Source of the DNA: a virus | Virus record (IMG/VR): IMGVR_UViG_3300037722_000226 | Span: 1 to 64,000 of that record | DNA: 64,000 bases | Reading direction: 5' to 3' (one strand) | Part shown: positions 1 to 64,000 of the stretch, one piece after another | Layout of the letters: each line of letters begins with the position of its first letter | Numbering within the stretch: position 1 is the first letter of the stretch | The notes under the pieces: model-generated | What the model saw: only the letters and a program-made list of their open reading frames with translations | Databases searched by the model: none | Told to the model about the DNA's origin: nothing | Made by a program: the position numbers and the translations under genes

Positions 1-10
1 GCGGCGTCGC

Positions 11-298
11 TCATGGTCTTGCCCTCGGTTTCTTGTTGAACACATCCACGTCCACGAACTCGACGAGATCGAGGCGCTGCGCGAGCTGGCCGGCGTCGAA
101 GTGGTCTTTGTGGGCCTCCCAGAATCCCCGGCAACACACGCCGGAGCCGCGCTTTGCGTGGTGGCACTCGCGGTAGGCGCGGAAGTGGCCCTCCATTCTG
201 GGATCAGCCACGGCGGCCTCGAGCTGCTGAATGTCGAGCGATGAGTCCGGGCGGTAGATGCACGTGGCGCATAGGCGTTGCTGGACCTCGAACTTCAC
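11..298 (-). CDS. hypothetical Cys/His-rich small protein (95 aa)
   Basis: Full ORF 11..298. Composition is balanced, unlike the Arg-rich shadow ORFs. Carries CxxC ... ECHH ... CC motifs. Its stop (11-13) overlaps an ATG at 12-14 that starts another minus-strand gene running off the left edge. Confidence 0.6.
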   Translation of the reverse strand: MKFEVQQRLCATCIYRPDSSLDIQQLEAAVADPRMEGHFRAYRECHHAKRGSGVCCRGFWEAHKDHFDAGQLAQRLDLVEFVDVDVFNKKPRARP

Positions 299-549
299 GA
301 CTGCTGCGCCTTGCGATTGCGCTTGATGCGCATGTCCGTGCTGGGGTTTCGCACGCGACCACGGGTCGGCCAGTCGTGATAAAGCCAGGGATCGAGGAAC
401 AGCTCGCCGTTGCTCGAGCAGTAGGCGCGGATGGCCATCTCAGGCGGCACCAGATCGCCCCAGCCGCGCACGGCGGCCTCGGTGACGCGCATGGCCTTGG
501 CTGTGCTCGCGACGCCGCCCCAATACGAGATCAGCGTGTCTTTGCGCAT
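295..549 (-). CDS. Cro/YdaS-like HTH DNA-binding protein (84 aa)
   Basis: Internal ATG at 547-549 of ORF 295..876; the upstream part is Arg-rich shadow. HTH-like segment: GGVASTAKAMRVTEAAVRGW. ATGA-type overlap with the downstream gene. Confidence 0.6.
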   Translation of the reverse strand: MRKDTLISYWGGVASTAKAMRVTEAAVRGWGDLVPPEMAIRAYCSSNGELFLDPWLYHDWPTRGRVRNPSTDMRIKRNRKAQQS

Positions 550-563
550 CGGCCCAGGTTCCC

Positions 564-950
564 TCAAGTTCCTACGATGCGCTTGATGTCGCGCGTGATC
601 TGCCGGTAGCGCTCCAGGTGTTTCTCGAACACGCGGAGCGCGGCCGACATCTCGATCAGATCCGCCGCGAGTGCATTGTTGCCGCCCGCGTTGGCTTCTC
701 GAGCGTGGCGCATGGCGCGATCGGCAAGATCCCCTGGCGAACGCGGCAAATCTCGCTCCATCTTCGGCGGCGCCGGCATCGGCGAGGTCTCTATGCGCAC
801 GATCGCGTTGTGGCGGTCGCCGTGTATCCAGCCGGCTCTCGTCTCGCGGCAAGGCTCGCCAATGCCGGCCCGGCAAAGCGGGCAGACCACGCTGAAGGAG
901 GCGGGCGGGTATGCCTTGCGCGGCGGCTCGTCGCTGCTGGTGATGCTCAT
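564..950 (-). CDS. zinc-ribbon protein (128 aa)
   Basis: Internal ATG at 948-950 of ORF 564..1223. Motif CPLCRAGIGEPC...H..R is repeated at the N-terminus of the VWA protein (3753..). Confidence 0.6.
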   Translation of the reverse strand: MSITSSDEPPRKAYPPASFSVVCPLCRAGIGEPCRETRAGWIHGDRHNAIVRIETSPMPAPPKMERDLPRSPGDLADRAMRHAREANAGGNNALAADLIEMSAALRVFEKHLERYRQITRDIKRIVGT

Positions 951-1147
951 GGCGTGCTCTCCATTTGTGCCCTCGTGCGCGCCGGTCCTACGTGCTCCAG
1001 CTCCCATTGTGCCCTGCACTGCTTGTTCCATCGCGCGCGGTTGCGCTCGTTGCGCTCGTCGGCGCCCAGGAGGCGATTCGCCTGGTACACCGCGACCTGA
1101 GCGCGAGAGCGGGGATCGTTGAATCTGTCGGTGTCGCGGCGGTTCAT
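947..1147 (-). CDS. hypothetical basic protein (66 aa)
   Basis: ATG at 1145-1147 overlaps the stop of the upstream gene (ATGA). Its own stop overlaps the next start. Confidence 0.45.
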   Translation of the reverse strand: MNRRDTDRFNDPRSRAQVAVYQANRLLGADERNERNRARWNKQCRAQWELEHVGPARTRAQMESTP

Positions 1148-1344
1148 GGCCGCGGCTCCACGCAGCGCTCGTACCATGTGTCGCCCTTCGGGTAGTCGGG
1201 CTCGATGCACCACGCGGGAGCATCGGCGCGCATCGTGAGCGGTGTCGGGGTCTCGGGCGGCTCGTCGCGGTCGCGGCCGATGTACGCCAGGATCATCAGC
1301 CCGAACAGGAGCAGCCACAGTCCCGGATGGCGCAGGAGATTCAT
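1144..1344 (-). CDS. small membrane protein (66 aa)
   Basis: ATG at 1342-1344 in an ATGA overlap. One clear TM helix: LWLLLFGLMILAYIG. Confidence 0.55.
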   Translation of the reverse strand: MNLLRHPGLWLLLFGLMILAYIGRDRDEPPETPTPLTMRADAPAWCIEPDYPKGDTWYERCVEPRP

Positions 1345-1841
1345 GGCTGCGTCGGCGCGATGGCATCGGCCGCGTCCGCCTCCCGCTCGGCTATGCGCTG
1401 GCCCTCGTCGTGGTCGACCTTGAGATGGCGCTCCGGCGCCGCGCCGCCGCCGCAGTAGTAGACGCCGCCGGCAGCCAAGACCCCGCGCACGAGCTTCGCC
1501 TCTTCCGCGTCGATCGTCTCGGCGTTGTCGATCAAGAATTCCTCCAGCTTCCCGCTCCATTCGACGGCGCCCGTGGCCGGATCGATAAGCACGACGGCTA
1601 TGCCCGGCGCGGCCTCTATCCGGCTGATCTGCTCACCGTAGGCCCACGGGCCGGCGGCCGTGCTGACGACGACGCGGCGCCCCCTGACCTCAGACCACGG
1701 GATTTCATCGACCGGCGTGCCCTCCTTGAAGCCCGGATCGCAGACCTCGATGTCCGTGACCTTCGTCGGTCGCGCCGGGGCTGTGCCAAAGCCGCCGCGC
1801 CACATGACGGTATCGCCGATTCTCAGGATGTCGTTGCTCAT
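1341..1841 (-). CDS. hypothetical protein (166 aa)
   Basis: ATG at 1839-1841 preceded by GGAGA. The remaining 5' part of ORF 1341..1907 lacks an RBS. Confidence 0.6.
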   Translation of the reverse strand: MSNDILRIGDTVMWRGGFGTAPARPTKVTDIEVCDPGFKEGTPVDEIPWSEVRGRRVVVSTAAGPWAYGEQISRIEAAPGIAVVLIDPATGAVEWSGKLEEFLIDNAETIDAEEAKLVRGVLAAGGVYYCGGGAAPERHLKVDHDEGQRIAEREADAADAIAPTQP

Positions 1842-2266
1842 GTTGAATCTCCTTCTGGCTCCACGTGGAACGTGTGAAAATCGTGATGACATTTTGCGCA
1901 TAACCATATGATTTCTAATGGTTTTCTGTAATCTGGATGATGCATGTGCAAGGCGCTATGAGTTGATTTTCCTGGCCATTGGCTCGTCGTCGCTCCGCAG
2001 ACTTGGCACGGCTGCCACTCAATCATGCCGAGCTTGAATGCGTGCGCCGCCAACACACGAGCGTTGTGGCGTTTCTGTTCCTCCGGGGATCGCGTAACGA
2101 CGAATCCTCGCGGTCGTGGTAACAGCTCGCGCAGCGGCGCAAGGCTTTCAAGAGCCTCATAGGCGCAGTCCCGGCAGTAGAGACTGCCCGCGGGTCCGAA
2201 CACCAGGTTCCGCCGGTCAAAAGCTAACTGACATTGCGCGCAGATCATTGGCCTACAATAGCGCAT
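1838..2266 (-). CDS. zinc-ribbon plus HNH-type endonuclease-like protein (142 aa)
   Basis: N-terminal CxxC...CxxC. C-terminal HHPDYRKPLEIIWLCAKCHHDFH matches the small-HNH signature HHxDYxxPLxVxWLCxxCH. The start may instead be the ATG at 2248. Confidence 0.65.
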   Translation of the reverse strand: MRYCRPMICAQCQLAFDRRNLVFGPAGSLYCRDCAYEALESLAPLRELLPRPRGFVVTRSPEEQKRHNARVLAAHAFKLGMIEWQPCQVCGATTSQWPGKSTHSALHMHHPDYRKPLEIIWLCAKCHHDFHTFHVEPEGDST

Positions 2267-2291
2267 CTAAATATCTAGAACAATAATTATC

Positions 2292-2320
2292 TTGACACGG
2301 ATCAGAGCCGAGCGCAGAAT
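2292..2320 (+). promoter_or_regulatory. sigma70-like promoter for the plus early operon
   Basis: TTGACA (2292-2297), 17-nt spacer, CAGAAT (2315-2320). Lies in the only AT-rich divergent gap (2267-2377). Two 6-bp hairpins follow (GAGCCG/CGGCTC and GCTCGC/GCGAGC). Confidence 0.4.
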
Positions 2321-2377
2321 CAGAAAGCGGCTCGCCCGTGAGCGAGCTTAATAACTCATCCAACGGAGACCCATAAC

Positions 2378-3523
2378 ATGCTGATTTCAATAGACGAATT
2401 GCGCAAGACGCTCTGCGCGTCACTGATCGAGCGCGAGCCAGAAATCGAGGCGGCCTTGCTCGGCCTCGTGGCGCGCGAACACGTGCTGCTCGTCGGACCG
2501 CCGGGCACCGCCAAGTCGGCGCTTTCGAACGGCATCACGTCGGCCATTGCCGAGGCGCATGCGTTCACAGTGCTGCTGACGAAATTCACCACGCCCGAAG
2601 AGCTGTTCGGCCCGGTGAAACTCTCGGCGCTGCGCGAGGATCGTTACGAGCGCGCGACCGATGGCTACATGCCCACGGCACACGTCGCGTTCATCGATGA
2701 AGTGTGGAAAGCCTCGAGCGCCATCCTGAACACCCTGCTGACGATGCTCCAGGAGCGCGGATTCGATAACGGTGGCGTGCGGATGGCCTGCCCGCTGCGC
2801 ATCGCCATCGCGGCTTCGAACGAGTGGCCGAGCGCCGAGGACGGTCAGGAGCTTGGAGCCATCTTTGATCGCTTCCTGATCCGCCGACTGGTTCGTCCGG
2901 TCTCGCCGTCGAACCGAGCCAAGTTGTTGTACTCGGTCCTGCCGGTCGTTGAAACCGTGATCTCGCTCGGCGACATCGACCAGGCCGCCGACGAGGCCGC
3001 CAAGCTCAACGTCTCCGACGAGGCACAGGCGACCATGATGAAGATCCTCGACGAGCTGGCGGCCGCCGGCATTCGGCCGGGCGATCGGCGCAGCCGTAAG
3101 GCCATCGGCATCGCGCGCGCCGCGGCATGGCTCGACGGTGCGGCCGAGGTCGGGCCGGCGCATCTCGAGTGCCTGGCCGATGTTCTGTGGTCGTCGCCTG
3201 AGCAGATCGAGAAAACCAGCGAGATCGTGACGCAGATCGCGAATCCAGTCGGCGCCGCGCTGACCGAGCTGCTACGCGAAGTCGACGAGATCGTGAATTC
3301 GGCCGACTCCGGCGACGCGGCCGCGAAGATGACCGCGATCAAGAAGATGGAGAGCTGCGAGAAGAAGGCCGCCAAGCTCGTCGAAGGCTTCAAGACGCCG
3401 GCCGGCGCGGCACGGGCGACCGATCTACAGCGGCACGTGAAGAACGAGCGCATTCGCATCCAGGCGGCGGCGCTCGGAATCGACCCTGAGAAGGCACGCG
3501 CGTTGCTGGGGGGTGCGTCGTGA
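2378..3523 (+). CDS. MoxR/RavA-type AAA+ ATPase (381 aa)
   Basis: Walker A LLVGPPGTAKS, Walker B VAFIDEVWKAS, sensor-1-like IAIAASNE, and LNTLLTMLQER typical of the MoxR clade. Confidence 0.85.
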   Translation: MLISIDELRKTLCASLIEREPEIEAALLGLVAREHVLLVGPPGTAKSALSNGITSAIAEAHAFTVLLTKFTTPEELFGPVKLSALREDRYERATDGYMPTAHVAFIDEVWKASSAILNTLLTMLQERGFDNGGVRMACPLRIAIAASNEWPSAEDGQELGAIFDRFLIRRLVRPVSPSNRAKLLYSVLPVVETVISLGDIDQAADEAAKLNVSDEAQATMMKILDELAAAGIRPGDRRSRKAIGIARAAAWLDGAAEVGPAHLECLADVLWSSPEQIEKTSEIVTQIANPVGAALTELLREVDEIVNSADSGDAAAKMTAIKKMESCEKKAAKLVEGFKTPAGAARATDLQRHVKNERIRIQAAALGIDPEKARALLGGAS

Positions 3524-3756
3524 GCCGCGAAGAGCTGCTGGCGGCCTTCCGTAAAGACGTCTGCGACAAGCATGCCGCTGTTGATCCTGACGCCGAGCGC
3601 GACTGGATGGATCTCAGCTACGGCTATTTTCTCGCGAAAGGCGCGACGCCCGACGAAGCATGGGAGGTTGCGATCGAAGCGAGGTACACCCACGGATATT
3701 GGCTCCCCGGCGTCGATCCGGCAAATATCGACGGCATCGACGGGAGCAAGCCATGA
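3520..3756 (+). CDS. hypothetical acidic protein (78 aa)
   Basis: GTGA overlap with the ATPase stop and ATGA overlap with the next gene. Confidence 0.6.
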   Translation: MSREELLAAFRKDVCDKHAAVDPDAERDWMDLSYGYFLAKGATPDEAWEVAIEARYTHGYWLPGVDPANIDGIDGSKP

Positions 3757-5687
3757 GCCGCTTCCTGTTCACCGATGCAGTCGAGCGGGTTGGTTGCCCG
3801 AAGTGCGCCGCACCGGCCGGCGCTGTTTGCCTGCATCCTAGCGGCCGGCGCGCGCCGACGCCGCACACCGAGCGCACCGCGGCGCTTTCCGCGCTGCCGG
3901 ATTTCGACGCAAAGGATTACGAGCTGCCGGCCGGTCGGCCCGATGAAATCATGGCGGCGCTCAGGGGCGCCAAGCTGCACGACATTCCCAGCGTGCTCGG
4001 AGCAACGGCGTACCCAGATGAAGTCGCCGACGACGAGCCCGAATTCGGCCCCGAAGAACGTGAGATCGCTGACAGGCTGCGCGCGAGCTATCCGGGCTTG
4101 CCGACAGCACACCCAGGTATCGTGGACGCCGCGACGATCACGGACGAAGAGGCGGCGCGCATGGCGCTGGCGTTCCCAAAGCCGGTTTTCCCGGTCGACG
4201 AAGATGCCGTCTTCGACCCCGACACGATGACCGAGCCGCCTAGCGACGACACGCTGCACGCAGCACTCGCGGCCGACGACGACGCGGACACGGGAGGGCT
4301 GGGCGCCGTCGAAGGCGAAGGCGCCCGCCCGACCGAGCCGCGCGCCGAGACGACGCCGACTGTGCTCGACGTCGATCGCTGGGGGCGCGCCAAAGGCAAA
4401 GAGCTGGCCGAGTCGTGGAAGGCGGCCGACGTCGCCGAGCACAAGCCGGAGCACGTTGCCGACGCGCACGCGGCGCTCTTCGAACCGGAGCCGCGCCCGT
4501 CCACGGCGCCCGCTGAGCCGGGCCGTGCGGCCTGGTGGAAGCAGCTGATGGAGTCGCCCGAGTATCAGGCGCTCCACGGCAAGACGGCGCTCGACGGCGG
4601 CCTGAGCGAGCTGGCTTCCAAGTCGATCTGCGATCAGTGGAAAGAGTACGCCGTCGAGAATCCCGAGCCCGCGCCCTGCAAAGACGGCGAGGCGCCGGTC
4701 CCGGCGCCGGGCTCCGAAGGCGAGCCGCTGGCCAAGACGCTCAAGCGCATGCGCTCCACGGCCAAGGCGCTCGCCGAGGCATCCGATACCGTCGACACCG
4801 CGCGCGACACCGCCGCGGCGCTCGGGCTCGGCGGCGACGGCGGCGCGGGGTTCAGCTCGCTCGATCCCAAAGAGCTGACCACGTACTACAACCGCATCAA
4901 GGGCGACAAGTTTCTGCGCAATCTGATGCAGATGGCCGGTCGCATGCGGACCCTGTGCCAGACGCTACAGCGCACCAAGACGCAGCACGGGCGGGATGAT
5001 ACGGTCGGCGTCGAGCTTTCGGGCGACGTGTCGCGGCTCGTGCCGAGCGAGCTGGCGCAGCTCGCGTGCGGCATCCCGGAGCTGGAGTTACTCGCACTCG
5101 ATCGCGTCGCGCGCCGTCAGGCGCTATCGCGGCAGTATCGCGGGATCGAGCGGCTCGGGCAGGGTCCGATCGTCGTCGTCGTGGACGAGAGCGGCAGCAT
5201 GCACGGCGAGCCGGTCATGACGGCCAAGGCCATCGCGCTCGCGCTCGCTTGGCTCGCACGCCGGCAGAAGCGTTGGATCGCGCTGATCGGATTCACGGGC
5301 GGCCGCGGCATGAAGGGCTACAACCGCATTGCGTTCCCGCCAGGCAAGGTCGATCAAGACGCGCTGATCGACTGGCTGAAGCACTTCTACAGCGGCGGCA
5401 GCGACCGCGACATCCCCGTCAAGGAGATCCCGGCCGATTGGTCGCACTTAAAGCAGCTCGGCCTACCGGCGGGCAAGACGGACGTGATCATGATCACCGA
5501 CGCCATTGCTGATGTGCCCCAGCCGATGATCGAGACGTACCGCACCTGGGCGAAGGCCGAGCAGGCGCGGACCTACGGTATCTGCATCGGCCAGGACGAT
5601 GCCGGCGACCTGGGCGGCATCGCCGATCGCCATTGGTGCGTGCCGGACCTGTCGGGCAGCGCCGTCGACGCAGTTCTAAGCATCTGA
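3753..5687 (+). CDS. zinc-ribbon / VWA (MIDAS) domain protein (644 aa)
   Basis: ATG at 3753 in an ATGA overlap. N-terminal CPKCAAPAGAVC...H..R. Long acidic/Pro-rich middle. C-terminal VWA domain with VVVVDESGSMHG (DxSxS). Confidence 0.8.
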   Translation: MSRFLFTDAVERVGCPKCAAPAGAVCLHPSGRRAPTPHTERTAALSALPDFDAKDYELPAGRPDEIMAALRGAKLHDIPSVLGATAYPDEVADDEPEFGPEEREIADRLRASYPGLPTAHPGIVDAATITDEEAARMALAFPKPVFPVDEDAVFDPDTMTEPPSDDTLHAALAADDDADTGGLGAVEGEGARPTEPRAETTPTVLDVDRWGRAKGKELAESWKAADVAEHKPEHVADAHAALFEPEPRPSTAPAEPGRAAWWKQLMESPEYQALHGKTALDGGLSELASKSICDQWKEYAVENPEPAPCKDGEAPVPAPGSEGEPLAKTLKRMRSTAKALAEASDTVDTARDTAAALGLGGDGGAGFSSLDPKELTTYYNRIKGDKFLRNLMQMAGRMRTLCQTLQRTKTQHGRDDTVGVELSGDVSRLVPSELAQLACGIPELELLALDRVARRQALSRQYRGIERLGQGPIVVVVDESGSMHGEPVMTAKAIALALAWLARRQKRWIALIGFTGGRGMKGYNRIAFPPGKVDQDALIDWLKHFYSGGSDRDIPVKEIPADWSHLKQLGLPAGKTDVIMITDAIADVPQPMIETYRTWAKAEQARTYGICIGQDDAGDLGGIADRHWCVPDLSGSAVDAVLSI

Positions 5688-5743
5688 AATATCCAACTTT
5701 CACCGGGCTTGAAGCCCTCAATATCCAACTAGGAGTTACCACC

Positions 5744-6598
5744 ATGACAGTCTCAGAAACCACCCCCACAGGCCAGCTCGGAACGATCGTTTCATGGCGC
5801 GTGCCGTCGAGCGTCGCATTCGGGCTGTTGCAAAAGGCACTCGCGACCTCGGGCTTTGATGCCGATCTCGCGAGCGAGCTGCAGCCGGCACACGCCCTGA
5901 GCCGCGCACTGAACGAGATGCGCAAGGGCCGCGTGATCCGCCGGACCGGCCGCGAGGACGACTTGATCGGCTTCCAGTTCACGAAGGAATGGCTCGACGA
6001 GCACGCCAAGGAGATCATGTACGATCGCGAGGCGCATCTCACGCTCGACGTCAAAACAGGCGCCGTGGCCTGCAAGGACAGCGAAGAGATCGCCGAGCGC
6101 GCGCGCGAGCTGCTGGCCGAACACAACGCGAAGCGTCTCACGTCGGACCTGACTCGACTCCTGCACCGCATCTACACGGCGTACAAGGCCGACTTGATCC
6201 CGATCCGCGAGCAGGGGGGCGCCTACTTCGTGCCCGACATGCACGACGCCCTGGTCAATCAGACTTACACGCTGCTCGAGGCGATCGGCGGGAAGCTCCG
6301 CAGATTCCAAGTCCGGCTTGGCTCGGCCGAGACCGCCGAGTCCGTGGCCAATTCGATGTCAGAGTACCTGACGCAGCTCATCGAGGAATTCCGCGACACG
6401 TGCGAAAGCGTGACCGGCGACAGCCGCAAGGATGTCATCGAGAACCGCGTCGGCACGATCGGGGATCTGCGCCGCAAGCTGGATCTGTACCGTGGCCTAC
6501 TGTCCGGCTACGCCGAGGCGATCACAGAGCAAGTCGAGACGGCTGAAGTCGAGCTGATGCGCAAGCTGGCCGACCGCACGACGAAGGAGGCGCCATGA
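5744..6598 (+). CDS. hypothetical coiled-coil protein (284 aa)
   Basis: ATG at 5744 preceded by AGGAG. Non-shadow composition. Last gene of the coupled MoxR/VWA group. Confidence 0.65.
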   Translation: MTVSETTPTGQLGTIVSWRVPSSVAFGLLQKALATSGFDADLASELQPAHALSRALNEMRKGRVIRRTGREDDLIGFQFTKEWLDEHAKEIMYDREAHLTLDVKTGAVACKDSEEIAERARELLAEHNAKRLTSDLTRLLHRIYTAYKADLIPIREQGGAYFVPDMHDALVNQTYTLLEAIGGKLRRFQVRLGSAETAESVANSMSEYLTQLIEEFRDTCESVTGDSRKDVIENRVGTIGDLRRKLDLYRGLLSGYAEAITEQVETAEVELMRKLADRTTKEAP

Positions 6599-6816
6599 GC
6601 GCCTTCCTTGAGGCGCGCATTAAGGGTCTGCTGCTGCTTTCGTTCCTCGCGTTCGGCGCCGTAGTCCTCTGTGCCATCACCAACCAGCCAGTGGCCGGCG
6701 CGATCTACTTCGTCGGCGGGCTGCTCGGGCATGCCGCTGCGGCCATCGCGACCGCCGTTATTGAGAGCACGTCGCCACCATACGGTCCCGCTGATGGACC
6801 TTCGAGCGGTCGATGA
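6595..6816 (+). CDS. small membrane protein (73 aa)
   Basis: ATGA overlap. Two hydrophobic helices: LLLLSFLAFGAVVLCAI and AIYFVGGLLGHAAAAIATAVI. Confidence 0.55.
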   Translation: MSAFLEARIKGLLLLSFLAFGAVVLCAITNQPVAGAIYFVGGLLGHAAAAIATAVIESTSPPYGPADGPSSGR

Positions 6817-6944
6817 TCGCCGAGTGGCTGACCATTCTGGTCGTGTTGATGCTGGTCACGCCGCTCGGCTTGACCATCCTGGGCATGATTATTCGCGCGA
6901 TCGTCCTGCCGATCGTCTGGATGTGCTCGCTCGTCTGGAAGTAG
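6813..6944 (+). CDS. very small membrane protein (43 aa)
   Basis: ATGA overlap at 6813-6816. Hand translation: MIAEWLTILVVLMLVTPLGLTILGMIIRAIVLPIVWMCSLVWK. Below the ORF-track size cut-off. Confidence 0.45.
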   Translation: MIAEWLTILVVLMLVTPLGLTILGMIIRAIVLPIVWMCSLVWK

Positions 6945-7025
6945 GGCACATCGGGTTGAAACGGCTGCCGTCCGCGCGTAGGATGGCGGCCGTGACCTTA
7001 CCCAACGAGCAAAAAGAGACCGAGC

Positions 7026-7241
7026 GTGCCCCAGGTGCTTCCCATGAAAATCAGCGTCTACGACAGGGTGACGGACGGCCGCCGGACGGGGATCGTGATG
7101 GCGATCCAGGGCGGACTGGCAACGGTGAGCTGGCCGCCGCGCAAGCGCGTCCCGAAGGCATGGGAGAACCTGATGCGCAGCATCGAGACGGTGCCGCTGA
7201 TGGACCTTCGAGCGATCGAGCCGCGCAGCCTCGCGGCCTGA
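7026..7241 (+). CDS. hypothetical protein (71 aa; start may be ATG 7044)
   Basis: ORF 7026..7241 with GTG start after AAAGAGA. There is an alternative ATG at 7044. Confidence 0.45.
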   Translation: MPQVLPMKISVYDRVTDGRRTGIVMAIQGGLATVSWPPRKRVPKAWENLMRSIETVPLMDLRAIEPRSLAA

Positions 7242-7282
7242 AGAAAAACGTCTGGAATATCCGCCTGCCCGATGGGCGGCTC

Positions 7283-7678
7283 ATGGCCCGCATCCTGGGC
7301 ACGACGCGCCCAACGCTCGGTGACGGGCTGCGCGCTGGGGAGAAGGTGAGCAGCGGCCCCTATGCCGATCTCAAAACCGCGATGATCACGGAGCGCCTGG
7401 GCATCTACCGGGCGCATCTCTTCCGCACCGTGCTCGAGCAGGGGGTTTTCTGTTTTGACCCGCACCCGGACCGATACGGACGGCACAAGCCTACGCTGCC
7501 TGAAGTCGCGCAGTGGACAGGCTATTCACTGCGCGTGCTGAAGGCGTGGCTGCAACCGCCATCGTCGCCGACGCGCCGCGAGATGCCGCTGCCGGCGATC
7601 CGTCTCATCATCCATGAATTCTGGATGCGCGACGAAGGGCACTACGATTGGCCGAAGCTACTCAGGAAGTGCCGTTAG
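7283..7678 (+). CDS. hypothetical protein (131 aa)
   Basis: C-terminal part of ORF 6671..7678 from ATG 7283. The upstream part is Arg/Pro-rich and overlaps other genes. Confidence 0.5.
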   Translation: MARILGTTRPTLGDGLRAGEKVSSGPYADLKTAMITERLGIYRAHLFRTVLEQGVFCFDPHPDRYGRHKPTLPEVAQWTGYSLRVLKAWLQPPSSPTRREMPLPAIRLIIHEFWMRDEGHYDWPKLLRKCR

Positions 7679-8104
7679 CGCTGCCGCCTTGTTGCGCGCC
7701 TTCTCCGTCGCCGCTTCCGCATCGTAGCGAATCGCTGCGGCCGCGATTTCCGCCGCTTGGCTAATCTGCTCGACCGGCGTGCCCGCTTTGAGCTGCGCGA
7801 TTATTAGATCGAGCGCCTCGCGGAATCCCTTCTTGAGCGCCGCCGCGGTCACGGACTCCACCAGCTCGTCTTTCATGCTGTTGGTCGCCTCGTGCACCTT
7901 GCCGATCTCGAGCTTCAGCTCGCGGTCGCGCGCTTCCTGGGCGAGCCGTTGCGCCTCGGCCGCCGCCTCAGCGCGCAAGATCGCCGCTTCAGCCGCCGCG
8001 TGAGCGCGCTGCTGCGCCAGGAGAAGCCCGATCGCGCCGAGCACGACCGCGATAGCAGTGCCGCCGGCCGTGATCAGGGCGGTAAGAAGAGCTGGATCGT
8101 TCAC
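7658..8104 (-). CDS. membrane-anchored coiled-coil protein (148 aa)
   Basis: N-terminal TM helix (LLTALITAGGTAIAVVLGAIGLLLA) followed by an Ala/Glu-rich helix. Its end overlaps the plus operon convergently. Confidence 0.6.
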   Translation of the reverse strand: MNDPALLTALITAGGTAIAVVLGAIGLLLAQQRAHAAAEAAILRAEAAAEAQRLAQEARDRELKLEIGKVHEATNSMKDELVESVTAAALKKGFREALDLIIAQLKAGTPVEQISQAAEIAAAAIRYDAEAATEKARNKAAALTALPE

Positions 8105-8131
8105 GATTCTGGAGTATACGCGCCCCCGGTC

Positions 8132-8353
8132 TTATTGTCGTACCAGGAGCAACTCGCGGCGCCGCATTCGCTGCATGCGGCGGGCCTTGTTGGAGTAGAC
8201 CCAGCGGCGGAACGTGCGCACACGGCAAATATGTTTCGTGTTAATCGACGTCACGTAGCAGATGAAGTATCGCGACGTCCACAGAATCCGCCGATGCCCG
8301 AGCCGCCGGCAGTACCAGACATCGCCCCATTTCAATCGCACGGGCTTCTTCAT
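8132..8353 (-). CDS. hypothetical basic Cys-containing protein (73 aa)
   Basis: ATG at 8351-8353 in an ATGA overlap with the upstream stop. Locally lower GC. Confidence 0.5.
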   Translation of the reverse strand: MKKPVRLKWGDVWYCRRLGHRRILWTSRYFICYVTSINTKHICRVRTFRRWVYSNKARRMQRMRRRELLLVRQ

Positions 8354-9216
8354 TCGGCACCCTCGAGATAGACATCCGGCAACGTATCGACGACGCCGTG
8401 CGCCTCGGCCCACGCGACGAGCTTCGCGGGCGGGACTTCTGACCAGTGCTCGAACCCGAGCGTTGTTTTCAGCGTCTCCCACACCCATTCCTGCACGTGC
8501 TTGATGCGCGCGCGATCGACGGCTTCTTTGCCGCCGAGAATCGACTCGCCGACGCGATGCTGCTCAGTGTGATGCTCGTGGCACAGCGGGATTGCCGAGT
8601 AGGCAGGCTTCAGCGCCGTGCCGGCGCCGTCCGCGATCCGCCGTACGTGCGCGGCCTCGCACGCGATGAAGTCTGACATCTCGAAGTGCGGCTTCCATTT
8701 GCACTTCGCGCACGGCTGATGCCGGCACCACTCGAGATACTCGTCATCGCTGCCTACCGCCTCCCAGACCTTGCGCGCGAGCATGAACATGACGTGTGTG
8801 CGCAGCACGCGCGCGTACCGGCCGTAGGGCGCCGGCTCTGCAGCGGCCTCGTCGACCATGCGCCGCCGGCCGGTCACTGGATCTTCGCGCGCTATGACAG
8901 CTGGCAATCCTGGCGTCGGCCACAGCTCGCGGAAGCGAGCTTTGTAGGCGGCCGCAATCACAATCCTCACGGCCAGCGCGCCGTCTTTCTTTTCGCTGAT
9001 GATAGGGCCGCGCGTTGCTTCGATCGCGCCGATGCCGTTCGAGACGTACACGTACTCGCTGGACTCCGGGAACACCGCGAAGAACGTCGCCGCGTCGTCG
9101 GCGTCGATCTCGAATCGCACAGCGATGTCGCCATTGGAGGCGTACTCGTAAACGATCGGGCCGCGAATGCACGGAATGATCGCGATCGGCGCGCTGGCGT
9201 CGTCGACGTCGGCCAC
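8350..9216 (-). CDS. Ref/DUF968-like HNH-type nuclease with duplicated N-terminal module (288 aa)
   Basis: GTG start. C-terminal half carries CAKCKW...CEAAHVRRI...GTALKPAYSAIPLCHEHHTEQH. N-terminal half repeats RGPIVYEY..AVRFEI / RGPIISEK..AVRIVI. Confidence 0.6.
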   Translation of the reverse strand: MADVDDASAPIAIIPCIRGPIVYEYASNGDIAVRFEIDADDAATFFAVFPESSEYVYVSNGIGAIEATRGPIISEKKDGALAVRIVIAAAYKARFRELWPTPGLPAVIAREDPVTGRRRMVDEAAAEPAPYGRYARVLRTHVMFMLARKVWEAVGSDDEYLEWCRHQPCAKCKWKPHFEMSDFIACEAAHVRRIADGAGTALKPAYSAIPLCHEHHTEQHRVGESILGGKEAVDRARIKHVQEWVWETLKTTLGFEHWSEVPPAKLVAWAEAHGVVDTLPDVYLEGAE

Positions 9217-9217
9217 T

Positions 9218-9316
9218 CTATCCCTCCCGTCGATCGACCGCTACGGTGTGAGCCGCGATGATTTTCTTTTTGTCGTGCGACGTGACGACGATCGCGTGAT
9301 GTCTGGTGTATCCCAT
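9218..9316 (-). CDS. possible 32-aa ORF
   Basis: Hand translation: MGYTRHHAIVVTSHDKKKIIAAHTVAVDRREG. It fills the gap between two genes. There is no other support. Confidence 0.25.
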   Translation of the reverse strand: MGYTRHHAIVVTSHDKKKIIAAHTVAVDRREG

Positions 9317-9325
9317 GATTGTTAC

Positions 9326-9985
9326 CTACAGCTGCCCTTCGTCTATGTCGGCCTGTTCGACCCAGCCGCTCGCACGAATCGCGCGCATACCCCCGGCGAA
9401 GTCGCGCGCACCGCCCATCGACGGGTGCCGCACCGATGCGTACGGCCGAAGAACGCCGCACAGGCGCAGCGTGGCGTCGGCGACTTTTCCGATCGCGACG
9501 ACGCGAGCATGGGCGAAGTGCTCGACAACGGCATGCAGAAACGGCTTGCCGAACTCCAGTTCATCGCGCGTCGGCGCGCGGTTGCTCATGGGATTCCCAG
9601 GCTTGTGCGGATGAAACGCGAAGGCGTTCCACATGACGGTTTCTTCGGCGATGCCAAGCTCGTGCAGCGTGCGCCAGACGATCGTCGCGGACGGCTCCGA
9701 CCACGGCCGGTCGCGCGTCGTGATCCGTCCGTCTTGCGTGACGCGCGGGATCGCGCCGTCGAGGATCAGCTTTTCATTGGTGAACGGCACGCCGCTGAAG
9801 TGACAGCCCTGGTAGCCCGGCGCTTCGCCGATCAACAGGTACTTCGGGACACAGTTGAAGTGCTGATAGAGCCGCGTGCGCCTGCCGTTGGGTCCGTTGT
9901 CGAAGGCCGCCGTTATCCGGTCTAGCGGATCGACCCCGCTCCACGGATTGAACACGTTCGGCGCCGAAAACTTGCTCAACGACAT
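9326..9985 (-). CDS. uracil-DNA glycosylase superfamily protein, family-4-like (219 aa)
   Basis: ATG at 9983-9985 of ORF 9326..10390. Motif A-like LLIGEAPGYQGCHFSGVPFT and motif B-like VRHPSMGG. Confidence 0.7.
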   Translation of the reverse strand: MSLSKFSAPNVFNPWSGVDPLDRITAAFDNGPNGRRTRLYQHFNCVPKYLLIGEAPGYQGCHFSGVPFTNEKLILDGAIPRVTQDGRITTRDRPWSEPSATIVWRTLHELGIAEETVMWNAFAFHPHKPGNPMSNRAPTRDELEFGKPFLHAVVEHFAHARVVAIGKVADATLRLCGVLRPYASVRHPSMGGARDFAGGMRAIRASGWVEQADIDEGQL

Positions 9986-10014
9986 GACCAGCTTGCCGAG
10001 GTTTAATTGCCTGT

Positions 10015-10578
10015 TCAGCACTTGGCGGCCTCGAGCTGCGCAACGGCGAGCTTCAAACCCTCGAACATCCCGCGGCCGCGGAGCGCGTGAACCTGACCGC
10101 CCATGATCCATTCGCCATAGTCGTCGCCGAGAATGTCGCTGTTGGCGCTGACCCACTGATGCCATTCTTGCTCGTAGTTGGCGGCGTCTCGAGCGCCGAG
10201 CCCAAGCGCCTCGTTGAGCTTCGATTTGTCGCCGGTCTCTTCGTTGGTCAGATGCTCGGCAAGGATCTCCATTATGTACTCGCCGTTCCAATCGTAGAGC
10301 TTCCGGCCCGTCTCGCTCGCTTGGCACTTGCCCATGAAGTAATCGAATTCGAGACCCGCGATCCAGTCGAACGTCACAACCTGACTCCACGTGAACACGG
10401 CATCCCCGATGTCGCCAACGACGATCAGATTGTTACGGTATACATGGAAGTCGCAGCGATAGACTGACGTGTTGGGCGCCGACCAGATCAGCCAGCCGTC
10501 TTTCATCGTGGCCTTGTGATTGACGAACCAGGAGCGAACGTACTCGAGATCCTCGGCGGTGCGGCGTTTCATGTTCAT
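10015..10578 (-). CDS. hypothetical protein (187 aa)
   Basis: Full ORF with Trp/Tyr-rich non-shadow composition. Coupled to the downstream gene. Confidence 0.65.
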   Translation of the reverse strand: MNMKRRTAEDLEYVRSWFVNHKATMKDGWLIWSAPNTSVYRCDFHVYRNNLIVVGDIGDAVFTWSQVVTFDWIAGLEFDYFMGKCQASETGRKLYDWNGEYIMEILAEHLTNEETGDKSKLNEALGLGARDAANYEQEWHQWVSANSDILGDDYGEWIMGGQVHALRGRGMFEGLKLAVAQLEAAKC

Positions 10579-10781
10579 GCGAGTCCTATTGCTTCAGCGT
10601 AGCCGGTCGACAGCTCGATCTTCGTGCTGACGCCGATCGCAAGCTCGTCCTCAGTGTCAGAGATTCGATCGTCGTTGACCCACGCTTTCGTGCCGTCGTC
10701 GGCCTCGACTTCCCAGCCGTCGTCGAACTTCGAGCGGCGTAGGACTTCGACGCGAACCCAAACCGTGTCGGTCTTGCTCAT
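10575..10781 (-). CDS. hypothetical acidic protein (68 aa)
   Basis: ATG at 10779-10781 in an ATGA overlap with the upstream stop. Confidence 0.5.
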   Translation of the reverse strand: MSKTDTVWVRVEVLRRSKFDDGWEVEADDGTKAWVNDDRISDTEDELAIGVSTKIELSTGYAEAIGLA

Positions 10782-11290
10782 CGAATGATCTCCACTGAAT
10801 GAGTGATATGCCAACCGCCGGTCGCGCGCGGGACGTTCTTGAGGATGTACGGCACGATCGTTGCCGACCAGTCATCAAGCGACACCCAGCCGCCGCTATT
10901 CATGGCGTTGATGTCGAAGATCCCGACGTCGCTCGGATTGCGCGCGCAGGCGCCGACCCAATGAGTGTAACGATACCGAGCGCGCATCGGCACGCCCGGC
11001 TTCGTCCACGGACCTTCCCATTGGATGTGTGCCAGACCAAACTTCGGCCACGGACAGCCGCGGCTCGTCGATGGCTTGTTGCGCTTGTGCTGGATGTCCA
11101 GCGAGCGCAGCGCGTCGAACATCATCGTTGGGTTGGTGTAGCCCTTGAGTGCGAAGCCGACTAGGTGCGGACGCACGTCGCCGAGCGGCTTGCCGAGCAC
11201 GGCTGCGAGCGCGGCGGGACCGCAGTTAGCGCCCCATTCGTCGTTCGCGCGCTCCGCGTCGGCCAGCGTGAACGCAAGTGCAGGAATCAC
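10778..11290 (-). CDS. putative papain-fold cysteine hydrolase (170 aa)
   Basis: GTG at 11288-11290 in a GTGA overlap. Ordered Cys...His...Asp candidates: GANCGPAALAAV, YTHWVGA, IFDINA. Confidence 0.5.
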   Translation of the reverse strand: MIPALAFTLADAERANDEWGANCGPAALAAVLGKPLGDVRPHLVGFALKGYTNPTMMFDALRSLDIQHKRNKPSTSRGCPWPKFGLAHIQWEGPWTKPGVPMRARYRYTHWVGACARNPSDVGIFDINAMNSGGWVSLDDWSATIVPYILKNVPRATGGWHITHSVEIIR

Positions 11291-11517
11291 AGAAGCCGCT
11301 CGATGCCGACCGTGTACTCCGTGCCCCCGATGCCGCGCACAACCACTTTGTCGTAGACGTGCCGGACCACGGTGACGCGAATCAGGTTGGTCCCGTGCCA
11401 GTATTTTGCGTCGCATCCAGACGGTAAAAGCACGGTCGCGAGATTGTCGTGCTGCACTTCCAGCCTATGGATTCGATCGCGGATTTTGCGAAGGCGCTCA
11501 GCGGGTGTCGACTTCAT
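11287..11517 (-). CDS. hypothetical protein (76 aa)
   Basis: Full ORF. Its stop overlaps the next start. Confidence 0.55.
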   Translation of the reverse strand: MKSTPAERLRKIRDRIHRLEVQHDNLATVLLPSGCDAKYWHGTNLIRVTVVRHVYDKVVVRGIGGTEYTVGIERLL

Positions 11518-11613
11518 TTCTTTTTCCTCCCCTTGGGGCTTCTCGAACTTGTGTCCCTCGCGGCCCCAATGGCGCCGCGGCCTTGTCGTTCGTGACGAAC
11601 TTGGTTTCGTCGC

Positions 11614-11955
11614 TCATAACAACCGCTCCTGTTTGGGTGGCTCCGTCGAGCCTTTCGGCACCACTATCCACACGGTCGCATTGCGCCCCGATCGCGTTTT
11701 GCGGACGCGCCCAGAATCGACGATGAGATGCAACTTATCGACTAGCTCGCGGCGGCGCGCCGATGCTGTTTGATGGATGAGCCCGGAGACCGTTTCAATC
11801 TCGTCATCCGTCATGCCATACTCGCCGCTCGCTGCAATCAGCGCATACACCTTGCCACGCAGGGTGCCGGCAATTCCAGCGATGCACTCAGCCGCTTCTT
11901 TGGACGTCCGTGTTTTCTCGTGCGGCGGCAGCCCGCCACCGTATAGCCCCCTCAT
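11614..11955 (-). CDS. winged-helix DNA-binding protein (113 aa)
   Basis: GKVYALIAASGEYGMTDDEIETVSGLIHQTASARRRELVD followed by a beta-wing-like RKTRSGRNATVW. Confidence 0.6.
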   Translation of the reverse strand: MRGLYGGGLPPHEKTRTSKEAAECIAGIAGTLRGKVYALIAASGEYGMTDDEIETVSGLIHQTASARRRELVDKLHLIVDSGRVRKTRSGRNATVWIVVPKGSTEPPKQERLL

Positions 11956-12185
11956 GAATCATCCTTCTCATCACCTGGCTCATCGCCAACAGCTTCCGCG
12001 GGCGCGATGATCAGGATCTCGTCTTGCGAGATTTCAATACAAAGCGGGCCAGCGTCGTCGTGACCAGGTTCGCTCGGCTTGACGACATGATGCTCGTGCG
12101 CGACCGGCGTGCGATTGTTCAGCTTCGTGACCTGAAACACGCGGCCGTGATGATCGTCGTTATAGATCGTGACTTGGATGCCCAT
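11952..12185 (-). CDS. hypothetical acidic protein (77 aa)
   Basis: Full ORF in an ATGA overlap with the downstream gene. Confidence 0.5.
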   Translation of the reverse strand: MGIQVTIYNDDHHGRVFQVTKLNNRTPVAHEHHVVKPSEPGHDDAGPLCIEISQDEILIIAPAEAVGDEPGDEKDDS

Positions 12186-12188
12186 GTG

Positions 12189-12392
12189 CTACGCCTTCTT
12201 CTTGCGGTACGTGACGACGCGCTCGAGCCCGAGCGCGTTGAGGATTTTCGGACCCGGCTCGCGACGTCCGTGCAGCACGTCCGACAGGTATTGCGACGAC
12301 ACTCCAAGATCAGCCGCGGCCTCGTTTAGCGGGCGACCGTCGCATCGGCGCTGAAGAGTATCGAGCGGGTTGATTGGCATCAGTCGTCGCAT
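12189..12392 (-). CDS. XRE/Cro-like HTH regulator (67 aa)
   Basis: LNEAAADLGVSSQYLSDVLHGRREP is a classic HTH_XRE core. First gene of the minus early block, next to the divergent promoter region. Confidence 0.7.
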   Translation of the reverse strand: MRRLMPINPLDTLQRRCDGRPLNEAAADLGVSSQYLSDVLHGRREPGPKILNALGLERVVTYRKKKA

Positions 12393-12426
12393 GCGTCTTT
12401 ATCCTGATAGCGGTGGGCACGCGGCC

Positions 12427-12487
12427 AGACTACGCAAGCGGGCATTATCCGTCAAGCGTTGACGCTGATTAGCTTGACGGCTACAGT
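12427..12487. promoter_or_regulatory. back-to-back divergent sigma70-like promoters sharing a palindromic operator
   Basis: Plus strand: TTGACG (12459-12464), 17 nt, TACAGT (12482-12487). Minus strand: TTGACG (complement of 12450-12455), 17 nt, TAGTCT (complement of 12427-12432). The two -35 boxes form the palindrome CGTCAAgcgTTGACG (12450-12464). A third TTGACG half-site lies at 12474-12479. Confidence 0.45.
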
Positions 12488-12493
12488 GCTGAC

Positions 12494-13354
12494 GTGAGTA
12501 CGATCGTCCTCCCCGGCATCAACGACATTGTGCCGATCCGCGCGAGCGGGTTGGCCGAGCTATTCGACTGCAGCGAGCGATTCAAGGGGAAAAACTTCCT
12601 CGGCCATCGCAGTCCGACCTACGGCCGCAGCCATCTCGGCACGGCAATCCACTACGCAACGGCGTGGTACGACAACGAGCGCGTGCTCGAGGACGGAGAC
12701 CCGGACATCGAGACGGCAATAGACAAGTTCACAGAATACCTGCGTGCGGACGAAAAGGTCTTTTGGGCAGACATCCCGAAACAGAAAGCCGAGTCGATCG
12801 GCATCACGCTCGTCAACACCTATTGCCAGTCGATCAGCTCAAACTACGATTGGATCAAGGTCGAAGCCACGTGCGAGCCGCTACAGATCCCGATGCCGAA
12901 CGGCATCATCTTTGAGCTGACCGGGCACGTAGATCGGGTCTATCGTGAATGCGTCGCGCCGAATCTCTACAAATACGGCGTCGCCGATCTCAAAACGAGC
13001 AGCCGCATCGTGAGTGCCGATGGCACGCTCGCCATCGACCGGCACGGATTACAGCTCGCGATCTATGAGCTTTTGGAGATGCAAGCGGCGGAGGCGACCG
13101 GACTGGAAATGACACTGCCTGCGCTCGTGATCGGGTTTTCGACGTCGGGTCGGCTCGAAATACTGGCCGAGAAAATCCCGAACCCGCGCGCGCTGCTTTT
13201 CGGCGATGGCGAATCAGAGGGATACTTGATCGGTGCATCGAAGATCATCGAGCAGCAGCTTTACATCGGCAACACGTATAGTCAGCTTTGCTCAGAACGA
13301 TACTGTGCATCGTACAACCAATGTTTTTACGTCAATGCTGGTGGTCGCCGATGA
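12494..13354 (+). CDS. PD-(D/E)XK exonuclease, Cas4/RecB-like (286 aa)
   Basis: GTG start. Nuclease motifs GHVDRVY and VADLKTS, plus QLAIYELL. One N-terminal Cys (FDCSERF) and three C-terminal Cys (LCSERYCASYNQC) are arranged as in Cas4 Fe-S clusters. Confidence 0.7.
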   Translation: MSTIVLPGINDIVPIRASGLAELFDCSERFKGKNFLGHRSPTYGRSHLGTAIHYATAWYDNERVLEDGDPDIETAIDKFTEYLRADEKVFWADIPKQKAESIGITLVNTYCQSISSNYDWIKVEATCEPLQIPMPNGIIFELTGHVDRVYRECVAPNLYKYGVADLKTSSRIVSADGTLAIDRHGLQLAIYELLEMQAAEATGLEMTLPALVIGFSTSGRLEILAEKIPNPRALLFGDGESEGYLIGASKIIEQQLYIGNTYSQLCSERYCASYNQCFYVNAGGRR

Positions 13355-13884
13355 AACGCGAGAGATGGAAGCCGATCGCTGGATTCGAGGGTTATTACGA
13401 AGTTTCCAATCTCGGGCGCGTGCGTGGCTTAGATCGAATGGTTCGTAGCAGTCACGGCCTGCGGAAAAAGAGAGGCAAGGTTCTCCGCGGATATGTTGTC
13501 CGTGGCGGATACTTGGCAGTGGAGCTGTGCAAAGAAGGCTGCTCAGAGCGCCGATCGATTCATTGCCTCGTGCTGACTGCTTTCGTCGGCCCTCGGCCGC
13601 CGAAAATGCAAGGCTGCCACTTCCCAGATAGAAACCCGACCAACAACAGATTGGCCAACCTCCGCTGGGACACCGTATCACGCAATCACGCCGACAAAGT
13701 TTTTCACGGCACTAGCAACAGGGGCGAGGCGCACCCATTCGCCAAGCTGTCGAAAAAGAGCGTGTTGCGCATTCTGCGACGCAGAAAGCGCGGAGCTACC
13801 CTAAGCTCCCTGGCTACCGAATTTCGCGTGAGTCTCACCCATATTCACGCCATCGTGACCAAGAAAAGTTGGGCCTATTTGTAA
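13351..13884 (+). CDS. free-standing NUMOD4 / HNH homing endonuclease (177 aa)
   Basis: MKRERWKPIAGFEGYYEVSNLGRVR (NUMOD4), then HCLVLTAFVGPRP...CHFPDRNPTNNRLANLRW (HNH_3), and a C-terminal HTH. Codon third positions are visibly more A/T-rich than in the neighbours. Confidence 0.85.
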   Translation: MKRERWKPIAGFEGYYEVSNLGRVRGLDRMVRSSHGLRKKRGKVLRGYVVRGGYLAVELCKEGCSERRSIHCLVLTAFVGPRPPKMQGCHFPDRNPTNNRLANLRWDTVSRNHADKVFHGTSNRGEAHPFAKLSKKSVLRILRRRKRGATLSSLATEFRVSLTHIHAIVTKKSWAYL

Positions 13885-13901
13885 CCTCAAGGGAGATCGA
13901 A

Positions 13902-15074
13902 GTGAACGAGAAAACCAAGTCCGCTGTGCCCTACGAGCAGCTACGCGGAGATGCCGGCCCGCAAACCAACATGGGCGCCCTGGCGTCGATCGAGGAATCA
14001 CGCGCGCTGAAGGCGGCCGAAGCCCGCGTGATCCTCGCGAAGCGCTTTCCGCGTGACGAAGAGAGGGCGCGCAGCAAGATCCTGAAGGCTTTCGAGAATC
14101 CGAAGCTCGCCGACGCCGCGATGTATTCGTATCCGCGCGGCAACGAGACCATCGAGGATTTGTCGATCCGTGCCGCCGAGACGATCGCGAACTATTGGGG
14201 CAACCTCGAGTACGGCATCCAGGAGATCGACCGCCAGCATGGCTACTCCGAGATGTTGGCCTATTGCTGGGACTTGGAGAGCAACGTCTATCACTACCGC
14301 GCATTCAAGGGTCGGCACTGGCGTGACACGCGCAGCGGCGGCTATGCCGTCAAAGACGAGCGCGACATCTACGAAGTCACATTCAACCTCGGCGCGCGGC
14401 GGCTGCGCTCGTGCATTCTCGAAAGCATACCGGCGCACATCAAGGAAGAGGCCGAATCGATCATCAACGAGACGCTGAGGAAAGCCGAAGGAGCCGTGCC
14501 GATCGAGAAGCGCGTGGACGAGATGCTGAAAACCTTCGGCGCTCTGAACATCACGCGCGACATGATCGAGCGGCGCCTCGGGCACAGCCTGAGCGCGGTG
14601 TCCGAAGTCGAAATGGTCGGGCTACGCAAAATCTACAAGGGCATCAAGGACGGCCACGCGAAGTCCGAAGAATTCTTCGAGTTTGGCGACCCGGATGCGC
14701 CGACGCCGCGGGCGAAGGCCACCACGCAGCCGAAGGAAAAGACGAAGCCGCCAGCCGCAGCCGAGAAGGAGAAGGAGCCCGAAGGGACTGCGCGGCAAGA
14801 GACCGAAGGGCGGCCTGAGCCTGGGGATGGCGATCCCGAGCAAGACCCAGCGGCCGCTGGGGATGACAGTGGCGACCCGATGCCGCAGCTCACCTTCACC
14901 GAAGCGTTCACGGCGATCGTGAAAGCTCGGACGATCGAGGATCTTGACTTGATCCGCAGCCAGACGAAGAGCCTGACGGAGAAACAGCGCGAGAATCTGT
15001 CTGTGTCGATCATCAACAAGGCGCATTCGCTGAGTCGCGGTCCGGACGTCGGCAGCGGCCCGTCGATGGAGTAG
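13902..15074 (+). CDS. putative single-strand annealing / recombination protein (390 aa)
   Basis: GTG at 13902 after GGGAGA. Sits between the exonuclease and the SbcC-like ATPase. Conserved-looking core PRGNETIEDLSIRAAETIANYWGNLEY. Charged low-complexity linker. Function is inferred from synteny only. Confidence 0.45.
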   Translation: MNEKTKSAVPYEQLRGDAGPQTNMGALASIEESRALKAAEARVILAKRFPRDEERARSKILKAFENPKLADAAMYSYPRGNETIEDLSIRAAETIANYWGNLEYGIQEIDRQHGYSEMLAYCWDLESNVYHYRAFKGRHWRDTRSGGYAVKDERDIYEVTFNLGARRLRSCILESIPAHIKEEAESIINETLRKAEGAVPIEKRVDEMLKTFGALNITRDMIERRLGHSLSAVSEVEMVGLRKIYKGIKDGHAKSEEFFEFGDPDAPTPRAKATTQPKEKTKPPAAAEKEKEPEGTARQETEGRPEPGDGDPEQDPAAAGDDSGDPMPQLTFTEAFTAIVKARTIEDLDLIRSQTKSLTEKQRENLSVSIINKAHSLSRGPDVGSGPSME

Positions 15075-15077
15075 GCG

Positions 15078-16667
15078 ATGAAGCTCATCGAGATCACGAT
15101 CGACAATTTCATCCGTATCCCCTTCCTGAGAATGCGGCCGATCAAGCCCGTCGTCGTCGTGGCCGGCGATAACGAGCAGGGAAAATCCTCGCTCGCCGAG
15201 GCGATCCGGTTTTTGTTTCTGGAGCAGGCGCCGCGTGTCCACTACAAGAAGGACCGCGTTGAAATGGTCCACGGCGCCGCGAAGAACGGCAGTGTGACGA
15301 TCGAGTCGGGCAAGATGACCATGCGGCGGTACATCCGCGACGGCAAGCTGCAGGGCGACGGCGGACTCCTGCCGGCCGATTCGGAGTCGGCGGCCGTGTG
15401 CATGCAGGCGTCGACGCTGCCCAAGCTGGACGAGAGAGAGCGCCGGCAGATCATCATGCGACTGGCCAAAGTAGACCTATCAGTCGATACGATCGCGGCG
15501 AAGCTCATCGACAAGGGCGTCGACCCGGCCGCTGTAACGAAGCTCAGGCCGCTTCTGAAGGGGGGGCTGCAACCGGCGCGCGAGCAGGCGAAACGCGAAG
15601 TGAGCGACGCACGCGGCGCCTGGCGCGAGGTTACGGGCGAAGCCTACGGCTCCCAGAAGGCCGAGGGATGGAAGCCGGCCGACCCCGCCATCTCGTCCGA
15701 GACGGCCGCCAAGTCGCTCGCCGACATCGACGCGCAGCTCGCCGAGCTGAAGGCGGACAGGGACACGAGGCTCGAGGCGCATTTTGCCAACATCGACGCG
15801 CAATCGGCCGAGCTGAGCAGCGCCAAGCAATCCGCGCTCGAGCCCGTGCTCGCCAACATCCAGAACTACGAGCAGCAACTTGCGAGGCCCACCCCGCTCG
15901 CGTGCCCGCACTGCGGCGGCATCGTCTCGTACCAGGATGGCGAGCTGCATCAGTCTGACAACATAGACAAGCCGCGCCTCTCCAACATGCTGTCGATCGC
16001 GCAGCTGAAGCGTAAAGAGATCGCCGCGGAATTCGATGGCAAGATCAACGCCGTCATCGAGTCCCGCAGAGAGACCACCAAGCTGATCACCGTAGAATAC
16101 GAGACGGCCGCCAAAGGGCTGACTGAAGACAAGGCAGTGCTGGTCGATCAGATCACGACGAGCGAGCGCGCCAAACAGAAATCCGTACGAGCCGACGAGC
16201 TGCACCGCAAGGCGCTGACGCACGACCGGATAGCCACGCTGCTCAGTGACGACGCAGATGGCGTTGCGTCCGAGCTGATCGCCGCGGCGCTGACGCCACT
16301 GAACGAGCGGCTCATGGAGATCGGTCTGACACTCGGCTGGACGCCGCCAACGATCCACGGCGACATGCGCATCGTTCGCGCGGACGGCTACGGCTACAAC
16401 ATGCTTTCGGAATCGGCGATGTGGCGCGTCGACGCGATGCTTCAGATCCTCGTCTCGGAGCTGTCCGGCTTCGACTTGCTGATCTTCGATCGGCTCGACG
16501 TGCTGCGCCTGCCAGATCGCGGGCAGTTCATGCAGTGGCTAAACGACTACGTGCCGACGCGAGAAGGGCTATCGGTGTTCGTGATGGCGACGTTGAAGCA
16601 ACGGCCGGACCTGAGCGCGCTCGGTGCCGTCGACGCCTATTGGATCGAAAACGGCAAAATATCGTAA
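15078..16667 (+). CDS. SbcC/Rad50-like SMC-type ATPase (529 aa)
   Basis: N-terminal Walker A GDNEQGKSS, central coiled coil with a CPHCGG hook-like motif, and C-terminal Walker B LLIFDRLD. Confidence 0.7.
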   Translation: MKLIEITIDNFIRIPFLRMRPIKPVVVVAGDNEQGKSSLAEAIRFLFLEQAPRVHYKKDRVEMVHGAAKNGSVTIESGKMTMRRYIRDGKLQGDGGLLPADSESAAVCMQASTLPKLDERERRQIIMRLAKVDLSVDTIAAKLIDKGVDPAAVTKLRPLLKGGLQPAREQAKREVSDARGAWREVTGEAYGSQKAEGWKPADPAISSETAAKSLADIDAQLAELKADRDTRLEAHFANIDAQSAELSSAKQSALEPVLANIQNYEQQLARPTPLACPHCGGIVSYQDGELHQSDNIDKPRLSNMLSIAQLKRKEIAAEFDGKINAVIESRRETTKLITVEYETAAKGLTEDKAVLVDQITTSERAKQKSVRADELHRKALTHDRIATLLSDDADGVASELIAAALTPLNERLMEIGLTLGWTPPTIHGDMRIVRADGYGYNMLSESAMWRVDAMLQILVSELSGFDLLIFDRLDVLRLPDRGQFMQWLNDYVPTREGLSVFVMATLKQRPDLSALGAVDAYWIENGKIS

Positions 16668-16696
16668 GAACTGCGCTTTCGGAGGGCGAATAGATC

Positions 16697-16882
16697 ATGC
16701 GACAGAAGTGCAGCAAGGTGCTCGGTAATAGCTATAGCGACGCGACGCGGACCTGCAAACTGAATGTCACCGTTCGGCTCATTAACATAGACACCGGGCG
16801 GACCTATCATCGATGCTGGCAGCACGCCGCGGCGTTCTCTCGATTCTACCGGCGAGAGCAACTGCCTCGGGAAGGCACATGA
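16697..16882 (+). CDS. hypothetical Cys/His protein (61 aa)
   Basis: ATG after GGAGGG. Its stop overlaps the next ATG. Confidence 0.4.
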   Translation: MRQKCSKVLGNSYSDATRTCKLNVTVRLINIDTGRTYHRCWQHAAAFSRFYRREQLPREGT

Positions 16883-16986
16883 TCCACCCGATTTGGCTAT
16901 TCCCGGCATTCGCAGCCGGGTACTGTGTTGCGATGTGGGTTGCGACCAGGGCCGTGCGGAAGAATGCACGGAGCAAGGAGCTATGA
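16879..16986 (+). CDS. 35-aa single-TM peptide
   Basis: Hand translation: MIHPIWLFPAFAAGYCVAMWVATRAVRKNARSKEL. ATGA overlaps at both ends (16879-16882 and 16983-16986). Confidence 0.4.
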   Translation: MIHPIWLFPAFAAGYCVAMWVATRAVRKNARSKEL

Positions 16987-17306
16987 CGATGCAATTCAAG
17001 TGTAACTGTTGCGGCAAGGTCGAGGACATCGATCAATGGGGCGCTGGCGACGGCGCGAGCGTGTCGAACAGCGGCGATCCGCCTGATCGCTGGCGGACGA
17101 TCTTCACCGTCATCGAAGAGCACGACGGCAAAGGCGGGACATCCACGTCGACCGGCGAAGTTCTGCACTCGTGCGACGACTGCAACGCCTACATGACCGT
17201 GGAAGAGCATCTCGAAGCCGAATTCGAGGGCCGCAAGCTCAAGATGGAGACCCCAGCGGCGGAACGCGCTAAGCCTCCGGCGGCGTCGCCCGAATCTCAA
17301 GATTGA
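16983..17306 (+). CDS. zinc-ribbon-like protein (107 aa)
   Basis: ATG at 16983 after AAGGAG. Carries CNCCG ... CDDC. Its end overlaps the minus late block convergently. Confidence 0.55.
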   Translation: MTMQFKCNCCGKVEDIDQWGAGDGASVSNSGDPPDRWRTIFTVIEEHDGKGGTSTSTGEVLHSCDDCNAYMTVEEHLEAEFEGRKLKMETPAAERAKPPAASPESQD

Positions 17307-17631
17307 TCGTTCCCCAGAACCGCCCGTTTGTGTGCTCCTGGTCCCACAGGAACACATGCCCTTCACATCGGCCGTCCGGCGGCGGATCATCGATGCCAGC
17401 AAGATTCACGCGCACAACTGTCGTTTGCCGACCGCCGAACACGGCGGGATATTGCAGATCGAACCAATCCTCCTGACCTACACCGATGCTCGATACTGTC
17501 TGATCCACCATGCCGGAGCGCTTCAGCACAAGGTCGCATCGCTCAACTCCGGTGCTCGGCACGAGCACGTCGTTCTCGAGCAGCGCAAGCTCGATGATCG
17601 AGTCTCTTCCTCGGACGATGATGCTTAGCAT
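17269..17631 (-). CDS. tail-cassette protein, paralogue of the N-terminal domain of 20965..21720 (120 aa)
   Basis: Alignable by eye: SIIVRGRDSIIELALLENDVLVPSTGVERCDLVLKR versus SVLVRGHDSIVEILLLEDGIPVDSTGVERCEIVFKR. Confidence 0.65.
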   Translation of the reverse strand: MLSIIVRGRDSIIELALLENDVLVPSTGVERCDLVLKRSGMVDQTVSSIGVGQEDWFDLQYPAVFGGRQTTVVRVNLAGIDDPPPDGRCEGHVFLWDQEHTNGRFWGTINLEIRATPPEA

Positions 17632-17645
17632 GGCTACACCCTATT

Positions 17646-18626
17646 TCAGAGCTTGAAGTTGACCGCCCACGCGCGGCCGCTGCCGCCGCCCGTTAAGGCG
17701 TTCATCTGGATCGCGGCCGGCGTAAGCGTAACAGTGTTGTAGACCTCAAGAGCAGCAGTAGTCCCTGGCCCCCAAGCGATCTGCCGGAGCTTGATCGGAA
17801 AACCGCCGCCCTTCTTCCCTTGTGCCATCAGCTGCGGCGCGATGAACCATGCCTTTGCCTCCGACGTGTCGGTCAGTACGTCGTTGACTCCGACCACCTG
17901 ATTTGCCCAAACCCCGCTCGGCCTGAACGCGATGAACCAAGGCCGCTCAGTGCCATCGTACCGCGTTCGCAGGCAAGCCTGATTCGCGGCTCCAGGCGTC
18001 TGCACAACGGTAGTAAACAACAAACACCCGGTTCCGGTGTTTGATCCAAATGAGGCAAAATTAGTGTCCGCAAAGACAGCCCCATAAACATCATCGATCT
18101 CGTCCACGACTAGATCGCCGAATCCGTATACGCAGCAAGGAACCCCTGCAGGGTTCTGTGTGCACACGACTAAAGCCTCTTCACTGTCGAAATAATAGGG
18201 TACGAAGCTCGCGGGGTAAAAAGACCCCGCAGCGATGCCTGACGCGACCTTCGTACAGCCCGTGTCATCGCCCAGGATCGTGCCACTCGCCGCCGCCAGG
18301 TTCGATGGCGTGTCGACGTTGCCCGCCGGAAACCACGCGCCGTAAATGTTGTTAGTCGTCGGCGATTGGTCAAGGATCGCTGCGTTGTTCGCGGCCGGGC
18401 TAGAGGTCCATACCACGAAAAGTATCCGGCCCGCAGATGCGTCCTTACGCTTGAGCACCAGATACATAGGCGTCGATGAGTCGTTCAGCGACGCGACTTC
18501 CCATTTAAAGTCCGCATCCCCAGAATTCGACGCCACGAGCGCCGCTAAGTCGGTCAAAAAGGTCACGTTGGTTGTCCCTGTTTTCGTGCCAAGGCCACTC
18601 ACGTGCCACGTCAATGTCGCGCTCAT
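17646..18626 (-). CDS. tail fibre / receptor-binding-like structural protein (326 aa)
   Basis: Full ORF, Gly/Thr/Ser/Asn-rich, at the distal end of the late operon. Confidence 0.55.
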   Translation of the reverse strand: MSATLTWHVSGLGTKTGTTNVTFLTDLAALVASNSGDADFKWEVASLNDSSTPMYLVLKRKDASAGRILFVVWTSSPAANNAAILDQSPTTNNIYGAWFPAGNVDTPSNLAAASGTILGDDTGCTKVASGIAAGSFYPASFVPYYFDSEEALVVCTQNPAGVPCCVYGFGDLVVDEIDDVYGAVFADTNFASFGSNTGTGCLLFTTVVQTPGAANQACLRTRYDGTERPWFIAFRPSGVWANQVVGVNDVLTDTSEAKAWFIAPQLMAQGKKGGGFPIKLRQIAWGPGTTAALEVYNTVTLTPAAIQMNALTGGGSGRAWAVNFKL

Positions 18627-18641
18627 TGAAGATGCTCCTGC

Positions 18642-19955
18642 TTATACGTACTCGATCTCTGCCCAAGTCGGCGCGATCGAGCTGAAAGGAAATTCCTGTA
18701 AAACGTGCGTCGTTGGCACAAGTGCCCACTCGGCGTCGATCTCGAACCAAAGATTCTCGTCCGGTTCAGGCGCCGCCGTGACGGTTAATGTGAGCACCCC
18801 TGACGTGCCACCGCCTGGACCTGGGCTGACCACAGTGACCTCAATCGTAGCAGGAGCAGTAATCGCCGTGTCCGGCACGGTCGCTTCCAGCTCGGTCGAA
18901 GAAATATAGGTGGCCGAAAGAGGCTCTCCGTCAAGCTCGACTTCGGAGTCCTCAATGAAGCCCGTGCCGGTGACGGTGAGCGTGAAGGATTCTCCACCCT
19001 CTTCAATCTCATCCGGGTCGATCGATGTGATCACGGGCACGGGATTGCCGACCACAATCATGAGCGGCAGCGCGTCGGAAAGCCCGCCGCCTGGCGTTGG
19101 CGTGAATACCCGCACAGCACGGATCGCGATGTCCTCGAGCGCTTCAGGCGGTACGGCCGCGGCAAGCTCTTCACCAGAGACGAACGTCGTATCGAGATCA
19201 ACGTCATCCAGCCGTACGACAGAATCGGCAAAGAAGCCGGTCCCAAATACCTCGAGCATAAAGCCATCGCTGCCTAGCGCGACGACAGACGGATCAATGG
19301 CGACCAACGTCGGAACGGGCCGGCCAGGCTGCGGCTGTCGCCGCGCGAACCGCCACTGGAACCGCAAGAAGCGGTTCATGCCGACATTGTAGAGCTGCTG
19401 GTCAGCGAGATCGTATTCCGTGCCGCGTACCGTAATAACACCGGATGCCAGCTCTCTCTCGGTGAGAAATCTCTCCCGCTGCTGCCGGTAGTAGAGCGCG
19501 TCCTCGCGCATGTACGTGAGGATGATGTCGGATGCGCCAGCTTCGGTGCCGGCGACCTCTCGCTTGTCGTCGAGCGCGCAGCGGGGCGTGATCGTGCCCA
19601 GATCCAGCGGCACCGTCACGAGACCTGGGACAGTCGGGTCGAACCAGCGATAGAACGCTTCGCCGATGTTCGTTACCCATACCAGAAACCACTGCATATT
19701 TTGGTCGAATGTGAAGCCAAGCTCGTAGACGCTCGAGGCCGAATGAATCACCGTTGATGCAACGTCAGGAGCATCGACGATGAAGTCGCCCAGCTCCCAT
19801 CGGCAGCGCCATATCTTGACGCGGAGACCCTGAGAAGGATCGTTGAGCGCGATGCCTCCGTGATCGTAGTCGACGAGTCTCGCCCGGAAACGATTCCGCG
19901 GCAGTAGGAATTCGTTTGGGTAAGGCTCGGTCGATAGAGTGTTCTGGGGAAGCAT
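18642..19955 (-). CDS. tail protein with tandem IPT/TIG-like Ig domains (437 aa)
   Basis: ATG at 19953-19955. Three repeats of the pattern P.I..IDP....GG..F.L.V.G.GF...S.V..D...L....VS..EL.A.VP. Confidence 0.6.
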   Translation of the reverse strand: MLPQNTLSTEPYPNEFLLPRNRFRARLVDYDHGGIALNDPSQGLRVKIWRCRWELGDFIVDAPDVASTVIHSASSVYELGFTFDQNMQWFLVWVTNIGEAFYRWFDPTVPGLVTVPLDLGTITPRCALDDKREVAGTEAGASDIILTYMREDALYYRQQRERFLTERELASGVITVRGTEYDLADQQLYNVGMNRFLRFQWRFARRQPQPGRPVPTLVAIDPSVVALGSDGFMLEVFGTGFFADSVVRLDDVDLDTTFVSGEELAAAVPPEALEDIAIRAVRVFTPTPGGGLSDALPLMIVVGNPVPVITSIDPDEIEEGGESFTLTVTGTGFIEDSEVELDGEPLSATYISSTELEATVPDTAITAPATIEVTVVSPGPGGGTSGVLTLTVTAAPEPDENLWFEIDAEWALVPTTHVLQEFPFSSIAPTWAEIEYV

Positions 19956-19966
19956 ATCTTTCCTGC

Positions 19967-20968
19967 TCAGGCGCGCATCCACGCATGCCTGAACGGCAGT
20001 GCTAAAACCTTGGTGCCGTCCTTCGCAATCGGCGGATCGAACGAGACCTGGAAGCTCATCCCGGCCGGCGCTGTAGTGCACATGCGCGTCCGGATCGCGC
20101 TGATGGTGACGTTTCCTTCGCCAAGGCCAGCTAGCAGACTGTAGTCCCGTCGATACGTGCCGTTGCTGTATGCGGAGTTAACGGTCCCGCCCATGTTGGC
20201 AGAGCCGCCTGCTGGTGATTCGGTGACTGCTCCGATCGCTCCGTTGTACGCGACATGATTGCCGGCAAGAGAGCTGCTGCCTCCGCCGCTAAATGATGAT
20301 GCGACTTCGCCGCCGACACCTGATACCAGCCGCCAACCAATCTCAGCACTATTCGTCACGTTAGAAGCTCGCATGACGATGGCATGCGCGGTCGGCACCC
20401 CGCCGATGTCGATGTCGATTTCATCTTCAAAGTCGACACTCGGCGCATAGCAGATGAGCTGATAGGTGACGTCCAAGAACTCGTCGGACGCGACCGGAAA
20501 CACGGTCGGCGAACCCATTTCGTCGCGGATCAGCTCACGACTGCCAAGCAATGAGCCTGTCCATAGACCCACACCCAGCTCCGCAAGGTTGCCTTCAGCC
20601 ACACCCTCGTTGAACCGATAAACCCAAGTCTTTGCGCAGCCGTAGGGCGGATCGCTGAACGTCTCCAGGTTACTGCTCTCAATGCTCGATGAGGTCGCAA
20701 TCTGCGCGACAAGGGCCGTCTGCTCAACGCTCGGGGCTGTATTTGAAGTGCCCACCGCGCATCCGATGTGCGTTGTACCGCCCACGCCGATTCGATCGAG
20801 TAGAGCGTTGAGTATCAGATTATCGATCCACGGCGTCTCTCGGCTGCGGCCGTATTTAGTAAATGCACGCAGTTTGAACCGGCCTTTCACGCCGGTCCTA
20901 AGTACGAGCGCACTCCTTGGCTCGATGATCTTGACCCTAGGTACCAAAATGCGCGGCGTGTCGGTCAT
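19967..20968 (-). CDS. tail fibre-like structural protein (333 aa)
   Basis: Full ORF, Gly/Ser-rich, coupled to the upstream gene. Confidence 0.55.
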   Translation of the reverse strand: MTDTPRILVPRVKIIEPRSALVLRTGVKGRFKLRAFTKYGRSRETPWIDNLILNALLDRIGVGGTTHIGCAVGTSNTAPSVEQTALVAQIATSSSIESSNLETFSDPPYGCAKTWVYRFNEGVAEGNLAELGVGLWTGSLLGSRELIRDEMGSPTVFPVASDEFLDVTYQLICYAPSVDFEDEIDIDIGGVPTAHAIVMRASNVTNSAEIGWRLVSGVGGEVASSFSGGGSSSLAGNHVAYNGAIGAVTESPAGGSANMGGTVNSAYSNGTYRRDYSLLAGLGEGNVTISAIRTRMCTTAPAGMSFQVSFDPPIAKDGTKVLALPFRHAWMRA

Positions 20969-21720
20969 GTCAAGCTGCCTCCTGAAAGAATCTGTCCGGT
21001 AATGTCGAGCGCTTCTGGTTCAAAGGCGTATGTAAAGAGCGCGACCCGCAGCGCGCCGCCATCCAATATCTCGCCGTCGATCTCAAGCACTTCTGGCTCG
21101 TAGTGATCGTAACTCAAGAGCGCGACCCGCAGCGCGCCGCCAGATAGAACCATGCCGCCGATATCCAGCGCTTCGGGCTCGTAGTGATCGTAACTCAAGA
21201 GCGGCTGAGCAAGCGCGCCGCCCGATAAGACCATACCACCGATGTCGAGCCCTTCGAGCAACACAGGCCAAAAGGCTCCTGGCAGGACCACGCCACCGAT
21301 GTCGAGCCCTTCGAGAAGCTCGAGAGAGTATGGATGCGACGTGAGAATCAGCACGGGATCGCCGCGGATCTCGACGTCGTAATATCCCCAGAGCCGGCCG
21401 CTGATATGCTCCAAGTCCCAGATAAAAACGTGGCACTGCCAGCGACCGTTGGCCGGCGGATCGCTCAAGTCGCGGAAGTTCGCCCGAATGACGGTACGAG
21501 CTTCGCCGTTGATGATGAGCGGATACTCGAAGTCGAACCAGCTTCCCTGTCCGCTGTCAGCGCTCGAGATCGTGACATCGGCTGAGCCGGGCCGCTTGAA
21601 AACAATCTCGCAACGCTCTACTCCGGTGCTGTCGACGGGAATGCCGTCCTCGAGCAGCAATATCTCGACGATCGAATCATGACCGCGGACTAAAACGCTG
21701 AGCTTCCGCTCTAGCGGCAT
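20965..21720 (-). CDS. tail-cassette protein with C-terminal 27-aa tandem repeats (251 aa)
   Basis: The N-terminal domain is a paralogue of 17269..17631. The C-terminus repeats LLSYDHYEPEALDIGGMVLSGGALRVA. Confidence 0.65.
   Translation of the reverse strand: MPLERKLSVLVRGHDSIVEILLLEDGIPVDSTGVERCEIVFKRPGSADVTISSADSGQGSWFDFEYPLIINGEARTVIRANFRDLSDPPANGRWQCHVFIWDLEHISGRLWGYYDVEIRGDPVLILTSHPYSLELLEGLDIGGVVLPGAFWPVLLEGLDIGGMVLSGGALAQPLLSYDHYEPEALDIGGMVLSGGALRVALLSYDHYEPEVLEIDGEILDGGALRVALFTYAFEPEALDITGQILSGGSLT
21037..21330. repeat. 81-bp in-frame tandem repeat (two near-identical copies plus diverged copies)
   Basis: Copies start at 21037, 21118 and 21199 (period 81). The first two are nearly identical at their ends: gagcgcgacccgcagcgcgccgcc...ggctcgtagtgatcgtaactcaa. 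Confidence 0.8.
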
Positions 21721-21721
21721 G

Positions 21722-21931
21722 TCACTGCCCCAACGAAGATCGAAACGTCGTCTTGATCCCGAGCCGGCCCTTGTAGGTGAGCTTTACCTGCCCAGCCTCT
21801 ACAGACGGCACCACGCCGCCCACGACGGCGAGAGCGACGGGCAAGTCTACCCGGTTGCCCTCCGCGGCGTGGAGCGTCGGCGCGATCCCCTGAGCGCTCA
21901 GGGACGCGACAGGGAGCCGAACTGTGTTCAC
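21722..21931 (-). CDS. hypothetical small structural protein (69 aa)
   Basis: GTG at 21929-21931 in the frame of ORF 21722..22180. The upstream part is Arg-rich and overlaps the preceding gene. Confidence 0.4.
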   Translation of the reverse strand: MNTVRLPVASLSAQGIAPTLHAAEGNRVDLPVALAVVGGVVPSVEAGQVKLTYKGRLGIKTTFRSSLGQ

Positions 21932-21942
21932 CTGGAGATCAC

Positions 21943-22410
21943 CTAGACCTCCGGCGCTTCCAGCTCGAGCAGGCCGGCGGCGTTGATCTCGAACGTGAGC
22001 AGGTTCCCGTCGAGCGTGGTCACGTCGGCAGGGGTTTCGTCGAGCAGTCCATAGCAGAGCAGTGGGTCGGCCGGCGACGTCGGCGTGTCGTCGTATATCC
22101 ACCACCACCGCGCGACGAGATTGCCGCCGTCCGCCTCGAATTCTGGATCGTCGCACTGGAACGCTTGCGTCGCCGTCCACGGCGATCCATCAGGAGCGAC
22201 GGCAACGCCCGTCAGGGTTTGCCGCGCATAGCCGTTACCAGACAGCTCGTTCGTGATGTGCGCGAGCAGCGAATGCAAGCTCTGATTTGGCGTGTAGCTC
22301 GACGTCGACAGGCCCATGACGAACGTGTCGCTATCGACATCAATGCGGCCGGTCCACAGGTAGTGGAGCGCCGAGTAGTACCAGTTGATCGTCCCGGCAG
22401 AGATGGCCAT
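21943..22410 (-). CDS. virion structural protein (155 aa)
   Basis: Full ORF with Trp/Tyr-rich composition. Confidence 0.6.
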   Translation of the reverse strand: MAISAGTINWYYSALHYLWTGRIDVDSDTFVMGLSTSSYTPNQSLHSLLAHITNELSGNGYARQTLTGVAVAPDGSPWTATQAFQCDDPEFEADGGNLVARWWWIYDDTPTSPADPLLCYGLLDETPADVTTLDGNLLTFEINAAGLLELEAPEV

Positions 22411-22634
22411 TACGGAGTCTCCTGCATCAGTTCATCGTGCTCCATTTCCAGATGCGTCACGCGCGCGATATCGTCCTGGATCGAAGACTCAAGCTCCGTC
22501 ACGTGCTGCCGGCGACGCGCGATGCGGATGTGCATGTCTCCGATCAGCCGCTCGAGGCGGGGCAAGGCACGCTTTCGGCCGGCGCGCGATTCCGGCACGC
22601 TGTCCATCGGTACTGCAACATCGCTCATGGTCAT
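22410..22634 (-). CDS. hypothetical coiled-coil protein (74 aa)
   Basis: Full ORF, overlapping its neighbours by 1-4 nt. Confidence 0.5.
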   Translation of the reverse strand: MTMSDVAVPMDSVPESRAGRKRALPRLERLIGDMHIRIARRRQHVTELESSIQDDIARVTHLEMEHDELMQETP

Positions 22635-23074
22635 GGCATCGTTCTCCCTTTGCGCTCGAGCTTGGTGATAAACCGCACGGCCCGGCGGATGACTTCGGCA
22701 ACCTGGATCGCCTCAGAGGCTTCCATCTCGATCGCGCTGGTGTGCTCCTTGAATTCAAGCTGAACCTTGCGCTGCTGGGTGACGTCGACCTTCATGGGTA
22801 GATGGTCTACGCCGGGCGGCACGGTGAGCACGCGCAGGCGCGCGCGGGCGAGGACCGCCATCCCAGCCTTGTCGAAGCTCTTGGACAGCCGCTCGGCCAG
22901 CTCAAGCGGCAGTATCAAACCGCCGGTCGCTTGCTGCAGCTCGAAAACCACCTTGCCGGTGTCGAGGTTCGCGTTCACACGCAGCGTCGGCGTCTCCGGG
23001 AGCTGCCTCTTGACGCCACGCAGACGGTCTGTGACCGCACGAGTGAAGCCGTCCATTGATGCCCCGATCTTCAT
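22631..23074 (-). CDS. hypothetical protein (147 aa)
   Basis: ATG at 23072-23074 in an ATGA overlap with the stop of the giant ORF. Confidence 0.55.
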   Translation of the reverse strand: MKIGASMDGFTRAVTDRLRGVKRQLPETPTLRVNANLDTGKVVFELQQATGGLILPLELAERLSKSFDKAGMAVLARARLRVLTVPPGVDHLPMKVDVTQQRKVQLEFKEHTSAIEMEASEAIQVAEVIRRAVRFITKLERKGRTMP

Positions 23075-26000
23075 TGTGGTGCCAACTTGCGACGTTCCTC
23101 CGCAACCTTGAGCCGCTTCCTGTTGATCGTTTCGACCTCTGACATATAGAACTCGAGGTCGATCCGGCGCCGCGTGTAGTCTCGTGCGAGCGCGTTGAGC
23201 TGCGTGTTCAGCGCCCGCTCCACGGTATCGAGCCGGTTCATAGCATACTGCCGATTCAGCGCAACGTCGTGCGGTTTGAGCTTGAGCCCGATCGAGCTGC
23301 TGATCGCAAGCGGCACACTGTACTCCCGCATCATCGGGTCCAGCTCGCCGGTCCAGGCCGACATGATCTTGCTGAAGTACCAGCTCCCAGGAACCCACGG
23401 AGCGGACGGCGCGGCCGACTTCCAAAGGAAATTCGCCACCTTGGCGGCCTTCTCGCCCCCAGAGTCCGTCAGGTCATTGGTGATTTCGTCGCCAGTGAAG
23501 CCCTGCTTATTGAGCATGTACTCGGCAGCGATCATCAGCGGGCCGCCGAATTGGAACGGCGCCGGGATCGGCAGCGCGCTCGAGCCCTGATTAAAGTCGA
23601 AGATGTCGCCGGCCGGGATATACCGCCGCGTGTCGAGAAAAATAGGATTCCCCCAGGCATCGTTGAACGGCGTGCGCAGCATGCGGTAGACCCCGACCCA
23701 GCTACGCCCGCGCTCTTCATCGCGAAGCGTCGCGCGCTCTTCATCCTCGTCGTCGAGATCGCCAGCGATCAAATAGCCGAGCGTGTTGAGCAGGTACGCG
23801 ACCGTGAAATACTTCGCGAGTTTCCACGGCCGATCGGCAATGGACTCGGCCACGACCGGCACGGCTCGGTAGGTATACGCGATGAACGGCAGCACGGTTT
23901 CGCGCAGCGCGTTGATCCACGGCGCACGGATGTCGTAGTTCAGAAATTGGTCGCGCGCGGCGATGGCTGCTCTGTCCGGCGTCATTCCCAAGCTCACCTT
24001 TCGCATGTAGGTCGCCATACGAAATATCTCGTCCTCGAGCCGATAGAGATCGAGACTCTTCTGGTCGGCATTCTTGATCATGCTCAGCACGCGCGTCATG
24101 ACTCCCCAGAGGCCCGTGCGCGACTCGGCTAGGTTCTGGCCCTCGATCTCTGCGAGGATCGGCTTCAGCACGTTGTCGCGGATCTCTTGCGAAATGACGT
24201 CGGCGCCGAAAGCGCCGTGCTGCAAGGCTGCTTTATAGTGCTCGTCCTTTTCTATGAACGATCGTAGGCCGCCAACGAAGTCACGCAGCCGCACGTCGGC
24301 CATGTCCATGAGCAAGATGTTGCTCATGATGTTATTGAAGTGCACGACGGGATTGCGGGCAGTTTTATTTAGCTTCCACTGCTTCATGACTTCGCGCCAG
24401 AACCCGGCCTTCTGCATCCGGCCGATCTCCACCATGTCGCGCCAAATCTCCGACCGCACGTACATGCCGGCGAGCGCGCCGTAGCGATAGGTGTTCGATT
24501 TCTCGATCTTCGTCTCGGGCACGCGGACCCAATCGGCATCGGCGTACATCCTGAGCCGGCTCTCTTCGGCGTTCGGGCTGTCGCCAGTCGGGTCCGTCTT
24601 GCTTGACCACTCAGGATTCGATGCGATGTCGTGGAAAAAGCGCCCGGATGCCAAGTCATGCGCCATCTGCTGATAGGTTTTCGCAATGGCGTAGCGCGCA
24701 TCGACGATCTCGCCCATCTGCTCGCGTTCTTCGGCCGTGAAGTCGCGCCACAGCACCAAATTACCACTGCCGACGTCGCGAACCTGAAAGATCCCGCGGT
24801 TCTCGAGCGCCGCGAACTTCGCCGGGACGGCAAGGTCGGCCGGCCAATAGATGCGCTGAAGCACGCGCTCTTTGATGGTCTTTGGCACGATGCCTTCGGC
24901 GTCTGACGTGCCTGCACCGGGCGCGCTTACGCGATCGAACACGCGGAACTTCGATCCGAGCAGCGCCGTATCGGGACGCCCCTTATGCTTTTTCCGCCCC
25001 CACCAATCCTCGGGAGCGTCGCTCAGAACGCGGTCCATGCTCTTCTTCAGGAAGATTCCGCGACCCTTGAACTGGTTGCCGATGATGCGGCGGCGGCGCT
25101 GCGTCATCACGTCGCTGGCGAACTTCGCGAGCGACGTGCGATTGGCCTCGTGATGCTTGTACGAGCGATGCAGATACGCGCCGCGGTTGCGCTCGTAGCT
25201 CTCAGCCGAGATCAATCCCAGCTCCACGGCTTCGGCGCCCATCGCGTCGATCGCCGCGCGGATCGGCACGGCGAGCCCGGCCATGTGCGAGTCCGTGACC
25301 TCTCCGCCGGTCAGCATGCGGTGCATCGTCTCAGCTTCCTTGCTGCCTACCCCTTGGTTCATGAGATCCGTCAGCACGTCCCGGCCTTCCATAAGCATCC
25401 CGCGCTCGTCAGCCTGGCGCTTGATGTCCCGCTCGACGTACTCCTTGGCGAGCCCGTAGCGATCGATCAGGCCGCGCTTGGCGGTCTCCATTGCGTGCGT
25501 GAACTTGTCGTCGATGCCGTACTTCTGAACCATGTCGCGATGCACCATGCCGGCCGTGTGGCGCAGCCAGCGAAACCGCGGCGTCTGCATCATCGCGCGC
25601 GCGTTCGACACGGCGTTATTCGCGAATGTCTTGTAGGGTTGATGGACCTTGAACACGCCCAGCTCGTTGGTCGCGCCGAAGATCGCGAACGGGGCACGGA
25701 ACAGACGATCTAGCGGCTGACCCTTGCCGCTCTTTTGCAGCAATCCATCGGCGCCGACGAGCACGCCGCGGCCGACCGAGGCCATGAAGCTCTTGCTGCG
25801 CTTCACGGCTTCTTCGCCGGCCATCAAGTTAAGCTCTGCGTCGCTGGCCGGATCGGTGAGCATGTCCACGTCGCGACTCGCTTGCATGGTCTGCGCATGG
25901 ATCGCGTCATTTTCGACAGCCGTGATAGCGCTGTCGTCGATCTTCTTGACCGTGATCAGCTCGTCATTGAACACGACGAAGTTGCGCGTGGTGCGCTCGG

Positions 26001-29000
26001 CTTTATTGGAGCGCGAACCGGAGTCTCGATATTGGATGCCGGGAATACCGAGCGCCTCGAGCGCCATCGACGCCGCGCGACTGCTCGGGTCGCCCGTCGC
26101 GACCACGAGCGCCCCGTACATTCCGCCGCCGGTTGTGTTGGGCGCCTCGAGTGCGTCTTTCAGGCCGGCCGAATGGGCCTGATCGTATGACTTGGCCAGC
26201 GCGCGCAGTCGTTCGCGAAGCGCCGCCGGCAGCTTTGCGTCCCAATTCAGCATTCGATCGACAGCCTCGTCCGGGATCTCGACCTCGTAAACGTGGCCCT
26301 CGCCGTTGACCTGGATGTCTGTTGGGTCGACGTTCTTCAATAGCTTGGCCTCGTCGCGCATCTCGCGCGCGGCGTCGCTCCTGCCTGAGCGTTCTGCGCG
26401 CGCGGCGTATTTCTCAAGATTCGCCGCGGCCTTCCCGCGCCCGATCTTCTTGGCCATGTGGAGCGCCATCGCGCGCGGCTCGCCGAAGCTGTATACCCGC
26501 CCCTTGTACGTGACGCTCTCGTACTCCTGCTCGCCACGGGCCGCCTTGCCGGCGGTTTGGTACTCAGTGGCAACCGCCTTCATCTCGGCGAAGTAGAGTC
26601 CCCACCCGAACGCCTGAACGCCCTCGCCATCGCCAATCTTGTCGAGCCTGAAATTGCCGAACCGATGCCGCGAGCCGTGGTACGCAACCATCAGATTCGC
26701 GGTCGCGTCGGCTTGGCTCATTGCTGTGTGCACCGGAGCGCCAGCGCCGGTCTTAGCGTAGCGCGACGCCTGCCGGATCAGATCGCGAGCCTCGAGCGTC
26801 GTCAGACTGAACGACGCGCCGAAGATCGACTGCAGCATGCGGTTCAGCGCAAGCACGAAGCGCCCGAAGGCGTTCTTCATGCGCTGACTCGCGGTGCCAG
26901 CCTCCATCTCGGTCGCGATCCACGCGACGATCTCGTTTCCGACGATGTTGCGGCCGGCGTTGGTTCGCATGTCCGCCCGATACGACTGCGCCAGCTCGAC
27001 GGCCATCTTCGGGAACGTCCGCAGCATGAAGTCGGCGACCATTCGGTAGTTCGAGCCGAAATACTGATAGGCCGCGTAGTGCCCCAGGATCTCGTGCACG
27101 ACCGTCTGCGTGAGCTGCCGCTTGCTCGTGATGTTATCGGCGAAGATCCACACGGCATTGCGCTCTTGAACATGCAGCCCGCGCGCCGTGCGCCGCGGAT
27201 CACGGCGATCGAGACTCTGTTTCAAGTCTTCTGGCATGCCGAGCATCTCGGCGCGCGTCGTGACGATCAGCCTGGCCGGTATGTTTTCCCAGCGAGCCGT
27301 GAACCGTTCTACAAACGCCCGCGCGGCCTTGACACCGATGCCTTTGCCCTTCTCGGCAGCCGAGCCGATGATCGGCTCTGCATCCATGTCGATGTCAGAG
27401 TCGGCCCTATCGGGCCTTGGCTCGGCAGAAGATCCTCCATCGCGACCGGCGATCTCGCGCGCGGCCTTCAAGTTTTCAATCGCCTGGAATGCAGCGCCGG
27501 CACGCTTCAGTGCGTCGATGACGGTCGCGGCCTGCACTTCGGAGATGTCCGCGCGCATTCGGTTTCCGACGCTCACGAAATCCTGGCCGATCGCGTTCAG
27601 CACCGCGCGATTCAGGTAGTACCGGCCGCCGCCGCTCTTTGCGGACAAGACCTCGATACGCAGCCCATCGCCGTTCTGTTTGATCAAGACGGCGTTGTCG
27701 CTCGAGTGCGCTTCGTGGCCAGTCCGCACGAATTCGACGACCTGATCGGCTCTACGCAGCGCGACCGGCATATCGGCCTGCGCCTTATCGTAGTTATAGC
27801 CGCGCGGCATGATGATGCCCTGGCGCACGCCGCCATCGGCATCGGTGAAGTTGATGATCGAGCCGCGGCCGCCGACGTGCTCGAAGCCGGCAAGTAGGTT
27901 CCCCGTGACGAGCGTCCGCTCTTCGCGTGCCTCGGCTTGCAGCTCATCGAACGCGCGGATCACTGTGACGTCGCCGAGGATGTGCTTCTCCGGCATGATC
28001 GCGCTGCGCGTCATCGAGAGATCGCCGACCGTCTGCGCGACGTCGAGCTGGCTCATCGGGATCGTCTGACGCCGCGACGAATCGGCCATCGCGAGCGTGA
28101 CTTTCCACGATCCGAGCGCAACCGGGTTTTTCGGCTCGCCCTTCTGCTCGACCTTGATGACGACGCCGTAGTAGTTGCCGGCGTTCGTCTGAATGCGCAC
28201 AGACTGGCCAACGAACGCCACGGACATCAGATCGCGGAAGCGGCTGACTTGCCCGTCTATTCTGGCATTGGCGTTGTCGCGCGCTTCCGGCGTTTCGAGA
28301 TCGTCGACGATTTCTCGACGGTACTCCCGCACGAGACCTTCGACTCGAGCGACGGTTTCTGAGGCGGCGGCGCGGCCGCGCAGCAACGCCGGACCCATGT
28401 CATCGGCTGAAAGTCTCGAAGGCTCGATGCCAAGCTCTTCGGCAATGAACGCGAGTACTTCCTCCGTCTTGTGCGGTTTGCCCAACCGCTTCACATCGGC
28501 CTTCTCGACGTAGACGCCATCGGCGAACGGGCTGTCGATGCCCTGCGGCGCGATGACTTGCTTGCGGTCGGTTACGCGCGCATCGAGCGCGAGCGTCCGG
28601 GCCTCGAGCACAGACTCGCCAGCGGCCTCTTTCTGGCGAAGCAAATCTTCGTACTCGGTCTCGAGCAGTTCATAGATATGCTCCTGCTCTTCGATCGGCA
28701 GCAACGGAATTCTGCCCGTGACCTTCCGCGCGGCATCGAGATAATCGAAGCCATCTTCGTCAGGCTCGCCCAGCGGCTTCCCGAGCTTCTTGTGGATCTC
28801 GTAATTGTCGGCCATGAGACGGGCCGCGATGATGTCGCCGTACTCGTTCATGAAGTCCGGCACGTTCTCGGCCTTGAGCGCGTGGCCGCGGCTCGCCGTG
28901 GTGTTGGCGTTCAAGCTCGCCATCTTCTTCGATAGCACAGCTGCCGGGCGCTTCACCGCCGGCACGTCGGCCACGAGCTGATCGTACTCGGGGAGCACGA

Positions 29001-32000
29001 CCTGTCCCGTGCGGTTGATGCGGCCAAGCATCTGCATGTGCGTATCGATGTTCTTCTCGGCCTGAGCAATGATCATTCGGCGCTTGCGCTGATCCTTGAA
29101 CTTCTCGCTCGCATGCAGAGACAGGCCCGTGCTGCCGGCCTGGTTGATGATCATCGCGTCGAGGTCGCCGCGGTTGAACCCTGAGATCGTCTCGCGGCGG
29201 CCGCGGATGCTGGTCTCGCGCGATGAACGCACGCGATAGAACGGCCCGCCCTTGCCGTAGTCGAGCGTGTGCTGCCGCCCCGTGATCTCGCCGACCTTAT
29301 AGCCGGCCTCGGAGAGCCGATTGCGGATATGGTCGATCGGCGAGACCGGCAGCGCGCTGAAGTCCATGTTGCGAATGATCTCGCGCGTGCTTTCGTAGAT
29401 GCCCACACCGATCGGCCCGATCTCGTCGTCGGTCAGGTATTTGCGCTCGCCTTTGCCCTTCTGGAATGGCTTGCGCAGCGTGATCCAGCGCGTGCGCTCG
29501 AGGTAGCGGTTAAGCAGCGCGTTGAAGTCGATCGCGATCTTGTCGCCCTGGTTGATGTTGAGCCCTTCAACGAATTCTTCGATGAACGCGCCCATCGTGT
29601 TCGAGACCGTGATGACGGGCTTTTCGCCTTTCTTCAAAGCCTCGATCGCCTGCGTTGCAGCCGCGTCAGACGTGATCGACAACAGCATTTGGTCGATCAG
29701 GTTGTGCATGATCGCCGTGAAGTTGGTCGACGCCGCGCCAGCACCGCCGGTCGATCCGTCTCCGGTGATCGACTTGCCCTCTGATTTCAGCTCCCTGTCG
29801 ATGCGCTTGGTGGCAGCCGGGACGAATTTCTCGCTGAACTCCTGAATCATCGCGAGCGCGCGGCTGTAGTCGGCGTAAGACTTGCGCGAGACGTTGACGG
29901 TTGTCGCGTTGTACACGATGCCGTCGAACGACCGCTCGCGGCGCATGTACTGACCGGCGCCCGCGAGCATCGACGCAACGACTTGCTGCATCGGCACGCC
30001 GCCCTTCTGGATCGCTTCGGCAAGATTCGAGATGTCCGATACGGCGAGTCGCATGTCGGTGCTCGCGTATAAGTCCATCACATCCGGGCGCTTCGCGTAG
30101 GTAGCCGAGCTATAGAACACGCCATGCGCGATTTGCGCGAGCTGCCGGGCGAATGTCGATCGGTTGACGATCGGCTTCTTGCCCTCCATCTGCTTCACAG
30201 ATCCGCCAGCATTGTGGCTTTCGTCGAACATCACGATGCCGCCATTGGCCATCGTCTCGAGAAAGCGCATGCGCGGCGTGACATCGCCCTTCAACGTCTG
30301 CATCTGCGAGTACGTTGTGAAAACCACATCGTATTGGCCAAGCGTGCCGGACTCTGCAATTTCGTCGAGCAGCCTGTTGTGCTCTTGAGCGCCGCCTGAT
30401 TTCAGCGTGTATTTGCCTTCTTCGTCGAGCGGCACCGCCTGAGCGGAATTGGTCATCAGAATATTGACTTCCCTGCCAAGCATCTTCTGAATGCCGATGT
30501 CCGTGAGGTCACGGTACATATCGCCGTAGAGGTTCGGCTTCTCGGTAACGAAGATCGGCGTGCGCTTCGCGCGGATCGCATAGCGGATCACGCCGGCCAC
30601 AACTCGGCCCTTACCAACGCCAGTTTGATCGCCGACGATGAATCCGGCACCGCGCTCGAGGTTATCGAGACCGAGCGCCAGCGCGTCGACTTGCTCGGCG
30701 CCGAAATACTCGCTCAGTTCGTCGGGCTTGTAGTCGAGGCGATCGGCGACGAATTGCTCGATGCTGCCGACGCGGCGCTTCAGCGACTCAAGCGCATCCT
30801 CCATCGCCGTCTGCATGTTGACGGGCACGAGCGTACCCATCGACGGCGCAGTGCTCGCCGGGCGGTACGGGACTTGGAGAAGTGATTCGCCTTCGGCGGC
30901 AGTTACCGCAACACGTCGAGGACGTCGTTCAGCGTCGTCACCGCGCTCGGCTTCGGCAGGCTTTCGCGGCTCAGGTTCAGCCGGTCGAGTATCGCCGGGT
31001 TCTCGCTCCAAAGGTCGGTCACGAATTGCTGCGGGTTCGACCGGCGCGGGCTGCTCGCGCTGTCGATCAGGCCGCGCTTCTCCGCTTCGGCCGCGATCTC
31101 GTTCATCGCGGTCTGCGGGTCGCTGCTCGATCGAATCACGCTCTCGAACCGGCGGCCGTAGGCCGACAGGAGCGCTTTCGTATTGAGCATCGAGTTTCTC
31201 CGCTAACGATTCCCAGGACTCATAGAGCCTTGGCGGCTGCACCGCGGGGAGCGGCATGGATGATTTGCCGCGCCCGCGGATCACGATCACGTCAATCGGC
31301 CATCCGGCGCCCTGCTTTTCGTACAGCTCGCCGGCCACCGTGAAGTGGTCGACGACATTGTACTGCGCATAGAGCTTGAGATAGAACTCCCGCTTGGCCT
31401 TGGAGTTGTAGGCATCCGATCGCGCCTCTTCGCTCCGGGCGAGCTTGTTGATCGAGCCGACGATCAGGACGCCGGAGCCGTCGTCTCTCATGACGTCGAG
31501 CGCCTTCATCGAGATGGCGTGATCGATCTCGCCCGTGCTGTATTCGTCGTCGACCTGGAAGCGCTCGGTCTGGCCGCGCTCGTTTTTCACGACGCCAAAT
31601 GGCGGATTACCTATGACCACATCGAAGGTGCCGCGTGGCTTCCAGCGTGCGGCGTCGTTCTCTGTGACGTCGACAAATGGCATCGTCGCGCGCAGATTCG
31701 CGGCCCGGTCGGCGTTCAGCTCGTTTGCCTTGACCATACCGGCGTCGGCCGCCTGGACGGCAGTCATGAGCAGCGCGCCGTTGCCGGCGGACGGTTCGTA
31801 GACCGTCGAATTTGACGTAATGCCAGCGGCTTGCGCAGCGAGATAGGCCAACGGCACCGGAGTCGAGTACGCCTGCTCGGCGACGCTCGTGCTCGTGCGC
31901 GTGCCCAAGCGAGGCATCTGCGCATACAGCGCCACGAGCTTCCCGTAGATCACACGCGGCGTGCCGCCGGCCATCACGATCTCGCGCGCGCGCATCGTGG

Positions 32001-35000
32001 CGCCCAGCTCGATCGCCTCATCAACCATCTTCGCATCGGCCGTGCCAGACTTCACATTGCGGCCGAGCACTTCGGCCGCGGCGCGGCGCGCTTGAATGAT
32101 CGACCCGAATCCGTCGCCGCTCGCAAAGAGGCGCGCGAACATACGGCCGAGCTTCACGACTTCGGATGCATCTCGCTCGGCGCGCGCCGATTCAAAATCA
32201 GTGATGCCCATGCTGCCAGCGCCTGGACGGAGTGGGGCGACTTCATTGATGTCAATTTCGCCGCCTACCAAAGCCCATAATTCGCTGCCGATCTCTTCCA
32301 GCTCAGCATCCGAAAGATCGCCATCTCCAGTCTCTTCCGCATGAGCCCGACCCATCTCAATCAATTCATGTTTGGTCGGCTCTCGCCGCGCGCGCGCGGC
32401 AGCGAAATCAGCGACGGGCTTAGTCTCTCGCGGCTCACTCGACGTGCTTTCCGAAATCGTGCGGTCCCGCAAACCGATGCGGATCGTGGTAATGGCGACG
32501 TCATCAGACTTTCCCGTAACCGGCTTCTTGCTCTCGCTCTGTGCCCACGCGGCGAACTTGGCCGGCTCCATCGGCATGATGCCACTGAAAATTCGAGCGG
32601 AAATGTTGTCGCTGTAAGAGCTGGCGAACGCCTCAAGCGCAGCCTGTGCCGACTCGAAGCCGATCATGACCTTGTGCTCGTCGAACGTCTTGCCGTCACT
32701 GAGCTTGTTCGTGTCGATGACGTACACGGGCAGCGTTTCGTCACTCGCGCGCGGACCCAAGAACGCATCGAGCTTGTCGCCGTCCGCACCCTCGACGTCG
32801 CCGCGCGCGTAGTGCGCTGGCATCTTGTTGAACCATGACTCGTCGCGCATCTTCCGCAATCGGTCGGCCAGTGCCCGCGTCCTGCCGAGATCACCGCCAG
32901 CTCCGCGGAGATTGCGCTCGAAGCTCTTCGCGGCCTCGAACGCTTCAGGAATGCGCCCGCCGCGCAGAAGATCGAGGACTCGTTCGTGCTCTGTCGCCCC
33001 GACGTAGCTCTTTGCCTGCTTCGCCACGTCGATCAGCGTTTGCTCATCGAACTTGAACCGATACGAGCCCTTCGGATTCTCGACTTTCCACGTGACGCCG
33101 TGGAGCTTCACGGGCTCGCCGAGCTTGTAGTTGCCCTCGCCGTTCGCTTCCTTCTGCGCCTGCGTCGGCTGCGGTCGATCGTTCTGCGGCGACGTCGCGG
33201 CGGCGTGCGCGGCGGCGTCGATGTCTTTCTGAGTCAGCGCCGCGGCCGCGACGTCGGCTTTCTCGACGTCGGCGCCGCTGTCCATCTCATCGGCGAACTC
33301 GGCCGCGCGCGGATCGTACTTCACGGCCATGTACCAGCTCTTGAGGTACGGCCGGATGGCGTCTCCCAAGTCGTCGATCATCGCCTTCGAGTACGCCGCG
33401 AACGTGCGCGCGCCCTTCTCGATGTGATAACCGGCGAGCGTGATGCCCGCCTGCATCATCTCCGGGTCGATGCCGGCGCTCGCGGTCCCGAGCTTCGATT
33501 TCAGGAGCGCGCGCGCCTTGGCCGCGGCGTCCTCGGTGAAGATTTTGTTCGGGGATGCTTTCGGCTTCTGCTTCTCGAATGCGCCAGCTCGACGAAGCGC
33601 ATCGCGCTGCGCTGATTCAGGCGTGTCGCCGTAACCCCTTTCCGAACTCCACGGAGACAGCCGTCTGGCAACGGCTGAATACTTGCCGCCGCGAACCTGT
33701 TGTTCTTGTGCGGATGTTACCGCTTGCGCCGGATCGACCTCGAAGCCTTGAGGCGCAGTTGTTATCGGCGTCGCGGTCGGCCCAGCTCCAGTCCCACGCT
33801 CTTCTTCCGTCAGATAGTCGTCGCTGCGCGCATCGCGATCAACACCCGTCCGCATACCCTCGCGAGTCGGAACGAGACTCACGGTTTCGCTTACCCGGAC
33901 GCCGCTCTCGGCGTAGGAGCGCACGCCGCTCGCGTCCTCGTAGATCGGCAAGCCGCGGGCGTTGCGGCCGATGGCGCCTGGCGGTATGGGTCCGGTTACT
34001 TCCCTCTCGCCCGCGGGTTGAACCGCGGCCTCTTCACTCCGTACTGCGGCGCGCGCACCTTCGGCGGCTGAATCTTCTTTTCCGGTCTTGGGCGGTTTAG
34101 CACGGGTCGATTGGCCATCGGCGGCATCCTTTACTTTGCGACGCGGGGTTGCGTCAGTGATGATGATTGGCTTGCGCGCAGCGCGCGCGGCGTCGGCTAT
34201 GCGGTCGGCTTCTTCGCCGCGGGGAGCTTGATCTTGATCTGCCAGCCCTTCCCCACGCCGGCTTCTTCGAGTCGCGCCTGGAGGCTGCTCACCGCGGCCC
34301 GCGCGGACCCCTTGGGTTTCGCGCTCTTGTTTGTGCTGTCGGAGTTGCTGGTCTGCTTCATTTAATGTGCTGCCAGTGCCATAGCTTATCCCAAGTCCTT
34401 CGAGAGTGATCGTTTCTCCGTCTGGGGATGTGGCCTCGATGGTGGCCATCGCCAGGCGCTCTTCGATGTGCTCCATGATGCCGGCGATTTCTTCAGGCGT
34501 GGCGCCCTCGATCGCGAACTCGTCACCCGACAAGTGATAGCCGCGATCCGTCGCGTTGCCGATCGCATCGCCGATCGCGCGCAGCATTTCATCGCCGGCT
34601 TGGTGGCCGAGCGAGTCGTTCACCCATTTGAGCGAATCAGCGTCGATGGCAACCTGGATCGGCTGTCGTTCCGCTTCGTCGTAGGCGCGGCGGTTCCTGA
34701 GTCCTGTCAGCTGGCTCGTCAGTAGCTCTGCCCGCATTTCCTCGGGAGTCATTTCCGACACGCGGGACCGGCGAGCGATGTCCTGCCGGCGGTCTTGGTC
34801 ACGCCGATCGGCCGGCGTCTGGGCGCGTACCTCCGCATCGATTTCCAGGTCGATCTCATCGAGCACGATGCCAACGGCTCTCTGCTCGCGGCCGGTCAGC
34901 TGCTCTCCGGCAATCGCTTTATCGATCGCAGTTTGGACCGCGCGCACCGTCATGCGCGGCTGCATGTTCTGAAACCACGCCGGATTGGTTGACGACGTGC

Positions 35001-36477
35001 GGCCCGTGATGCGGTCGTGCTCGTCTCGAACGTAGGCCACGCCGCCACCGGGCGTCAGATCACGGCCCATGCTCTCGAGCAGGCCGCGGTAGGTCTCTTC
35101 ACCGAGCCGTGGATCGAAAGGCTCGGCGGCCGGCGTTTCAGCCGACACGCCGATTTCGTCGCCGAGAATGGCCTCGGCATCGACCGAGCCTTGTGGGACG
35201 CCAGCGGGCGGCGGCGCGCCCGGCTGGGTCGGTTGAACAATAGGCGGGATTTCCTCGTCCGGGCCGAGCCGATCGCCTTCCCCGCGCAACCCCGTGTCAG
35301 TACGTCCAGCTCGGTCAGTACGCCCGGCTCGCTCAGGAGAGGCCGCTCCCATACCGGCGCCGAGCATGGCGCCCGACAGCGCGCCGCCGACTGCTTCCTC
35401 GAGCACGTTGTCCCAAAGGTCTCGATCGAATCCGGCGTTGCGCATGGCGATGTTCTGCGACATCGCTTCTGTGCCGGACTGAAAGAACTCCTGCAGCGCT
35501 TCTATGCTGCCGCCCTTCAACGCGCTTTTGATCAGGCCGAGATCCCGCGGCTTCAATCCGAAGGCCGACGTCATCATGGCACCGGCCGGAGCCGACAGCA
35601 TGAACGTCGTGACCAGGGTGAGCGCCGCCGCATCGCCGCTCGCGGCGCTCGCAATAATCTCCCTGGACTTCTGAAAACGCTCTCCCGGCGCCAGCCCGGA
35701 CAGCGACTCGAAAACCGCTCGGTAGTCGGCGGACTCCAGTAGCTCGTCATGGGTCATGCCCATGACCTCGCCCTGAACTTCCGCGCCGGACATCGGCGCC
35801 GCGACGCCGGCCTCGCCTAACCCGTAGCCGACTGCTGCAGCGGTTCGCGCGCCCGCGCCCGCAGCGGCAAAACTGCGCGCGAGTACGCCGCCAGCTCCGA
35901 TCCCGCCGAGCGTCGCTGGTAGCGAGCCGATCGCCATGACCTTCGCCTTGTTCCACTTATCGCCGAAGGAGCCCTGGCCCAGAAACTCAACTTCCATCGC
36001 GCGCCGTGCGGTTGGCGAGAGTCCTTCCTCCGTGATGCCGATCGCGTCCAGGTTGGTCCTGATCCACGTATCGGCAGCCTCGTGGCCTTGCTCTTGTATC
36101 CAGCGGCCAAGCTCTTCGCCCTTGACCGGCTTGCCCAGCTCCATCGGCCTGCCGCGAAGATCCAGCGGCCGCCCTTCGGCATCGCGCGGCGCAATATTCT
36201 CTCCAATCTCGCTCGCGCGCTTGCTGAACTTCTCGAGCATCCATCCCAAGCCGGCACCCATGCTCGCGAACGTCGACATCGCCATGCGGCCGTAGTCCGA
36301 CCACTCGAGCGGTTCCTCGGGGCTCCCGATCGGCCGGCGGCCTTTGATGCTGACGAGCGGCGTGCGCGGCGTCGAGTCCGTTGCCGACCCAACACCCTCT
36401 AGCGAAGGCGAAGTAGCAATTTGATCGGCAGCGGGCTCGGCCGGAACCGGCCTACGATTCAGGATCGTGACGGGCAT
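23071..36477 (-). CDS. giant polyvalent virion-module protein (4,468 aa)
   Basis: Single uninterrupted ORF. Motifs verified at nucleotide level: SGDEF (34516-34530), DGDKLD (32767-32784), NPPF (31597-31608), DESH (30214-30225), HEILGH (27079-27096). Flanked upstream by internal-virion-like proteins. Confidence 0.9.
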   Translation of the reverse strand: MPVTILNRRPVPAEPAADQIATSPSLEGVGSATDSTPRTPLVSIKGRRPIGSPEEPLEWSDYGRMAMSTFASMGAGLGWMLEKFSKRASEIGENIAPRDAEGRPLDLRGRPMELGKPVKGEELGRWIQEQGHEAADTWIRTNLDAIGITEEGLSPTARRAMEVEFLGQGSFGDKWNKAKVMAIGSLPATLGGIGAGGVLARSFAAAGAGARTAAAVGYGLGEAGVAAPMSGAEVQGEVMGMTHDELLESADYRAVFESLSGLAPGERFQKSREIIASAASGDAAALTLVTTFMLSAPAGAMMTSAFGLKPRDLGLIKSALKGGSIEALQEFFQSGTEAMSQNIAMRNAGFDRDLWDNVLEEAVGGALSGAMLGAGMGAASPERAGRTDRAGRTDTGLRGEGDRLGPDEEIPPIVQPTQPGAPPPAGVPQGSVDAEAILGDEIGVSAETPAAEPFDPRLGEETYRGLLESMGRDLTPGGGVAYVRDEHDRITGRTSSTNPAWFQNMQPRMTVRAVQTAIDKAIAGEQLTGREQRAVGIVLDEIDLEIDAEVRAQTPADRRDQDRRQDIARRSRVSEMTPEEMRAELLTSQLTGLRNRRAYDEAERQPIQVAIDADSLKWVNDSLGHQAGDEMLRAIGDAIGNATDRGYHLSGDEFAIEGATPEEIAGIMEHIEERLAMATIEATSPDGETITLEGLGISYGTGSTLNEADQQLRQHKQERETQGVRAGRGEQPPGATRRSRRGEGLADQDQAPRGEEADRIADAARAARKPIIITDATPRRKVKDAADGQSTRAKPPKTGKEDSAAEGARAAVRSEEAAVQPAGEREVTGPIPPGAIGRNARGLPIYEDASGVRSYAESGVRVSETVSLVPTREGMRTGVDRDARSDDYLTEEERGTGAGPTATPITTAPQGFEVDPAQAVTSAQEQQVRGGKYSAVARRLSPWSSERGYGDTPESAQRDALRRAGAFEKQKPKASPNKIFTEDAAAKARALLKSKLGTASAGIDPEMMQAGITLAGYHIEKGARTFAAYSKAMIDDLGDAIRPYLKSWYMAVKYDPRAAEFADEMDSGADVEKADVAAAALTQKDIDAAAHAAATSPQNDRPQPTQAQKEANGEGNYKLGEPVKLHGVTWKVENPKGSYRFKFDEQTLIDVAKQAKSYVGATEHERVLDLLRGGRIPEAFEAAKSFERNLRGAGGDLGRTRALADRLRKMRDESWFNKMPAHYARGDVEGADGDKLDAFLGPRASDETLPVYVIDTNKLSDGKTFDEHKVMIGFESAQAALEAFASSYSDNISARIFSGIMPMEPAKFAAWAQSESKKPVTGKSDDVAITTIRIGLRDRTISESTSSEPRETKPVADFAAARARREPTKHELIEMGRAHAEETGDGDLSDAELEEIGSELWALVGGEIDINEVAPLRPGAGSMGITDFESARAERDASEVVKLGRMFARLFASGDGFGSIIQARRAAAEVLGRNVKSGTADAKMVDEAIELGATMRAREIVMAGGTPRVIYGKLVALYAQMPRLGTRTSTSVAEQAYSTPVPLAYLAAQAAGITSNSTVYEPSAGNGALLMTAVQAADAGMVKANELNADRAANLRATMPFVDVTENDAARWKPRGTFDVVIGNPPFGVVKNERGQTERFQVDDEYSTGEIDHAISMKALDVMRDDGSGVLIVGSINKLARSEEARSDAYNSKAKREFYLKLYAQYNVVDHFTVAGELYEKQGAGWPIDVIVIRGRGKSSMPLPAVQPPRLYESWESLAEKLDAQYESAPVGLRPPVRERDSIEQRPADRDERDRGRSGEARPDRQREQPAPVEPAAIRDRPLEREPGDTRPAEPEPRKPAEAERGDDAERRPRRVAVTAAEGESLLQVPYRPASTAPSMGTLVPVNMQTAMEDALESLKRRVGSIEQFVADRLDYKPDELSEYFGAEQVDALALGLDNLERGAGFIVGDQTGVGKGRVVAGVIRYAIRAKRTPIFVTEKPNLYGDMYRDLTDIGIQKMLGREVNILMTNSAQAVPLDEEGKYTLKSGGAQEHNRLLDEIAESGTLGQYDVVFTTYSQMQTLKGDVTPRMRFLETMANGGIVMFDESHNAGGSVKQMEGKKPIVNRSTFARQLAQIAHGVFYSSATYAKRPDVMDLYASTDMRLAVSDISNLAEAIQKGGVPMQQVVASMLAGAGQYMRRERSFDGIVYNATTVNVSRKSYADYSRALAMIQEFSEKFVPAATKRIDRELKSEGKSITGDGSTGGAGAASTNFTAIMHNLIDQMLLSITSDAAATQAIEALKKGEKPVITVSNTMGAFIEEFVEGLNINQGDKIAIDFNALLNRYLERTRWITLRKPFQKGKGERKYLTDDEIGPIGVGIYESTREIIRNMDFSALPVSPIDHIRNRLSEAGYKVGEITGRQHTLDYGKGGPFYRVRSSRETSIRGRRETISGFNRGDLDAMIINQAGSTGLSLHASEKFKDQRKRRMIIAQAEKNIDTHMQMLGRINRTGQVVLPEYDQLVADVPAVKRPAAVLSKKMASLNANTTASRGHALKAENVPDFMNEYGDIIAARLMADNYEIHKKLGKPLGEPDEDGFDYLDAARKVTGRIPLLPIEEQEHIYELLETEYEDLLRQKEAAGESVLEARTLALDARVTDRKQVIAPQGIDSPFADGVYVEKADVKRLGKPHKTEEVLAFIAEELGIEPSRLSADDMGPALLRGRAAASETVARVEGLVREYRREIVDDLETPEARDNANARIDGQVSRFRDLMSVAFVGQSVRIQTNAGNYYGVVIKVEQKGEPKNPVALGSWKVTLAMADSSRRQTIPMSQLDVAQTVGDLSMTRSAIMPEKHILGDVTVIRAFDELQAEAREERTLVTGNLLAGFEHVGGRGSIINFTDADGGVRQGIIMPRGYNYDKAQADMPVALRRADQVVEFVRTGHEAHSSDNAVLIKQNGDGLRIEVLSAKSGGGRYYLNRAVLNAIGQDFVSVGNRMRADISEVQAATVIDALKRAGAAFQAIENLKAAREIAGRDGGSSAEPRPDRADSDIDMDAEPIIGSAAEKGKGIGVKAARAFVERFTARWENIPARLIVTTRAEMLGMPEDLKQSLDRRDPRRTARGLHVQERNAVWIFADNITSKRQLTQTVVHEILGHYAAYQYFGSNYRMVADFMLRTFPKMAVELAQSYRADMRTNAGRNIVGNEIVAWIATEMEAGTASQRMKNAFGRFVLALNRMLQSIFGASFSLTTLEARDLIRQASRYAKTGAGAPVHTAMSQADATANLMVAYHGSRHRFGNFRLDKIGDGEGVQAFGWGLYFAEMKAVATEYQTAGKAARGEQEYESVTYKGRVYSFGEPRAMALHMAKKIGRGKAAANLEKYAARAERSGRSDAAREMRDEAKLLKNVDPTDIQVNGEGHVYEVEIPDEAVDRMLNWDAKLPAALRERLRALAKSYDQAHSAGLKDALEAPNTTGGGMYGALVVATGDPSSRAASMALEALGIPGIQYRDSGSRSNKAERTTRNFVVFNDELITVKKIDDSAITAVENDAIHAQTMQASRDVDMLTDPASDAELNLMAGEEAVKRSKSFMASVGRGVLVGADGLLQKSGKGQPLDRLFRAPFAIFGATNELGVFKVHQPYKTFANNAVSNARAMMQTPRFRWLRHTAGMVHRDMVQKYGIDDKFTHAMETAKRGLIDRYGLAKEYVERDIKRQADERGMLMEGRDVLTDLMNQGVGSKEAETMHRMLTGGEVTDSHMAGLAVPIRAAIDAMGAEAVELGLISAESYERNRGAYLHRSYKHHEANRTSLAKFASDVMTQRRRRIIGNQFKGRGIFLKKSMDRVLSDAPEDWWGRKKHKGRPDTALLGSKFRVFDRVSAPGAGTSDAEGIVPKTIKERVLQRIYWPADLAVPAKFAALENRGIFQVRDVGSGNLVLWRDFTAEEREQMGEIVDARYAIAKTYQQMAHDLASGRFFHDIASNPEWSSKTDPTGDSPNAEESRLRMYADADWVRVPETKIEKSNTYRYGALAGMYVRSEIWRDMVEIGRMQKAGFWREVMKQWKLNKTARNPVVHFNNIMSNILLMDMADVRLRDFVGGLRSFIEKDEHYKAALQHGAFGADVISQEIRDNVLKPILAEIEGQNLAESRTGLWGVMTRVLSMIKNADQKSLDLYRLEDEIFRMATYMRKVSLGMTPDRAAIAARDQFLNYDIRAPWINALRETVLPFIAYTYRAVPVVAESIADRPWKLAKYFTVAYLLNTLGYLIAGDLDDEDEERATLRDEERGRSWVGVYRMLRTPFNDAWGNPIFLDTRRYIPAGDIFDFNQGSSALPIPAPFQFGGPLMIAAEYMLNKQGFTGDEITNDLTDSGGEKAAKVANFLWKSAAPSAPWVPGSWYFSKIMSAWTGELDPMMREYSVPLAISSSIGLKLKPHDVALNRQYAMNRLDTVERALNTQLNALARDYTRRRIDLEFYMSEVETINRKRLKVAEERRKLAPQ
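25942..26694 (-). other. ADP-ribosyltransferase-like (ART-PolyVal-like) domain, aa ~3262-3512
   Basis: AYHGSRHRFGNFRLDKIGDGEGVQAFGWGLYFAE ... GHVYEVEIPDEAVDRMLNWD ... GIPGIQYRDSGSR...NFVVFND gives an H-Y-E arrangement. The assignment is from memory of the family. Confidence 0.5.
28888..30705 (-). other. strawberry-notch-like SF2 helicase domain, aa ~1925-2530
   Basis: GDQTGVGKGR (motif I), MFDESHNAGG (motif II), INQAGSTGLSLH and QMLGRINRTGQ (motifs V/VI). Confidence 0.75.
31258..31980 (-). other. N6-adenine DNA methyltransferase domain (motif I then NPPF), aa ~1500-1740
   Basis: Motif I VYEPSAGNGALL and motif IV DVVIGNPPFG. Confidence 0.8.
32578..33126 (-). other. family-I inorganic-pyrophosphatase-like domain, aa ~1118-1300
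   Basis: KVENPKGSYRFKFDE resembles EIPKGSxNKYE. ADGDKLDAFLG matches the PPase signature D-[SGDN]-D-[PE]-[LIVMF]-D-[LIVMGAC] except for K at position 4. Followed by PVYVID...FDEHKVMIGF. Confidence 0.55.
34330..34722 (-). other. GGDEF-type (diguanylate-cyclase-like) domain, aa ~586-716 of the giant protein
   Basis: LTGLRNRRAY ... VAIDADSLKWVNDSLGHQAGDEML ... YHLSGDEFAI ... ISYGTG ... ADQQL follows the canonical GGDEF domain motif order. Confidence 0.7.
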
Positions 36478-36486
36478 TGATCGCCC

Positions 36487-37974
36487 TCAGTAAAGGAATT
36501 CTTGGGAATTGCGGCGGGCATCGGCCAGCGTCGCGTTGACCTGGGCGACTTCAGGACTGTCGCCGGCCATGCGGTTCGCGGTCGCGCGCGATGAGGTATT
36601 GCGCCCTCGCCCTGTTCTGTTTGAAGCCTGCGGGCTGCCGCCGATCTCGTACACTTGGCCATCCGGCCCGAGGCGGATCGTCGCCGGTTTGCCGTCAATT
36701 TCGACGTCGTACTCGTAGCCGGCTTCGAGTTGCGACGGATCGACGCCCTGCACGACCTCTCCGGCCCAGGACGGCTTCTCAGTGAAGGCAGGACGGGCAA
36801 CCTCACCGATCAGGTGTTGCTCTGCCGTGGCGAGCTTCTGAGCGGCCTCAGTCTGTGCCTTCGTCCGTTCGATCGCGAGCCAGTCAGCCGCTTCCTGCTG
36901 TGACTTGTCCCAGCCGCGTGTGCGCCAGGTCTCCGCGCGCCTGGCAAGCTCGGTCTCGCTCGGGATGCCTCTCGTAGCCTCGAGCACGGCCTGGGAAATC
37001 TGTCCCGTTCCGATGCGCCCGGCCGAGACGTGCTGACGCAGCCGGCCCTCCATCGCAGTCGCCTCGGCGATCTGGAAGTCGACCAAGCGGCGGGCTTCGG
37101 GGTCGGCAATGCCCATGATCTCGCCGAGCGGCCCGAGCTGGCCGCCCGCGCTGCGCACGATGTCGCCGCGCAGATGGTTCCCCACGGTCTCGGGGTTGTA
37201 CGGCGACGTGTCGCGGCCGCCGCCGTCGCCGCCGTCCGCCGCGCCGACCACGGTGCGCCCGGTTTGTGGATCGACGAGTCGATCGTCCTTGCCGAGCTTC
37301 TCAAGCTCTCCGGCCGGCATCGGGTACGCCTTCAGCCAATCGTCGATGCTGGCCGCCGCGCTCCGATGACCGCTCGCGCTGACGAGCGTATAGGTGTCGT
37401 CGTCTGGATTGTGCTCGATTTCAGCGACTTCCATCTCCGGCGGCACCCTGTCGTTGAACCGCTGGAGCAAGAGCGGCTGACTCACGCCCTCCTTGATCCC
37501 GGAGAACAAGCTCGAGAACCCGGCCGTGGCGACAGACTGCTGATTTTGCGCGTGCCCGGCATCTTCTCGCCCGGCCTGCGTGCGGCTGCGGCTCAAGTCG
37601 AACTGCCGCGCCTCCGTGTCGAGATCCTCACGGCCTCGGCGCCGAGTGATTTCTTCTTCCTCGCGCCCGGCGCTGCGGCGCGCTGATTCGAGACCGAGCT
37701 GCCCGCTTTCGATGCCGATGTCACCACTGGCAAGTTGCTGCTCTCGGGAACGGCGCTGGTAGTCAAGATCCTCTGGCTCGCGCTGATCGGCACGGCGCGC
37801 GCGTTCCAAGGTCAGCCGGCTGCCTTCGAGAGACACGTCCTCGTGCTCGCGACGCCTAACGCGATCCTCGGCCTGAATCTTGCGATCTTCCTCTTCGAGA
37901 CGTCTCTGGCGCGCCGTAGCGAGCCCTGCGCGCAGTCCGGTCCCGAACCCTGCTGCCCCTGCTGCCGACGCCAT
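36487..37974 (-). CDS. internal-virion-like protein (495 aa)
   Basis: Full ORF with a charged coiled-coil N-terminal half, directly upstream of the giant ORF. Confidence 0.6.
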   Translation of the reverse strand: MASAAGAAGFGTGLRAGLATARQRRLEEEDRKIQAEDRVRRREHEDVSLEGSRLTLERARRADQREPEDLDYQRRSREQQLASGDIGIESGQLGLESARRSAGREEEEITRRRGREDLDTEARQFDLSRSRTQAGREDAGHAQNQQSVATAGFSSLFSGIKEGVSQPLLLQRFNDRVPPEMEVAEIEHNPDDDTYTLVSASGHRSAAASIDDWLKAYPMPAGELEKLGKDDRLVDPQTGRTVVGAADGGDGGGRDTSPYNPETVGNHLRGDIVRSAGGQLGPLGEIMGIADPEARRLVDFQIAEATAMEGRLRQHVSAGRIGTGQISQAVLEATRGIPSETELARRAETWRTRGWDKSQQEAADWLAIERTKAQTEAAQKLATAEQHLIGEVARPAFTEKPSWAGEVVQGVDPSQLEAGYEYDVEIDGKPATIRLGPDGQVYEIGGSPQASNRTGRGRNTSSRATANRMAGDSPEVAQVNATLADARRNSQEFLY

Positions 37975-38729
37975 TACGCCACCATCAGGTCTTGATTGCG
38001 CGTCAGAACGCTGCCGGGAGCCGGTACATCAACGCCGGTCATCGTCGGCTTGACTCCAGCGCTACGATTCTGGCGACGATCACGAAGCATGCCGAGCCCT
38101 GTGCCCGCCAGCTCTCCGGCTGCCGCACCGAAGTTGCCGCCAGCCTCGTAGGCGTAGTCGTCGGACAGTCGCGAACGGCTTGCAGCGAGCGAGCTTACTT
38201 GCCCGAGGCCCGCTTGAGCGCCAGACGCGAACGGCGCGGCCGCACCGGGGTTGGCCAATCCGAGCGCCGCGCCCTGCCGATTGAAATTGAGATCCCGAAC
38301 CGCGCCGCGCGCGCGCGTGCGGGCGGCACCTTCGATGCGGGCTTCTTCCAAGCTGCGGGCAGCGCCCATGCTCGCTGCTGCCCCTGACGCTGGATTGACG
38401 CCAGTGGCCCGCTGGCGTTGCTCGTCGGAACGACGCGCGGTTGCGAGCGAACCGCGAACGTCAGCGACGGCTGCTGCCTCCTCGGCATCTGCCGTGATCG
38501 GCTTGAATGCTTCCTCGACGAACTGCTGCTCGCGAGGCTGAAAGTTGCGCGTGTAGTGCTCGAAGAGCTGCCCGGCGCGCCGGTCCTGATTCTGCGCGAG
38601 CTGGAGCTGCCGAGATTCCAGCTCAACCGAACGCGCCCGGTCGCGGTCGGCCTGTTTGTCGGCTTTCTTGCTGCCGAGAAACCCAAGTACAGTGCTACCG
38701 ATTCCAACGCCAGCGGCGACCCACGTCAT
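37974..38729 (-). CDS. internal-virion-like protein with N-terminal TM segment (251 aa)
   Basis: MTWVAAGVGIGSTVLGFLG followed by Ala/Gly/Arg-rich sequence. Confidence 0.55.
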   Translation of the reverse strand: MTWVAAGVGIGSTVLGFLGSKKADKQADRDRARSVELESRQLQLAQNQDRRAGQLFEHYTRNFQPREQQFVEEAFKPITADAEEAAAVADVRGSLATARRSDEQRQRATGVNPASGAAASMGAARSLEEARIEGAARTRARGAVRDLNFNRQGAALGLANPGAAAPFASGAQAGLGQVSSLAASRSRLSDDYAYEAGGNFGAAAGELAGTGLGMLRDRRQNRSAGVKPTMTGVDVPAPGSVLTRNQDLMVA

Positions 38730-39235
38730 CGGCCCACTCCTATCAAGCGACTCAATCGACGAACGAACTTCCGCAGCGGGCTTCCCAGATTCTCCCTACG
38801 TCCGGCCTCGTATGCTTCAAACGACGGTGCAATGACTTCGGCCTCGATCTTCTCCAGGTCCGTGCCGTCAACGACATGGATCGTAGTCCAAATCGTATCT
38901 TCCAGCGCCAGCACAGCGCGCTTGGTGCCCGGCGCCGACACGAACGTCAGCGGCGCCCGAAGCTCTTCGAGCCCGCCCTCCGGCGTCGACACGAGCACGT
39001 GGCCTTTCGATATCACGTTCACGTGCGCATGGCGGTGGATCTTCCCGACCACCGTGGAGCCCATCGGCAGCTCGATCTCGCGGCCGTAAGAGCCGTCCGC
39101 GAAATGGTGGCGCGTCACGAAGTCGTCAGCACTGAGAGCCTCTGGATAATCACGAAACGCCCGCTCCAGCGCCAAAAGCTGAGCCCGGCGTTCATCTCGG
39201 CCGACATCAGCCGCTCGAATCGAGCTTTGAGGCAT
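38726..39235 (-). CDS. cupin-like protein (169 aa)
   Basis: GSTVVGKIHRHAHVNVISKGHVLVSTPEG resembles a cupin metal-site strand pair. ATGA overlap with the downstream gene. Confidence 0.5.
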   Translation of the reverse strand: MPQSSIRAADVGRDERRAQLLALERAFRDYPEALSADDFVTRHHFADGSYGREIELPMGSTVVGKIHRHAHVNVISKGHVLVSTPEGGLEELRAPLTFVSAPGTKRAVLALEDTIWTTIHVVDGTDLEKIEAEVIAPSFEAYEAGRRENLGSPLRKFVRRLSRLIGVGR

Positions 39236-39473
39236 CGTTCAACCCCCGCGCTACATCGTCCGATATATTATGCTCGCCGGCAGCGGATTGCGACTGTTGC
39301 GCATCATGCACGGCCGCGACATCTTTGATTAACTGGCCCGCGGCTTCGATGACGGCGAGCTGGTTGATCAGCGCGTCGATCCGCTTATCGCTCACGGCCG
39401 CTTCGGCGTCGAGGCGGCGCTTTTTTAGTAGCTCGGTCAGAAGCTCTTTGCGAATCTTTTCGGCGTAGGCCAT
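39207..39473 (-). CDS. hypothetical coiled-coil protein (88 aa)
   Basis: Full ORF. Confidence 0.5.
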   Translation of the reverse strand: MAYAEKIRKELLTELLKKRRLDAEAAVSDKRIDALINQLAVIEAAGQLIKDVAAVHDAQQSQSAAGEHNISDDVARGLNDASKLDSSG

Positions 39474-39493
39474 GTGGGGTTCCCTGTGATTAT

Positions 39494-40756
39494 TTATGTG
39501 AGCCGGACTTGCACGGCGTTGCCCGTACGATACCAGCCGTTGATGGGCACGCCGCCGGCATCGGCAGCCGTGTCGTCAGCATAATCCTCAAGCTCGAGCA
39601 CGAGATAGCCGTCGCCATCGAGCAGGAGGACTAGCGCCGACAGCGCTGCGTCGGGCACGACGGCAGCCGGGAACATGCCGGCCGTGAGCTGCCCGAAGGT
39701 GAGCGCGCCGGCTGTCTGCCGCAGCACGCGATCGTCGGTGCCGGCGCTGATCGCGGCAAGATTGCCATCGCCTGCCGTCGAGACCCCGAGTACCGCTTGG
39801 CCCGTTACTTGCACGATGTTCGCGAGCGCGAGGCGGCTCGTGCCAACGGCTTCTGACTGCGAGAGATCAATGGCGCCGAAGGCGACCACGGTGCCCGATC
39901 GGCGCAGTACTTGGTGATCCGATCCGGCCTGAATGTCCGCGAGCACGCCGCTCGAGTCCGCTGCGCGGCCGAGCACGGAGAGCGCCGCCGCGTCCTCGAT
40001 GGCGCGATAAGGAATCGTCGCATCGACAATCACGGCGCCGTCGATGCCGATGGTCTCGATGCCGTCGACGTCGCCGACAATAAACGGATTAACCACGGCC
40101 ACGGTGCGCGCGGTGAATTCCACAGTGCCGCTCATGATCGTGTCGCTCGGCGTGTCCGCGTCGAGCCAATTCGGCTCGTCGGTGTCGTCGGTCGTGCCGG
40201 CGGTCGTAACCTCGTAGATGAGCCCCGTCGAGCGGTCGGAACTCTCGCTCGGAATAACAAAGTCACCGAGCGCGTAAGCTGTGTCCAGCTCGAACTCGAC
40301 CGCCGGCCGCACGATGCCAAAGCGATTCGCTTGCGTGATGAATGGCACTTCTTCGGTGTCGTCGCCTGGCAGACTGCCGATGATGCCGACGACGTAGCCG
40401 TTCGTGTCGAGATCCAGCACGTTGGCGTCGGTCGCGATGAAGCTCAGTGCCGCGAGTTGCTGTTCGACCAGCGTGCGGAAGTCGTTCTGCGCCCCGATCA
40501 GCGATTGAATCTGCCGCGTGATCTCACTGGTGAGCGTGTCAGAAGAATCGACCGTCGCGGCGCGATCGGATGTCGTGGTGACGTCCGCGCGCAGCTTGCC
40601 GGCCGTGAATGCGAGTCCGGCGCCGACGTCGCCGATGCGAAGTGCCCTGCCCGGCCCGACCGTCAGCTGCTCGAGTGCGTCACGAATCGGCTCAAGGACT
40701 TTGACTATCTTCGGGTCGATGCCCGAGATGCGGGGAATTTGGCGGATGGTGCGCAC
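39494..40756 (-). CDS. tail fibre / spike-like protein (420 aa)
   Basis: Full ORF with Gly/Thr/Asp/Val-rich beta-type composition, directly after the 807-aa tail protein. Confidence 0.55.
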   Translation of the reverse strand: MRTIRQIPRISGIDPKIVKVLEPIRDALEQLTVGPGRALRIGDVGAGLAFTAGKLRADVTTTSDRAATVDSSDTLTSEITRQIQSLIGAQNDFRTLVEQQLAALSFIATDANVLDLDTNGYVVGIIGSLPGDDTEEVPFITQANRFGIVRPAVEFELDTAYALGDFVIPSESSDRSTGLIYEVTTAGTTDDTDEPNWLDADTPSDTIMSGTVEFTARTVAVVNPFIVGDVDGIETIGIDGAVIVDATIPYRAIEDAAALSVLGRAADSSGVLADIQAGSDHQVLRRSGTVVAFGAIDLSQSEAVGTSRLALANIVQVTGQAVLGVSTAGDGNLAAISAGTDDRVLRQTAGALTFGQLTAGMFPAAVVPDAALSALVLLLDGDGYLVLELEDYADDTAADAGGVPINGWYRTGNAVQVRLT

Positions 40757-40768
40757 TGATCTAGTCCG

Positions 40769-43192
40769 TCACGTGTTCCCGACGTACTGGCGCAGCTCCC
40801 TCGCGTTGGAGGCGCAATAGGCCGCCTCGACGCCTGTGATGCTCTTTACTTCGACTTGCCACTTGCGGCCCTTGCCGAGCTGGCTTCTTACGCGATGCAG
40901 GTCGTCGTTCGCCACGACGATCGAGTCGTAGACCTCACCGTCCATGTAGAGAGTGACCGTCGCGGGATAAAGATCGGCGTCGACTTTCACGACGCCGACA
41001 AAGGTAGGCGTGGCCGCCATGAATTCTCGGGATTTCCATCTGAGCGCTCCCAGGATGTTGTTCGGGTCGCCCTCCCACCGATAGATGCCGAGCACAGGCT
41101 CTGGCGAGCCAAGCGACGCGATCATATACAGCTCATCGGTACCGGGATCGCTCCACAGCTCGTGCGCGCCGAACGAGAGTCGCGTCAGTGCCGATGACGG
41201 ATTCTGCGGGTCGAGAATCAGGCCGCGCTTGTTGATGGGAAGAGCTTCTTCATCGGGCGGATCGTAGGACCAGATGTAGCGGTTGCCGTATTTGCTGGCA
41301 ATGAACGATGCCGGATTGAGCGCGGCCCACTGATTGTCGTTGAAGAGACTTTGCGTGATGACTCGCGCCTCGCCTTGCGAGAGCATGACGAGGCCGCGGA
41401 GCGACGGATACACCACGGCGTAACCGATGTCGACCATCCCGCGCTTCGAGAGATTCGGGTAGGCGGCTTCGACATACTCGTCGCTCATCGAGTCCGGGTG
41501 AATCCCCGTGACCAGCACGGGTCTGCCTTTGGTCGTGACGGCGATCGACGCACCGAAGGCCGCAATGCCCACGATCTCGTCTTTCATCGCGCGACGGTAG
41601 GCGAGCGGCCATGCGTGCGGTTGATACGGCTCGCAAAGCAATAGCTCATTGCCGAGGAACGCAGCATAGAGACCGTTCGGCAGCTCGATGATGCCGATCA
41701 TCTCGTCCGGCGGCATGTCCCAGCGCACGAGCACGCCGTTCGGCGACGTGTACTGGCTCGGCAGCACGCGGCCCAATGCGACGCCGCGTATGTTGTCGAT
41801 ATAGGTGTCGGCGGGTGGGTCAGGGCCGAATTCCCACGTGTCGATGTCGATCTCGTCGACGAACAGAAATTCTTCTTGCGTCGCTCCGACCGCGAGCCGA
41901 TAGATGTAAATCTTTGTGTACGGCCGGCCGTCATCTGGCGGCGCGGGGAAGTTCGAGAGCGTGACGCTCTCGCCGTCAGCAATGGTGATGAACTCAGAGG
42001 CAGGAGACGGCGCGCTCTCAATGTCGTGATTGTCGAGCGTTACTACATAAGTGATCGCATAGGTGCGCGACTGGCGATCGACGTCCGGAAAGACCTGTGT
42101 CCAAGTCGCCGGCACGCTATCGCTATAGGTGCCCGTGATGCCGCCAGCGTCGACGATCGCAATTTGCCCGCCCGTTTGAAAGCCGATGATCGTGACCGGC
42201 GCGAGATTCAGGTTCTCGAGGTTGCCGGTGCCGACCACACCAGAAAGCTGGATGCGATCACCCGCCGAAAGCCCGTGATCGGTCGCGCCCAAGTCGACCA
42301 GTAAACGGCCGCTTGCCGATTGAACCGAAGCGAATTGCTTCCGGTTATCAGGCGTGCCGCCGTCGTTCGTTGATTTGAAGCCGTGCTGAGTCCACAACCG
42401 GAACACGTGCGAACCGAACGGCGGCGCATAAGTGAACGAGTAGTCGCTCGCTGGGTAGCTGTCGGTTGTCCATGTGTTCCGCGTGCTCGTATTCTTCGGC
42501 AGGCTGAGCGTGACTTCCTTGCGGAAGATCTCGGTACCTGAGCCTGGCGAGCCCGTGCTCGGGTCCATCTCGACCCACACGAACACAGCGGACGTGTAGT
42601 TATGACGCTGCGCGAAGTCCATCGTCACTGAGATGACTAACGACATCAGCCCGTCGACGTCGAGCGTAGACTGTACCGAATGCGGGTCGCGGTTCGCCGT
42701 GACGTCGTACTCACCGTCGCCGATCGTGCCGCCGATCTCCAGATACGGATCGATCGCGGCGACGGTGCCGGAGGCTTCTACTTCGAGCGGGTCAGTGGCG
42801 ATGACCGAGACAGCCGAGGCAGGCGCCGGCACCCCAAGATCGAACGCCGCATAGGGCGGCCCGGCCGTCAAAGAGTCAGTGTTGCCGATCTTCGGCACGC
42901 CTGAGCCGGTCCAATACAGTTCATCGAGGCCGGCGACTTGGGACTTCACGACATCGACGTCGGTATCCCAATGCAGCCAGTAGACAGTACCCACTCCGGG
43001 CGGCTGATAGCGAAAGAACGACTGCACTGCGCCGTCGATCGTCTCGCTGTACTCGAGCAGCGGCGCGCGCCACGTGTCGAGCACGCCGCTCCAGATTTTG
43101 CAATTTTCGGCGATCGTCGCTTCGTTGTAACCAAGCTGGCGAGCGTCCACCGCCGGACGCTCGCCCATGAACGATTGCAACGCGATCAGCAC
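40769..43192 (-). CDS. large tail (nozzle / tail-tubular-B-like) protein (807 aa)
   Basis: The call rests on size and position, which match podovirus tail tubular B proteins. No motif-level proof. Confidence 0.6.
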   Translation of the reverse strand: MLIALQSFMGERPAVDARQLGYNEATIAENCKIWSGVLDTWRAPLLEYSETIDGAVQSFFRYQPPGVGTVYWLHWDTDVDVVKSQVAGLDELYWTGSGVPKIGNTDSLTAGPPYAAFDLGVPAPASAVSVIATDPLEVEASGTVAAIDPYLEIGGTIGDGEYDVTANRDPHSVQSTLDVDGLMSLVISVTMDFAQRHNYTSAVFVWVEMDPSTGSPGSGTEIFRKEVTLSLPKNTSTRNTWTTDSYPASDYSFTYAPPFGSHVFRLWTQHGFKSTNDGGTPDNRKQFASVQSASGRLLVDLGATDHGLSAGDRIQLSGVVGTGNLENLNLAPVTIIGFQTGGQIAIVDAGGITGTYSDSVPATWTQVFPDVDRQSRTYAITYVVTLDNHDIESAPSPASEFITIADGESVTLSNFPAPPDDGRPYTKIYIYRLAVGATQEEFLFVDEIDIDTWEFGPDPPADTYIDNIRGVALGRVLPSQYTSPNGVLVRWDMPPDEMIGIIELPNGLYAAFLGNELLLCEPYQPHAWPLAYRRAMKDEIVGIAAFGASIAVTTKGRPVLVTGIHPDSMSDEYVEAAYPNLSKRGMVDIGYAVVYPSLRGLVMLSQGEARVITQSLFNDNQWAALNPASFIASKYGNRYIWSYDPPDEEALPINKRGLILDPQNPSSALTRLSFGAHELWSDPGTDELYMIASLGSPEPVLGIYRWEGDPNNILGALRWKSREFMAATPTFVGVVKVDADLYPATVTLYMDGEVYDSIVVANDDLHRVRSQLGKGRKWQVEVKSITGVEAAYCASNARELRQYVGNT

Positions 43193-43213
43193 GGCTGAAT
43201 TTCAATACGCGCC

Positions 43214-43546
43214 TTAGACCTCGGCGAGCGTAAGCCCAGCCGGACCGGGCGGGGAAAGCTCTTCGCTGCCGCCGACGACGATCGAGGCCGTGACGATCGA
43301 TGACTTGCCCTGCTTGTCCGTGACGACGCAGCGGACGAACCATCGGCCGTTGTCGACCTCCGTTTGAGTACGCTCGAATCCCGCGGCACCATCGGGCTCG
43401 ATCGGCTCGCCGTCCGCGAACGGACGATAGAACTCATTTTCGTCGGCCACCGCGATGAACAGCTCCGCACGTTCGATCTCGGCTTGCACGAGCGGACGGC
43501 CGCCCTGGCGGACGGTCGGCCAAATGACTGTTGCTCGAATGTCCAT
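43214..43546 (-). CDS. Ig/FN3-like small structural protein (110 aa)
   Basis: ATG at 43544-43546 after GAGGGA. The rest of ORF 43214..43678 lacks support. Confidence 0.5.
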   Translation of the reverse strand: MDIRATVIWPTVRQGGRPLVQAEIERAELFIAVADENEFYRPFADGEPIEPDGAAGFERTQTEVDNGRWFVRCVVTDKQGKSSIVTASIVVGGSEELSPPGPAGLTLAEV

Positions 43547-43653
43547 ATCAATTCCCTCGATTACTTCTAAGTGTAGAGACGCCGACCGAGGCGCAAGGTT
43601 GTCGACACGCAACAGCACTACGAGCCGGCAAAACCAGCGCCTTAGAAACTTGA

Positions 43654-44604
43654 TTACTCGGCTGAGCATCGCCCCCATGCGTTAGCGGGTTCAACGGAGC
43701 CGGCCCATGTGATCATCACGCGCGGGACAGCGAAGTAGGTAACTCCCTGCGCGAGCGTCGCCTCCGACTGAATGCACGGCGTACCGAGCGACGCGGTGCC
43801 AACTGGCACCATTGTAGTTCGATCGGTCGCCTTGAGCGATGTGTAAACGGTCGCTTCCGACGTCACGAGCCCAGGCGGCGGCACGGAAAGCTCGATCGGC
43901 GCGTTGGGCACAGGTTGGATCGTCGTCATGACGATCTTCGACAACGCCGATATACGTCCCGCCGTGTCAACTGTTCGCGCCCCGAAGCACCACTGGCCAT
44001 CGGCGAGATTTTCTACGATTGTGAGCCGCGCCGGAGCCGGCACGATCTGCATCGTGGTCGATGTGAGTAGCGCCTCGAGCGTGCATGTGCGCGAGTAATA
44101 AATCCCCGTGTTGGCGATCTGTACGAGTGGCAGCGGAGTGTCGTCGTCGTTCTGCGTAGGGTGTACCCATGTCAGCGTCGTGCCGCCGATGAAGCCAGGC
44201 GCAGCGAGGACTTGCGCCTTTGAAATCCACGTCGCTTGATTTTGTCCATTGTCCAGGCAGCGGCTAGTAGCGATCGGCCCGATCGGAATATCGAGCGGGC
44301 ACACGTGGACTTGCCCGTCCGCCGGTATGGTCTCCCAGCGCGTGAATGCGGTGTTCCCTGTCCAACTGCATACAAGTCCAGCCGCACACCACGCAACCGC
44401 CATTGACGGCGTTGGGCGTGCCCAAGCTCTCGGCTCGCAAACTGTGTTAACGCTCTCGCCGGATAGGCAGTACTGAACGAGCCCGACCTCCGCGCGCGCC
44501 TTCTCGCCGAAGATGAAGAATATCGACAGCACGAGAAGCGCGCGCGCCACGAGGCCGAGCAGCACAGAGCCGGTCGTGATCGGACGGCTGCGGACGAAGT
44601 TCAT
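43654..44604 (-). CDS. membrane-anchored / secreted Cys-rich protein (316 aa)
   Basis: N-terminal TM or signal segment LLGLVARALLVLSIFFIF, multiple Cys, and FN3-like TLTWVHPTQNDDDTPL. Confidence 0.55.
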   Translation of the reverse strand: MNFVRSRPITTGSVLLGLVARALLVLSIFFIFGEKARAEVGLVQYCLSGESVNTVCEPRAWARPTPSMAVAWCAAGLVCSWTGNTAFTRWETIPADGQVHVCPLDIPIGPIATSRCLDNGQNQATWISKAQVLAAPGFIGGTTLTWVHPTQNDDDTPLPLVQIANTGIYYSRTCTLEALLTSTTMQIVPAPARLTIVENLADGQWCFGARTVDTAGRISALSKIVMTTIQPVPNAPIELSVPPPGLVTSEATVYTSLKATDRTTMVPVGTASLGTPCIQSEATLAQGVTYFAVPRVMITWAGSVEPANAWGRCSAE

Positions 44605-44610
44605 TGGCCC

Positions 44611-44880
44611 CTAGCTCTCGATCTGAACCGCCGCTGCGCGCGCGAGCTTATCCTCGATCGAAGCATCGAGCGACGCATTTTCGTCGTCGGTCAATCCGCG
44701 ATCCTCGTCGACGAGCTGGCGAACCTTGGCAGTCGCCTCGAGCAGCGCTTCGCGGCCTGCCTCTCCGGCCTTGCCGATGGACGCGCCCAGGCGCAGCAGC
44801 TTCACCACGTCGGCAGCACCGTTTTCCTTGCGGCGCTCGGCGAGCGTCGCGATCAGTGACAGGAAATCGAACCATCCCAT
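44611..44880 (-). CDS. hypothetical protein (89 aa)
   Basis: Full ORF. Confidence 0.5.
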   Translation of the reverse strand: MGWFDFLSLIATLAERRKENGAADVVKLLRLGASIGKAGEAGREALLEATAKVRQLVDEDRGLTDDENASLDASIEDKLARAAAVQIES

Positions 44881-44909
44881 GACTTTCTCCTTAAGTTAAC
44901 CAGATACGA

Positions 44910-45350
44910 TCAGCGACCCAGCGATTTCGCGATCGAGTCGGTATGTCCCTCGAGCTTCGCGATCCAGCTCTCAAGCTCCGCGCCGACCACGGCAAGCCGG
45001 CGGTCGCGCTCGGCGCCGGCAAATGTCGCGCGCGCGACCAGATAATCGACGTGAGCCGCGTTCAAAGATCGATACGTCTCGCCGCTCTGCGCCACTATCT
45101 CTTGCAATGCAAGGCGCAACGGAGCAGGCGCGGTCTCGTCCTCGATGAGCTGCACGGCCGGCGTGAGCAGCGCATCGTAGCTGAGCTTCACCGCAGCGTA
45201 CTTCTGTTCCGGCGTCTCGGCGACCGCGATTGGGTTCAGGTTCGGATTCAGGAACCCATTCGCGCACCCGGACAAGAGCCCGGCCAATAAGACCATCGTC
45301 AAGATAGCGGCGGCTGTGCTCACGCGAGCACGTAAGGCATTCGATTGCAT
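44910..45350 (-). CDS. lipoprotein (146 aa), possible outer-membrane spanin-like component
   Basis: ATG at 45348-45350 after GGAGGG. Signal peptide plus lipobox: AAILTMVLLAGLLSGC. Confidence 0.6.
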   Translation of the reverse strand: MQSNALRARVSTAAAILTMVLLAGLLSGCANGFLNPNLNPIAVAETPEQKYAAVKLSYDALLTPAVQLIEDETAPAPLRLALQEIVAQSGETYRSLNAAHVDYLVARATFAGAERDRRLAVVGAELESWIAKLEGHTDSIAKSLGR

Positions 45351-45367
45351 ATATAACCCTCCAGGTT

Positions 45368-45820
45368 TTACATTTTTGACATTGCGTCGGGCCAATCTGG
45401 CGCCGAAACTGGCGCTTCTTCAATGATGGTCGAGGATCTGTCGCTGAACGGATTCATGTCAGCAACGGAGTTGATCGCGTAGCCGATCGACACAGCGCTG
45501 ACGAAGTTCAGGTTTCCACCGTCGACGAGCATGAAGAACGCGATCGTGTTGCCGCCGAGCATGATGAAAAGCTCTTGAAAGTGCCCGAGGTAAGCGCCGA
45601 TGGTGGCTGCGGAGCCTTCCATCTTCGCGACGCTCAACTGTTTAGTAGCCGAAAGTATCGAGCCGAAAATCATCAAGCCGAACAGCACCCACGGGTTCGT
45701 GAGCCACGTTTGAATCTCTTCGGTCGTCTGCGGCACTTGTTGCGCAAAAATGGGGGCAACGAAAATTGAGGCAACGATGATCGCAAGAAAAACGATGCCC
45801 AGGATCTTAAGACGCTGCAT
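45368..45820 (-). CDS. multi-TM membrane protein, holin candidate (150 aa)
   Basis: ATG at 45818-45820. About four hydrophobic helices. Adjacent to the endolysin. Confidence 0.5.
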   Translation of the reverse strand: MQRLKILGIVFLAIIVASIFVAPIFAQQVPQTTEEIQTWLTNPWVLFGLMIFGSILSATKQLSVAKMEGSAATIGAYLGHFQELFIMLGGNTIAFFMLVDGGNLNFVSAVSIGYAINSVADMNPFSDRSSTIIEEAPVSAPDWPDAMSKM

Positions 45821-46349
45821 GGTGAAAGCCCTCCGAAATCGGCATGATAACCCGGTCCCGCACCGCCGTCTCGAAGTACGGCAGCGCCTTCTCGATCGTG
45901 CCGGCACCGAGCGACGTGTTGTAGTACCGCTTCCAGTACGTGGCCAGCGCTCTGGCGTCTCCTTCGGGCGGCAAGGCCGCTGGCAGCCGACGATAGTGAA
46001 TCCGGCACATCGCAAAGGCGTAATACAGGTTGCCGATCATCTCATGCGGGCCGTCCGTGATGTACGCCGCCGTCTCGAGCTGCCGAACGCGATCGGCAAG
46101 CGGCTTGCGCGCCGGATGCAGGAGCCAGTTTCGCCAGATGTCGTCATGCGTGGCGGGCTCCATCTGTGTCAGGCCGAGCGCCGGGCCGCCGCCAATCTGC
46201 CGGATATACTTGCCAGCGCTCTCCGTCAGCGCCGTGCCGAGCACGAGATTATCGGCGGCCAGCGTATACGGCAGCAGGTTGCTCTCGGCAAGAAAACGCA
46301 GCGTCGGCAGCAGCACGTAGGTCCGGAGCTGCCGGACGTCGATGCTCAC
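45807..46349 (-). CDS. endolysin, SLT-type lytic transglycosylase-like (180 aa)
   Basis: GTALTESAGKYIRQIGGGPALGLTQMEP fits the E-S ... GL(M/T)Q SLT signature. Confidence 0.65.
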   Translation of the reverse strand: MSIDVRQLRTYVLLPTLRFLAESNLLPYTLAADNLVLGTALTESAGKYIRQIGGGPALGLTQMEPATHDDIWRNWLLHPARKPLADRVRQLETAAYITDGPHEMIGNLYYAFAMCRIHYRRLPAALPPEGDARALATYWKRYYNTSLGAGTIEKALPYFETAVRDRVIMPISEGFHHAAS

Positions 46350-46714
46350 AGCACAAGCCCAAGCTCACTACAAGTCTTATAGGTCGTAGGGAGACCGTTC
46401 TGATTGTCCGTTACCCGGCGCCATTCGTCGACGAGTCGCGCAAGCTCGGCTGCGTTTGCGGTGCGCAGCGGGCCTGTCGACTGACAAAACTCCACGCTCT
46501 TATCGAATATCTTCCCGTCGAGCGCAGCCTTCTCGATGCTCTCGACTTGTTTAGTGAGCTTACTCAGATCGTCCGCGCGCGCGGTGTTCCACACCAGCCA
46601 CGCGACGACGGCGAACAGGATCATCATGCCGGCCCAATTCAGCCACCGATATTTCGTGACTTTCGGATCTGCGTCGTGCGGCGGAATCAGTGCGGTCGCG
46701 ATCTCGTGAAACAT
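46346..46714 (-). CDS. type-II membrane protein, i-spanin/antiholin candidate (122 aa)
   Basis: One TM helix (WAGMMILFAVVAWLVW) followed by a helical periplasmic part with 2 Cys. Confidence 0.45.
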   Translation of the reverse strand: MFHEIATALIPPHDADPKVTKYRWLNWAGMMILFAVVAWLVWNTARADDLSKLTKQVESIEKAALDGKIFDKSVEFCQSTGPLRTANAAELARLVDEWRRVTDNQNGLPTTYKTCSELGLVL

Positions 46715-46745
46715 GGTGAAGGCACCTTTGGGTCATATTGGCGGG

Positions 46746-47471
46746 TCAGGTATAGGCTCGAACTCTTCCAACCGTAGAGTCTTGCGACTCGAACGACTTC
46801 TCTCGCTCCTTTACGATTTCGTTGGTCTTGGAATCGAAGTCCTTGCCGTATGCGGAGCCTAGCTGCACATCGGTCCACGGCTTGTGTTTAACCTGCAACA
46901 GATCGGCCAGCGCACCGCTGACGATGATTGCTCGCCAGTTTTCCAAGACTAGATCATCGACCTCGGTAGCCGTGTTCGACGGCTTCAGGTGGTACGTGAC
47001 CTTCAGGCTCCACTCGACGTCGAGCCGCGGGATCGGCACGATGCGGACTTGGTGCGGCATCGGCTGATAGAACAGCGACGGCGTGCCGATCGAGGTTCTC
47101 CAGTTCTCGTCCGGCTTGAAGAACGGATAGTTGAGCGGGCCACGGAAGCGGCCGTGATACGGCGTATGGCGGTTATCCAGATCGTTCGGATTGGTCGGAT
47201 CGAGCTGCCGCGGCTTCGTGTCATCCGGACCGTTGTAGTACCAGACCTCGCCGCGCTTGGCTCGCACGATGGTCCGGTTCACGACGGCCGGCAGCGTGTA
47301 AATCGGCTCGCCCGCGATCACGTTGATGCGCGGATCGGTGACGGCCTCGAGTACGAGCGTTTTCTCGCAGAAAGTCTGCACGGCGCGTCGGATAGCATCG
47401 CCGATCAGGATCACGTCGGCCTGCGGGACGTGCGGTGTGATCTCGCCTTCGATGGTACTGAAGTCGGCCAT
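46746..47471 (-). CDS. virion head-tail joining-type protein (241 aa)
   Basis: Full ORF between the capsid module and the lysis genes. Confidence 0.5.
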   Translation of the reverse strand: MADFSTIEGEITPHVPQADVILIGDAIRRAVQTFCEKTLVLEAVTDPRINVIAGEPIYTLPAVVNRTIVRAKRGEVWYYNGPDDTKPRQLDPTNPNDLDNRHTPYHGRFRGPLNYPFFKPDENWRTSIGTPSLFYQPMPHQVRIVPIPRLDVEWSLKVTYHLKPSNTATEVDDLVLENWRAIIVSGALADLLQVKHKPWTDVQLGSAYGKDFDSKTNEIVKEREKSFESQDSTVGRVRAYT

Positions 47472-48205
47472 CAGTTATCTCCGAAGGCGCCTTGATTGCT
47501 GCTCTTAGGCGGCTCCTGGTATCTCGGCGGCTGATTCTTCGACGGCCTGAATCGGATCGCTGTGTCCGTCGATAGACCGAGTGATTGCAAGAACTCGCGA
47601 TACGCCACGTCGGCCTTCCCTGTGTCGCCGTGCTCGGACTCTTTGAAGAACGCGCGATAGACGATGAACGCGAGCATCGCGTTGATCCACGTGTCATCGA
47701 TCGAGAGCGTGCTCGTGACGTTGGCGCCGTTCACGTCATTGACGGTGAGCGGCGGCGGCACGATCGAGACGTCTTTCTCGACACGCGAGAAATCGCCCGA
47801 GGGCGGCTGCGGCGGATAACACCACCAAGTTTTTGGATTGGCGCGATCGTAGGCCCAATGCCGCACCGTTGTCGACGGCGTTGCCGCGTGCCAATTCGGG
47901 TTCGACTTGTCGAGTTGCTTGCGATCGGTATAGGTAATCGCGTAGCCAGGTGTCGCGCCGTCCGTACCGAGGTTGCGCGCGATGTCGATCAGCACCAGCT
48001 CATCGGCCGCGAGCGTCTGGCGCGTGCCCGGCACGAGGATCTGGGTCCGGTTGACGACGTAGGTATCCGGGCGCGCCTGCACGATCGCGAGCTGCCCATC
48101 GTCGGCCCACTGCAGCAGCTCGTTCTCGGGCCACTGCCGTTTCGCCAGATCAAAGAGCAGTGTGGAGGCGCGCGCCAGGAGTTTATCGGCAAGAATCGTG
48201 CCCAC
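47471..48205 (-). CDS. virion head-tail joining-type protein (244 aa)
   Basis: Full ORF, similar in size to its neighbour. Confidence 0.5.
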   Translation of the reverse strand: MGTILADKLLARASTLLFDLAKRQWPENELLQWADDGQLAIVQARPDTYVVNRTQILVPGTRQTLAADELVLIDIARNLGTDGATPGYAITYTDRKQLDKSNPNWHAATPSTTVRHWAYDRANPKTWWCYPPQPPSGDFSRVEKDVSIVPPPLTVNDVNGANVTSTLSIDDTWINAMLAFIVYRAFFKESEHGDTGKADVAYREFLQSLGLSTDTAIRFRPSKNQPPRYQEPPKSSNQGAFGDN

Positions 48206-48235
48206 GCTGCTCTCTCCAGGTCGATACGAAAATTC

Positions 48236-48877
48236 CTACGGAGACTGTTCCCCGGAGTTATCTTGGAACCCCGACTTGTCGAACTCAGCCGGCGCCTTCG
48301 AGCCGAGCGCAATCTCGTATTCCGTGTCCGTCAGCGAAAAATCGATCACAGCCTCGACAGCTTCCTTGCGCGGGATGCCGTTCTGAAAGTCGTCCGGGTT
48401 GTTACGCTCGAGCAGCACGCCGATTGCGCGCTCGACGGCTTCCGTGATGCTCGCCTGGTCCTTCGGGGTTTCGGGCTTTTCTTTGTTGCCCTGCCCAGGC
48501 TTCTTCGGACGAACGTGCTTGGGGTCAGGAGTCGCCTGGATGCCGGCAAGCTCGGCGCGGCGCTTAACCTCTGCGGCGAGCTGCTCGTCGGTTGCGTACT
48601 CGAGCATGATGCCGGGCGAGCCTGGCGCTGGGCGGTGGGCGCGGCGCACGCGCTCCTCGGAGTCGGCGCGCGCCCTCGCGGCGCGGGTGGCGATGTCCTT
48701 CTCGGTGTACGCCGTCACATCCAAGAACTCTTCCTTGTGCGCAACCAGCTTGTCGGCTTGCGCGGCAGAGATCCCCGTCACGACGGTTCCGGGGCCGTGC
48801 CATTTCCGTTCGGCGACGCCATTCACGTTGTCGAACTTCATCGACTTGTTGCCGAGGTACATCACTGCTCGCGACAT
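48236..48877 (-). CDS. hypothetical structural-module protein (213 aa)
   Basis: ATG at 48875-48877 after AGGAGA. Confidence 0.55.
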   Translation of the reverse strand: MSRAVMYLGNKSMKFDNVNGVAERKWHGPGTVVTGISAAQADKLVAHKEEFLDVTAYTEKDIATRAARARADSEERVRRAHRPAPGSPGIMLEYATDEQLAAEVKRRAELAGIQATPDPKHVRPKKPGQGNKEKPETPKDQASITEAVERAIGVLLERNNPDDFQNGIPRKEAVEAVIDFSLTDTEYEIALGSKAPAEFDKSGFQDNSGEQSP

Positions 48878-48928
48878 CGCTTTTCTCCTGAGATGAATTC
48901 GGTGGACCAGCTCGCCAATGTTAGCAGC

Positions 48929-48975
48929 AAAAAGGCGCTGCCTCACGACCAAGGGGAGTCGAGAGGCGGCGCCTT
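48929..48975 (-). terminator. intrinsic terminator after the capsid/decoration genes
   Basis: Minus strand reads AAGGCGCCGCCTC-(17-nt loop)-GAGGCAGCGCCTTTTT. 12 of 13 bp pair and a T-run follows. Lies in a 125-nt gap. Confidence 0.6.
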
Positions 48976-49002
48976 ACGGCTTGCGCGTGTAGATGATCAG
49001 CC

Positions 49003-49461
49003 TTACAGCGTACCCAGGTACTCGTAGATCAGATCCAGCTCGATCGTAACCGGCGTCGCGCCGAGCGCCGCGGCCGCGACCAAGCCCTGAACGATGTACG
49101 TGTCGGTGAGCGTCAATCCGGCGAAGCCGACCGCGACGTTATTCCGGCGCCGGAGCGTCGCCGACGTCGAGATGGCGGCCGCCAGAATCAGCGCGTCAGC
49201 ATCGACCAGCGTGTCAGCGTGTCCGGGCTTCTGGGCGAGCCCGAGCTGGAACGTCACCGTGCCGGCCGCGGCAGGCGTGAGCCGCGCGATGGCGTCGACG
49301 ATGCGGGTGCCGATCGGCATCTCAAGGAAGTCGACCGTATCGTTCTGCGCCGTGGTGGCCGGCAGGGTGATGCTGACAGACTTGACTGCCAGATTGCCGT
49401 AGGCCGAAGCCATGATGAGCTGCCGGGCGATGTCCGGCGAGCGATGAATGCCAAGTGCCAT
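49003..49461 (-). CDS. capsid decoration-like / structural protein (152 aa)
   Basis: Full ORF immediately after the major capsid gene. The start may be the internal M17. Confidence 0.5.
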   Translation of the reverse strand: MALGIHRSPDIARQLIMASAYGNLAVKSVSITLPATTAQNDTVDFLEMPIGTRIVDAIARLTPAAAGTVTFQLGLAQKPGHADTLVDADALILAAAISTSATLRRRNNVAVGFAGLTLTDTYIVQGLVAAAALGATPVTIELDLIYEYLGTL

Positions 49462-49506
49462 GAGCTTTCTCTCCTGAGAGTGGTGCCGAATTCGACAAGA
49501 CGGGGC

Positions 49507-50739
49507 TTAGAGAACCGCCGGAGCGTACGAATCGACCGCGAAAACGCCGTGATCGTGCAGGCGGCCGTCCGAGCCGGTGAACCGGACCTTCTTGCAGCCG
49601 GACATCGACGCCGTGCTGACCTCAAGCACGTTCTTGTGATCCTCCAGCTCTTCGTTCCAATTGTAGTGCGTGCCGGAGCTGCCGTGCTTGCCGTAGGCCC
49701 AGCCGAGCGCCTGAGCGCCGAGCAGCACGCCGCGCTCGACTGCGACCGATGCCGCGTTCGTGACGACTGCGCCGGCCGCGTTTTCCTCGCTGCACACGTC
49801 GCCGATCTCCCAGCGAATCGAGCGGCCCATGCGCTTGATCAGGATGCCGCGCCACATGCCCGGCGAGCCGGCGAAGAGCGGGTGCGCGTTCGAGCCGCTG
49901 AACGACTTCGCGCGGTTCCATGCGTTCTGCAAGAACGTGCGCCAGGCCGTGTCGCCGGTCGCCGTTTGCAGGTAATGCCACTGCAGCGGCGTCGCGTAGT
50001 AGACGTACAGCGGCTCGTCGTTCGCGGCGGCGTCGCCCGGCAGCATGACCGGCTGCGGCGGGAACGGCATCGTTTCGATGATGGCTCGCATGCGGTCGAA
50101 GTCGGGGAGCGTCAGGTAGTCGGTATTGCCGACATCCGTGATCGAGCTGCCGCCGCCCGCGATGATGCGCCGGGAGTAGGTCGGCGGGAGCACGTCATTG
50201 ACGACGATTTCGGCGAACTCGGGATCGGACTCGAGCGGCACGACCCAATCGGTGTCGTTCTGGAAGCCGCGCGCGCCGCAGATATGGATCTGCGTGATCT
50301 GATCCTCGAAGCGGCTATTCAAGCCGACCAGGTTTGCCTTGGCCAAGCCGCGCAGCGTGTGGAGCGTGCGCTGCTGCGTCATGCGGCCGCCGGTGTCGAC
50401 GCCGAACCGGGCTTGGTTGATCTTCATCTCCATCGAGTCGAAGGTCAGCGAGCCCATACGGCCGGCGAGCTTCCGATCGCCCATCGTCGGGCGGACGTTG
50501 ATGACGTTCACCAGGTCCATGCTCACCGTATCGCCCGCGGTCTTGGTCAGATCGCGGATGCGAACGAACGGCAGGTCTGAACTCGTTTGCGAGCGCAGCT
50601 TTTCCTCGGCCGACGCTTGCTTGGGCGCAGCGCCGATCATGCCATTCTTGAAAGACGCCTTACGCTGACATTCGGCGAACAGAGCAACGGAATAGAGCTT
50701 GTTCGCCAGCGGCGAGCCAGGAGGGATGACGGTCGGCAT
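49507..50739 (-). CDS. major capsid protein, N4-gp56/DUF4043-like (410 aa)
   Basis: Position after the scaffold gene, ~400 aa, and segment TKTAGDTVSMDLVNVINVRPTMGDRKLAGRMGSLTFDSMEMKINQAR, which recalls this family. Confidence 0.75.
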   Translation of the reverse strand: MPTVIPPGSPLANKLYSVALFAECQRKASFKNGMIGAAPKQASAEEKLRSQTSSDLPFVRIRDLTKTAGDTVSMDLVNVINVRPTMGDRKLAGRMGSLTFDSMEMKINQARFGVDTGGRMTQQRTLHTLRGLAKANLVGLNSRFEDQITQIHICGARGFQNDTDWVVPLESDPEFAEIVVNDVLPPTYSRRIIAGGGSSITDVGNTDYLTLPDFDRMRAIIETMPFPPQPVMLPGDAAANDEPLYVYYATPLQWHYLQTATGDTAWRTFLQNAWNRAKSFSGSNAHPLFAGSPGMWRGILIKRMGRSIRWEIGDVCSEENAAGAVVTNAASVAVERGVLLGAQALGWAYGKHGSSGTHYNWNEELEDHKNVLEVSTASMSGCKKVRFTGSDGRLHDHGVFAVDSYAPAVL

Positions 50740-50803
50740 TGCACGATCCTCTTTGGTTCAAAGTGAAGCACCCGAACCTCGAGCGATCTGCTTTGCTGAG
50801 TTA

Positions 50804-51946
50804 CTACCGCAACGTCGACAACCTCGTGATCACTTCGTCCAGATTGCCCTTGTCGATCGCCTTGTTGATTAAGTCCTCGGCGTCGTGAACAGACATGGCT
50901 TCCAGGCGTTCTATCTCGTGCTGCGCGGCGGCTAGGCCAGTTGGCAGATCGCTGAGGCTGTCCGGCGTCGCCCGACTTCGGGCAGCAGCCAGTTTGTCCT
51001 CGACGGTCTTGCCACTGTTGGAACCCTTCTTCGTCTTATCGAGGCCCGACTTGTCGGGCTTCTCATCCACCTTCCCGGCTTTGTCGTCGGTTTCGTCGAG
51101 CCACTTGGCTGCGTCGTCACCGAGATACGCCGAGAGGCGTCTGCCGACTTCCGTGTAAAGCTCGCTGCGCGACTTGTCGGCCCAATCCGGGTCGGATTGC
51201 AGGGCCTTCTCGTACGCGACGGCGCGATCCCACAAGGCATCGGCCTCTTTCGTGCGTGTGGCCTGGACTACCGAGAGCAGCGGCACGGCATCAATGTCGT
51301 CTTGCTGCTGTTCGGCTTCGGTCCGGTCACGCTGAGAGACCAACTCCTGATTCGCCCTCGAGACGCGCTCGAGCTGCTCGGTCAGAAGGTTTTGCCGGTC
51401 TACCAGCTTGCCCAAGAAATCAACGACGTCATCGTCGAGGTCGGCACGGAGAGCTTCGAGCTTCGTCTTGTCGAGCGCATCGAGCTTGATGGACGGGTCG
51501 CCAGTGAGTCGATCCGCAGCCGCTTGGAGCTTGTCTTGGCTGGAGCCTGCCTTCGCGGTCGCCTCTTCAAGATCAGCGATGCGTTGGCGAGCCTCTTCCA
51601 GTTCTTGCTCGCGCTCCGTCAGGAGCGTTTCGGCTTTGTGGCGGTTCTCCCGTTCTCTGCGGAGCACCGCCTTCGGCGGACCATCTTCAACGACGTCAAC
51701 GACAGTCTTGTCGACAGTCTTGTCGTCACCCGCTTTCAGCTCGTCGCCGGACTTGACTTCGGGTTTTGCGCCGGGCTCATCGCCCTTGTCGGCAGCCTTG
51801 CCCTTGTCCTCGTCTCCAGGTTGCTGCTTATCGAGATCGGTGGCCTTGTCGGCTTCCTCCCCTTCGAGCAGCGCCTCGATCTCTAAAACGTCATCCGGGA
51901 TTTCAAACCCTTCTTCATTCAAGAGATCGTCGACTTGCTTCGGCAC
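50804..51946 (-). CDS. scaffolding protein (380 aa)
   Basis: GTG start after AAGGAA. Highly acidic and helical. Lies between the portal region and the capsid gene. Confidence 0.6.
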   Translation of the reverse strand: MPKQVDDLLNEEGFEIPDDVLEIEALLEGEEADKATDLDKQQPGDEDKGKAADKGDEPGAKPEVKSGDELKAGDDKTVDKTVVDVVEDGPPKAVLRRERENRHKAETLLTEREQELEEARQRIADLEEATAKAGSSQDKLQAAADRLTGDPSIKLDALDKTKLEALRADLDDDVVDFLGKLVDRQNLLTEQLERVSRANQELVSQRDRTEAEQQQDDIDAVPLLSVVQATRTKEADALWDRAVAYEKALQSDPDWADKSRSELYTEVGRRLSAYLGDDAAKWLDETDDKAGKVDEKPDKSGLDKTKKGSNSGKTVEDKLAAARSRATPDSLSDLPTGLAAAQHEIERLEAMSVHDAEDLINKAIDKGNLDEVITRLSTLR

Positions 51947-52050
51947 GCACGGTTCCTTTTCAACGGGGTTCCAACCCGTGACCCCCCGGTATCGGTCGGG
52001 AGCACACGCAGGCCCATTTGATTACGTCGGCGGGCGCACCGCGTAGGCGC

Positions 52051-52079
52051 AACATAGCGCCGCGCCGCGCATTATGCAA
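52051..52079 (-). promoter_or_regulatory. sigma70-like promoter upstream of the scaffold/capsid genes
   Basis: Minus strand reads TTGCAT (complement of 52074-52079), 17 nt, TATGTT (complement of 52051-52056), inside the 160-nt gap 51947-52105. Confidence 0.4.
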
Positions 52080-52105
52080 GACGGTGGAAGTAGAAAGATT
52101 TGCGA

Positions 52106-52351
52106 TCAGTACGAACGCGGGCGGCGCGCCGACGCAAGCGATCCGCGTTCGGCTTCTTCGACAGCCTTATCAATCTGCCGCTGGCGCCCCGAGATCCTTT
52201 TGCTCGCTTCCTCGGCTGAGCCAGAACCAAGCGGCACATCCCTGGCCGATCGGCCAGACTTGCCACGCAACTTGTGTTTCGCGGCCTGGTAGATCAGTCG
52301 GCCCGTGCCGGATACACCGCGGTAGCGGGCTTTGTATTTCTCATCAGCCAT
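52106..52351 (-). CDS. hypothetical basic protein (81 aa)
   Basis: ATG at 52349-52351 after AGGAGGA. Confidence 0.55.
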   Translation of the reverse strand: MADEKYKARYRGVSGTGRLIYQAAKHKLRGKSGRSARDVPLGSGSAEEASKRISGRQRQIDKAVEEAERGSLASARRPRSY

Positions 52352-52353
52352 CG

Positions 52354-52545
52354 TCAGTTCCTCCTGGGTCGCTTCGCGTCGACGAGGCTTCGCCGTCGCG
52401 CCACTGCATTGGCCTGCCGTATCGCAGACGCTTCTGATCCGCCGCGCTCGAGCACATCGTTGGCAACGGCTGCCCATTGGTCGGCAGAGTTACCGCTCGC
52501 GGCGCGCTTCGTGTGCCGCTTCGCATCTTCGGGCGACCAGGGCAT
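52354..52545 (-). CDS. small conserved-looking phage protein (63 aa)
   Basis: MPWSPEDAKRHTKRAA...QWAAVANDVLERGGSEASAIRQAN. I recognise the pattern from other phages but cannot name it reliably. Confidence 0.5.
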   Translation of the reverse strand: MPWSPEDAKRHTKRAASGNSADQWAAVANDVLERGGSEASAIRQANAVARRRSLVDAKRPRRN

Positions 52546-52550
52546 CGTGT

Positions 52551-52897
52551 CTATACCTCGTGCGTCCCTTCAACGCCGCGGGCCTCTCTCGCGCGCGTTC
52601 GATGATGTAGCCAGTGCTGCGCTTCCTCGAGCTTCGTGAGCGCGAGCGCATTCTCGCGACATGCGTACGGGCCGCGCTGGAATGCTTGGAGCCGGTCGAT
52701 GACGATCGCGATCAGTGCCTCGTGCGTGATGCCGTTCACGCCGACTTCGGGGATCGGGCCATTCTGGAAGTCGATCCACAGCGCGCTCCCGTGATGAGGT
52801 ACTTATGGTTCGCGCCGCCGGAACCCGGCTCGTCGCCGACCTCGATTCTCAGGCGCTCATTGGCCGGATTGACCTTGTGTGTAGTTATCTCGCGCAT
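52551..52897 (-). pseudogene. conserved small phage gene split by a -1 frame change (53-aa N-terminal piece 52736..52897; 62-aa C-terminal piece 52551..52739)
   Basis: Frame A gives MREITTHKVNPANERLRIEVGDEPGSGGANHKYLITG.., stopping at TGA 52736-52738. Frame B is open from 52802 and encodes SALWIDFQNGPIPEVGVNGITHEAL...RENALALTKLEEAQHWL...RGVEGTHEV, but its first start codon is the GTG at 52737-52739. Confidence 0.55.
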
Positions 52898-52909
52898 GTC
52901 GTTTTTCTC

Positions 52910-55075
52910 CTACCGCGCTGCGGCGGCTTTCTTGGGTTTTGCCTTCGCCTTCGGACTCGCGGCTGACGGCGGCGGCTTGTTCGGATCTTTGATCGGTTCA
53001 CGGCGAAGCCGCTCGGTCTCGACTTTCGTTTTGATCGTGTCGGCCTCTTCGCCTTCGGTCTCGGCGTCGATCTTGCGGTTTTCGAGATCCGCGCGCTCGA
53101 CGGTGAGCTGTTGCATCGCCATCTCGAGCTGCTGAACCATCTCTTCGAGCTTGAGCTTTTCCTCGTAGACGGCTTGTTCCTCGGGACTCATCTGCTCGGG
53201 GTTCTGATCCTTGATGCCGAGCGCGTCGCGGATGCGGCGCACGATCTCTTCTTTGTACGGCGCATCGGAGGCTTCGACCACCATGTCGAGCATCGGCGCT
53301 TGCAGCTCGGGCGGGAGCTTTTTCACCAGCTCGGCCAGCTCTTTGAATTGATACTGCCGGAAAGACGCGGACGCCGGCACAGAATCGAGCACGACGCTTG
53401 CGCGCGTCATTTGTACGTCGTTATCGAGATACTTGATTTCGCGTCCGGTCTCCTGGCTCAGCATCTCGTCGACTTTCTGCTCGTTGAGCTTGACCTTCTT
53501 CCTCGATGTCGCGCCTTGCGTGACATTGACCTCCATCTCCTGATTGCCGATGTCTTCTTTAAGCAGCGCGAAAAGTTGCTGCCCGACGAGCTTGCGACCC
53601 ATCGTATGTTTCTCGTTCAGCTCGGCGAGCGCAGTCGTGCCCTGCTCGATCAGCTGCGAAATCGCGATACCTGACTCGGCGGCTCCACCCTTGCCGAGCT
53701 GCTCCTTGAACACGTTCGCCACGTCCTGCAATCGCTCGGCCGCGTCGCGGTACGCTTCCATCTGCTGCGCGTTGAGCCCGAGATTATCCTCGAACTTGAT
53801 CAGATCACTGATACTGCGCTGACCGGCCATCGCGTTGTCGCCATCGAGCCATATCGCAGCGTCGGGCCGAGCGGCTTCCGCCTCGACTGTACGCCGATCG
53901 CGCACGGCCTTATCGAATCCGATGATGCGACGCGCCGAGAGCTGCCACAGCATGCGTGCGCGTCGTGCGTTGACTTCATCCTGCAGCGGCTTCATCGCGC
54001 GAATATGCCCGTAGGGCACGCCGGTCCGGTCCTCGCGGTAGCCGAAGAACGGGATGTACGGGAAGTCGTGATGCGGTAGCGGTGTTGGCTTGTCGACGAG
54101 CCGGTGCGGGCCGAGCCACCAAGACAGCCGCATCTCCATCAGCGTCGCCCACTCGACTGACGCGACGTTTTGATTCAGCGCCGCCACATGCAGCGGGTTC
54201 GGGCGCTTCGGATCGAACTCCTGTTTGATCCCGTTAGGTAGCGAAAGCACGTAGGCACGGCGCGGGACGCGATACCAGGCTTCGTAGAGGCAGCCTTGCA
54301 TGCGATCCATGTTGCGCCACGTGTCGGCGTCGAACACAAAGTCGCGCTCGGTCTGGTAGTCCTGAAAAAGCGGCTCGGCGACGTCGAGCGCGGCACGTGC
54401 ATCGAAGCTCGCCCAGCTGCTCGCCACGGAGTCGATCAGCCGTCGATGCTCCGGGAACCAATGATAGAGGACATCGAAGTCGTACCACTTGCGACGCACG
54501 AGGAACCGCGCGCGCTCGAGCGTCGGAGTGAGGTCTTGCCAGTCCCACCATATTTCGCGGCGATGCACGGGCTCAACGACGTAGGGATAGCCGAACGGAT
54601 TCATGCGCTGCCGGCGCACGTGGACCCAATGCAGTCCGGCTTTGACTTGGCCTCCGTAGGCTTCCGAGCACGCCTGGTCGGCGTTAGTCGCGCGCTCGGC
54701 CTCTTGCAGCTTCTTCGTCATCGCTAGCGCGAAGTCGTGCTTGTCGTCGTCGTCGGCACGCACGAGCCAGTCCTGGCGAACCTTGGCTTCCATGCCGACA
54801 ATCAGATTGATCATCGGCGCGATCAGGTTGATGACGATCGGCGGGATGCCCCGCTGCTCCATCTCTTGCAGCGTTTTCTGGTCGTATTGGTTCGAGTCGT
54901 AGTAGTCGGCTTCAAGATCGGCGCGGGCGCGCCATGCTGGCTGAAAGTCGATGTCGCGCAGGAATCGCGACATTTGCTCGACGGAGAGGCCCGGCTTCTT
55001 CGCGAAGTCCTCGCCCATCGAGTAGGACATGGGGCCGCTGCCGATGGTGTTGGACTTGGTGTAGCCGACGCTCAT
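52910..55075 (-). CDS. portal protein (721 aa)
   Basis: Size and position directly after TerL. C-terminal charged tail. Confidence 0.8.
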   Translation of the reverse strand: MSVGYTKSNTIGSGPMSYSMGEDFAKKPGLSVEQMSRFLRDIDFQPAWRARADLEADYYDSNQYDQKTLQEMEQRGIPPIVINLIAPMINLIVGMEAKVRQDWLVRADDDDKHDFALAMTKKLQEAERATNADQACSEAYGGQVKAGLHWVHVRRQRMNPFGYPYVVEPVHRREIWWDWQDLTPTLERARFLVRRKWYDFDVLYHWFPEHRRLIDSVASSWASFDARAALDVAEPLFQDYQTERDFVFDADTWRNMDRMQGCLYEAWYRVPRRAYVLSLPNGIKQEFDPKRPNPLHVAALNQNVASVEWATLMEMRLSWWLGPHRLVDKPTPLPHHDFPYIPFFGYREDRTGVPYGHIRAMKPLQDEVNARRARMLWQLSARRIIGFDKAVRDRRTVEAEAARPDAAIWLDGDNAMAGQRSISDLIKFEDNLGLNAQQMEAYRDAAERLQDVANVFKEQLGKGGAAESGIAISQLIEQGTTALAELNEKHTMGRKLVGQQLFALLKEDIGNQEMEVNVTQGATSRKKVKLNEQKVDEMLSQETGREIKYLDNDVQMTRASVVLDSVPASASFRQYQFKELAELVKKLPPELQAPMLDMVVEASDAPYKEEIVRRIRDALGIKDQNPEQMSPEEQAVYEEKLKLEEMVQQLEMAMQQLTVERADLENRKIDAETEGEEADTIKTKVETERLRREPIKDPNKPPPSAASPKAKAKPKKAAAAR

Positions 55076-55099
55076 TCACGAATCTCCCACGGATCTCCG

Positions 55100-57484
55100 T
55101 CAAACCGCACGCCAGTTGATCGGCCGCCGGGTACGCTCGTATTCGTAGTCCGGAGGCGGCTTCCAGTCGGCGCCGACGCGCAGAACGAATGTGTTGGCGA
55201 GCGCGTCACCGTTGTCCGGCGATGGCGCGTGCGTCAGCACTTTCTTCTTCGTCTCGACTACCGGCCGGCCTTGATTGTCCCAATCCATCAGGGGATTGGT
55301 GATGTCACCTTGGATTTCTTCTAAGCCCTGCTCTTCGCCGATCACGGCATCGGCGCCGATGAAGGACGGAACGAGGTCGATGATACAAGGCCCGGCGGGC
55401 GCTTCAAACCATTCTCTCATGCGCCGCCAGTTCTGGGTGCGGATGTTGCGGTCGATGTGGGGCTCTTCGGCCTGCTCGCCGCCGAGCACCGCGACCAGGA
55501 TGATGCGCCGGGCGCGGCAAATCTCGACGAGCTGATCGTAGAGCCATCCCGATCCGCCGATGTCGACGCAGATGATGTCCGGCTTCCACTGATCGATGAT
55601 CGCCACGACGCGGGGGAAGCTCTGCGTGGTCGTGAGTCCGGTCCATCGGCCGACGCGCGTGGCGATGCGCCCTTGGCGCAGGATCGACACGAATCGGTCA
55701 TGGCCGCCGTCCGATGGGTCGATGCCGAGGATCTTCGGCCCAAGCGTCGCGATGAGCTTCGGGTCGCGGCGGCGCGCCATCAGCACGTACTTCGACGCGA
55801 TGTAGCCGCCCGCGATGTTGCTCGAGAACGCTTCTTCCGGCGTCGTCGGATACTGAGTGGCGAAGGCGATCGTGCCGCCTTCACCGCCGCCCAGCTCGAC
55901 GATCTTGTTTTGCCGGAACTGCATTTGCTCTTCGTCGAGTCCCCAGAACTCCATGTACTCGGCGTCGGCGGCGCTCAGCTCGAGATTGATGACGGGCGCG
56001 CTGTATTCGTAGCCGCCGTCCATGCGCTTCGGGAACCAGATCCACGGCACGAACACGGTCTCGTACTCGGACAGGCCCGCGCGCGCGTTCGCGTAGCCGA
56101 CCTGGAAGGCGTTGCCGATGCCCTTGCCGGTCGACTCGAGAAAGACCTCCGTGCCTCTTCCTTGCGGCGGAACGGTTTGCAGCACGCCCTTCAGGTGCTC
56201 GTCGGCGTTCGGCCACAGCGCGCACTCGGAACCGTGTAGCAGCTGCACCGTGTCGGAGTGGCCGATGTCCTTCGCGCCGGCCGTCGCGACGGCATAGGAC
56301 GAATCAAGAGCTGGGAACGTGATCCGCTTCTGCGAGATCAGCGCGTCGGGCTGCATCCACGACGGTAGATGCTCCATGAATCGATGCGTCATCGAGAAGA
56401 TGTTGCTCGTCGCCGCCGCCTGGTGTGTGAGGATGAACGCGCGCACGCCGCGGCCGCCGCGAATGATCTTCGTGAATTGCCGCGACTGGATATAAGTCGA
56501 GTTGTGCGATACGAGCCCGTTGGCGATGTACGTGCCGGTTGATGTCTCGATGTCGATCAGCTTCGTAGTTGGACCCGGCTCAATGGCGACGATCTTGCGC
56601 CAGCCGTTATTGGGAAGCCGTGCCCCTTCCCACCAGCGCTCGTCGATGAATCGTTCGGGCCGGCTGAGTCCGAGCACTTTGAACAACGACCGCGCGCTAC
56701 TGACATTGACGACGTAAACCGGATCGCGCCCGGCTTCTACGCGACTTCGATTGTTGAGCAGCACGGCATACTCGTAGCCCCGATTCTCACAAATCGAGTC
56801 CATGCGATCGAGCACAACGCCTTCGCGCTGCGCAATCGTCAGGCTAGAACCGCCTGTCTTGCGGCGGGCATTCAAGCATCCTTCCCCGTCGATCATACCG
56901 CCGAGCCAAGCGTCATCGAGCGTCTGGTCGCCCCATGTGTCTGTCACTGAACGAATCCACGTTCCGACCTTGAGCCGGGCACGGCCGGCAATAGAGCGCC
57001 ACTCGGCATCGTCTTGAGACTTCTTCGAGAGCCAACGATGATCAGCCGAGCACACGACGCTCGTGCCGTCATCCAGCACAATCCGAAACGATGGCTTCTC
57101 CGTGCGCCAGACGCGTAGCACGGTAGACGTGCGCATTTTCCGACTGCCGCGATGCGGTTCTTCGTCGCAAGCGACCAGCTCGTTGCCAACGCGCAATTCG
57201 CCGATCGGCAACCAATGCAAATCGGCTGTGAGCACAGGCGTATCCGGCGCGAGACAACCTCCCCACTGCCTTGCTTTTAAAAGGTACAGCCGCACGTACC
57301 CGAGCCGGCGCAGCTGCAGCTCGGCGCGTCGATGGAGATACAGCTGGCCGATGTTGTACCGGAAGGGCGCGATGCCTTCGGTCTTGGTTCGGATCTTGAG
57401 GAACCGCTCGCAGTATTCCGGCTGCGGCATCCTGAGCACGATCTCGGCTACACGTTCAGCCGTTTCCTCGCTGCTCGCTGCCAT
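55100..57484 (-). CDS. terL: terminase large subunit interrupted by an intein (794 aa precursor)
   Basis: The exteins give a KARQWGG|ST P-loop, a later LLHGSECALW Walker-B-like segment, and a nuclease-domain-sized C-terminus. Confidence 0.85.
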   Translation of the reverse strand: MAASSEETAERVAEIVLRMPQPEYCERFLKIRTKTEGIAPFRYNIGQLYLHRRAELQLRRLGYVRLYLLKARQWGGCLAPDTPVLTADLHWLPIGELRVGNELVACDEEPHRGSRKMRTSTVLRVWRTEKPSFRIVLDDGTSVVCSADHRWLSKKSQDDAEWRSIAGRARLKVGTWIRSVTDTWGDQTLDDAWLGGMIDGEGCLNARRKTGGSSLTIAQREGVVLDRMDSICENRGYEYAVLLNNRSRVEAGRDPVYVVNVSSARSLFKVLGLSRPERFIDERWWEGARLPNNGWRKIVAIEPGPTTKLIDIETSTGTYIANGLVSHNSTYIQSRQFTKIIRGGRGVRAFILTHQAAATSNIFSMTHRFMEHLPSWMQPDALISQKRITFPALDSSYAVATAGAKDIGHSDTVQLLHGSECALWPNADEHLKGVLQTVPPQGRGTEVFLESTGKGIGNAFQVGYANARAGLSEYETVFVPWIWFPKRMDGGYEYSAPVINLELSAADAEYMEFWGLDEEQMQFRQNKIVELGGGEGGTIAFATQYPTTPEEAFSSNIAGGYIASKYVLMARRRDPKLIATLGPKILGIDPSDGGHDRFVSILRQGRIATRVGRWTGLTTTQSFPRVVAIIDQWKPDIICVDIGGSGWLYDQLVEICRARRIILVAVLGGEQAEEPHIDRNIRTQNWRRMREWFEAPAGPCIIDLVPSFIGADAVIGEEQGLEEIQGDITNPLMDWDNQGRPVVETKKKVLTHAPSPDNGDALANTFVLRVGADWKPPPDYEYERTRRPINWRAV
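56501..57256 (-). mobile_element. 252-aa LAGLIDADG-type intein in the TerL Walker A loop (aa 77-328)
   Basis: Starts at Cys (TGT, complement of 57254-57256; CLAPDTPVLT). Block B is SVVCSADHRWL. Endonuclease motif LGGMIDGEGCL. Ends ...YIANGLVSHN (AAC, complement of 56501-56503), followed by Ser at +1. Confidence 0.8.
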
Positions 57485-57490
57485 CGTGGA

Positions 57491-59167
57491 TTACTGACTG
57501 ACGTTCGCTCGTGTGAACAGCGGATCGCGGCTGACGATGCGGCGGCGCGCGATTTCGGTGTAGTCGGCGTCAAGCTCGAAGCCAATGAAGTCCATCCCTT
57601 CGAGCACGGCTGCCTTGCCCGTCGAGCCCGAGCCCATGAACGGATCGAGGATGCGGGCGCCGCGCGGCGCGACGAGCTTGCATAGGTACTGCATCAGCTC
57701 GGTCGGCTTCACGGTCGGGTGATAGTTCTGCTGCTCGCGCTCGGTGCCTTCGGACTGAAATGTACCAGGAGATTCGAGCCCTTCGTTGCGGTCCTTACGC
57801 GATGCCTTCGGACACCAGAAGAACCGCGCCGCACTGCCGCTGTCGCCGCCAAAAAACTGCGTGATCTCGCGCCCCTTGAACTCCCCGAGTACGCCCGCTG
57901 CCTTTCCCGAGTCCCTATGCGACGGAGTTAGACTGCCGCTCTCAGACTGCGGAAACGCCGCTACGACTTCCTCGCTGCCGTCGTGCAGGACGTTCGCGGG
58001 CCAGCGGCCGAGCACAGACGAGCTGCCACCGCCGGGCCGCATATCCGTCGTGCCGGCGTGCCCACGGTCGCCGCTATGGTTCGCGGCGTAGCTTTCACGA
58101 TCGGCCACGTCGATGCGGCAGCCGTCGATGTTCAGCGCGCCGACGCCGTGGCGCAGTTCGTTCTCCAGCAAAGTGCCGCGCAGCGGCTTACGGGCTATAA
58201 GGATCGGCTCATAGGCCGGTTTAAGGGCAGACCCAAGTCCTCGGGGTAGATCAGGTTTGCCGCACCGTGGACAAAGCGGCCATGCTCCGCGAGTTTGTGG
58301 CTCCGATTGTCCGGCCATAGCTCGAGATTCGTCCGTGCGTTGCGCAGCGGATCGTGGTCGACGTGATGGACCGTCTCGGTTCTCGTCAGCAGACGGCCGC
58401 ACCATTCCGCCATCACGAGGCGATGCTCCATCACGTAGCCGTCCTTCCGGGCCATCGGTAGCGCCCACTTCGGGGATCTCACGTACCTCACGCTCACGTA
58501 GTTGCCGCGCCTCCGGCGATACGTCACGCCGCCCTTCCATGCTGGATTGTTCGCTCCCCTCAGCTTCGGGTTCGGTCCTTTCGGTCCGATCTGCCGGTAG
58601 GCGCGCAATATCAGCGCCTCTGAGCGCAGTTTCCCGTTGCATCTCCGAGAACAGGTCGGCGTCTTGACTCGCTTCCGCCACGCGGCCGGCATCGTTCTTG
58701 GCTGGCCGCACACCGCGCATTTGATCGTCACTCTCGGAGCACCCGCAAATGGCATCGCCTCGCTTCCTGTCCAGGTTGTGGGACTTCGGGAATCCAGTCC
58801 CGTACATATACATGATCGTGTCGCGAATCTCCCAGCCGGCATCCTCGACAGCGCACCAAACGCGATGGAACGTCCGCGTGCCGCCGAACACGACAAGGTG
58901 CGCGCCGGGTTTCGCGACGCGCAGGAGCAGCGCCCACGTCTCGGGCCGCAGCGCGATGTCGCCGCCGTCCCACTTCATGCCCATGAATCCGGTGCCGATC
59001 ATCGAGCGGCCTGCCGGCGAATCAGGGTTGACGCTCGCGAGTCCGCTGCCGCCCTTCTTGCCGGTCGTCAGGTGATACGGCGGATCAGTCACGATCGCGT
59101 CGATCGACTCGTCGGCAATCGCCGCGAGCTTTTCGCGCATGTCGCCGATGTAGATCGTGGCATCCAA
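57491..59167 (-). CDS. beta-class N6A/N4C DNA methyltransferase with a ~170-aa non-homologous insert (558 aa)
   Basis: TTG start. N-terminal SIDAIVTDPPYH. C-terminal ALKPAYEPILIARKP, HPTVKPTEL and ILDPFMGSGSTGKAA. The middle (aa ~140-305) is Arg/Glu/Pro-rich off-frame-like sequence. Confidence 0.8.
   Translation of the reverse strand: MDATIYIGDMREKLAAIADESIDAIVTDPPYHLTTGKKGGSGLASVNPDSPAGRSMIGTGFMGMKWDGGDIALRPETWALLLRVAKPGAHLVVFGGTRTFHRVWCAVEDAGWEIRDTIMYMYGTGFPKSHNLDRKRGDAICGCSESDDQMRGVRPAKNDAGRVAEASQDADLFSEMQRETALRGADIARLPADRTERTEPEAEGSEQSSMEGRRDVSPEARQLREREVREIPEVGATDGPEGRLRDGASPRDGGMVRPSADENRDGPSRRPRSAAQRTDESRAMAGQSEPQTRGAWPLCPRCGKPDLPRGLGSALKPAYEPILIARKPLRGTLLENELRHGVGALNIDGCRIDVADRESYAANHSGDRGHAGTTDMRPGGGSSSVLGRWPANVLHDGSEEVVAAFPQSESGSLTPSHRDSGKAAGVLGEFKGREITQFFGGDSGSAARFFWCPKASRKDRNEGLESPGTFQSEGTEREQQNYHPTVKPTELMQYLCKLVAPRGARILDPFMGSGSTGKAAVLEGMDFIGFELDADYTEIARRRIVSRDPLFTRANVSQ
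58195..58755 (-). CDS. HNH homing endonuclease nested out of frame inside the MTase gene (186 aa)
   Basis: ATG at 58753-58755 after GAGG. Carries CAVCG...TPTCSRRC, NPAWKGG, and GYVMEHRLVMAEWCGRLLTRTETVHHVDHDPLRNARTNLELW...H, the classic phage HNH endonuclease layout. Confidence 0.8.
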   Translation of the reverse strand: MPFAGAPRVTIKCAVCGQPRTMPAAWRKRVKTPTCSRRCNGKLRSEALILRAYRQIGPKGPNPKLRGANNPAWKGGVTYRRRRGNYVSVRYVRSPKWALPMARKDGYVMEHRLVMAEWCGRLLTRTETVHHVDHDPLRNARTNLELWPDNRSHKLAEHGRFVHGAANLIYPEDLGLPLNRPMSRSL

Positions 59168-59172
59168 GTGGA

Positions 59173-59847
59173 TTACGAACTTGTGCTGGAGTAGAACGCG
59201 CTGTTCTTTACGCCGCTGGGAATTCCCAGCATCGAAAACCGCTGCATCGCGTTGAACAAGTCCTCGGGCGGCAGCCCTTCGTACTGCTCCATAATTTTGA
59301 GCGCGGCTTCGGCGGCAACCAGGTGGCGAGATTCCTTCTCCAGCGCAATGCGGGCGCGCGCGATCTGCTCATCGATGATGTCTTTGACGAGGTTGCTGCC
59401 GTCGCCCTTGAACTTCATACGCTTGAGCTGGCGCTCGAGGCCGGAGATCAGCGACTCACACGAACGCTTGCGGCCGCGCGAAGCGTCCCGTATCTGCCGC
59501 AGAAAATCGCGTAGTGTGTCCACGAGCGAAAACCGCGGATCGGCCATTACGCCTTGCGCATCGGATTGCTTGATCGTCTCGATCACCGCGCCGGCCAGAA
59601 GGCTGATCGCCAGAGACTCGCCGCTGTCGCGTTCCGTGTTGCCCGTCTCATCGTAGCTCGCGCGTCGCACCGGGTCGCTCAGGATGTCGTACGCCTCTTG
59701 CACGAGCTGGAAGCGCGTCGTGGCGCGCGGATCGTCGGGGTTGCGATCGGGATGCGTCTCGCGCGCCTTGCGGCGGTAGGCAGCTTTGATGGTCTTGGCA
59801 TCGGCGCCGGGTTCGATGCCGAGCTGGAAGTATGGATCAAGAGCCAC
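59173..59847 (-). CDS. J-domain (DnaJ-like) protein (224 aa)
   Basis: DPYFQLGIEPGADAKTIKAAYRRKARETHPDRNPDDP...FQLVQEAYDILSDPVRRASYD has an intact HPD tripeptide. Confidence 0.85.
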   Translation of the reverse strand: MALDPYFQLGIEPGADAKTIKAAYRRKARETHPDRNPDDPRATTRFQLVQEAYDILSDPVRRASYDETGNTERDSGESLAISLLAGAVIETIKQSDAQGVMADPRFSLVDTLRDFLRQIRDASRGRKRSCESLISGLERQLKRMKFKGDGSNLVKDIIDEQIARARIALEKESRHLVAAEAALKIMEQYEGLPPEDLFNAMQRFSMLGIPSGVKNSAFYSSTSS

Positions 59848-60541
59848 GGCGGCCGCCCTCCAGGAGTCGGAGCTTGCGCTCGAACTCGATTACGTTGTCG
59901 GGCAGCGTCGGCGCCGCGATCGGCTTGCGAAGATCATCGAGAATCGCCTGCCAGTTCACAGCCTCGTCGGCGCCCTTGCCCTTGTTGGCGTCGTCGAGGC
60001 CCCAGACGGAGCGTTCGCACTGTATCGCCTGATTGATGGCGCGCGCCAGTTTTTCGACGTGTTCGACGACGACCTTGCGCGCGCGCGCGGCGTTCAACAG
60101 GAACTCGGCCAGCGGCTTCGTGTCGCCGCTGAATGCCTTCATCTTCAGCCGCTCGATGTGATCGACGTCGACGAACGAGCTTGCCATCGACGACATGGCT
60201 TGCGTCTCTTCCAGCTCGTGCTCGAGAACGCCGCGGAGCTGCGCACTGAGGCGTTTCTGATTGCGCTCCACGACATCGACCGTGCCCTCTGAACGGCCCG
60301 GAGATAGGCCAGGAGATAGGCCCGTGATGATCAGCTCACTGTCCGGCGGCTTTGCGGATTCTTTTGTAGCTGCGGCCGCTGCTGCCTCGGCTGCCTTCCA
60401 CTCGCGAATCTTGGGGATGACTTCGAGCGTTCGGACGCCAAGCTCGCGGGCCGTGGCGATCGCCGCGTATTCGCCTTCGGATTGGTACGCTGCCTTGATC
60501 TTTGCCCACTTGTCGGCCCACTTGTCGTGAGCAGCATCCAT
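59837..60541 (-). CDS. putative terminase small subunit / DNA-binding protein (234 aa)
   Basis: N-terminal HTH-like AIATARELGVRT. Position upstream of the packaging genes. Assignment is by position only. Confidence 0.4.
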   Translation of the reverse strand: MDAAHDKWADKWAKIKAAYQSEGEYAAIATARELGVRTLEVIPKIREWKAAEAAAAAATKESAKPPDSELIITGLSPGLSPGRSEGTVDVVERNQKRLSAQLRGVLEHELEETQAMSSMASSFVDVDHIERLKMKAFSGDTKPLAEFLLNAARARKVVVEHVEKLARAINQAIQCERSVWGLDDANKGKGADEAVNWQAILDDLRKPIAAPTLPDNVIEFERKLRLLEGGRRGS

Positions 60542-60555
60542 GATCAGCGATCCCG

Positions 60556-61299
60556 TTATCCGTAGAAGCTGACCGTGATCCGCGTCGGTCCTAGCCCGCC
60601 CTCGAGCGTCTCGGCGCCGAACGACAGCGTGGCCGAGTCCGCAGACGTGCCGATGTCGTTCCCGGCGCGGCCGCCAACGAGCGCTGAGATATCCACCGTG
60701 TCGCCAATGCCCGCGACCGCTTCTACGAACGCATGCGCGAGCGTGCCCGTGCCGTAGACTGTGCCCTCTTCGCCTGCTCCGTCCTCGCCGTTGATCGCGT
60801 CAATGAGATTGTCGAGCGTGTCGCTCGCCGTGGCGCCGATCAGCACGTTGTACGGCTCGTCGACGAGCGCGGTCTCGTTGAACACATAGGTCACGTCGCC
60901 GATCTCGACCGTATCGCCATCGGCGGCGTTGGCCGAAGCTGTGAGCACGCCCGTAGCGACCTCGGCCGAGAACGCTGAAGATGCGGCAAAGACCGAAACC
61001 GCGGCCAGTGCGCGCACGTCGAGCACGACATAGCCGCCATCGCCCTCAGCAAGCGCCGTCAAGTCGCCCGATGCGCGCTCGAGCGGCCAGACCGGTGTCT
61101 CGAAGTCTGCCTGGGCCTCGGCGAACGTGAATTCCTCGTGACCGATGATGCCGCGGACCTCGAATTGATCGAGCGCCACGTCGTCGGAGAGCCTGAGCCC
61201 GATCGCGAGCAGCTCGACGCCCGCGGGGATCATCTGTCGGCCGACTTCAATCAGCTCTTCGCCGAGATCCGTGCTGTATTCGACGTTGATCTTGCTCAC
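60556..61299 (-). CDS. hypothetical acidic protein (247 aa)
   Basis: GTG at 61297-61299 after GGAG, in a GTGA overlap with the upstream stop. The 5' 207 codons of ORF 60556..61920 are Arg-rich shadow. Confidence 0.55.
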   Translation of the reverse strand: MSKINVEYSTDLGEELIEVGRQMIPAGVELLAIGLRLSDDVALDQFEVRGIIGHEEFTFAEAQADFETPVWPLERASGDLTALAEGDGGYVVLDVRALAAVSVFAASSAFSAEVATGVLTASANAADGDTVEIGDVTYVFNETALVDEPYNVLIGATASDTLDNLIDAINGEDGAGEEGTVYGTGTLAHAFVEAVAGIGDTVDISALVGGRAGNDIGTSADSATLSFGAETLEGGLGPTRITVSFYG

Positions 61300-61598
61300 G
61301 TGCGCTCCGAGTTGGCTATTTTGACGGCCAGGGAGGAATCTGGACCCGCCTGAAATGTAGCACGCGCCTTCCCGCAGTGTCGATGCTGCCTCAAGAACCG
61401 CGCGAGCGTGTGCCGGCGTCGGAAGCTCTTCAGTCCGATCTCCGGGCAGCACAGGCACTCGGCGAAACCGTCGTTCTCCGCGAGCCAGTCGCCGAACACG
61501 ACGCGCTCGCCGGTATCCCACGGCGCGCGCGAGAGTCGGCCAGCGACATAGCCGACGCCGATACGAAGCCACGGCTTTGCGTCGTAGCACTCGAACAT
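61296..61598 (-). CDS. hypothetical Cys-rich protein (100 aa)
   Basis: ATG at 61596-61598 in an ATGA overlap. Confidence 0.5.
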   Translation of the reverse strand: MFECYDAKPWLRIGVGYVAGRLSRAPWDTGERVVFGDWLAENDGFAECLCCPEIGLKSFRRRHTLARFLRQHRHCGKARATFQAGPDSSLAVKIANSERT

Positions 61599-62047
61599 CA
61601 GCGGCGCACGATCCAGCCGGCCCAATAGTGACCGTCGTCGTTCGGCCCGGCGATGCCATGCGGCGTGCCGTAGGTCGGATCGTGCACGATGCGCCCGCCC
61701 TTGCACACGACGTTGTGCCCGAATCCGCGCCGACTCTTCCCGAGCAGGAGCCAATGGACATCCAGAAAGTACGTCTCGCCGATGCGCTCCACGAACTCAT
61801 CCGGTTCGAGCCCCCTCGCACGAGCGTCGAACGGCAGCTCGACGAACGCGCAGCCGTGCTCGTACAGAAACCGCCGCAGCTCGGCCCATGCTTCGTGCTG
61901 CGGCCGCATCTTGTCGCCATCGGCGTAGAAGTGCGGGACGTCGGCCGCCGGCAAGTCCATCATCGACGCGATGCACGCGCGCAGGCAGTCGCCGAACACG
62001 CCGTTCGCGGGATCGTGCTCTTTGAACAGCGAGTCGACTGGCGTCAT
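61598..62047 (-). CDS. putative papain-fold cysteine hydrolase (149 aa)
   Basis: Ordered Cys...His...Asp candidates: GVFGDCLRACIASMM, GFGHNVV, IVHDP. Confidence 0.5.
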   Translation of the reverse strand: MTPVDSLFKEHDPANGVFGDCLRACIASMMDLPAADVPHFYADGDKMRPQHEAWAELRRFLYEHGCAFVELPFDARARGLEPDEFVERIGETYFLDVHWLLLGKSRRGFGHNVVCKGGRIVHDPTYGTPHGIAGPNDDGHYWAGWIVRR

Positions 62048-62229
62048 TGCTGCTCGCGCGTGAGCGCGATCCCATGCATGTCGATCATCGGTGCCCGCTC
62101 GGCCTGGGCGCCCTCGATCTCGGTACGTGCCGCATGAAAAACGTGATCGTATCCGGCGGCCCGGAGCTTCGCGGCGATCTCGTCGTAGGCAGCGCTGCTT
62201 ATCTCTAGCTCGACGAATGTGTACGTCAC
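62044..62229 (-). CDS. hypothetical protein (61 aa)
   Basis: GTG at 62227-62229 after GAAGG. The upstream part of ORF 62044..62433 is shadow-like. Confidence 0.45.
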   Translation of the reverse strand: MTYTFVELEISSAAYDEIAAKLRAAGYDHVFHAARTEIEGAQAERAPMIDMHGIALTREQQ

Positions 62230-62312
62230 GTAGCCGCCTTCTCGAGCTGCTCGGTCTTGGCCGCCTGGCCCTTCTGATAGGGAATTACACCGTTCACTCC
62301 ACGCGCTCGACG

Positions 62313-63005
62313 CTAAGCCGCGCACGCACGAATGTCCGCGAGCGCTGCCTCGGTGCTCGCGAAAAAGTCCGGGACGCGGCCCGTCGAGGCCAGATAGATC
62401 ACGGCGCCGGCAAGCCACGGCCCGAATGCCCACTCAAGATCCGCGCCCGACGGATGCAGCGTGATCGCCCAACCAGCGCGGCAGTGAGTGGTTTTGCACT
62501 TGTGCCACGAGTCCATATCGAGCGCGTTGCTAGCGATCTCGACGGCCGCAAGGATCGCGGCGTCTAAGCGCGCGACCGGCTGTAGTCGGTCGCCAAGAAT
62601 TTTTTGCAAGGCGCGGGCGAGGTCGAGGGCGCGGGCGCGGGCGCGGGCGAGGTCGAGGTCGAGGGCGAGGTCGAGGGCGCGGGCGAGGTCGAGGGCGCGG
62701 GCGCGGGCGAGGTCGAGGTCGAGGTCGAGGGCGAGGTCGAGGTCGAGGGCGCGGGCGAGGTCGAGGTCGAGGGCGTCAATATTGCTCTGCCACTCGGCAG
62801 CGGTTGGCGTGTCGCCCGCAATCGCCCGCGCATACAGCCCGCGCGTCACTGCGATCTCCGTGTACTCATCCTCGATCGTGCCGAGCAGCCAGTGCGCTGC
62901 GCGGACGGCGATCTGCTCAAACGTTTCGCCGGCCGGAGCTGGTTCGAGCGCAGCGATGCTGGCGTCGATCTGAGTTGTGGTCATCATGATTTTGTTACCT
63001 GTCAT
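62313..63005 (-). CDS. protein with an (LD/LA/RA)n dipeptide-repeat linker and a C-terminal Cys/His domain (230 aa)
   Basis: ATG at 63003-63005 in an ATGA overlap. C-terminal motif WHKCKTTHCRAGWAI. Confidence 0.6.
   Translation of the reverse strand: MTGNKIMMTTTQIDASIAALEPAPAGETFEQIAVRAAHWLLGTIEDEYTEIAVTRGLYARAIAGDTPTAAEWQSNIDALDLDLARALDLDLALDLDLDLARARALDLARALDLALDLDLARARARALDLARALQKILGDRLQPVARLDAAILAAVEIASNALDMDSWHKCKTTHCRAGWAITLHPSGADLEWAFGPWLAGAVIYLASTGRVPDFFASTEAALADIRACAA
62610..62776. repeat. in-frame hexanucleotide mosaic repeat (GGCGCG / GGCGAG / GTCGAG units)
   Basis: About 28 consecutive hexamers of three types. On the coding strand they encode ...DLDLARALDLDLALDLDLDLARARALDLARAL.... 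Confidence 0.85.
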
Positions 63006-63253
63006 GGAGTTAACGATGTAATTCCCTTCTGATACGGCATCCACTCGGCGTATTCTTCGGGCTTCGGATCGTCGGCCTGGACGAGCACGAGCGACGTGAG
63101 CTGAAACGGATGACCGTTGGCATCGAAGCCACAGACGTTGATGAGCCGATCGTCGTGCACGTAGGTCACGAGCGCGGCCTCGGGCTGACTCGTGTCGAGC
63201 GACGCCCATCGATGCACCCAAACGACGCGGCCGACTGTTGGAGTGATGATCAT
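63002..63253 (-). CDS. hypothetical protein (83 aa)
   Basis: Full ORF, coupled at both ends. Confidence 0.55.
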   Translation of the reverse strand: MIITPTVGRVVWVHRWASLDTSQPEAALVTYVHDDRLINVCGFDANGHPFQLTSLVLVQADDPKPEEYAEWMPYQKGITSLTP

Positions 63254-63573
63254 CGTTTTTTTTCCTTTCTGAAATGATTGGTTGGTTTACCGTGCGAACG
63301 CCACTTGTACTGAGCAGCCAAAGGATACTCCTCCATACGATCCCTGTCCGCCGGCTTCGTCGCGATCCCAAGACGAGGCGCGGAATACCCGGCGCGCTGA
63401 CCCAGCCTGTCGAGCTTTACGCCGAGGTATCTCAGTCTGTTGGCGACTCGGCCGACTGAGCAGCGAAGATGTCTCGCGATGGCGCGCCATTTCATTCCGG
63501 TCTGATACGCCAGCACGAGCCACGTGTCCTCCTCCTTCGTCCATACCCGCTGCGGTCGATTCCATTTGTGCAC
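63250..63573 (-). CDS. Myb/SANT-like HTH protein (107 aa)
   Basis: WTKEEDTWLVLAYQTGMKWRAIARHLRCSVGRVANRLRYL. Confidence 0.6.
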   Translation of the reverse strand: MHKWNRPQRVWTKEEDTWLVLAYQTGMKWRAIARHLRCSVGRVANRLRYLGVKLDRLGQRAGYSAPRLGIATKPADRDRMEEYPLAAQYKWRSHGKPTNHFRKEKKR

Positions 63574-63576
63574 AGC

Positions 63577-63801
63577 TCATTCGCTATCTACCGGCACTCC
63601 TTCGTAGTTCGGCCGGATCTCGCGCGCGAGGAAGCTGCCTTTGCTATCGGCCGCCATGAAATCATCGAAGAGCTGCGCATTGACGCCCGTGTAGCGGTAT
63701 CGCTTACCGCTCTTAAACGTAACCTCGAGCACGCCGCTGTCCGCATCGAAACCGGCATCGGCGATGTTCGATGACTTCTCGATAGTTTGTCGTTGCATCA
63801 T
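63577..63801 (-). CDS. KTSC-domain protein (74 aa)
   Basis: SSNIADAGFDADSGVLEVTFKSGKRYRYTGVNAQLFDDFMAADSKGSFLAREIRPNY fits the KTSC pattern. Confidence 0.65.
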   Translation of the reverse strand: MMQRQTIEKSSNIADAGFDADSGVLEVTFKSGKRYRYTGVNAQLFDDFMAADSKGSFLAREIRPNYEGVPVDSE

Positions 63802-64000
63802 GTTTTTTTCTCCGTTGGAAGTAATTCAAGTCTCAAGCCGCGCGCGCCGTCGTAGACGAGTACACGCTGATGCCAGCACCAATAAGCTCCAAAGTCGCAG
63901 TGATCCCACTCGTAGCTCGGGAGCTTGACGTACAGAAACCAGACCTGATGCGGCGATCCATAGTCTCGCCATCCCCACGCGATCCACCGAAAGGGCGGCA
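63798..64000 (-). CDS. 3' part of a CDS truncated by the right edge (66 codons visible)
   Basis: Hand translation: ..PPFRWIAWGWRDYGSPHQVWFLYVKLPSYEWDHCDFGAYWCWHQRVLVYDGARGLRLELLPTEKKT. Its stop is in an ATGA overlap with the KTSC gene start. Confidence 0.5.
   Translation of the reverse strand, partial: PPFRWIAWGWRDYGSPHQVWFLYVKLPSYEWDHCDFGAYWCWHQRVLVYDGARGLRLELLPTEKKT

Follow-up and report, generated by a model that had tools for sequence, protein, structure and literature searches.

A giant phage gene for a polyvalent protein whose non-enzymatic parts resemble, in order, parts of N4-type vRNAPs

Introduction

Polyvalent proteins, as described by Aravind and colleagues, join many unrelated enzymes in one polypeptide encoded among virion genes (Iyer et al. 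2017; PMC5512222). They include LPD36-MTase-SWI2/SNF2 units, also of the Strawberry-notch (Sno) type, and one such protein, from Acetonema longum (WP_004096050.1), combines GGDEF, SWI2/SNF2, MTase, MPTase, and ART domains (PMC5512222). The InPase family PF18823 was defined from polyvalent proteins, and the H-Y-D active site of the ART-PolyVal/Tox-ART-HYD2 enzymes, with H in strand 1, Y in strand 2, and D in strand 5, was defined in the same study (PMC5512222). P1 DarB, which is packaged in the phage head, gives DNA cis-protection against type I restriction (PMC5512222). JC1 gp69, a giant DarB-like protein of Bcep22-type podophages, has been seen in purified virions by mass spectrometry.

Another described giant is gp50 of phage N4, one of the virion RNA polymerases (vRNAPs) of the Schitoviridae. 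This beads-on-a-string protein (~3,500 aa) is ejected into the host. Its NTD has been linked to injection and membrane association, inserts into nanodiscs, and contains putative membrane-spanning helices (residues 224-278), and its CTD/MPTase region is needed for encapsidation. Searches with the N4 NTD matched nothing beyond vRNAPs in the work of Iyer et al. (2017; PMC5512222).

Here, we analyzed a 64,000-nt stretch of viral DNA (the window; positions 1 to 64,000 of IMG/VR record IMGVR_UViG_3300037722_000226). Positions 23071-36477 are a genuine gene, and the giant polyvalent protein that it encodes is of a kind already known from phages. The enzyme repertoire of this protein is already known; what is new here is three non-enzymatic parts that appear collinear with parts of vRNAPs. 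Their sequence relationships suggest that a chassis for ejection and encapsidation, of the N4 type, has been loaded with antirestriction and signalling enzymes as cargo.

Results

Our ORF analysis of the window revealed an uninterrupted frame with an ATG start, 4,468 codons, and a single stop, which ends exactly at 23071 and 36477 (23071..36477, minus strand, as are the Shine-Dalgarno-like site and all domains below). This is the 13.4-kb single ORF that a sequence-only reading of the window, made without database searches, had singled out. It carries Pfam and PHROG domain matches and begins 9 nt past the point where the gene before it stops. The Shine-Dalgarno-like GAGGG (36484..36488) lies 6 nt 5' of the ATG and overlaps the stop codon of that gene (36487-36489). 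Megablast of the ORF against the phage records returned no match.

The chance that a random frame of 4,468 codons stays open is ~3e-58 at this base composition, and GC3 is coding-like across the whole ORF (0.78 overall, 0.80 to 0.85 in domains, and 0.57 to 0.67 in linkers). These values argue against an assembly or sequencing artefact, as does an independent metagenome contig (L006, protein P0058), in which the frame is unbroken through the helicase extension, the HExxH module, and the C-terminal module (last 1,745 aa; 73 to 78% identity to the giant protein). The frame might also be a recent accidental fusion of normally separate genes: ENA contigs L001 and L002 carry the C-terminal module as a gene of its own (1,038 to 1,223 aa) with a separate polyvalent gene before it, and the module in contig L049 is a 591-aa ORF. 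However, the ORF is complete in 47 of 80 related IMG/VR loci (median, 3,341 aa) and extends beyond the 10-kb flank in the other 33, so most of the 80 loci encode more than 2,000 aa. An artefact or accidental fusion is extremely improbable on these data.

Around the giant ORF, and on its strand, lie genes for the portal, the major capsid protein, virion proteins, and tail fibres; the order is portal, capsid, Bcep22 gp67-like protein, giant ORF, and tail fibres. The placement in a virion module with tail-fibre genes downstream, proposed from the sequence, is thus borne out. At 34 to 39% identity, the portal matches those of phages of the F116 type and related ones, with Burkholderia and Stx-converting phages among the matching records, and ORF w807 (807 aa; 40769-43192) is a homologue of Bcep22 gp67. 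Less held immediately upstream, where two internal-virion-like proteins had been claimed: one of the two ORFs has a weak PHROG virion-protein match (E 1.6e-7) and the other has none, and neither the 495-aa ORF (36487-37974) nor the 251-aa ORF (37974-38729) showed similarity to related loci. The phage carries further conflict-type genes, such as bpMoxR.

This setting resembles that of the Bcep22-type giants. Bcep22 gp75, JC1 gp69, and PBC5 gp21-gp22 are likewise 4,500 to 4,600 aa long, take up about one-fifth of a ~60-kb genome, and belong to the virion module. Going by the JC1 paper and by our portal search of the window, head genes of the F116/933W type are also common to both, as is a gp67-like protein; the position of the gene relative to the tail fibres differs. 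The gene for N4 gp50, like the giant ORF, ends a run of virion genes. Unlike in N4, however, the portal of this phage is of the F116/933W type, and no relationship could be detected between the neighbours of the giant ORF and the N4 ejection proteins gp51 and gp52, to which neither the 495-aa nor the 251-aa upstream ORF showed similarity.

The Gly/Ala-rich N-terminal region picked out by the sequence-only reading is a conserved domain. Two modules can be distinguished: N_A (aa ~56-385; 35323..36312), a Gly/Ala-rich, all-alpha bundle of long helices, and N_B (aa ~446-550; 34828..35142), a conserved module of ~100 aa that recurs around residues 500-750 in many giant proteins. An exhaustive representative search with aa 1-560, which hold both, returned 143 representative clusters at E<1e-10; a word-index search with the same query found nothing, and N_A had no match among 50,697 deposited phage records. 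N_A is N-terminal in 100 of the 150 listed proteins, and N_B is present in 58 of 150 representatives. Fold search with the AF2 model of N_A (pLDDT 87.4, pTM 0.84) gave no significant match in the PDB library. All top fold matches were membrane transporters, a likeness that we dropped at E>1.

Profile comparisons make a strong case that N_A is homologous to the NTD core of N4-like vRNAPs (N4 gp50 residues ~101-493). With hhalign, N_A aligned to the N4 NTD at a probability of 97.1% (E 4.9e-11), and profile-profile comparison with the vRNAP NTD gave 99.5% (E 1.6e-21); the hhalign score against the vRNAP NTD was 132.7, versus 20.9 for the best decoy. Six of nine vRNAPs were clear matches to the N_A HMM (22 to 44 bits), and one more was a weak match at 10 bits; among 909 decoys, none scored above 8.8 bits. 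Hydrophobicity along N_A has modest peaks at aa 180-198 and 274-302, and the putative membrane-spanning helices of N4 (residues 224-278) align with aa ~178-203 of the giant protein.

A second part of the protein points, with moderate strength, in the same direction. The HEILGH motif noticed at aa 3128-3133 belongs to an HExxH...E zincin-like metallopeptidase module (aa ~3046-3262; 26692..27342), whose H3128, E3129, H3133, and E3182 vary little or not at all among 33 aligned homologues. Neither Pfam, MPTase-PolyVal included, nor a PDB sequence-profile search gave a match for this module. It aligned with the vRNAP MPTase region in hhalign at a probability of 73 to 81% (E 1e-6 to 3e-5) with a score of 48.7, compared to 22.4 for the best column-shuffled decoy, which is moderate evidence of homology. 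The module stands immediately upstream of the conserved C-terminal module in 40 of 80 relatives.

That C-terminal module (C-module; aa ~3659-4468; 23074..25503) has 57 homologues at 24 to 59% identity, with 28 invariant columns. An alignment-based query located this unit of ~810 aa in 281 or more contigs of IMG/VR, where a scan with one protein as query had returned nothing, and the unit is also present at 52 genome loci. It almost always terminates ORFs of 2,000 to more than 4,100 aa with variable cargo, including cargoes that lack an MTase or a helicase. No Pfam model, LPD38 included, matched any of 42 members. The AF2 model (pLDDT 81.6, pTM 0.76) had no fold match in a PDB library that predates the experimental structure of the N4 vRNAP CTD, and it matched 62 BFVD entries; most of the entries listed are fragments of long viral proteins of the polyvalent type. 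Hydrophobic helices had been read into this region, but no 19-residue window exceeds a Kyte-Doolittle value of 1.3.

The core of the C-module (aa ~4040-4225) aligned with the extreme C-terminus of N4-like vRNAPs in hhalign at a probability of 86% (E 5e-6) and a score of 61.8, versus 27.1 for the best column-shuffled decoy. This result was obtained with -M first; the settings -norealign and -M 50 gave a spurious match only. The C-module HMM scored marginally against vRNAP sequences (8.3 bits versus 6.0 for the best decoy). Taken as moderate evidence, these alignments point to a remote homology between the two C-terminal cores.

The NTD core, HExxH MPTase, and C-terminal core thus appear in the same order in the giant protein and in N4-like vRNAPs, the first with strong and the other two with moderate support. 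The vRNAP polymerase HMM (--max, E<=10), however, did not match the giant protein, nor did it match any of the 150 proteins with N_A/N_B or the 80 giant ORFs with a C-module. Because a T7-like single-subunit RNA polymerase module is lacking, the giant protein is not a vRNAP: where N4 has its RNA polymerase, it carries GGDEF, InPase, MTase-Sno ATPase, and ART. N_A and the C-module occur together in a minority of relatives only, so the chassis is modular rather than fixed.

These relationships also bear on where the protein acts. It could be a cytoplasmic conflict protein, expressed late or from a prophage and serving, for instance, in superinfection exclusion or a toxin-like defence, whose gene lies amid structural genes by chance. 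Relatives are found in prophages of Alpha- and Betaproteobacteria, for example in Fulvimarina, Aureimonas, and Azospirillum, host domestication has been considered possible for some polyvalent-type proteins (Iyer et al. 2017; PMC5512222), and the other conflict-type genes of the phage would fit as well. The gene nevertheless lies on the structural-gene strand, 9 nt behind its neighbour and upstream of the tail fibres, and analogous giants have been detected in virions by mass spectrometry. The sequence relationship to parts of N4 gp50, whose ejection has experimental support, also argues against a cytoplasmic role, as does the comparably large share that the gene takes of most of the 80 related viral contigs examined (45 to 70 kb). 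We regard a non-virion protein as decidedly improbable. Packaging and ejection of the giant protein are plausible because N_A appears homologous to the N4 NTD and because a Bcep22/JC1-type giant has been detected in virions.

We then consider the enzymes. Two or more unrelated effector domains, encoded by a phage with its late genes, characterize a polyvalent protein. Here the gene lies in portal, capsid, and tail-fibre surroundings; GGDEF, InPase, AAA_34, and Helicase_C_4 scored above the Pfam cut-off, and the MTase, ART, and zincin draw support from motifs and homologues. Nearly all domains named in the sequence-only reading are borne out, as is its view of this as a multi-enzyme polyvalent protein in the sense of Aravind and colleagues. 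GGDEF, InPase (PF18823), LPD36-MTase-SWI2/SNF2, zincin MPTase, and H-Y-D ART are all shared with the proteins of Iyer et al. (PMC5512222). In contrast to those proteins, N_A and the C-module fit no Pfam LPD model.

The minimal GGDEF domain (aa 570-725; 34303..34770) was matched by PF00990 at aa 590-720 (E 2e-11; 44.2 bits versus a cut-off of 23.8) and by TIGR00254 (38.2 versus 37.4 bits), as its identification by eye had anticipated. It aligns with WspR and DosC and matches 27 PDB cyclases. The LTGLRNRR turn, D611/D613, N620-D621, GHQAGD, and SGDEF (650-654) are kept, and the RxxD inhibitory site is absent. Cyclase activity is uncertain because the first G of the signature is replaced by S (SGDEF) and the conserved Arg two residues before it by His.

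The inorganic-pyrophosphatase-like domain is a polyvalent-type InPase (aa ~1100-1320; 32518..33180) similar to that of PBC5 gp22. PF18823 matched it in two stretches (aa 1211-1312 and an N-terminal piece; E 2.7e-22; 79.5 bits versus a cut-off of 26.8). An insert of ~65 aa splits the first and second parts, and the acidic signature DGDKLD is present at aa 1232-1237. The sequence-only reading stated that the GGDEF and pyrophosphatase additions could not be placed in known examples. This is incorrect, because both were already described in polyvalent proteins by Iyer et al. (2017; PMC5512222), and such combinations of domains recur in the metagenomic relatives L026, L029, and P0212.

Between these two domains, the helical module reported at ~980-1060 is conserved over aa 951-1075 (33253..33627). 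It is common to the DarB-like giants of PBC5, Atu_ph08, and Bcep22 (61 to 63% identity to Atu_ph08 and PBC5 gp22; 44.5% to Bcep22 gp75) and matches phrog_10089 and phrog_938.

The central unit has a DarB-type layout, with an LPD36-type region, an NPPF N6A-MTase, and then an SF2 ATPase. An LPD36-like helical region (aa ~1426-1500; 31978..32202), assigned by motif and position only, precedes the MTase and contains a GxGU-type GDGFGS (aa 1454-1459). The gamma-class N6-adenine DNA MTase (aa ~1501-1745; 31243..31977), with its core at aa 1537-1690, matched Pfam models below the cut-off (Eco57I, E 6e-5; N6_Mtase, E 8e-3). Motif I (EPSAGNG, 1561-1567) and motif IV (NPPF, 1624-1627) are nevertheless present, and PHROG MTase families matched at up to 6e-17 (phrog_9133, 6e-17; phrog_3820, 1.8e-10), in keeping with the assignment made by eye. 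An Arg/Glu/Pro-rich linker, defined by composition (aa ~1746-1900; 30778..31242; GC3, 0.57), leads to a Sno-type SWI2/SNF2 ATPase (aa ~1901-2560) with a family-specific C-terminal extension (2561-3010; together 27448..30777). AAA_34 (aa 1942-2204; E 8.9e-26) and Helicase_C_4 (aa 2382-2549; E 1.4e-20) both scored above the Pfam cut-off. Walker A (GVGKGR, 1953), DESH (2085), and motif VI (2484) are present, and the extension is common to the Sno-family proteins P0059-P0074, all of which agrees with the strawberry-notch-type helicase proposed earlier.

The parallel with P1 DarB that had been drawn from this core holds in part. Both proteins fuse an N6A-MTase to an SF2 ATPase, and DarB may serve as a functional model for the central unit. 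However, tblastn with aa 1760-2526 against the 50,697 phage records returned three records, none of them P1. With similarity to P1 DarB absent at the level of BLAST, the parallel is architectural and does not extend to orthology. The helicase families differ (AAA_34 plus Helicase_C_4 of the Sno type here), and P1 DarB lacks N_A, GGDEF, InPase, and the C-module.

The Bcep22-type giants share with this protein the helical module (44 to 63% identity) and the MTase plus SF2 ATPase, and the InPase is common with PBC5. Bcep22 gp75 differs in starting with an SLT lytic transglycosylase and in carrying LPD3 and LPD38 as well as a helicase of the classical SNF2/ResIII type; GGDEF, InPase, and ART are missing from it. 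Its C-terminus aligns only weakly with the C-module. Unlike Bcep22 gp75 and PBC5 gp22, the giant protein yielded no peptidoglycan hydrolase domain.

One potential explanation for the whole protein, and the one that database annotation would give, is DarB-type antirestriction only, with P1-like Dar head packaging, cis-protection by the MTase-helicase as the sole activity of importance, and all other regions as passengers or spacers that play no part in ejection. The match to phrog_10089, annotated as "DarB-like antirestriction" (E 6.6e-66), would fit this, but it covers mostly the helical module, and BLAST identity to Bcep22 gp75 is confined to aa 958-1056. The MTase plus SF2 ATPase unit has intact motifs, and Bcep22, JC1, PBC5, and Parlo offer precedents; against P1 DarB, however, similarity is absent at the BLAST level, and the helicase is Sno-type rather than of the DarB family. 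Passenger status is also hard to reconcile with an N-terminal domain apparently homologous to the vRNAP injection domain and with a constant C-module that also accompanies cargoes without an MTase or helicase. We consider antirestriction alone unlikely.

The last enzyme is an ART-like cassette of the H-Y-D type with a ~170-aa insert (aa 3263-3535; 25873..26691). ART-PolyVal matched only its N-terminal third, below the cut-off (E 1.7e-5; 26.1 versus 31.2 bits). In an alignment of eight homologues, H3267 and Y3295 are conserved, and so is an acidic position within the VVFNDE strand (3501-3506), probably D3505; this pattern supports the ART-like domain noted earlier. The closest relative (P0058/L006) lacks only this cassette, an indel between close relatives.

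Discussion

We judge it likely that the giant gene encodes a polyvalent protein that is packaged and ejected, with antirestriction and signalling cargo on an N4-type chassis. Under this proposal, a single polypeptide of ~480 kDa would be produced alongside the virion proteins, enter the capsid, and be expelled into the host at infection, delivering several enzymes together. The chassis would consist of N_A, akin to the membrane- and ejectosome-associated NTD of N4, the zincin-like HExxH module, and the C-module, akin to the C-terminal region that N4 requires for encapsidation. GGDEF, InPase, and the DarB-like LPD36-MTase-Sno unit would be cargo in place of the N4 RNA polymerase, with the ART downstream of the peptidase. 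The constant ends may steer encapsidation and ejection. After ejection, the N-terminal domain could be anchored in the inner membrane at the site of DNA entry, and the MTase-translocase could work in cis on the entering DNA to protect it from restriction. The ART may modify host proteins, GGDEF and InPase may disturb nucleotide signalling or remove pyrophosphate, and the zincin may cleave the chain at the charged linkers into separate units. Packaging, ejection, membrane anchoring, all enzymatic activities, and proteolytic processing are what we infer from homology, motifs, and gene context.

A bolder version, to which we give a small chance, sees an RNAP-less N4-type ejection protein anchored by its N-terminal domain in the inner membrane at the DNA entry channel. 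Its Sno SWI2/SNF2 dsDNA translocase, in the place of the DNA-pulling polymerase of N4, would be a genome-reeling motor, with the MTase marking the DNA as it enters. N4 vRNAP would then be one cargo variant of a widespread delivery chassis of the form NTD-cargo-MPTase-CTD, in use among many phages outside the N4 group.

As one more polyvalent, DarB-like giant virion protein, the likely reading adds nothing to the catalogue of phage weapons. Its anatomy is useful: the constant ends have no match in the PDB library searched, and the cargo is reshuffled even between relatives that are 75% identical. Both ends and the zincin module appear related to those parts of N4 vRNAP on which membrane association, injection, and encapsidation depend. 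If this packaged and ejected chassis is real, it would join the literatures on polyvalent proteins and Schitoviridae ejectosomes. It would also give a testable answer to how effector arrays of half a megadalton are loaded into capsids and pass through a ~35 A channel, and it would offer portable "address" domains for delivering engineered cargo.

The minimal GGDEF domain has relatives outside this context. We rejected a link to the Panoptes/mCpol decoy-nucleotide system; the guanine-specifying residues predict c-di-GMP, and nothing connects the two. YuA-like Pseudomonas and Bordetella siphoviruses encode the same short domain (e.g., MP1412 gp43; 39 to 42% identity to aa 573-733) beside the anti-restriction gene klcA. 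Unlike the domain described here, these proteins are stand-alone, ~157 aa long, and encoded in a non-structural region, outside any virion polyprotein.

The giant ORF encodes a polyvalent protein in the morphogenesis module

The giant ORF is best read as encoding a virion-packaged, injected polyvalent protein built on a chassis like that of the virion RNA polymerase (vRNAP) of N4-like phages (Schitoviridae). The chassis would run in the order of N4 vRNAP, from N-terminal domain (NTD) through cargo and MPTase to C-terminal domain, and the cargo would comprise a DarB-like MTase-translocase, a GGDEF cyclase, a pyrophosphatase, and an ART. Only one point calls for specialist attention: the non-enzymatic parts resemble parts of N4 vRNAP in collinear order, and with this likeness ideas on how polyvalent proteins are packaged and ejected can be tested.

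The ORF listing of the window gave a single frame at 23071..36477 (-), with an ATG start and one, terminal, stop (4,468 aa). The gene is real and uninterrupted, as the sequence-only reading had proposed, and its estimated share of one fifth of the window was measured at 21%. The chance of 4,468 stop-free codons is ∼3e-58 at the window composition (62.6% GC). The GAGGG found 6 nt 5' of the ATG shares bases with the stop codon of the gene before it. GC3 is 0.78 overall, 0.80 to 0.85 in the domains, and 0.57 to 0.67 in the charged linkers. No nucleotide-level relative of the ORF was found among 50,697 phage records.

The genes around the giant ORF on the minus strand make up a phage morphogenesis module: a DNA MTase (57491-59167, 558 aa; phrog_67, E 4e-58), an ORF in terminase position (55100-57484, 794 aa), the portal (52910-55075; phrog_156, E 1e-140), the major capsid protein (49507-50739; phrog_334, E 4e-100), and an 807-aa protein (40769-43192; phrog_511; 35% identity with Bcep22 gp67), followed by four small or unknown ORFs before the giant ORF. 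Of the upstream pair described earlier as internal-virion-like, one member was so matched weakly (PHROG E 1.6e-7) and the other had no PHROG match. Downstream, a few small genes separate the giant ORF from the anticipated tail-fibre genes, of which there are two (19967-20968 and 18642-20081, both minus strand). The 794-aa ORF had faint TerL (phrog_15, E 2.5e-4) and HNH (phrog_5046, E 1.4e-4) matches and no Pfam match; it could be a divergent terminase or a terminase with an insertion. The portal is 34 to 39% identical to F116-type and related phage portals, and 409 records match it, Burkholderia and Stx-converting phages among them.

The DNA MTase sits inside the packaging module; in the annotation of Sinorhizobium phage PBC5, a DNA methyltransferase lies between the packaging genes and the portal. 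The tail-fibre ORFs (18642-20968, -) have homologues of 26 to 29% identity in the N4-like Pseudomonas phage ZC03 (L142 17383-18872), annotated there as "hypothetical protein." A small gene at ∼22631-23060 (-) directly 3' of the giant ORF shares 42% identity with its 136-aa counterpart after the giant gene in L006, the contig of the closest relative; the ORF listing holds it only within a longer TTG ORF (22631-23425) that overlaps the giant ORF 3' end.

Enzymatic cargo of the giant protein

A Pfam scan recovered the GGDEF (aa 590-720), pyrophosphatase (InPase PF18823, aa 1211-1312 plus an N-terminal piece beyond an insert of ∼65 aa), and helicase (AAA_34, aa 1942-2204; Helicase_C_4, aa 2382-2549) domains that had been recognized by eye, with Eco57I/N6_Mtase (aa 1537-1690) and ART-PolyVal/PARP (aa 3254-3313) below cut-off; PHROG, NCBIfam, and PDB-sequence searches concurred. 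The predicted N6A MTase retains its catalytic motifs EPSAGNG and NPPF. Also present are the ATPase motifs GVGKGR, DESH, and LGRINRTGQ, the pyrophosphatase signature DGDKLD, and an LPD36-like GxGU motif, GDGFGS. These domains may be enzymatically active.

Alignment of the GGDEF domain with WspR and DosC revealed that the LTGLxNRR turn, the metal-binding Asp residues, and the guanine-specifying Asn/Asp are kept. The signature is SGDEF, preceded by His in place of Arg, and the RxxD inhibitory site is absent. Stand-alone minimal GGDEF proteins of Pseudomonas phage MP1412 and many YuA-like/Bordetella phages share 39 to 42% identity with aa 573-733; the MP1412 gene (L003 5968-6438, 156 aa) adjoins the anti-restriction gene klcA. 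A query with aa 1-1500 returned 486 records, most of them GGDEF-region matches, mainly in Pseudomonas phages.

In the ART-like region, an alignment with seven homologues showed three conserved positions: H3267, Y3295, and, in the final strand (VVFNDE, aa 3501-3506), an acidic residue that is probably D3505. This H-Y-D arrangement is that of polyvalent-protein ARTs as described by Iyer et al., and the Pfam match is partial because of a variable insert of ∼170 aa. The HEILGH motif is part of a conserved module of ∼220 aa (HExxH module); among 33 homologues, H3128, E3129, H3133, and E3182 vary little or not at all. Pfam and PDB sequence searches with this module gave no match. It may act as a peptidase by which the giant protein cleaves itself. 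The helical module noted earlier (aa 951-1075) is conserved in DarB-like giant proteins, with 61 to 63% identity to parts of those of Atu_ph08 and PBC5 and 44.5% to Bcep22 gp75.

Polyvalent proteins were defined by Iyer et al. in 2017 (PMC5512222), who described in them GGDEF, InPase, zincin MPTases, and H-Y-D ARTs, the LPD36-MTase-SWI2/SNF2 unit (Strawberry-notch versions included), and one Acetonema prophage protein combining GGDEF, SNF2, MTase, MPTase, and ART. Assignment to the polyvalent class thus stands, but the GGDEF and InPase additions, which the sequence-only reading could not place in known examples, are not novel. Bcep22-type podophages carry a "DarB-like" protein of 4,500 to 4,600 aa, ∼22% of the genome, and one of these, JC1 gp69, was detected in purified virions by mass spectrometry (PMC9144972). 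By Pfam, Bcep22 gp75 reads SLT, MTase, SNF2, LPD3, LPD38, and PBC5 gp22 reads cell-wall hydrolase, VanY, InPase; the window protein thus combines its domains differently and has only a few modules in common with them.

Conserved terminal modules and turnover of the cargo

An exhaustive HMMER search with aa 1-560 matched 263 representative clusters (143 with E<1e-10) and resolved two modules, N_A (aa ∼56-385) and N_B (aa ∼446-550). Of the 150 listed proteins (118 to 6,276 aa), 100 have N_A as their N-terminal module and 58 contain N_B; N_A had no match in the 50,697 deposited phage records. Its AlphaFold2 model (pLDDT 87.4, pTM 0.84) is a long-helix bundle with no significant neighbour in the PDB.

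The last ∼810 aa (C-module) are strongly conserved in 57 database proteins (24 to 59% identity, 28 invariant columns). An alignment-based scan placed the C-module in at least 281 IMG/VR contigs (those fetched mostly 45 to 70 kb). Since its 52 bacterial genome loci show mostly 43 to 52% identity in Alphaproteobacteria and ∼33% in Burkholderiales, the comparison suggests that the nearest relatives are temperate phages of Alphaproteobacteria.

In nearly all of the 80 loci fetched, a giant ORF ends with the C-module. Complete ORFs were obtained at 47 of these loci (median, 3,341 aa), and the other 33 run past the 10-kb flank; those with the full flank available reach ∼4,100 aa or more. The HExxH module lies just upstream in 40 of the 80. 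The cargo varies (InPase, helical module, MTase-Sno, ART, GGDEF), and shorter C-module proteins carry other N-terminal domains (ART-PolyVal, RadC, MuF_C, Zeta toxin, glycoside hydrolase, LPD1, PRTase). One metagenomic relative (L026, 4,055 aa) has nearly the same domain set as the window protein, and GGDEF and InPase are also combined in L029 and P0212. Identity with the closest relative, P0058/L006, is 73% across aa 2488-3262 and 78% across aa 3536-4468; in place of the 273-aa ART cassette (25873-26691, -), whose GC3 (0.80) is no different from that of its flanks, this relative has ∼50 unrelated residues (L006 2300-2448). This swap shows that cassettes turn over at the level of domains within a gene that is otherwise collinear.

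In a few phages the C-module is a separate gene. Two ENA phage contigs of ∼63 kb show this (L001 5476-9828 and L002 3929-9553): upstream of the C-module gene stands a distinct polyvalent gene that carries ddrB-ParB and Zeta-toxin domains, joined in L002 by LPD23, so that the pair is a split version of the giant-gene arrangement. In L001, a GH25 lysin gene follows the C-module gene.

The non-enzymatic parts resemble N4 vRNAP

The AlphaFold2 model of the C-module (pLDDT 81.6, pTM 0.76) had no significant neighbour in the PDB, and its BFVD matches numbered 62 (E≤0.001). Most of the listed matches are fragments of long viral proteins, of which many bear the name polyvalent-protein-associated and some LPD38-containing; the C-module also aligns faintly with the Bcep22 gp75 C-terminus. 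One weak BFVD match was an N4-like vRNAP, which prompted a comparison of the modules with nine Schitoviridae vRNAPs, N4 gp50 among them.

N_A aligned with the vRNAP NTD (N4 residues ∼101-493) at a probability of 97.1% (E 4.9e-11) as a single sequence and 99.5% (E 1.6e-21, 317 columns) profile to profile, with an hhalign score of 132.7 versus 20.9 for the best decoy. The N_A HMM scored 22 to 44 bits on six vRNAPs; among 909 decoys made by local shuffling or reversal, the top score was 8.8 bits. The reverse search with the NTD HMM matched window aa 189-380. Iyer et al. recovered nothing outside vRNAPs with the N4 N-terminal region (PMC5512222), and our literature search found no earlier description of this link.

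The HExxH module aligned with the vRNAP region that Iyer et al. named MPTase (N4 residues ∼2107-2408; PMC5512222) at a probability of 73 to 81% (E 1e-6 to 3e-5; score 48.7, decoy 22.4), with the motif and the downstream Glu both matched. The C-module core (aa ∼4040-4225) aligned with the extreme vRNAP C-terminus (N4 residues ∼3216-3450) at a probability of 86% (E 5e-6, 184 columns; score 61.8, decoy 27.1), placing FLNYDIRAP opposite FINYDRLPG; its HMM-to-sequence score on vRNAPs was marginal. Both putative C-terminal links thus have moderate statistical support. N_A and the C-module occur together in only a minority of relatives. No match to the vRNAP polymerase-domain HMM was obtained in the window protein, in any of the 150 N_A/N_B proteins, or in any of the 80 C-module giant ORFs, and the neighbours upstream of the giant ORF had no detectable relationship to N4 gp51 or gp52.

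The N4 NTD has a role in injection and membrane association and inserts into nanodiscs, with putative membrane-spanning helices at residues 224-278 (PMC13434306, PMC13492108). Their counterpart in the alignment is window aa ∼178-203, the site of the first hydropathy peak. The giant protein has only modest peaks (aa 180-198 and 274-302), and none falls within the C-terminal 900 aa, where hydrophobic helices had been supposed. N_A may anchor the protein at the inner membrane after ejection. The vRNAP C-terminal region, including the MPTase, is needed for encapsidation (PMC13492108), and the matching modules of the giant protein may serve in its packaging.

Other genes in the window

No tRNA genes were found in the 64,000 nt. 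Downstream of a bpMoxR-type AAA ATPase gene (2378-3523, +; PF20030, E 1.7e-51), a 675-aa ORF (3660-5687, +) carries a phage zinc-finger domain; the two may constitute a phage-borne MoxR-vWA-type conflict system. The non-structural left part also holds ORFs at 9326-10390 (-) and 15078-16667 (+), one with a UDG-superfamily domain and the other encoding an SbcC/AAA_15-like ATPase.

Follow-up and report, generated by a model that had tools for sequence, protein, structure and literature searches.

The window analysed here is a 64,000-nt stretch (positions 1 to 64,000) of the IMG/VR virus record IMGVR_UViG_3300037722_000226, with a GC content of 62%; the relatives of this phage are proteobacterial. 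Its minus strand carries a giant ORF of 4468 aa (23071..36477), which reads as a single frame without interruption and is flanked on the same strand by genes for portal, major capsid, internal virion and tail-fibre proteins. The gene lies within the structural module of a 933W/Bcep22-type podovirus. Several unrelated enzymatic domains and polyvalent-specific families are found in its one polypeptide, and the description of the product as a polyvalent protein, made in a sequence-only reading of this DNA, is borne out by this giant multi-enzyme ORF encoded within the virion structural module. The same phage also encodes a homologue of Tad1-type nucleotide sponges, in a gene that looks broken by a frame switch.

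The domains of the giant protein, all encoded on the minus strand, were mapped from the N-terminus onwards. A Gly/Ala-rich hydrophobic region (aa 122-387; 35317..36114), with hydrophobic stretches at aa 180-200 and 274-303, matches the PHROG profiles phrog_10089 (E=9e-13) and phrog_2206 (E=5e-10), and is common to Bcep22-type DarB-like giants and to the N-terminus of the N4 virion RNA polymerase. The GGDEF module, described below, is followed by a second DarB-like segment (aa 764-1093; 33199..34188) that matches positions 1087-1365 of phrog_10089 with E=3.5e-47, and whose tblastn matches include 'DarB-like antirestriction' genes of PEp14, Ralstonia and PBC5. Next come a type-I inorganic pyrophosphatase of the polyvalent type (InPase; aa 1211-1312; 32542..32847; PF18823, 79.5 bits), a region with sub-gathering matches to N6-adenine DNA methyltransferases (aa 1537-1690; 31408..31869; Eco57I PF07669, 23.5 bits versus 25.3, and N6_Mtase PF02384, 15.9 versus 20.4), and a Strawberry-notch-like SF2 helicase (aa 1942-2549; 28831..30654; AAA_34, 90.9 bits, and Helicase_C_4, 74.6 bits). 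Towards the C-terminus, an HEILGH motif of the HExxH type (aa 3128-3133; 27079..27096) marks a candidate zincin-type processing peptidase, and the surrounding region (aa 3050-3250) is common to 14 other GGDEF-bearing giant ORFs; a weak match to ADP-ribosyltransferases of the ART-PolyVal/PARP-like kind follows (aa 3260-3313; 26539..26700; PF18760, 26.1 bits versus a cutoff of 31.2). GGDEF, InPase and SF2 helicase score above their own Pfam cutoffs, while a Pfam search of aa 1-560, 2550-3260 and 3310-4468, HExxH region included, returned no family.

The segment of aa 586-716, which corresponds to the span at 34330-34722 initially proposed as a GGDEF-type nucleotide cyclase domain, is a real GGDEF domain. 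It is read from the minus strand; in the opposite direction, the frame over the same coordinates is rich in stops. When searched in isolation, the segment matched PF00990 with 52.2 bits (E=8e-14; gathering cutoff 23.8), its 131 residues spanning 155 profile positions (5-159 of 161); within the whole protein the score was 44.2 bits, and the Pfam core runs from aa 590 to 720 (34318..34710). A phmmer search against the PDB recovered 41 GGDEF chains, all of diguanylate cyclases, with WspR at the top (1.5e-7). The AlphaFold model of the module has a pLDDT of 94.4 and a pTM of 0.87, and in the structural comparison, for which PleD and WspR had been suggested as references, the top 50 Foldseek matches in the PDB are all GGDEF cyclases, WspR, PleD, DosC and SiaD among them (E 2e-9 to 7e-7; TMq 0.48-0.63, with a query that carries extra N- and C-terminal elements). 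End-to-end alignment with 17 solo relatives extends the complete module to aa 565-745 (34243..34785), which takes in family-specific N-terminal helices and a C-terminal extension. Within this extension, the motif RAGRGEQPPG (aa 725-734; 34276..34305) is conserved among the relatives, is absent from canonical GGDEFs and is modelled with a pLDDT of ~91.

All motifs named in the sequence-only reading were located. LTGLRNRRAY (aa 590-599; 34681..34710) is followed by IDADSLKWVNDSLGHQAGDEML (34582..34647), where alignment to WspR places the metal-binding D612 and the guanine-contacting N620 and D629 as claimed; here IDADSLKWVND...GHQAGDEML corresponds to aa 611-633, D612 aligns to the 'IDVD' segment of WspR, and N620 and D629 are separated by the canonical nine residues. 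The SGDEF signature, within YHLSGDEFAI, lies exactly at 34516-34530 (aa 650-654), ISYGTG at aa 697-702 and ADQQL at aa 708-712. Five residues upstream of the signature, the canonical register of the inhibitory site reads NATD and not RxxD, in agreement with the stated absence of an inhibitory site. In PleD, the reference residues are D327 for metal, N335 and D344 for guanine, K442 and R446 for phosphate, and R366. By comparison, K716 occupies the canonical position, +7 from the AD motif, and the nearest Arg, R719, lies at +10 where the PleD-type spacing is +11; further invariant Arg residues, R725 and R728, are located in the extra tail.

Conservation was evaluated over 174 related domains from 166 proteins, with some counts made on 172 domains. 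D612 and N620 are conserved in 100% of the 174 domains and D629 in 93%, with Asn at the latter position in 6%; G651, D652 and E653 reach 99%, K716 99%, R719 95%, and R725, R728, G729 and P732 ~97%. Not a single domain of the 174 is devoid of D612 or N620, and only two do not carry an [x]G[DE][DE] signature. Of 172 family domains, 123 have the signature SGDEF and 33 have GGDEF, and an RxxD site is found in only 4. At the position of PleD R366, two residues before the signature, His is present here (H648) and in 130/172 domains, and Arg in 41. Cyclases with SGDEF or AGDEF in place of GGDEF can be active. Eight family proteins, as well as the locus L010, carry two tandem GGDEF copies, both intact, and we count these duplications as indirect evidence that two half-sites are needed, as in a homodimer that would bring two GTP-loaded domains together.

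Compared to canonical cyclases, the domain thus departs in four respects, namely an alpha1 helix shorter by ~11 residues, a His two residues ahead of the signature where canonical enzymes have Arg, Ser as the first signature residue and the RAGRGE-PP tail, and these departures could alter activity or product. Degenerate GGDEFs are well known to have other roles, and the short alpha1, the SGDEF signature, the His residue and the fact that no dimerisation or sensor domain was recognised would suit a non-catalytic module that serves in GTP binding, as a scaffold or in interactions. YybT/GdpP is a cellular example of such a degenerate domain, and a work listed among the references of PMC7824862 gives ATPase activity for its GGDEF. 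Degenerate domains, however, lose the acidic signature and the metal ligands, whereas here D612, N620, G651, D652, E653 and K716 are kept in 99-100% of highly diverged domains. Conservation of this degree despite divergence indicates purifying selection on catalysis, and a non-catalytic role appears very unlikely to us.

Judged by its sequence, the domain is a member of a phage-specific mini-GGDEF clade typified by YuA gp44. The clade hallmarks, M-x-P-x-E...LTG-x-x-NRRA, D-x-DSLKW-x-ND and [HR]-x-[SG]GDEF, are all present, as is the C-terminal K-x-x-R-E-x-x-G-x-R-A-x-R-G-E-x-P-P. Identity to clade members is 35-60%, and clade matches have E values between 7e-44 and 1e-14, versus E>5e-12 for cellular sensor-GGDEFs; the seed alignment of the clade has a mean column identity of ~28%. 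For annotation, these motifs provide a definition by which phage mini-GGDEFs can be told apart from cellular sensor cyclases. A profile of the family collected 1119 cluster representatives at E<=1e-30, and of the best 145 of these, all new, 115 are at least 1000 aa long. Clade members occur as short solo proteins or, much more commonly, embedded in giant multi-domain proteins, with the GGDEF lying within giant ORFs at 61 of the 80 best IMG/VR loci and at 5 of 12 genome loci. These GGDEF-bearing giants also carry LPD1, LPD5, LPD38, ART-PolyVal, and methyltransferase plus helicase.

The solo forms include YuA gp44 and its counterpart in MP1412 (Yuavirus), and those of LK3 and CN1 (Vojvodinavirus, infecting Bordetella), which belong to the same clade, with 38-42% identity over the whole module, share DSLKW, SGDEF and RAGRGE-PP, and are annotated as diguanylate cyclases. 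The CN1 protein was matched by Foldseek with E=1e-14 and TM values of 0.69-0.81. They differ from the window protein in being stand-alone proteins of ~150-160 aa encoded in the non-structural block of siphoviruses, and not part of a virion protein. YuA gp44 sits upstream of the terminase genes, in the non-structural block and adjoining an anti-restriction gene, a position which fits a function needed early after DNA entry. Among 50,697 phage records, no isolate phage with an embedded clade GGDEF was found; the clade members were all solo proteins of Yuavirus or Vojvodinavirus, and the remaining GGDEF matches were weak canonical GGDEFs. Culturable carriers of the clade exist as YuA-like Pseudomonas phages and Bordetella Vojvodinavirus phages. 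A literature search returned no experimental paper or published enzyme assay on any clade member.

A GGDEF domain in a phage virion protein had been flagged, with some caution, as possibly unreported. This does not hold, since Iyer, Burroughs, Anand, de Souza and Aravind described GGDEF domains in polyvalent proteins computationally in 2017 (J Bacteriol, PMC5512222). Stand-alone phage GGDEFs, YuA gp44 among them, had likewise been recorded before. The example of Iyer et al., Acetonema longum WP_004096050.1, combines GGDEF with an SNF2 ATPase, an adenine methylase, a zincin peptidase and an ART domain (PMC5512222), and thus resembles the window protein as a GGDEF within a gigantic (pro)phage protein with an SNF2-type ATPase and, as candidates in the window protein, methylase, zincin and ART; its host lineage differs from that of the window phage, and the comparison covers its published description. 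The same authors proposed delivery with the DNA, cyclic-nucleotide interference and an effect on host nucleotide responses (PMC5512222), a prediction which is directly testable with existing strains and c-di-GMP biosensors. They termed the GGDEF 'not very widespread', in contrast to the 1119 representatives collected here. The fusion of GGDEF to polyvalent proteins was thus described in 2017 and is common in uncultured phages, and the window protein is a further example.

The likeness to Bcep22 gp75, JC1 gp69 and P1 DarB lies in giants of ~4,500 aa in the morphogenesis module of podoviruses with 933W-like capsids. The DarB-like giants of Bcep22 and JC1 and the window protein have in common two N-terminal segments that match a PHROG profile, as well as the methylase-helicase dyad. 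Among the phage records searched, the giants of Burkholderia and Ralstonia phages yielded no GGDEF, and neither did any of 80 viral giants that share the helicase of the window protein (47-60% identity), indicating that the domain is an accessory, shuffled module.

The gene context and partial homology to proteins proven in virions suggest that the giant protein is probably packed in the virion, and would be ejected from it. The 4515-aa DarB-like protein of JC1, a Bcep22-like podovirus, yielded 51 peptides from purified virions (PMC9144972); the homology of the window protein, encoded on a metagenomic contig from sequencing run SRR12682375, to proven virion proteins is limited to parts of its N-terminal 1100 residues. 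Since the protein is a late one, the producing cell contains the GGDEF domain as well. The cyclase could act there, or in a lysogen, if the giant protein were not ejected or were inactive after ejection; c-di-GMP would then rise before lysis or during lysogeny, leading to biofilm or surface changes or to superinfection exclusion. This would agree with the late-gene position in the structural module, and also with the hyper-biofilm phenotype of lysogens of Bordetella phage LK3, which carries a solo clade GGDEF, an observation that is correlative only (PMC8471281). The domain is nevertheless found overwhelmingly in giants of the packaged type, beside segments common to ejected proteins. In addition, structural genes are as a rule silent in lysogens, which we also count against action in the producing cell or lysogen, and we consider this explanation unlikely.

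We favour a reading, to which we assign a probability of roughly 0.55, in which the domain is a genuine, probably catalytically competent diguanylate-cyclase module that is packed, ejected with the DNA and raises c-di-GMP in the host. The giant is a mosaic, DarB-like polyvalent protein into which the GGDEF module is inserted ~570 residues after the N-terminus. It would most likely be made late, packed into the capsid and ejected with the DNA into the next host. There, head-to-head pairing of two domain copies would convert two GTP into c-di-GMP and two PPi; the conserved Asp at the position of PleD D344 points to GTP as the substrate. With neither a sensory partner nor an RxxD product-inhibition site, the cyclase would be unrestrained, and c-di-GMP in the host could rise within the first minutes of infection. 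For the host this could mean takeover, with altered motility, pili or surface, or else a disturbance of nucleotide-based immunity. Provided that the domain is both active and ejected, the phage would rewrite a second messenger of global reach in bacteria ahead of any phage gene expression. To our knowledge, host takeover by such pre-expression rewriting of a second messenger has never been demonstrated by experiment. On the phage side, a scan with Rfam gathering thresholds found no c-di-GMP riboswitch in the window, and the ~35 window ORFs scanned with Pfam and PHROG yielded no PilZ, EAL or HD-GYP domain; thus, no phage-side receiver of c-di-GMP is evident.

The likeness to PleD and WspR that underlies the diguanylate-cyclase reading comprises the palm fold, the metal Asp, the guanine-contacting Asn and Asp, the [G/S]G[D/E]EF hairpin and the phosphate Lys. 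Similarity is at the level of E ~1e-7, and the phage domain differs from these enzymes in that receiver and sensor domains are missing, as is an RxxD site, in that several loops are shorter, as is alpha1, and in the pre-signature His and the additional C-terminal tail. An active palm cyclase with another product, such as cGAMP, c-di-AMP, or a mixed-linkage or linear nucleotide, could be envisaged, which would serve in counter-defence as a decoy or competitor against CBASS, type III CRISPR or Panoptes-like guards. The His at the PleD R366 position, the Ser signature, the Arg-rich tail and the 6% of domains with Asn at the specificity position all lend themselves to this idea, which gains from the Tad1-type sponge homologue in the same phage and, by the same token, loses from the apparently broken state of that gene. 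It is also consistent with the synthesis of 2',3'-c-di-AMP and related products by the minimal palm cyclases mCpol/OptS (PMC12657218) and with the suggestion of Iyer et al. that host nucleotide responses are interfered with (PMC5512222). On the other hand, the residues that read guanine in PleD, N335 and D344, are kept as N620 and D629 at the frequencies given above. In Hypr GGDEFs, cGAMP synthesis accompanies a Ser at the D344 position. The best matches in sequence and in structure are, moreover, ordinary diguanylate cyclases and not Cas10 or mCpol, and a different product seems improbable. The mCpol/OptS proteins of Panoptes do resemble the window domain in being small palm-domain cyclic-dinucleotide synthases that have no regulatory domains and take part in phage-host conflict, but mCpol is nearly devoid of the GGDEF motif and is encoded by the host. 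Membership in mCpol or Cas10 was rejected, as PF00990 is the only family matched and the structural neighbours belong without exception to the diguanylate cyclases.

A more specific proposal is that the delivered cyclase is an anti-defence weapon and not a lifestyle switch, in which a flood of cyclic dinucleotide, released as the DNA enters, would block cyclic-nucleotide immune signalling or forestall it. Guards of the Panoptes type, which monitor a decoy pool, could be kept silent while sponges such as the phage's own Tad1 homologue remove the real immune signals; alternatively, the product could be a competitor at effectors of CBASS or of the STING type. We regard this as quite unlikely; if true, it would be the first instance in which a phage injects a second-messenger synthase for counter-defence.

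InPase, which is among the polyvalent-protein domains of Iyer et al. (PMC5512222), is found in the same ORF at 16 GGDEF loci, often adjacent to the GGDEF and in either order. A coupling of the two enzymes through removal of PPi is not supported, since InPase is equally frequent in control giants that share the helicase and carry no GGDEF (16/80) and in the GGDEF-selected set from IMG/VR (16/80, or 18/96 after adding 16 GGDEF loci from outside IMG/VR). Adjacency of the two domains among close relatives may reflect common descent. At two loci, L002 and L005, solo GGDEF genes lie in one operon with genes for large InPase proteins.

The giant polyvalent-protein ORF, 23071..36477(-), is single and uninterrupted over 4468 aa and contains the region 34330-34722 (aa 586-716), for which the sequence-only reading had proposed a GGDEF-type cyclase domain. 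The plus-strand frame at these coordinates is full of stop codons, the coding strand being the minus one. Each of the motifs it had listed could be read in the minus-strand translation, and in the same order: LTGLRNRRAY (aa 590-599), IDADSLKWVNDSLGHQAGDEML (aa 611-632), YHLSGDEFAI, whose SGDEF (aa 650-654) lies exactly at nt 34516-34530 as claimed, ISYGTG (aa 697-702) and ADQQL (aa 708-712). The Pfam check proposed at that stage yielded a match to PF00990 (GGDEF) with E=8e-14 and 52.2 bits, versus a gathering score of 23.8 bits, over profile positions 5-159 of 161. A phmmer search of all PDB sequences returned 41 chains, GGDEF-domain proteins throughout and most of them named diguanylate cyclases, with WspR, DosC and PleD among them. 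The register of the inhibitory site reads NATD, in agreement with the earlier statement that RxxD is missing. The GGDEF observation is thus confirmed, far beyond chance.

The GGDEF module (aa 565-745) was modelled with AlphaFold2 from an input alignment with 17 relatives, giving a mean pLDDT of 94.4 and a pTM of 0.87. In a Foldseek comparison, the 50 best PDB matches (E 2e-9 to 7e-7) were all GGDEF domains, led by WspR (3bre), the T. maritima structure 4urg, SiaD, DosC and PleD. The identity of the domain is near certain. When compared to canonical GGDEF domains, helix alpha1 is shorter by approximately 11 residues and several loops are reduced in length, which explains how 131 window residues cover 155 profile positions. 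In the HMMER alignment, IDADSLKWVNDSLGHQAGDEML pairs with a 22-residue WspR segment and 'HLSGDEFA' with WspR 'RYGGEEFA'. Residue correspondences rest on the published PleD numbering, reportedly that of Chan et al. 2004; we take D612 to be equivalent to PleD D327 (metal), N620 to N335 (guanine), D629 to D344 (guanine), S650-G-D-E-F654 to G368-G-E-E-F372 (signature) and K716 to K442 (phosphate).

Conservation was analyzed over 174 domains from 166 proteins, with signature and RxxD tallies over 172. D612 and N620 are 100% conserved, G651, D652, E653 and K716 reach 99%, R719 95% and F654 94%, while D629 is present in 93% of domains and replaced by Asn in 6%. The signature is SGDEF in 123 domains, GGDEF in 33 and AGDEF in 4; two positions ahead of it, 130 domains have His and 41 have Arg. 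RxxD occurs in 4/172. Since these catalytic positions are maintained against a mean column identity of ~28% in the seed alignment, the pattern argues for an active enzyme, and the window domain is probably catalytically competent; a non-catalytic role appears very unlikely. That Asp is conserved at the position of PleD D344 favors GTP as the predicted substrate, and c-di-GMP is, with somewhat less assurance than activity itself, the expected product. GGDEF cyclases operate through a two-half-site mechanism. Tandem mini-GGDEF copies are found in eight proteins of the clade (P0051-P0058), and one locus (L010:1725-6632) encodes two copies in one ORF, at aa 353-526 and aa 629-801. As no domain lacks D612 or N620, such duplications fit the two-half-site mechanism and suggest that tandem copies may form an intramolecular catalytic dimer.

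A search with aa 540-760 against 5.8 billion proteins placed the domain within a phage-specific clade. The top matches were short GGDEF-only proteins (147-353 aa; identity 35-51%, E 7e-44 to 1e-14), and cellular sensor-GGDEF proteins first appeared at E>5e-12. The alignment revealed four hallmarks common to the window domain and the clade and not seen in canonical GGDEFs, namely an N-terminal 'M-[ST]-P-x-E...L-T-D-x-LTG-x-x-NRRA', 'D-x-DSLKWVND', '[HR]-x-SGDEF' and a C-terminal extension, 'K-x-x-R-E-x-x-G-x-RAGRGE-x-PP'. The G-x-RAGRGE-x-PP tail (aa 723-734, 34276-34311 (-)) comes after the last helix of the canonical GGDEF and is modelled with confidence; it is nearly invariant in the clade (R725, R728, G729 and P732 at ~97% over the 174 domains) and missing from cellular GGDEFs.

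In a curated collection of 50,697 phage records, the clade comprised only solo proteins of ~150 aa with 38-42% identity, from Pseudomonas Yuavirus (YuA gp44, MP1412 and others) and Bordetella Vojvodinavirus (LK3, CN1 and others), and other matches were weak canonical GGDEFs. This picture was altered when 1.84 billion cluster representatives were searched exhaustively with a profile: 1119 of them scored E<=1e-30, and uncultured phages contain many embedded copies. Among the best 145 new representatives (median 2239 aa), 115 reach 1000 aa or more and 82 reach 2000 aa or more, and in the large ones the GGDEF is internal. IMG/VR provided 135 viral loci with an encoded relative; in the best 80 of these, 61 copies lie in ORFs that reach 1000 aa or more (many of these ORFs are clipped where the 10-kb flank ends), and another 16 lie in ORFs that are complete and shorter than 400 aa. 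Five of 12 loci in species-representative genomes (Gammaproteobacteria, Geopsychrobacter, Spirochaetes, Cocleimonas and Noviherbaspirillum assemblies) carry the GGDEF in ORFs of 1636-3119 aa, together with LPD1, LPD5, LPD38, ART-PolyVal, KfrB or a methylase-helicase dyad. BFVD contains a 1143-aa viral protein fragment with 53% identity and a TM score of 0.91 to the model.

Polyvalent proteins were defined by Iyer et al. 2017 (PMC5512222), who described as a 'dramatic example' an Acetonema longum prophage giant carrying GGDEF, SWI2/SNF2 ATPase, adenine methylase, zincin peptidase and ART domains, and who considered the GGDEF domain 'not very widespread'; the InPase and ART-PolyVal Pfam families derive from that work. 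The short GGDEF of YuA has also been noted in a review on c-di-GMP (PMC10333796). The domain call and the functional idea were thus already anticipated, and we found no biochemical or genetic test in the literature on polyvalent or solo phage GGDEFs. What is added here is a motif definition of the clade that joins YuA gp44-type solo proteins to embedded copies, active-site conservation with loss of the I-site clade-wide, the many embedded copies in uncultured phages, and a negative control on the InPase link. The window domain is genuine, its sequence-only reading was correct, and it makes an interesting target for experiments.

The window protein and other GGDEF-bearing giants share only aa ~550-750, the remainder being mosaic, and GGDEF was present in 0/80 IMG/VR viral giants chosen by the window's Strawberry-notch-like helicase (47-60% identity). 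On these comparisons, the GGDEF is best described as an accessory module shuffled among polyvalent proteins. The same 80 giants, 16 with InPase, show free module swapping. The segment aa 3314-4468 (23074-26538 (-), ~1150 residues) gave no Pfam or PHROG match, and parts of it are common to only 3-4 GGDEF-bearing viral ORFs. An HExxH motif, HEILGH (aa 3128-3133, 27079-27096 (-)), lies within aa 3050-3250, which 14 other GGDEF giants share; the region has no Pfam profile match, and by analogy with proposals for polyvalent proteins it is plausibly a candidate zincin-type processing peptidase.

Cyclization releases two PPi. The InPase domain of the giant protein (aa 1211-1312, minus strand) consequently looked like a functional partner; solo GGDEF genes of two metagenomic phages (L002, L005) share an operon with large InPase proteins, and in the closest viral relatives InPase often directly adjoins GGDEF, on either side. 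InPase was no commoner in the GGDEF-selected IMG/VR set (16/80; 18/96 with 16 other GGDEF loci) than in the control giants picked by helicase alone and lacking GGDEF (16/80). A functional pair is therefore not supported, and coupling is left as a biochemical possibility.

In transcription order on the strand of the giant ORF, all genes being on the minus strand, a 558-aa DNA methyltransferase (57491-59167), additional to the methylase domain of the giant protein, comes first. The portal (52910-55075) and a putative scaffold follow, then the major capsid protein (49507-50739; PF13252) and, further on, an internal virion protein (40769-43192); next are tail-fibre-like genes and virion structural genes, after which come the giant ORF itself and two tail-fibre genes. 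The capsid is of the type of 933W/Stx-phage, Bcep22 and Ralstonia podovirus (best match Achromobacter phage CF418P1, 47%). The giant protein matches phrog_10089 ('DarB-like antirestriction'), a 4647-position profile of Bcep22-type giants, at aa 122-387 and aa 764-1093. The former region (35317-36114 (-)), which is Gly/Ala-rich and hydrophobic, has a second match in the N-terminal part of the N4 virion RNA polymerase family; giant virion proteins of podoviruses may have it in common as an ejection or membrane module. In JC1, a Bcep22-like podovirus, a 4515-aa DarB-like protein encoded at the same kind of position was detected with 51 unique peptides in CsCl-purified virions (PMC9144972), and the N-terminal domain of the N4 polymerase is reported to be needed for genome injection (PMC4496689, citing unpublished data). 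It is thus reasonable to infer that the window protein is packaged and ejected, and we lean towards such delivery.

We propose that the giant protein would be produced as a late protein, packaged into the capsid and ejected along with the DNA, and that its domain copies would then pair, possibly once the protein is cleaved, and convert GTP to c-di-GMP under neither sensory control nor product inhibition; to this whole chain we assign a probability of roughly 0.55. The cyclase could instead act in the producer cell or lysogen. Bordetella phages with annotated GGDEF form hyper-biofilm lysogens, noted without a mechanistic link (PMC8471281); with the virion evidence from JC1 on the other side, we regard action in the producer as unlikely. 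The YuA gp44 gene belongs to a block of non-structural genes that precedes the terminase genes. In YuA (L001, 5968-6926), gp44 is directly followed by gp45 (putative anti-restriction), with flanking annotated promoters that need a phage cofactor, a pairing that echoes the GGDEF and DarB-like combination of the window.

The portal and scaffold genes flank a homologue of Tad1 (Thoeris anti-defence 1, a nucleotide sponge; 52551-52897 (-)). Its C-terminal half is a 62-aa ORF, 52551-52739(-), which aligns to residues 71-132 of PDB 8kbb (E=8e-19) and scores just above the Pfam cutoff for Acb2_Tad1_hairpin; a different frame (ORF 52736-52897 (-)) encodes the N-terminal part, with a frame switch near 52780-52795. 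Manual splicing of both parts gave a near full-length alignment with Tad1 structures, ~10 residues missing, and the gene appears disrupted by the frame switch, either as a pseudogene or through a short deletion, unless there is an assembly error. A sponge homologue and a dinucleotide synthase in one phage prompt the speculation that the pair may have an anti-defence role; a different nucleotide product serving as immune decoy is likewise improbable next to c-di-GMP, given the conserved guanine-contacting positions.

The window derives from a 67.5-kb metagenomic contig (sequencing run SRR12682375; 62% GC), and no close relative of the phage was found among isolates. The far end of the contig carries unusual cargo: a MoxR-type AAA+ ATPase (2378-3523 (+)) with the bpMoxR domain of MoxR-vWA-beta-propeller ternary systems (175 bits) and, after it, a 675-aa protein that contains a phage zinc-finger domain (3660-5687 (+)).

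Follow-up and report, generated by a model that had tools for sequence, protein, structure and literature searches.

We found an HNH endonuclease gene nested out of frame within a DNA methyltransferase (methylase) gene on a virus contig, and consider it likely, with a probability of roughly 80%, that it represents a selfish homing-type HNH cassette residing in the surface loop that links GFPKS to ALKPxxEP in a phage methylase, with no intron or intein to remove it. The contig was analyzed as one stretch of 64,000 nucleotides (IMG/VR record IMGVR_UViG_3300037722_000226, positions 1 to 64,000), referred to below as the window. The length of the cassette is a multiple of three, and the HNH protein is encoded in its +1 frame. 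According to the usual view, self-splicing introns or inteins are the only shelter in which homing endonuclease genes can persist within essential or useful genes. The window element, like the "ShiLan domain" of mycobacteriophages, uses neither, and the host protein appears to read through the nuclease gene. The arrangement as such is already known, having been described in mycobacteriophages in 2025; new here are an HNH core of the HNH_3 type, a GC-rich host phage that is not an actinophage, and some 70 other viral contigs, which show that nested HNH genes are not limited to mycobacteriophages.

The Host Methylase and Its Insert

The product of the host gene (Table 1) is, by its motif order and predicted fold, a beta-class N6-adenine/N4-cytosine DNA methyltransferase, best explained as a phage orphan enzyme of this class. 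The ORF matches Pfam PF01555 (N6_N4_Mtase, 2.2e-25) and PHROG DNA methyltransferase families (3.8e-58), and all methylase motifs were found, namely DPPY (aa 28-31), GFPKS (125-129), ALKPAYEP (314-321), HPTVKP (483-488), and DPFMGSGST (508-516), with DPPY (motif IV) lying N-terminal to FMGSG (motif I, 510-514) in the beta-class order. The methylase core was modeled by AlphaFold with pLDDT >90, and a Foldseek search with this model retrieved M.RsrI as the best match (4.8e-10, TM 0.73 on target) along with other solved methylases (CcrM, M.BceJIV, and M.MboIIA). An identical protein (P0001) is present in the database on a 67.5-kb contig. The window has a GC content of 63%, and a megablast search of phage records with the 14 kb surrounding the locus gave a single match of 122 nt in an Achromobacter phage, indicating that the phage has no close sequenced relative at this locus.

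The insert junctions were taken from a protein alignment (A1) with insert-free homologues. An earlier reading of this DNA, made from the letters and their translations (referred to here as the sequence-only reading), had suggested that such an alignment would define the junctions, and that an in-frame segment common to all homologous methylases would speak against an insertion. Insert-less relatives do exist: the closest (P0003 and others) are ~400 aa long and up to 75% identical, and in them GFPKSxNQD runs straight into GxWxGWGTALKPA, which places the insert at the residues given in Table 1. Both motifs were found in 110 of the top 120 homologues, the loop being short in 63 and long in 39. 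AlphaFold predicts methylase residues 152-285 to be disordered (pLDDT <50), and the ends of the insert are predicted with confidence (pLDDT 75-89 at residues 131-150 and 72-91 at 291-310). A 175-residue loop beside the DNA-binding region could impair the methylase.

Table 1. Features of the nested methylase-HNH locus (window coordinates).
Feature	Position	Strand	Remarks
Methyltransferase ORF (host gene)	57491..59167	-	558 aa; TTG start; open straight through the insert
Insert	58241..58768	-	~methylase aa 134-309; ~176 codons, a multiple of 3; ends +/- several codons
HNH endonuclease ORF	58195..58755	-	186 aa + stop; ATG at 58755, stop at 58195; +1 frame of methylase
AGGAAG, Shine-Dalgarno-like (putative)	58763..58768	-	9 nt upstream of HNH ATG; inferred from motif scan
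CGC (C141, C143), methylase frame	58739..58747	-	first half of four-Cys motif, 5' end of insert
CPRC (C299, C302), methylase frame	58262..58273	-	second half of four-Cys motif, 3' end of insert
HNH N-terminal zinc finger, CxxC...CSxxC (C13, C16, C35, C39)	58639..58719	-	(near-)invariant in alignment A4; pLDDT 93-98
HNH_3-type nuclease core, ~aa 100-160	58276..58458	-	invariant columns in alignment A4; pLDDT 87-95

The Nested HNH Gene

The HNH gene occupies the +1 frame relative to the methylase, since (59167-58755) mod 3 = 1, and its product matches PHROG HNH endonuclease families (best 7e-15) over residues 64-156. With the 558-aa methylase ORF continuous around it, this bears out the sequence-only reading, which described an HNH gene nested out of frame in an open methylase gene and also saw that its 3' end overlaps the ALKPAYEP motif; the overlap, with ALKPAYEP(IL), spans the last ~10 sense codons of the HNH gene. 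Against Pfam HNH_3 (PF13392) the window HNH itself scores 15.4 bits (E=0.014), below the gathering threshold of 24.8 bits. It has 953 database relatives; 46 of 64 close relatives sampled match HNH_3 at E<=0.001, and the homologue at locus L030 reaches 35.9 bits. Judged by these matches of its relatives, the nested HNH belongs to an HNH_3-type family. It retains all invariant residues of the 64-member family alignment (A4), those of the core being H111, H131, H134, N139, N143, N150, and H153, and was modeled by AlphaFold with a mean pLDDT of 81.7. A Foldseek search of this model against the PDB gave no significant match (I-HmuI, 1u3e, ranked fifth with E=3.2 and TM 0.30), and the A4 profile matched PDB sequences weakly in the zinc finger alone, with no solved nuclease among them.

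As for translation of the HNH gene, the sequence-only reading had assigned it a GAGG-ATG start. The GAGG is present (58758..58761), but its spacing to the ATG is merely 2 nt, and the AGGA(AG) farther upstream is a better-spaced candidate for the ribosome-binding site. About half of the related loci have a weak Shine-Dalgarno signal or none. A start codon lies 10-13 codons ahead of the first CxxC in most loci. The +1 frame is closed in 15 of 22 loci by a stop just upstream, within ~40 codons of the first HNH CxxC (directly before the start codon in L006 and L067), so in these the HNH must initiate independently. These stops also count against programmed ribosomal frameshifting, which would join the HNH with either the N-terminal or the C-terminal part of the methylase into a fusion enzyme. 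Such fusion is compatible with the window, where 47 codons free of +1-frame stops precede the HNH ATG, but no slippery site is conserved and the model does not require an open zero frame, and we consider it very unlikely.

Selection on the Two Frames in Related Loci

Relatives of the HNH were drawn from 80 viral contigs with GC contents of 33-66%, giving 79 loci with a same-strand methylase. In 69 of these 79, the methylase ORF runs through without a break and contains the HNH in its +1 frame; where the relative frame was measured, it is +1 in 74 loci of 75. The arrangement occurs in ~70 viral contigs over the same range of GC, and in contigs assigned to several bacterial phyla. A gene in pieces, one of the possibilities listed in the sequence-only reading, does not agree with an ORF that is continuous both here and in those 69 loci.

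The frequency of stops expected by chance in the methylase frame over the HNH was estimated by shuffling synonymous codons of the HNH. Across 73 distinct loci, 541 stops are expected in total (~7 per gene), yet 72 loci have none; the third frame contains 714 stops against 654 expected. For the window HNH, the shuffles predict 3.9 methylase-frame stops, with a probability of ~0.01 of finding zero, and the count in the third frame is 13, where 10.2 are expected. The equivalent of the methylase frame is not kept open in any of six free-standing relatives from bacterial genomes (five distant ones and L094, whose HNH adjoins an uninterrupted methylase). These counts indicate that the methylase (zero) frame is held stop-free across the cassette by strong selection throughout the survey.

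Chance openness in GC-rich DNA, with the methylase inactivated by the insertion, is accordingly hard to reconcile with the data and has little probability. A GC content of 63% does lower the frequency of stop codons, and the peptide encoded by the insert resembles off-frame translation. However, chance would rarely spare even the window taken alone, and the frame is equally open in loci with GC contents down to 33%, where 9-15 stops are expected. Further, the methylase motifs downstream of the insert are still conserved, and diversity there peaks at the third codon position.

By the distribution of diversity over codon positions, the flanks are under selection in the methylase frame and the insert core (aa ~205-295) in the HNH frame. 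Within the insert, diversity is maximal at methylase codon position 1, i.e., the HNH wobble position, which indicates that the HNH frame is under purifying selection, the methylase frame apparently being merely kept open. The system offers a clear-cut natural example of two genes overprinted on one strand over a long stretch (~170 codons), with stop avoidance as the sole constraint on one of the frames. We also looked for selection on a hydrophilic or disordered methylase-frame peptide beyond stop avoidance, and rejected it: the hydropathy shift relative to synonymous shuffles (mean z = -0.83) is equaled in the unselected third frame (-0.80), so there is no specific signal. Gene callers miss the nested HNH genes, and the methylases that carry them are annotated as ordinary long methylases.

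Three interpretations had been left side by side in the sequence-only reading. The one favored here, a homing-type HNH that invaded a methylase loop to give an overprinted gene pair, gains from the absence of the insert in the nearest homologues, from purifying selection in the HNH frame, and from the stop-free host frame, which, as had been noted, re-enters the C-terminal methylase motifs in one continuous ORF. Another was a compact intron, i.e., a self-splicing group I or II element carrying the HNH ORF and removed from the mRNA. HNH genes are common in phage group I introns (discussed in PMC11855218), but a cmscan of positions 56500..60500, both strands, against 4227 Rfam families gave no match at E<=1, and the HNH ORF fills the insert, overlapping both of its ends, and so leaves no room for a ribozyme core. 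Since a spliced segment needs no open host frame, an intron would also leave the absence of stops in 72 of 73 loci unexplained, and we regard it as highly improbable.

Comparison with Known Systems

Out-of-frame HNH genes within mycobacteriophage methylases were published as the ShiLan domain (Arsenault et al., 2025, PMC11855218; see also the 2023 paper, PMC9957025), and this type of architecture is annotated in GenBank. By its sequence features, the window element is of the same kind with a different HNH core. The host enzymes belong to one family, the window methylase being 33-35% identical to those of Optimus, StellaBean, and Molly over 97% of its length, and the insert occupies the same loop, flanked by GFPKS and GTALKPAFEP and enclosed by a CxC...CxxC motif. 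In both, stops are absent from the host frame, the HNH is read in the +1 frame (for ShiLan by GenBank coordinates; its authors term this the "third frame", PMC11855218), intron and intein signatures are lacking, and the in-frame product is predicted to be disordered. The nuclease cores, in contrast, do not align, being HNH_3 in the window and classical HNH in ShiLan; the zinc finger is the only segment of the window HNH similar to the ShiLan HNH (31 residues, E=1e-4), and tblastn with the window HNH against L001-L004 found nothing. The window phage, with its GC content of 63%, is also not an actinophage, and its HNH gene is preceded by a Shine-Dalgarno-like motif, whereas leaderless initiation is invoked for ShiLan (PMC11855218).

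Inteins with a homing endonuclease in another reading frame have likewise been described (Gosselin, Arsenault & Gogarten, bioRxiv 10.1101/2025.01.02.630785). There, an endonuclease VII-like gene lies in frame 3 of inteins of DNA polymerase, minor capsid, terminase, and thymidylate synthase genes, and the preprint reports no HNH_3 or methylase cases. In our survey, ~33 related loci (L022, L030, L045, L052, and others) carry the same HNH lineage as the window within a true intein, whose linker encodes it in the +1 frame. The intein is inserted at YG|SGFPKS of the methylase, a few codons upstream of the window insert site, and has the signature CLSEDTEIL...SRNHRC...TGN|S. Pfam detected no Hint domain in these intein-type methylase ORFs; the intein assignment is supported by joining both insert ends and searching the resulting profile against PDB sequences, which matched the AceL NrdHF intein at 1e-7. 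The same nuclease lineage thus also occupies an intein linker.

These inteins of related methylases, with the same HNH nested in them, make an atypical intein, spliced out at the protein level, worth weighing for the window as well. However, there is no intein at the YG|SGFPKS site in the window, and the insert lacks a Cys/Ser/Thr-1, a block B (TxxH), and a terminal Asn followed by Cys/Ser/Thr; no Hint domain in the window methylase was matched by Pfam, and AlphaFold predicts disorder. A Hint fold takes some 130-150 in-frame residues, which would not fit here because the core of the insert evolves under HNH-frame constraint. We therefore give an atypical intein scarcely any weight.

Free-standing phage homing endonucleases include the T4 seg and mob genes, Aeh1 mobE, which splits nrdA, and HNH nickases of the I-HmuI type. 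The window element resembles them in its HNH_3-type nuclease, its conserved target gene, its presence or absence among alleles, and flanks that appear to co-travel. It differs in that its host ORF is continuous, whereas the free-standing kinds sit between genes, split the host gene, or reside in introns.

Cysteine Motifs at the Ends of the Insert

In the methylase frame, the insert is bounded by a CxC and a CxxCGxP, which together form a four-Cys motif (Table 1). The CxC was found in 39 of 39 insert-bearing homologues and in 0 of 63 with a short loop. The CPRC overlaps the non-conserved C-terminal tail of the HNH, and nucleotide diversity in this region is low at all three codon positions. One allele (P0079) has kept the motif and lost the HNH; a remnant of the HNH 3' end persists in its +1 frame, which identifies it as a deletion derivative. 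In L005, the Cys-motif flanks are shared although the methylase is divergent, its N-terminal part being 38% identical and its HNH 75%.

We tentatively suggest, with the odds somewhat against it, that the two ends form a four-Cys zinc knuckle, the cassette's own adaptor, which pins the ~175-residue loop together at its base and thereby allows the host protein to fold. In its favor are the distribution of the motif among homologues, the P0079 allele, the co-traveling flanks in L005, and the confidently modeled insert ends. Four related loci with a loop-type insert are missing the motif altogether, and the insert-free allele of mycobacteriophage Oogway also has a CDC...CSWC, so the knuckle may instead be native to a methylase subfamily. 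If the knuckle reading were true, homing endonuclease genes in coding genes would have a third, splice-free niche beside introns and inteins, and a single HNH lineage, its +1 phase unchanged, would have switched between an intein linker and such a loop.

Proposed Mechanism

In the mechanism we propose for the homing-type cassette, ribosomes would read the methylase straight through, yielding a full-length enzyme with a disordered loop of ~175 residues, the base of which may be closed by the CxC...CxxC at the cassette ends, and a separate HNH protein would arise from internal initiation at the ATG at 58755. The HNH might then cut or nick insert-free methylase alleles of co-infecting phages or prophages, and during repair the cut allele could acquire the cassette together with the sequence immediately flanking it. 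The methylase would still be functional, as the selection on its open frame suggests; an enzyme that keeps working would make the element cheap for its host and allow it to persist.

It is also conceivable, though improbable, that the HNH is not purely selfish and was recruited to form, with the methylase, an overprinted pair resembling a restriction-modification or addiction system, in which unmethylated DNA of competitors or of the host is the target of the nuclease and nesting secures co-inheritance. HNH-type restriction enzymes exist, and this HNH lineage is found nearly always inside or beside methylase genes of the same family. Against such a pair, close methylase alleles vary in the presence of the cassette, and the similarities of HNH and methylase are decoupled (Spearman 0.18 and 0.16, not significant, in a crude correlation that is not phylogenetic). 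Moreover, the same HNH occurs inside an intein of related methylases, as is typical of a homing endonuclease, and the deletion derivative shows a methylase persisting without its HNH.

Nested organization of the methylase and HNH genes

The sequence-only reading held that an HNH endonuclease gene lies out of frame within a DNA methyltransferase (methylase) gene whose reading frame remains open throughout, and this arrangement is real (see table); relative to the methylase, the HNH ORF is read in the +1 frame, as (59167-58755) mod 3 = 1 shows. On its sequence matches, the host ORF is a predicted beta-class DNA methyltransferase: it matches N6_N4_Mtase in Pfam (2.2e-25) and families annotated as DNA methyltransferase in PHROG (best 3.8e-58), and its C-terminal part has CcrM-like matches in NCBIfam. 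An AlphaFold model of the whole protein, for which an alignment of 67 sequences was supplied, resembles M.RsrI, CcrM, M.BceJIV, and M.MboIIA (lowest E 4.8e-10).

Coordinates of the methylase, its insert, and adjoining features
Feature	Position	Strand	Description
Terminase large subunit ORF	55100..57484	-	adjoins methylase
Intein in terminase	56501..57256	-	252 aa
Methylase ORF	57491..59167	-	continuous, 558 aa, TTG start
HNH ORF	ATG 58755 to stop 58195	-	186 aa, +1 frame of methylase
Insert	58241..58768	-	~methylase aa 134-309, from short/long alignment; ends uncertain by several codons
DnaJ-domain protein	59173..59847	-	224 aa, directly upstream of methylase

Database relatives of the methylase fall into two size classes, ~400 aa and ~540-650 aa. 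The insert was delimited by aligning both classes, as the sequence-only reading had proposed; short homologs (e.g., P0003, 75% identical) nearly join GFPKSxNQD to GxWxGWGTALKPA, while the window methylase and its long relatives carry ~175-190 additional residues between these motifs. In the AlphaFold model the methylase core has pLDDT >90, residues 152-285 fall below 50, and both insert ends (131-150 and 291-310) reach 72-91. A compact intron, another of the readings offered at the outset, did not hold up, as a covariance-model search of 56500..60500 on both strands found no match to Rfam families at E<=1.

Nine PHROG families match the HNH ORF, every one annotated as HNH endonuclease (best 7e-15), and 953 relatives were found in the protein database at E<=1e-5. 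Its own match to Pfam HNH_3 is sub-threshold (E=0.014), and 46 of 64 aligned relatives match this family at E<=0.001; the window HNH retains all invariant columns of that alignment, including a CxxC...CSxxC zinc finger and H111, H131, H134, N139, N143, N150, and H153. The predicted structure (mean pLDDT 81.7) is confident in the zinc finger and core, and the final ~25 residues, which overlap conserved methylase sequence, are modeled without confidence. Activity is inferred throughout: that the HNH cleaves and homes, that the methylase functions, and that zinc is bound.

Most loci with the window-type insert have an ATG or GTG 10-13 codons ahead of the first HNH CxxC, and about half of the loci have a Shine-Dalgarno-like motif at 4-11 nt spacing before the HNH start. 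In the window, AGGA lies 9 nt and GAGG just 2 nt upstream of the ATG. A long N-terminal HNH fusion produced by frameshifting was ruled out by a +1-frame stop within ~40 codons upstream of the first HNH CxxC in 15 of 22 loci.

Selection on the two reading frames

We sampled 80 viral contigs encoding HNH relatives, and used tblastn to place on each the HNH and the methylase sequences before and after the insert (N-part and C-part respectively). The HNH lies inside a methylase ORF open from N-part through C-part in 69 of 79 same-strand loci, and of the 75 loci whose frame was measured, 74 place it in +1. Against a null model in which synonymous codons were shuffled within each HNH gene, preserving protein and codon usage, the methylase frame over the HNH contains 15 stops, all in a single locus (L053), where 541 are expected; the third frame, serving as control, contains 714 (654 expected). 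The methylase frame is stop-free in 72 of 73 distinct loci, compared with 0.19 such loci expected, across loci ranging from 33 to 66% GC. For the window HNH alone, 3.9 stops are expected (P(0) ~0.01). The equivalent frame is not kept open in six free-standing relatives from bacterial genomes (five distant ones and L094).

Three loci deserve separate mention. L094, on Curtobacterium pusillum plasmid pCPAA3, has a free-standing HNH (2501..3016) directly downstream of an uninterrupted methylase (~1116..2198), with the -1 frame of the HNH closed, similar to the free-standing methylase-adjacent HNH genes reported for phages Tiff81 and Sashimi. L053 (2113..3075) is the sole locus whose HNH shares the methylase N-part's frame, a stop separating the two, and has its C-part in a different frame; with its 15 stops in the methylase-equivalent frame, the locus appears to be broken or split. 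L091, an HNH-in-methylase locus on a 2.9-kb contig of an archaeal bin (Methanospirillum sp.), could come from an archaeal virus or have been binned wrongly.

Nucleotide diversity per methylase codon position was calculated after codon-aligning 22 loci that carry the window-type insert. The flanks (GFPKS...; ...GLGSALKPAYEP) show the pattern normally seen when selection acts on the methylase frame, with diversities of 0.20-0.42, 0.12-0.32, and 0.63-0.70 at positions 1, 2, and 3 respectively. The corresponding values in the insert core (~aa 205-295) are 0.46-0.63, 0.16-0.52, and 0.06-0.35. Here the HNH wobble falls on methylase position 1, and HNH position 2 on methylase position 3. Diversity in the core thus peaks at the HNH wobble, so purifying selection acts there in the HNH frame, and the methylase frame is merely kept open. 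Testing the methylase-frame peptide for additional hydropathy selection gave no signal above the third-frame control. At AWPLCPRCGK (aa 295-304) all three positions are low (0.33, 0.31, and 0.38), which fits either two-frame constraint or a conserved homing/recombination sequence. The insert-free homologs, the selected stop-free frame, and the constraint in the HNH frame bear out the first interpretation proposed, that an HNH invaded a methylase loop and gave rise to an overprinted gene pair.

A four-cysteine motif at the insert ends

Both flanking motifs were found in 110 of the top 120 homologs. Of these, all 39 insert-bearing ones have CxC right after GFPKSxNLD... and CxxCGxP right before GLGTALKP, and none of the 63 short-loop ones has either. 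These cysteines may act as an adaptor, forming a zinc knuckle that staples the base of the loop. Against a pure adaptor role, however, the insert-free mycobacteriophage allele of Oogway retains CDC...CSWC. L060/L064 and L067/L068, four related loci whose insert is of the same loop type, lack the Cys motif.

In homolog P0079 (470 aa), which lacks the HNH, a mere 17 residues separate the motif halves. Because the +1 frame of its DNA (L089, 560..720) retains LAEHGRFVEGAVN, the conserved C-terminal motif of the HNH family, P0079 derives by deletion from an invaded allele and is not an empty site. The HNH of L005 is 75% identical to that of the window, with just 38% identity in the methylase N-part, and the two share the Cys motifs and GLGTALKPAFEP; this comparison suggests that the flanks move with the cassette. 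L005 has at 2409..5225 a 939-aa open frame, a far longer divergent methylase with long low-complexity Ser/Thr-rich segments.

The methylase family seems to be a hot spot, hosting homing endonucleases of several kinds. Homologs P0033 (578 aa) and P0083 (747 aa) carry an in-frame LAGLIDADG_1 (PF00961), combined in P0083 with a long Cys-flanked HNH-type insert.

Relationship to known out-of-frame endonucleases

In tblastn searches of phage records, mycobacteriophage methylases align to 97% of the query at 32-35% identity, and in several records the matching place bears the annotation "DNA methylase | HNH endonuclease". The annotated HNH CDS in StellaBean, Molly, and Lamina13 begins 361 or 355 nt past the methylase start, i.e., in the +1 frame; Optimus contains the same ORF, unannotated. 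This mycobacteriophage element has been named the "ShiLan domain" (Arsenault, Gosselin & Gogarten 2025, PMC11855218). It is described there as an HNH out of frame inside a phage methylase; the host frame is free of internal stops, neither an intron nor an intein is detectable, the in-frame product is predicted to loop, and the distribution is disjunct and homing-like. Similar elements are mentioned in other phages and prokaryotes (PMC11855218). The genome announcement of phage Applejack uses the same description. Like the ShiLan domain, the window element occupies the CxC...CxxC loop between GFPKS and ALKPxxEP, but its nuclease core is of a different type, with just the N-terminal zinc finger similar.

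The kind of element is thus already published, and the window holds another member. Added here are its scale (~70 loci in viruses, plus contigs assigned to several bacterial phyla), a quantitative demonstration that selection holds the host frame stop-free, with amino-acid constraint in the HNH frame, the association with a four-cysteine motif, and a link to an intein-embedded form.

In ~33 viral loci (L022, L030 at 2568..3599, L045, L052, L063, L080, and ~27 others), the HNH lies not after GFPKS but within an insert of 270-430 residues that separates W.YG from SGFPKS. Read in the methylase frame, this insert begins with CLSEDTEIL, contains DQIVSRNHRC with the block B TxxH pattern, and ends with GAFVARRNGKxFxTGN|S. 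A Pfam search did not recognize it; a profile of its joined ends matches the solved AceL NrdHF intein along almost its entire length (1e-7), and other mini-inteins more weakly. Judged by these matches, it is a predicted true intein, whose central linker encodes the HNH ORF in the +1 frame. The window methylase has no intein at this site. The group that described the ShiLan domain has reported out-of-frame intein endonucleases in a preprint (bioRxiv 10.1101/2025.01.02.630785); the genes it reports are endonuclease VII-like and sit in host proteins other than methylases, whereas here HNH_3 occurs in methylases. The intein-embedded HNH_3 in methylases, absent from the 2025 preprint's list, seems to be an unreported variant.

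Neighboring genes

The intein in the adjoining terminase gene (GG|CLAPDT...LVSHN|STY) has a LAGLIDADG-like motif, LGGMIDGEGC. Its matches are to an NCBIfam model, in the intein portion (1e-25), to the N-terminal splicing region of inteins (4e-4), and to the DnaB and gp41-1 inteins, both solved. Two genes lying side by side therefore carry one mobile element each, of different kinds. On the other side of the methylase, the encoded protein contains a DnaJ (J) domain (Pfam, 4.7e-23), something uncommon among phages.
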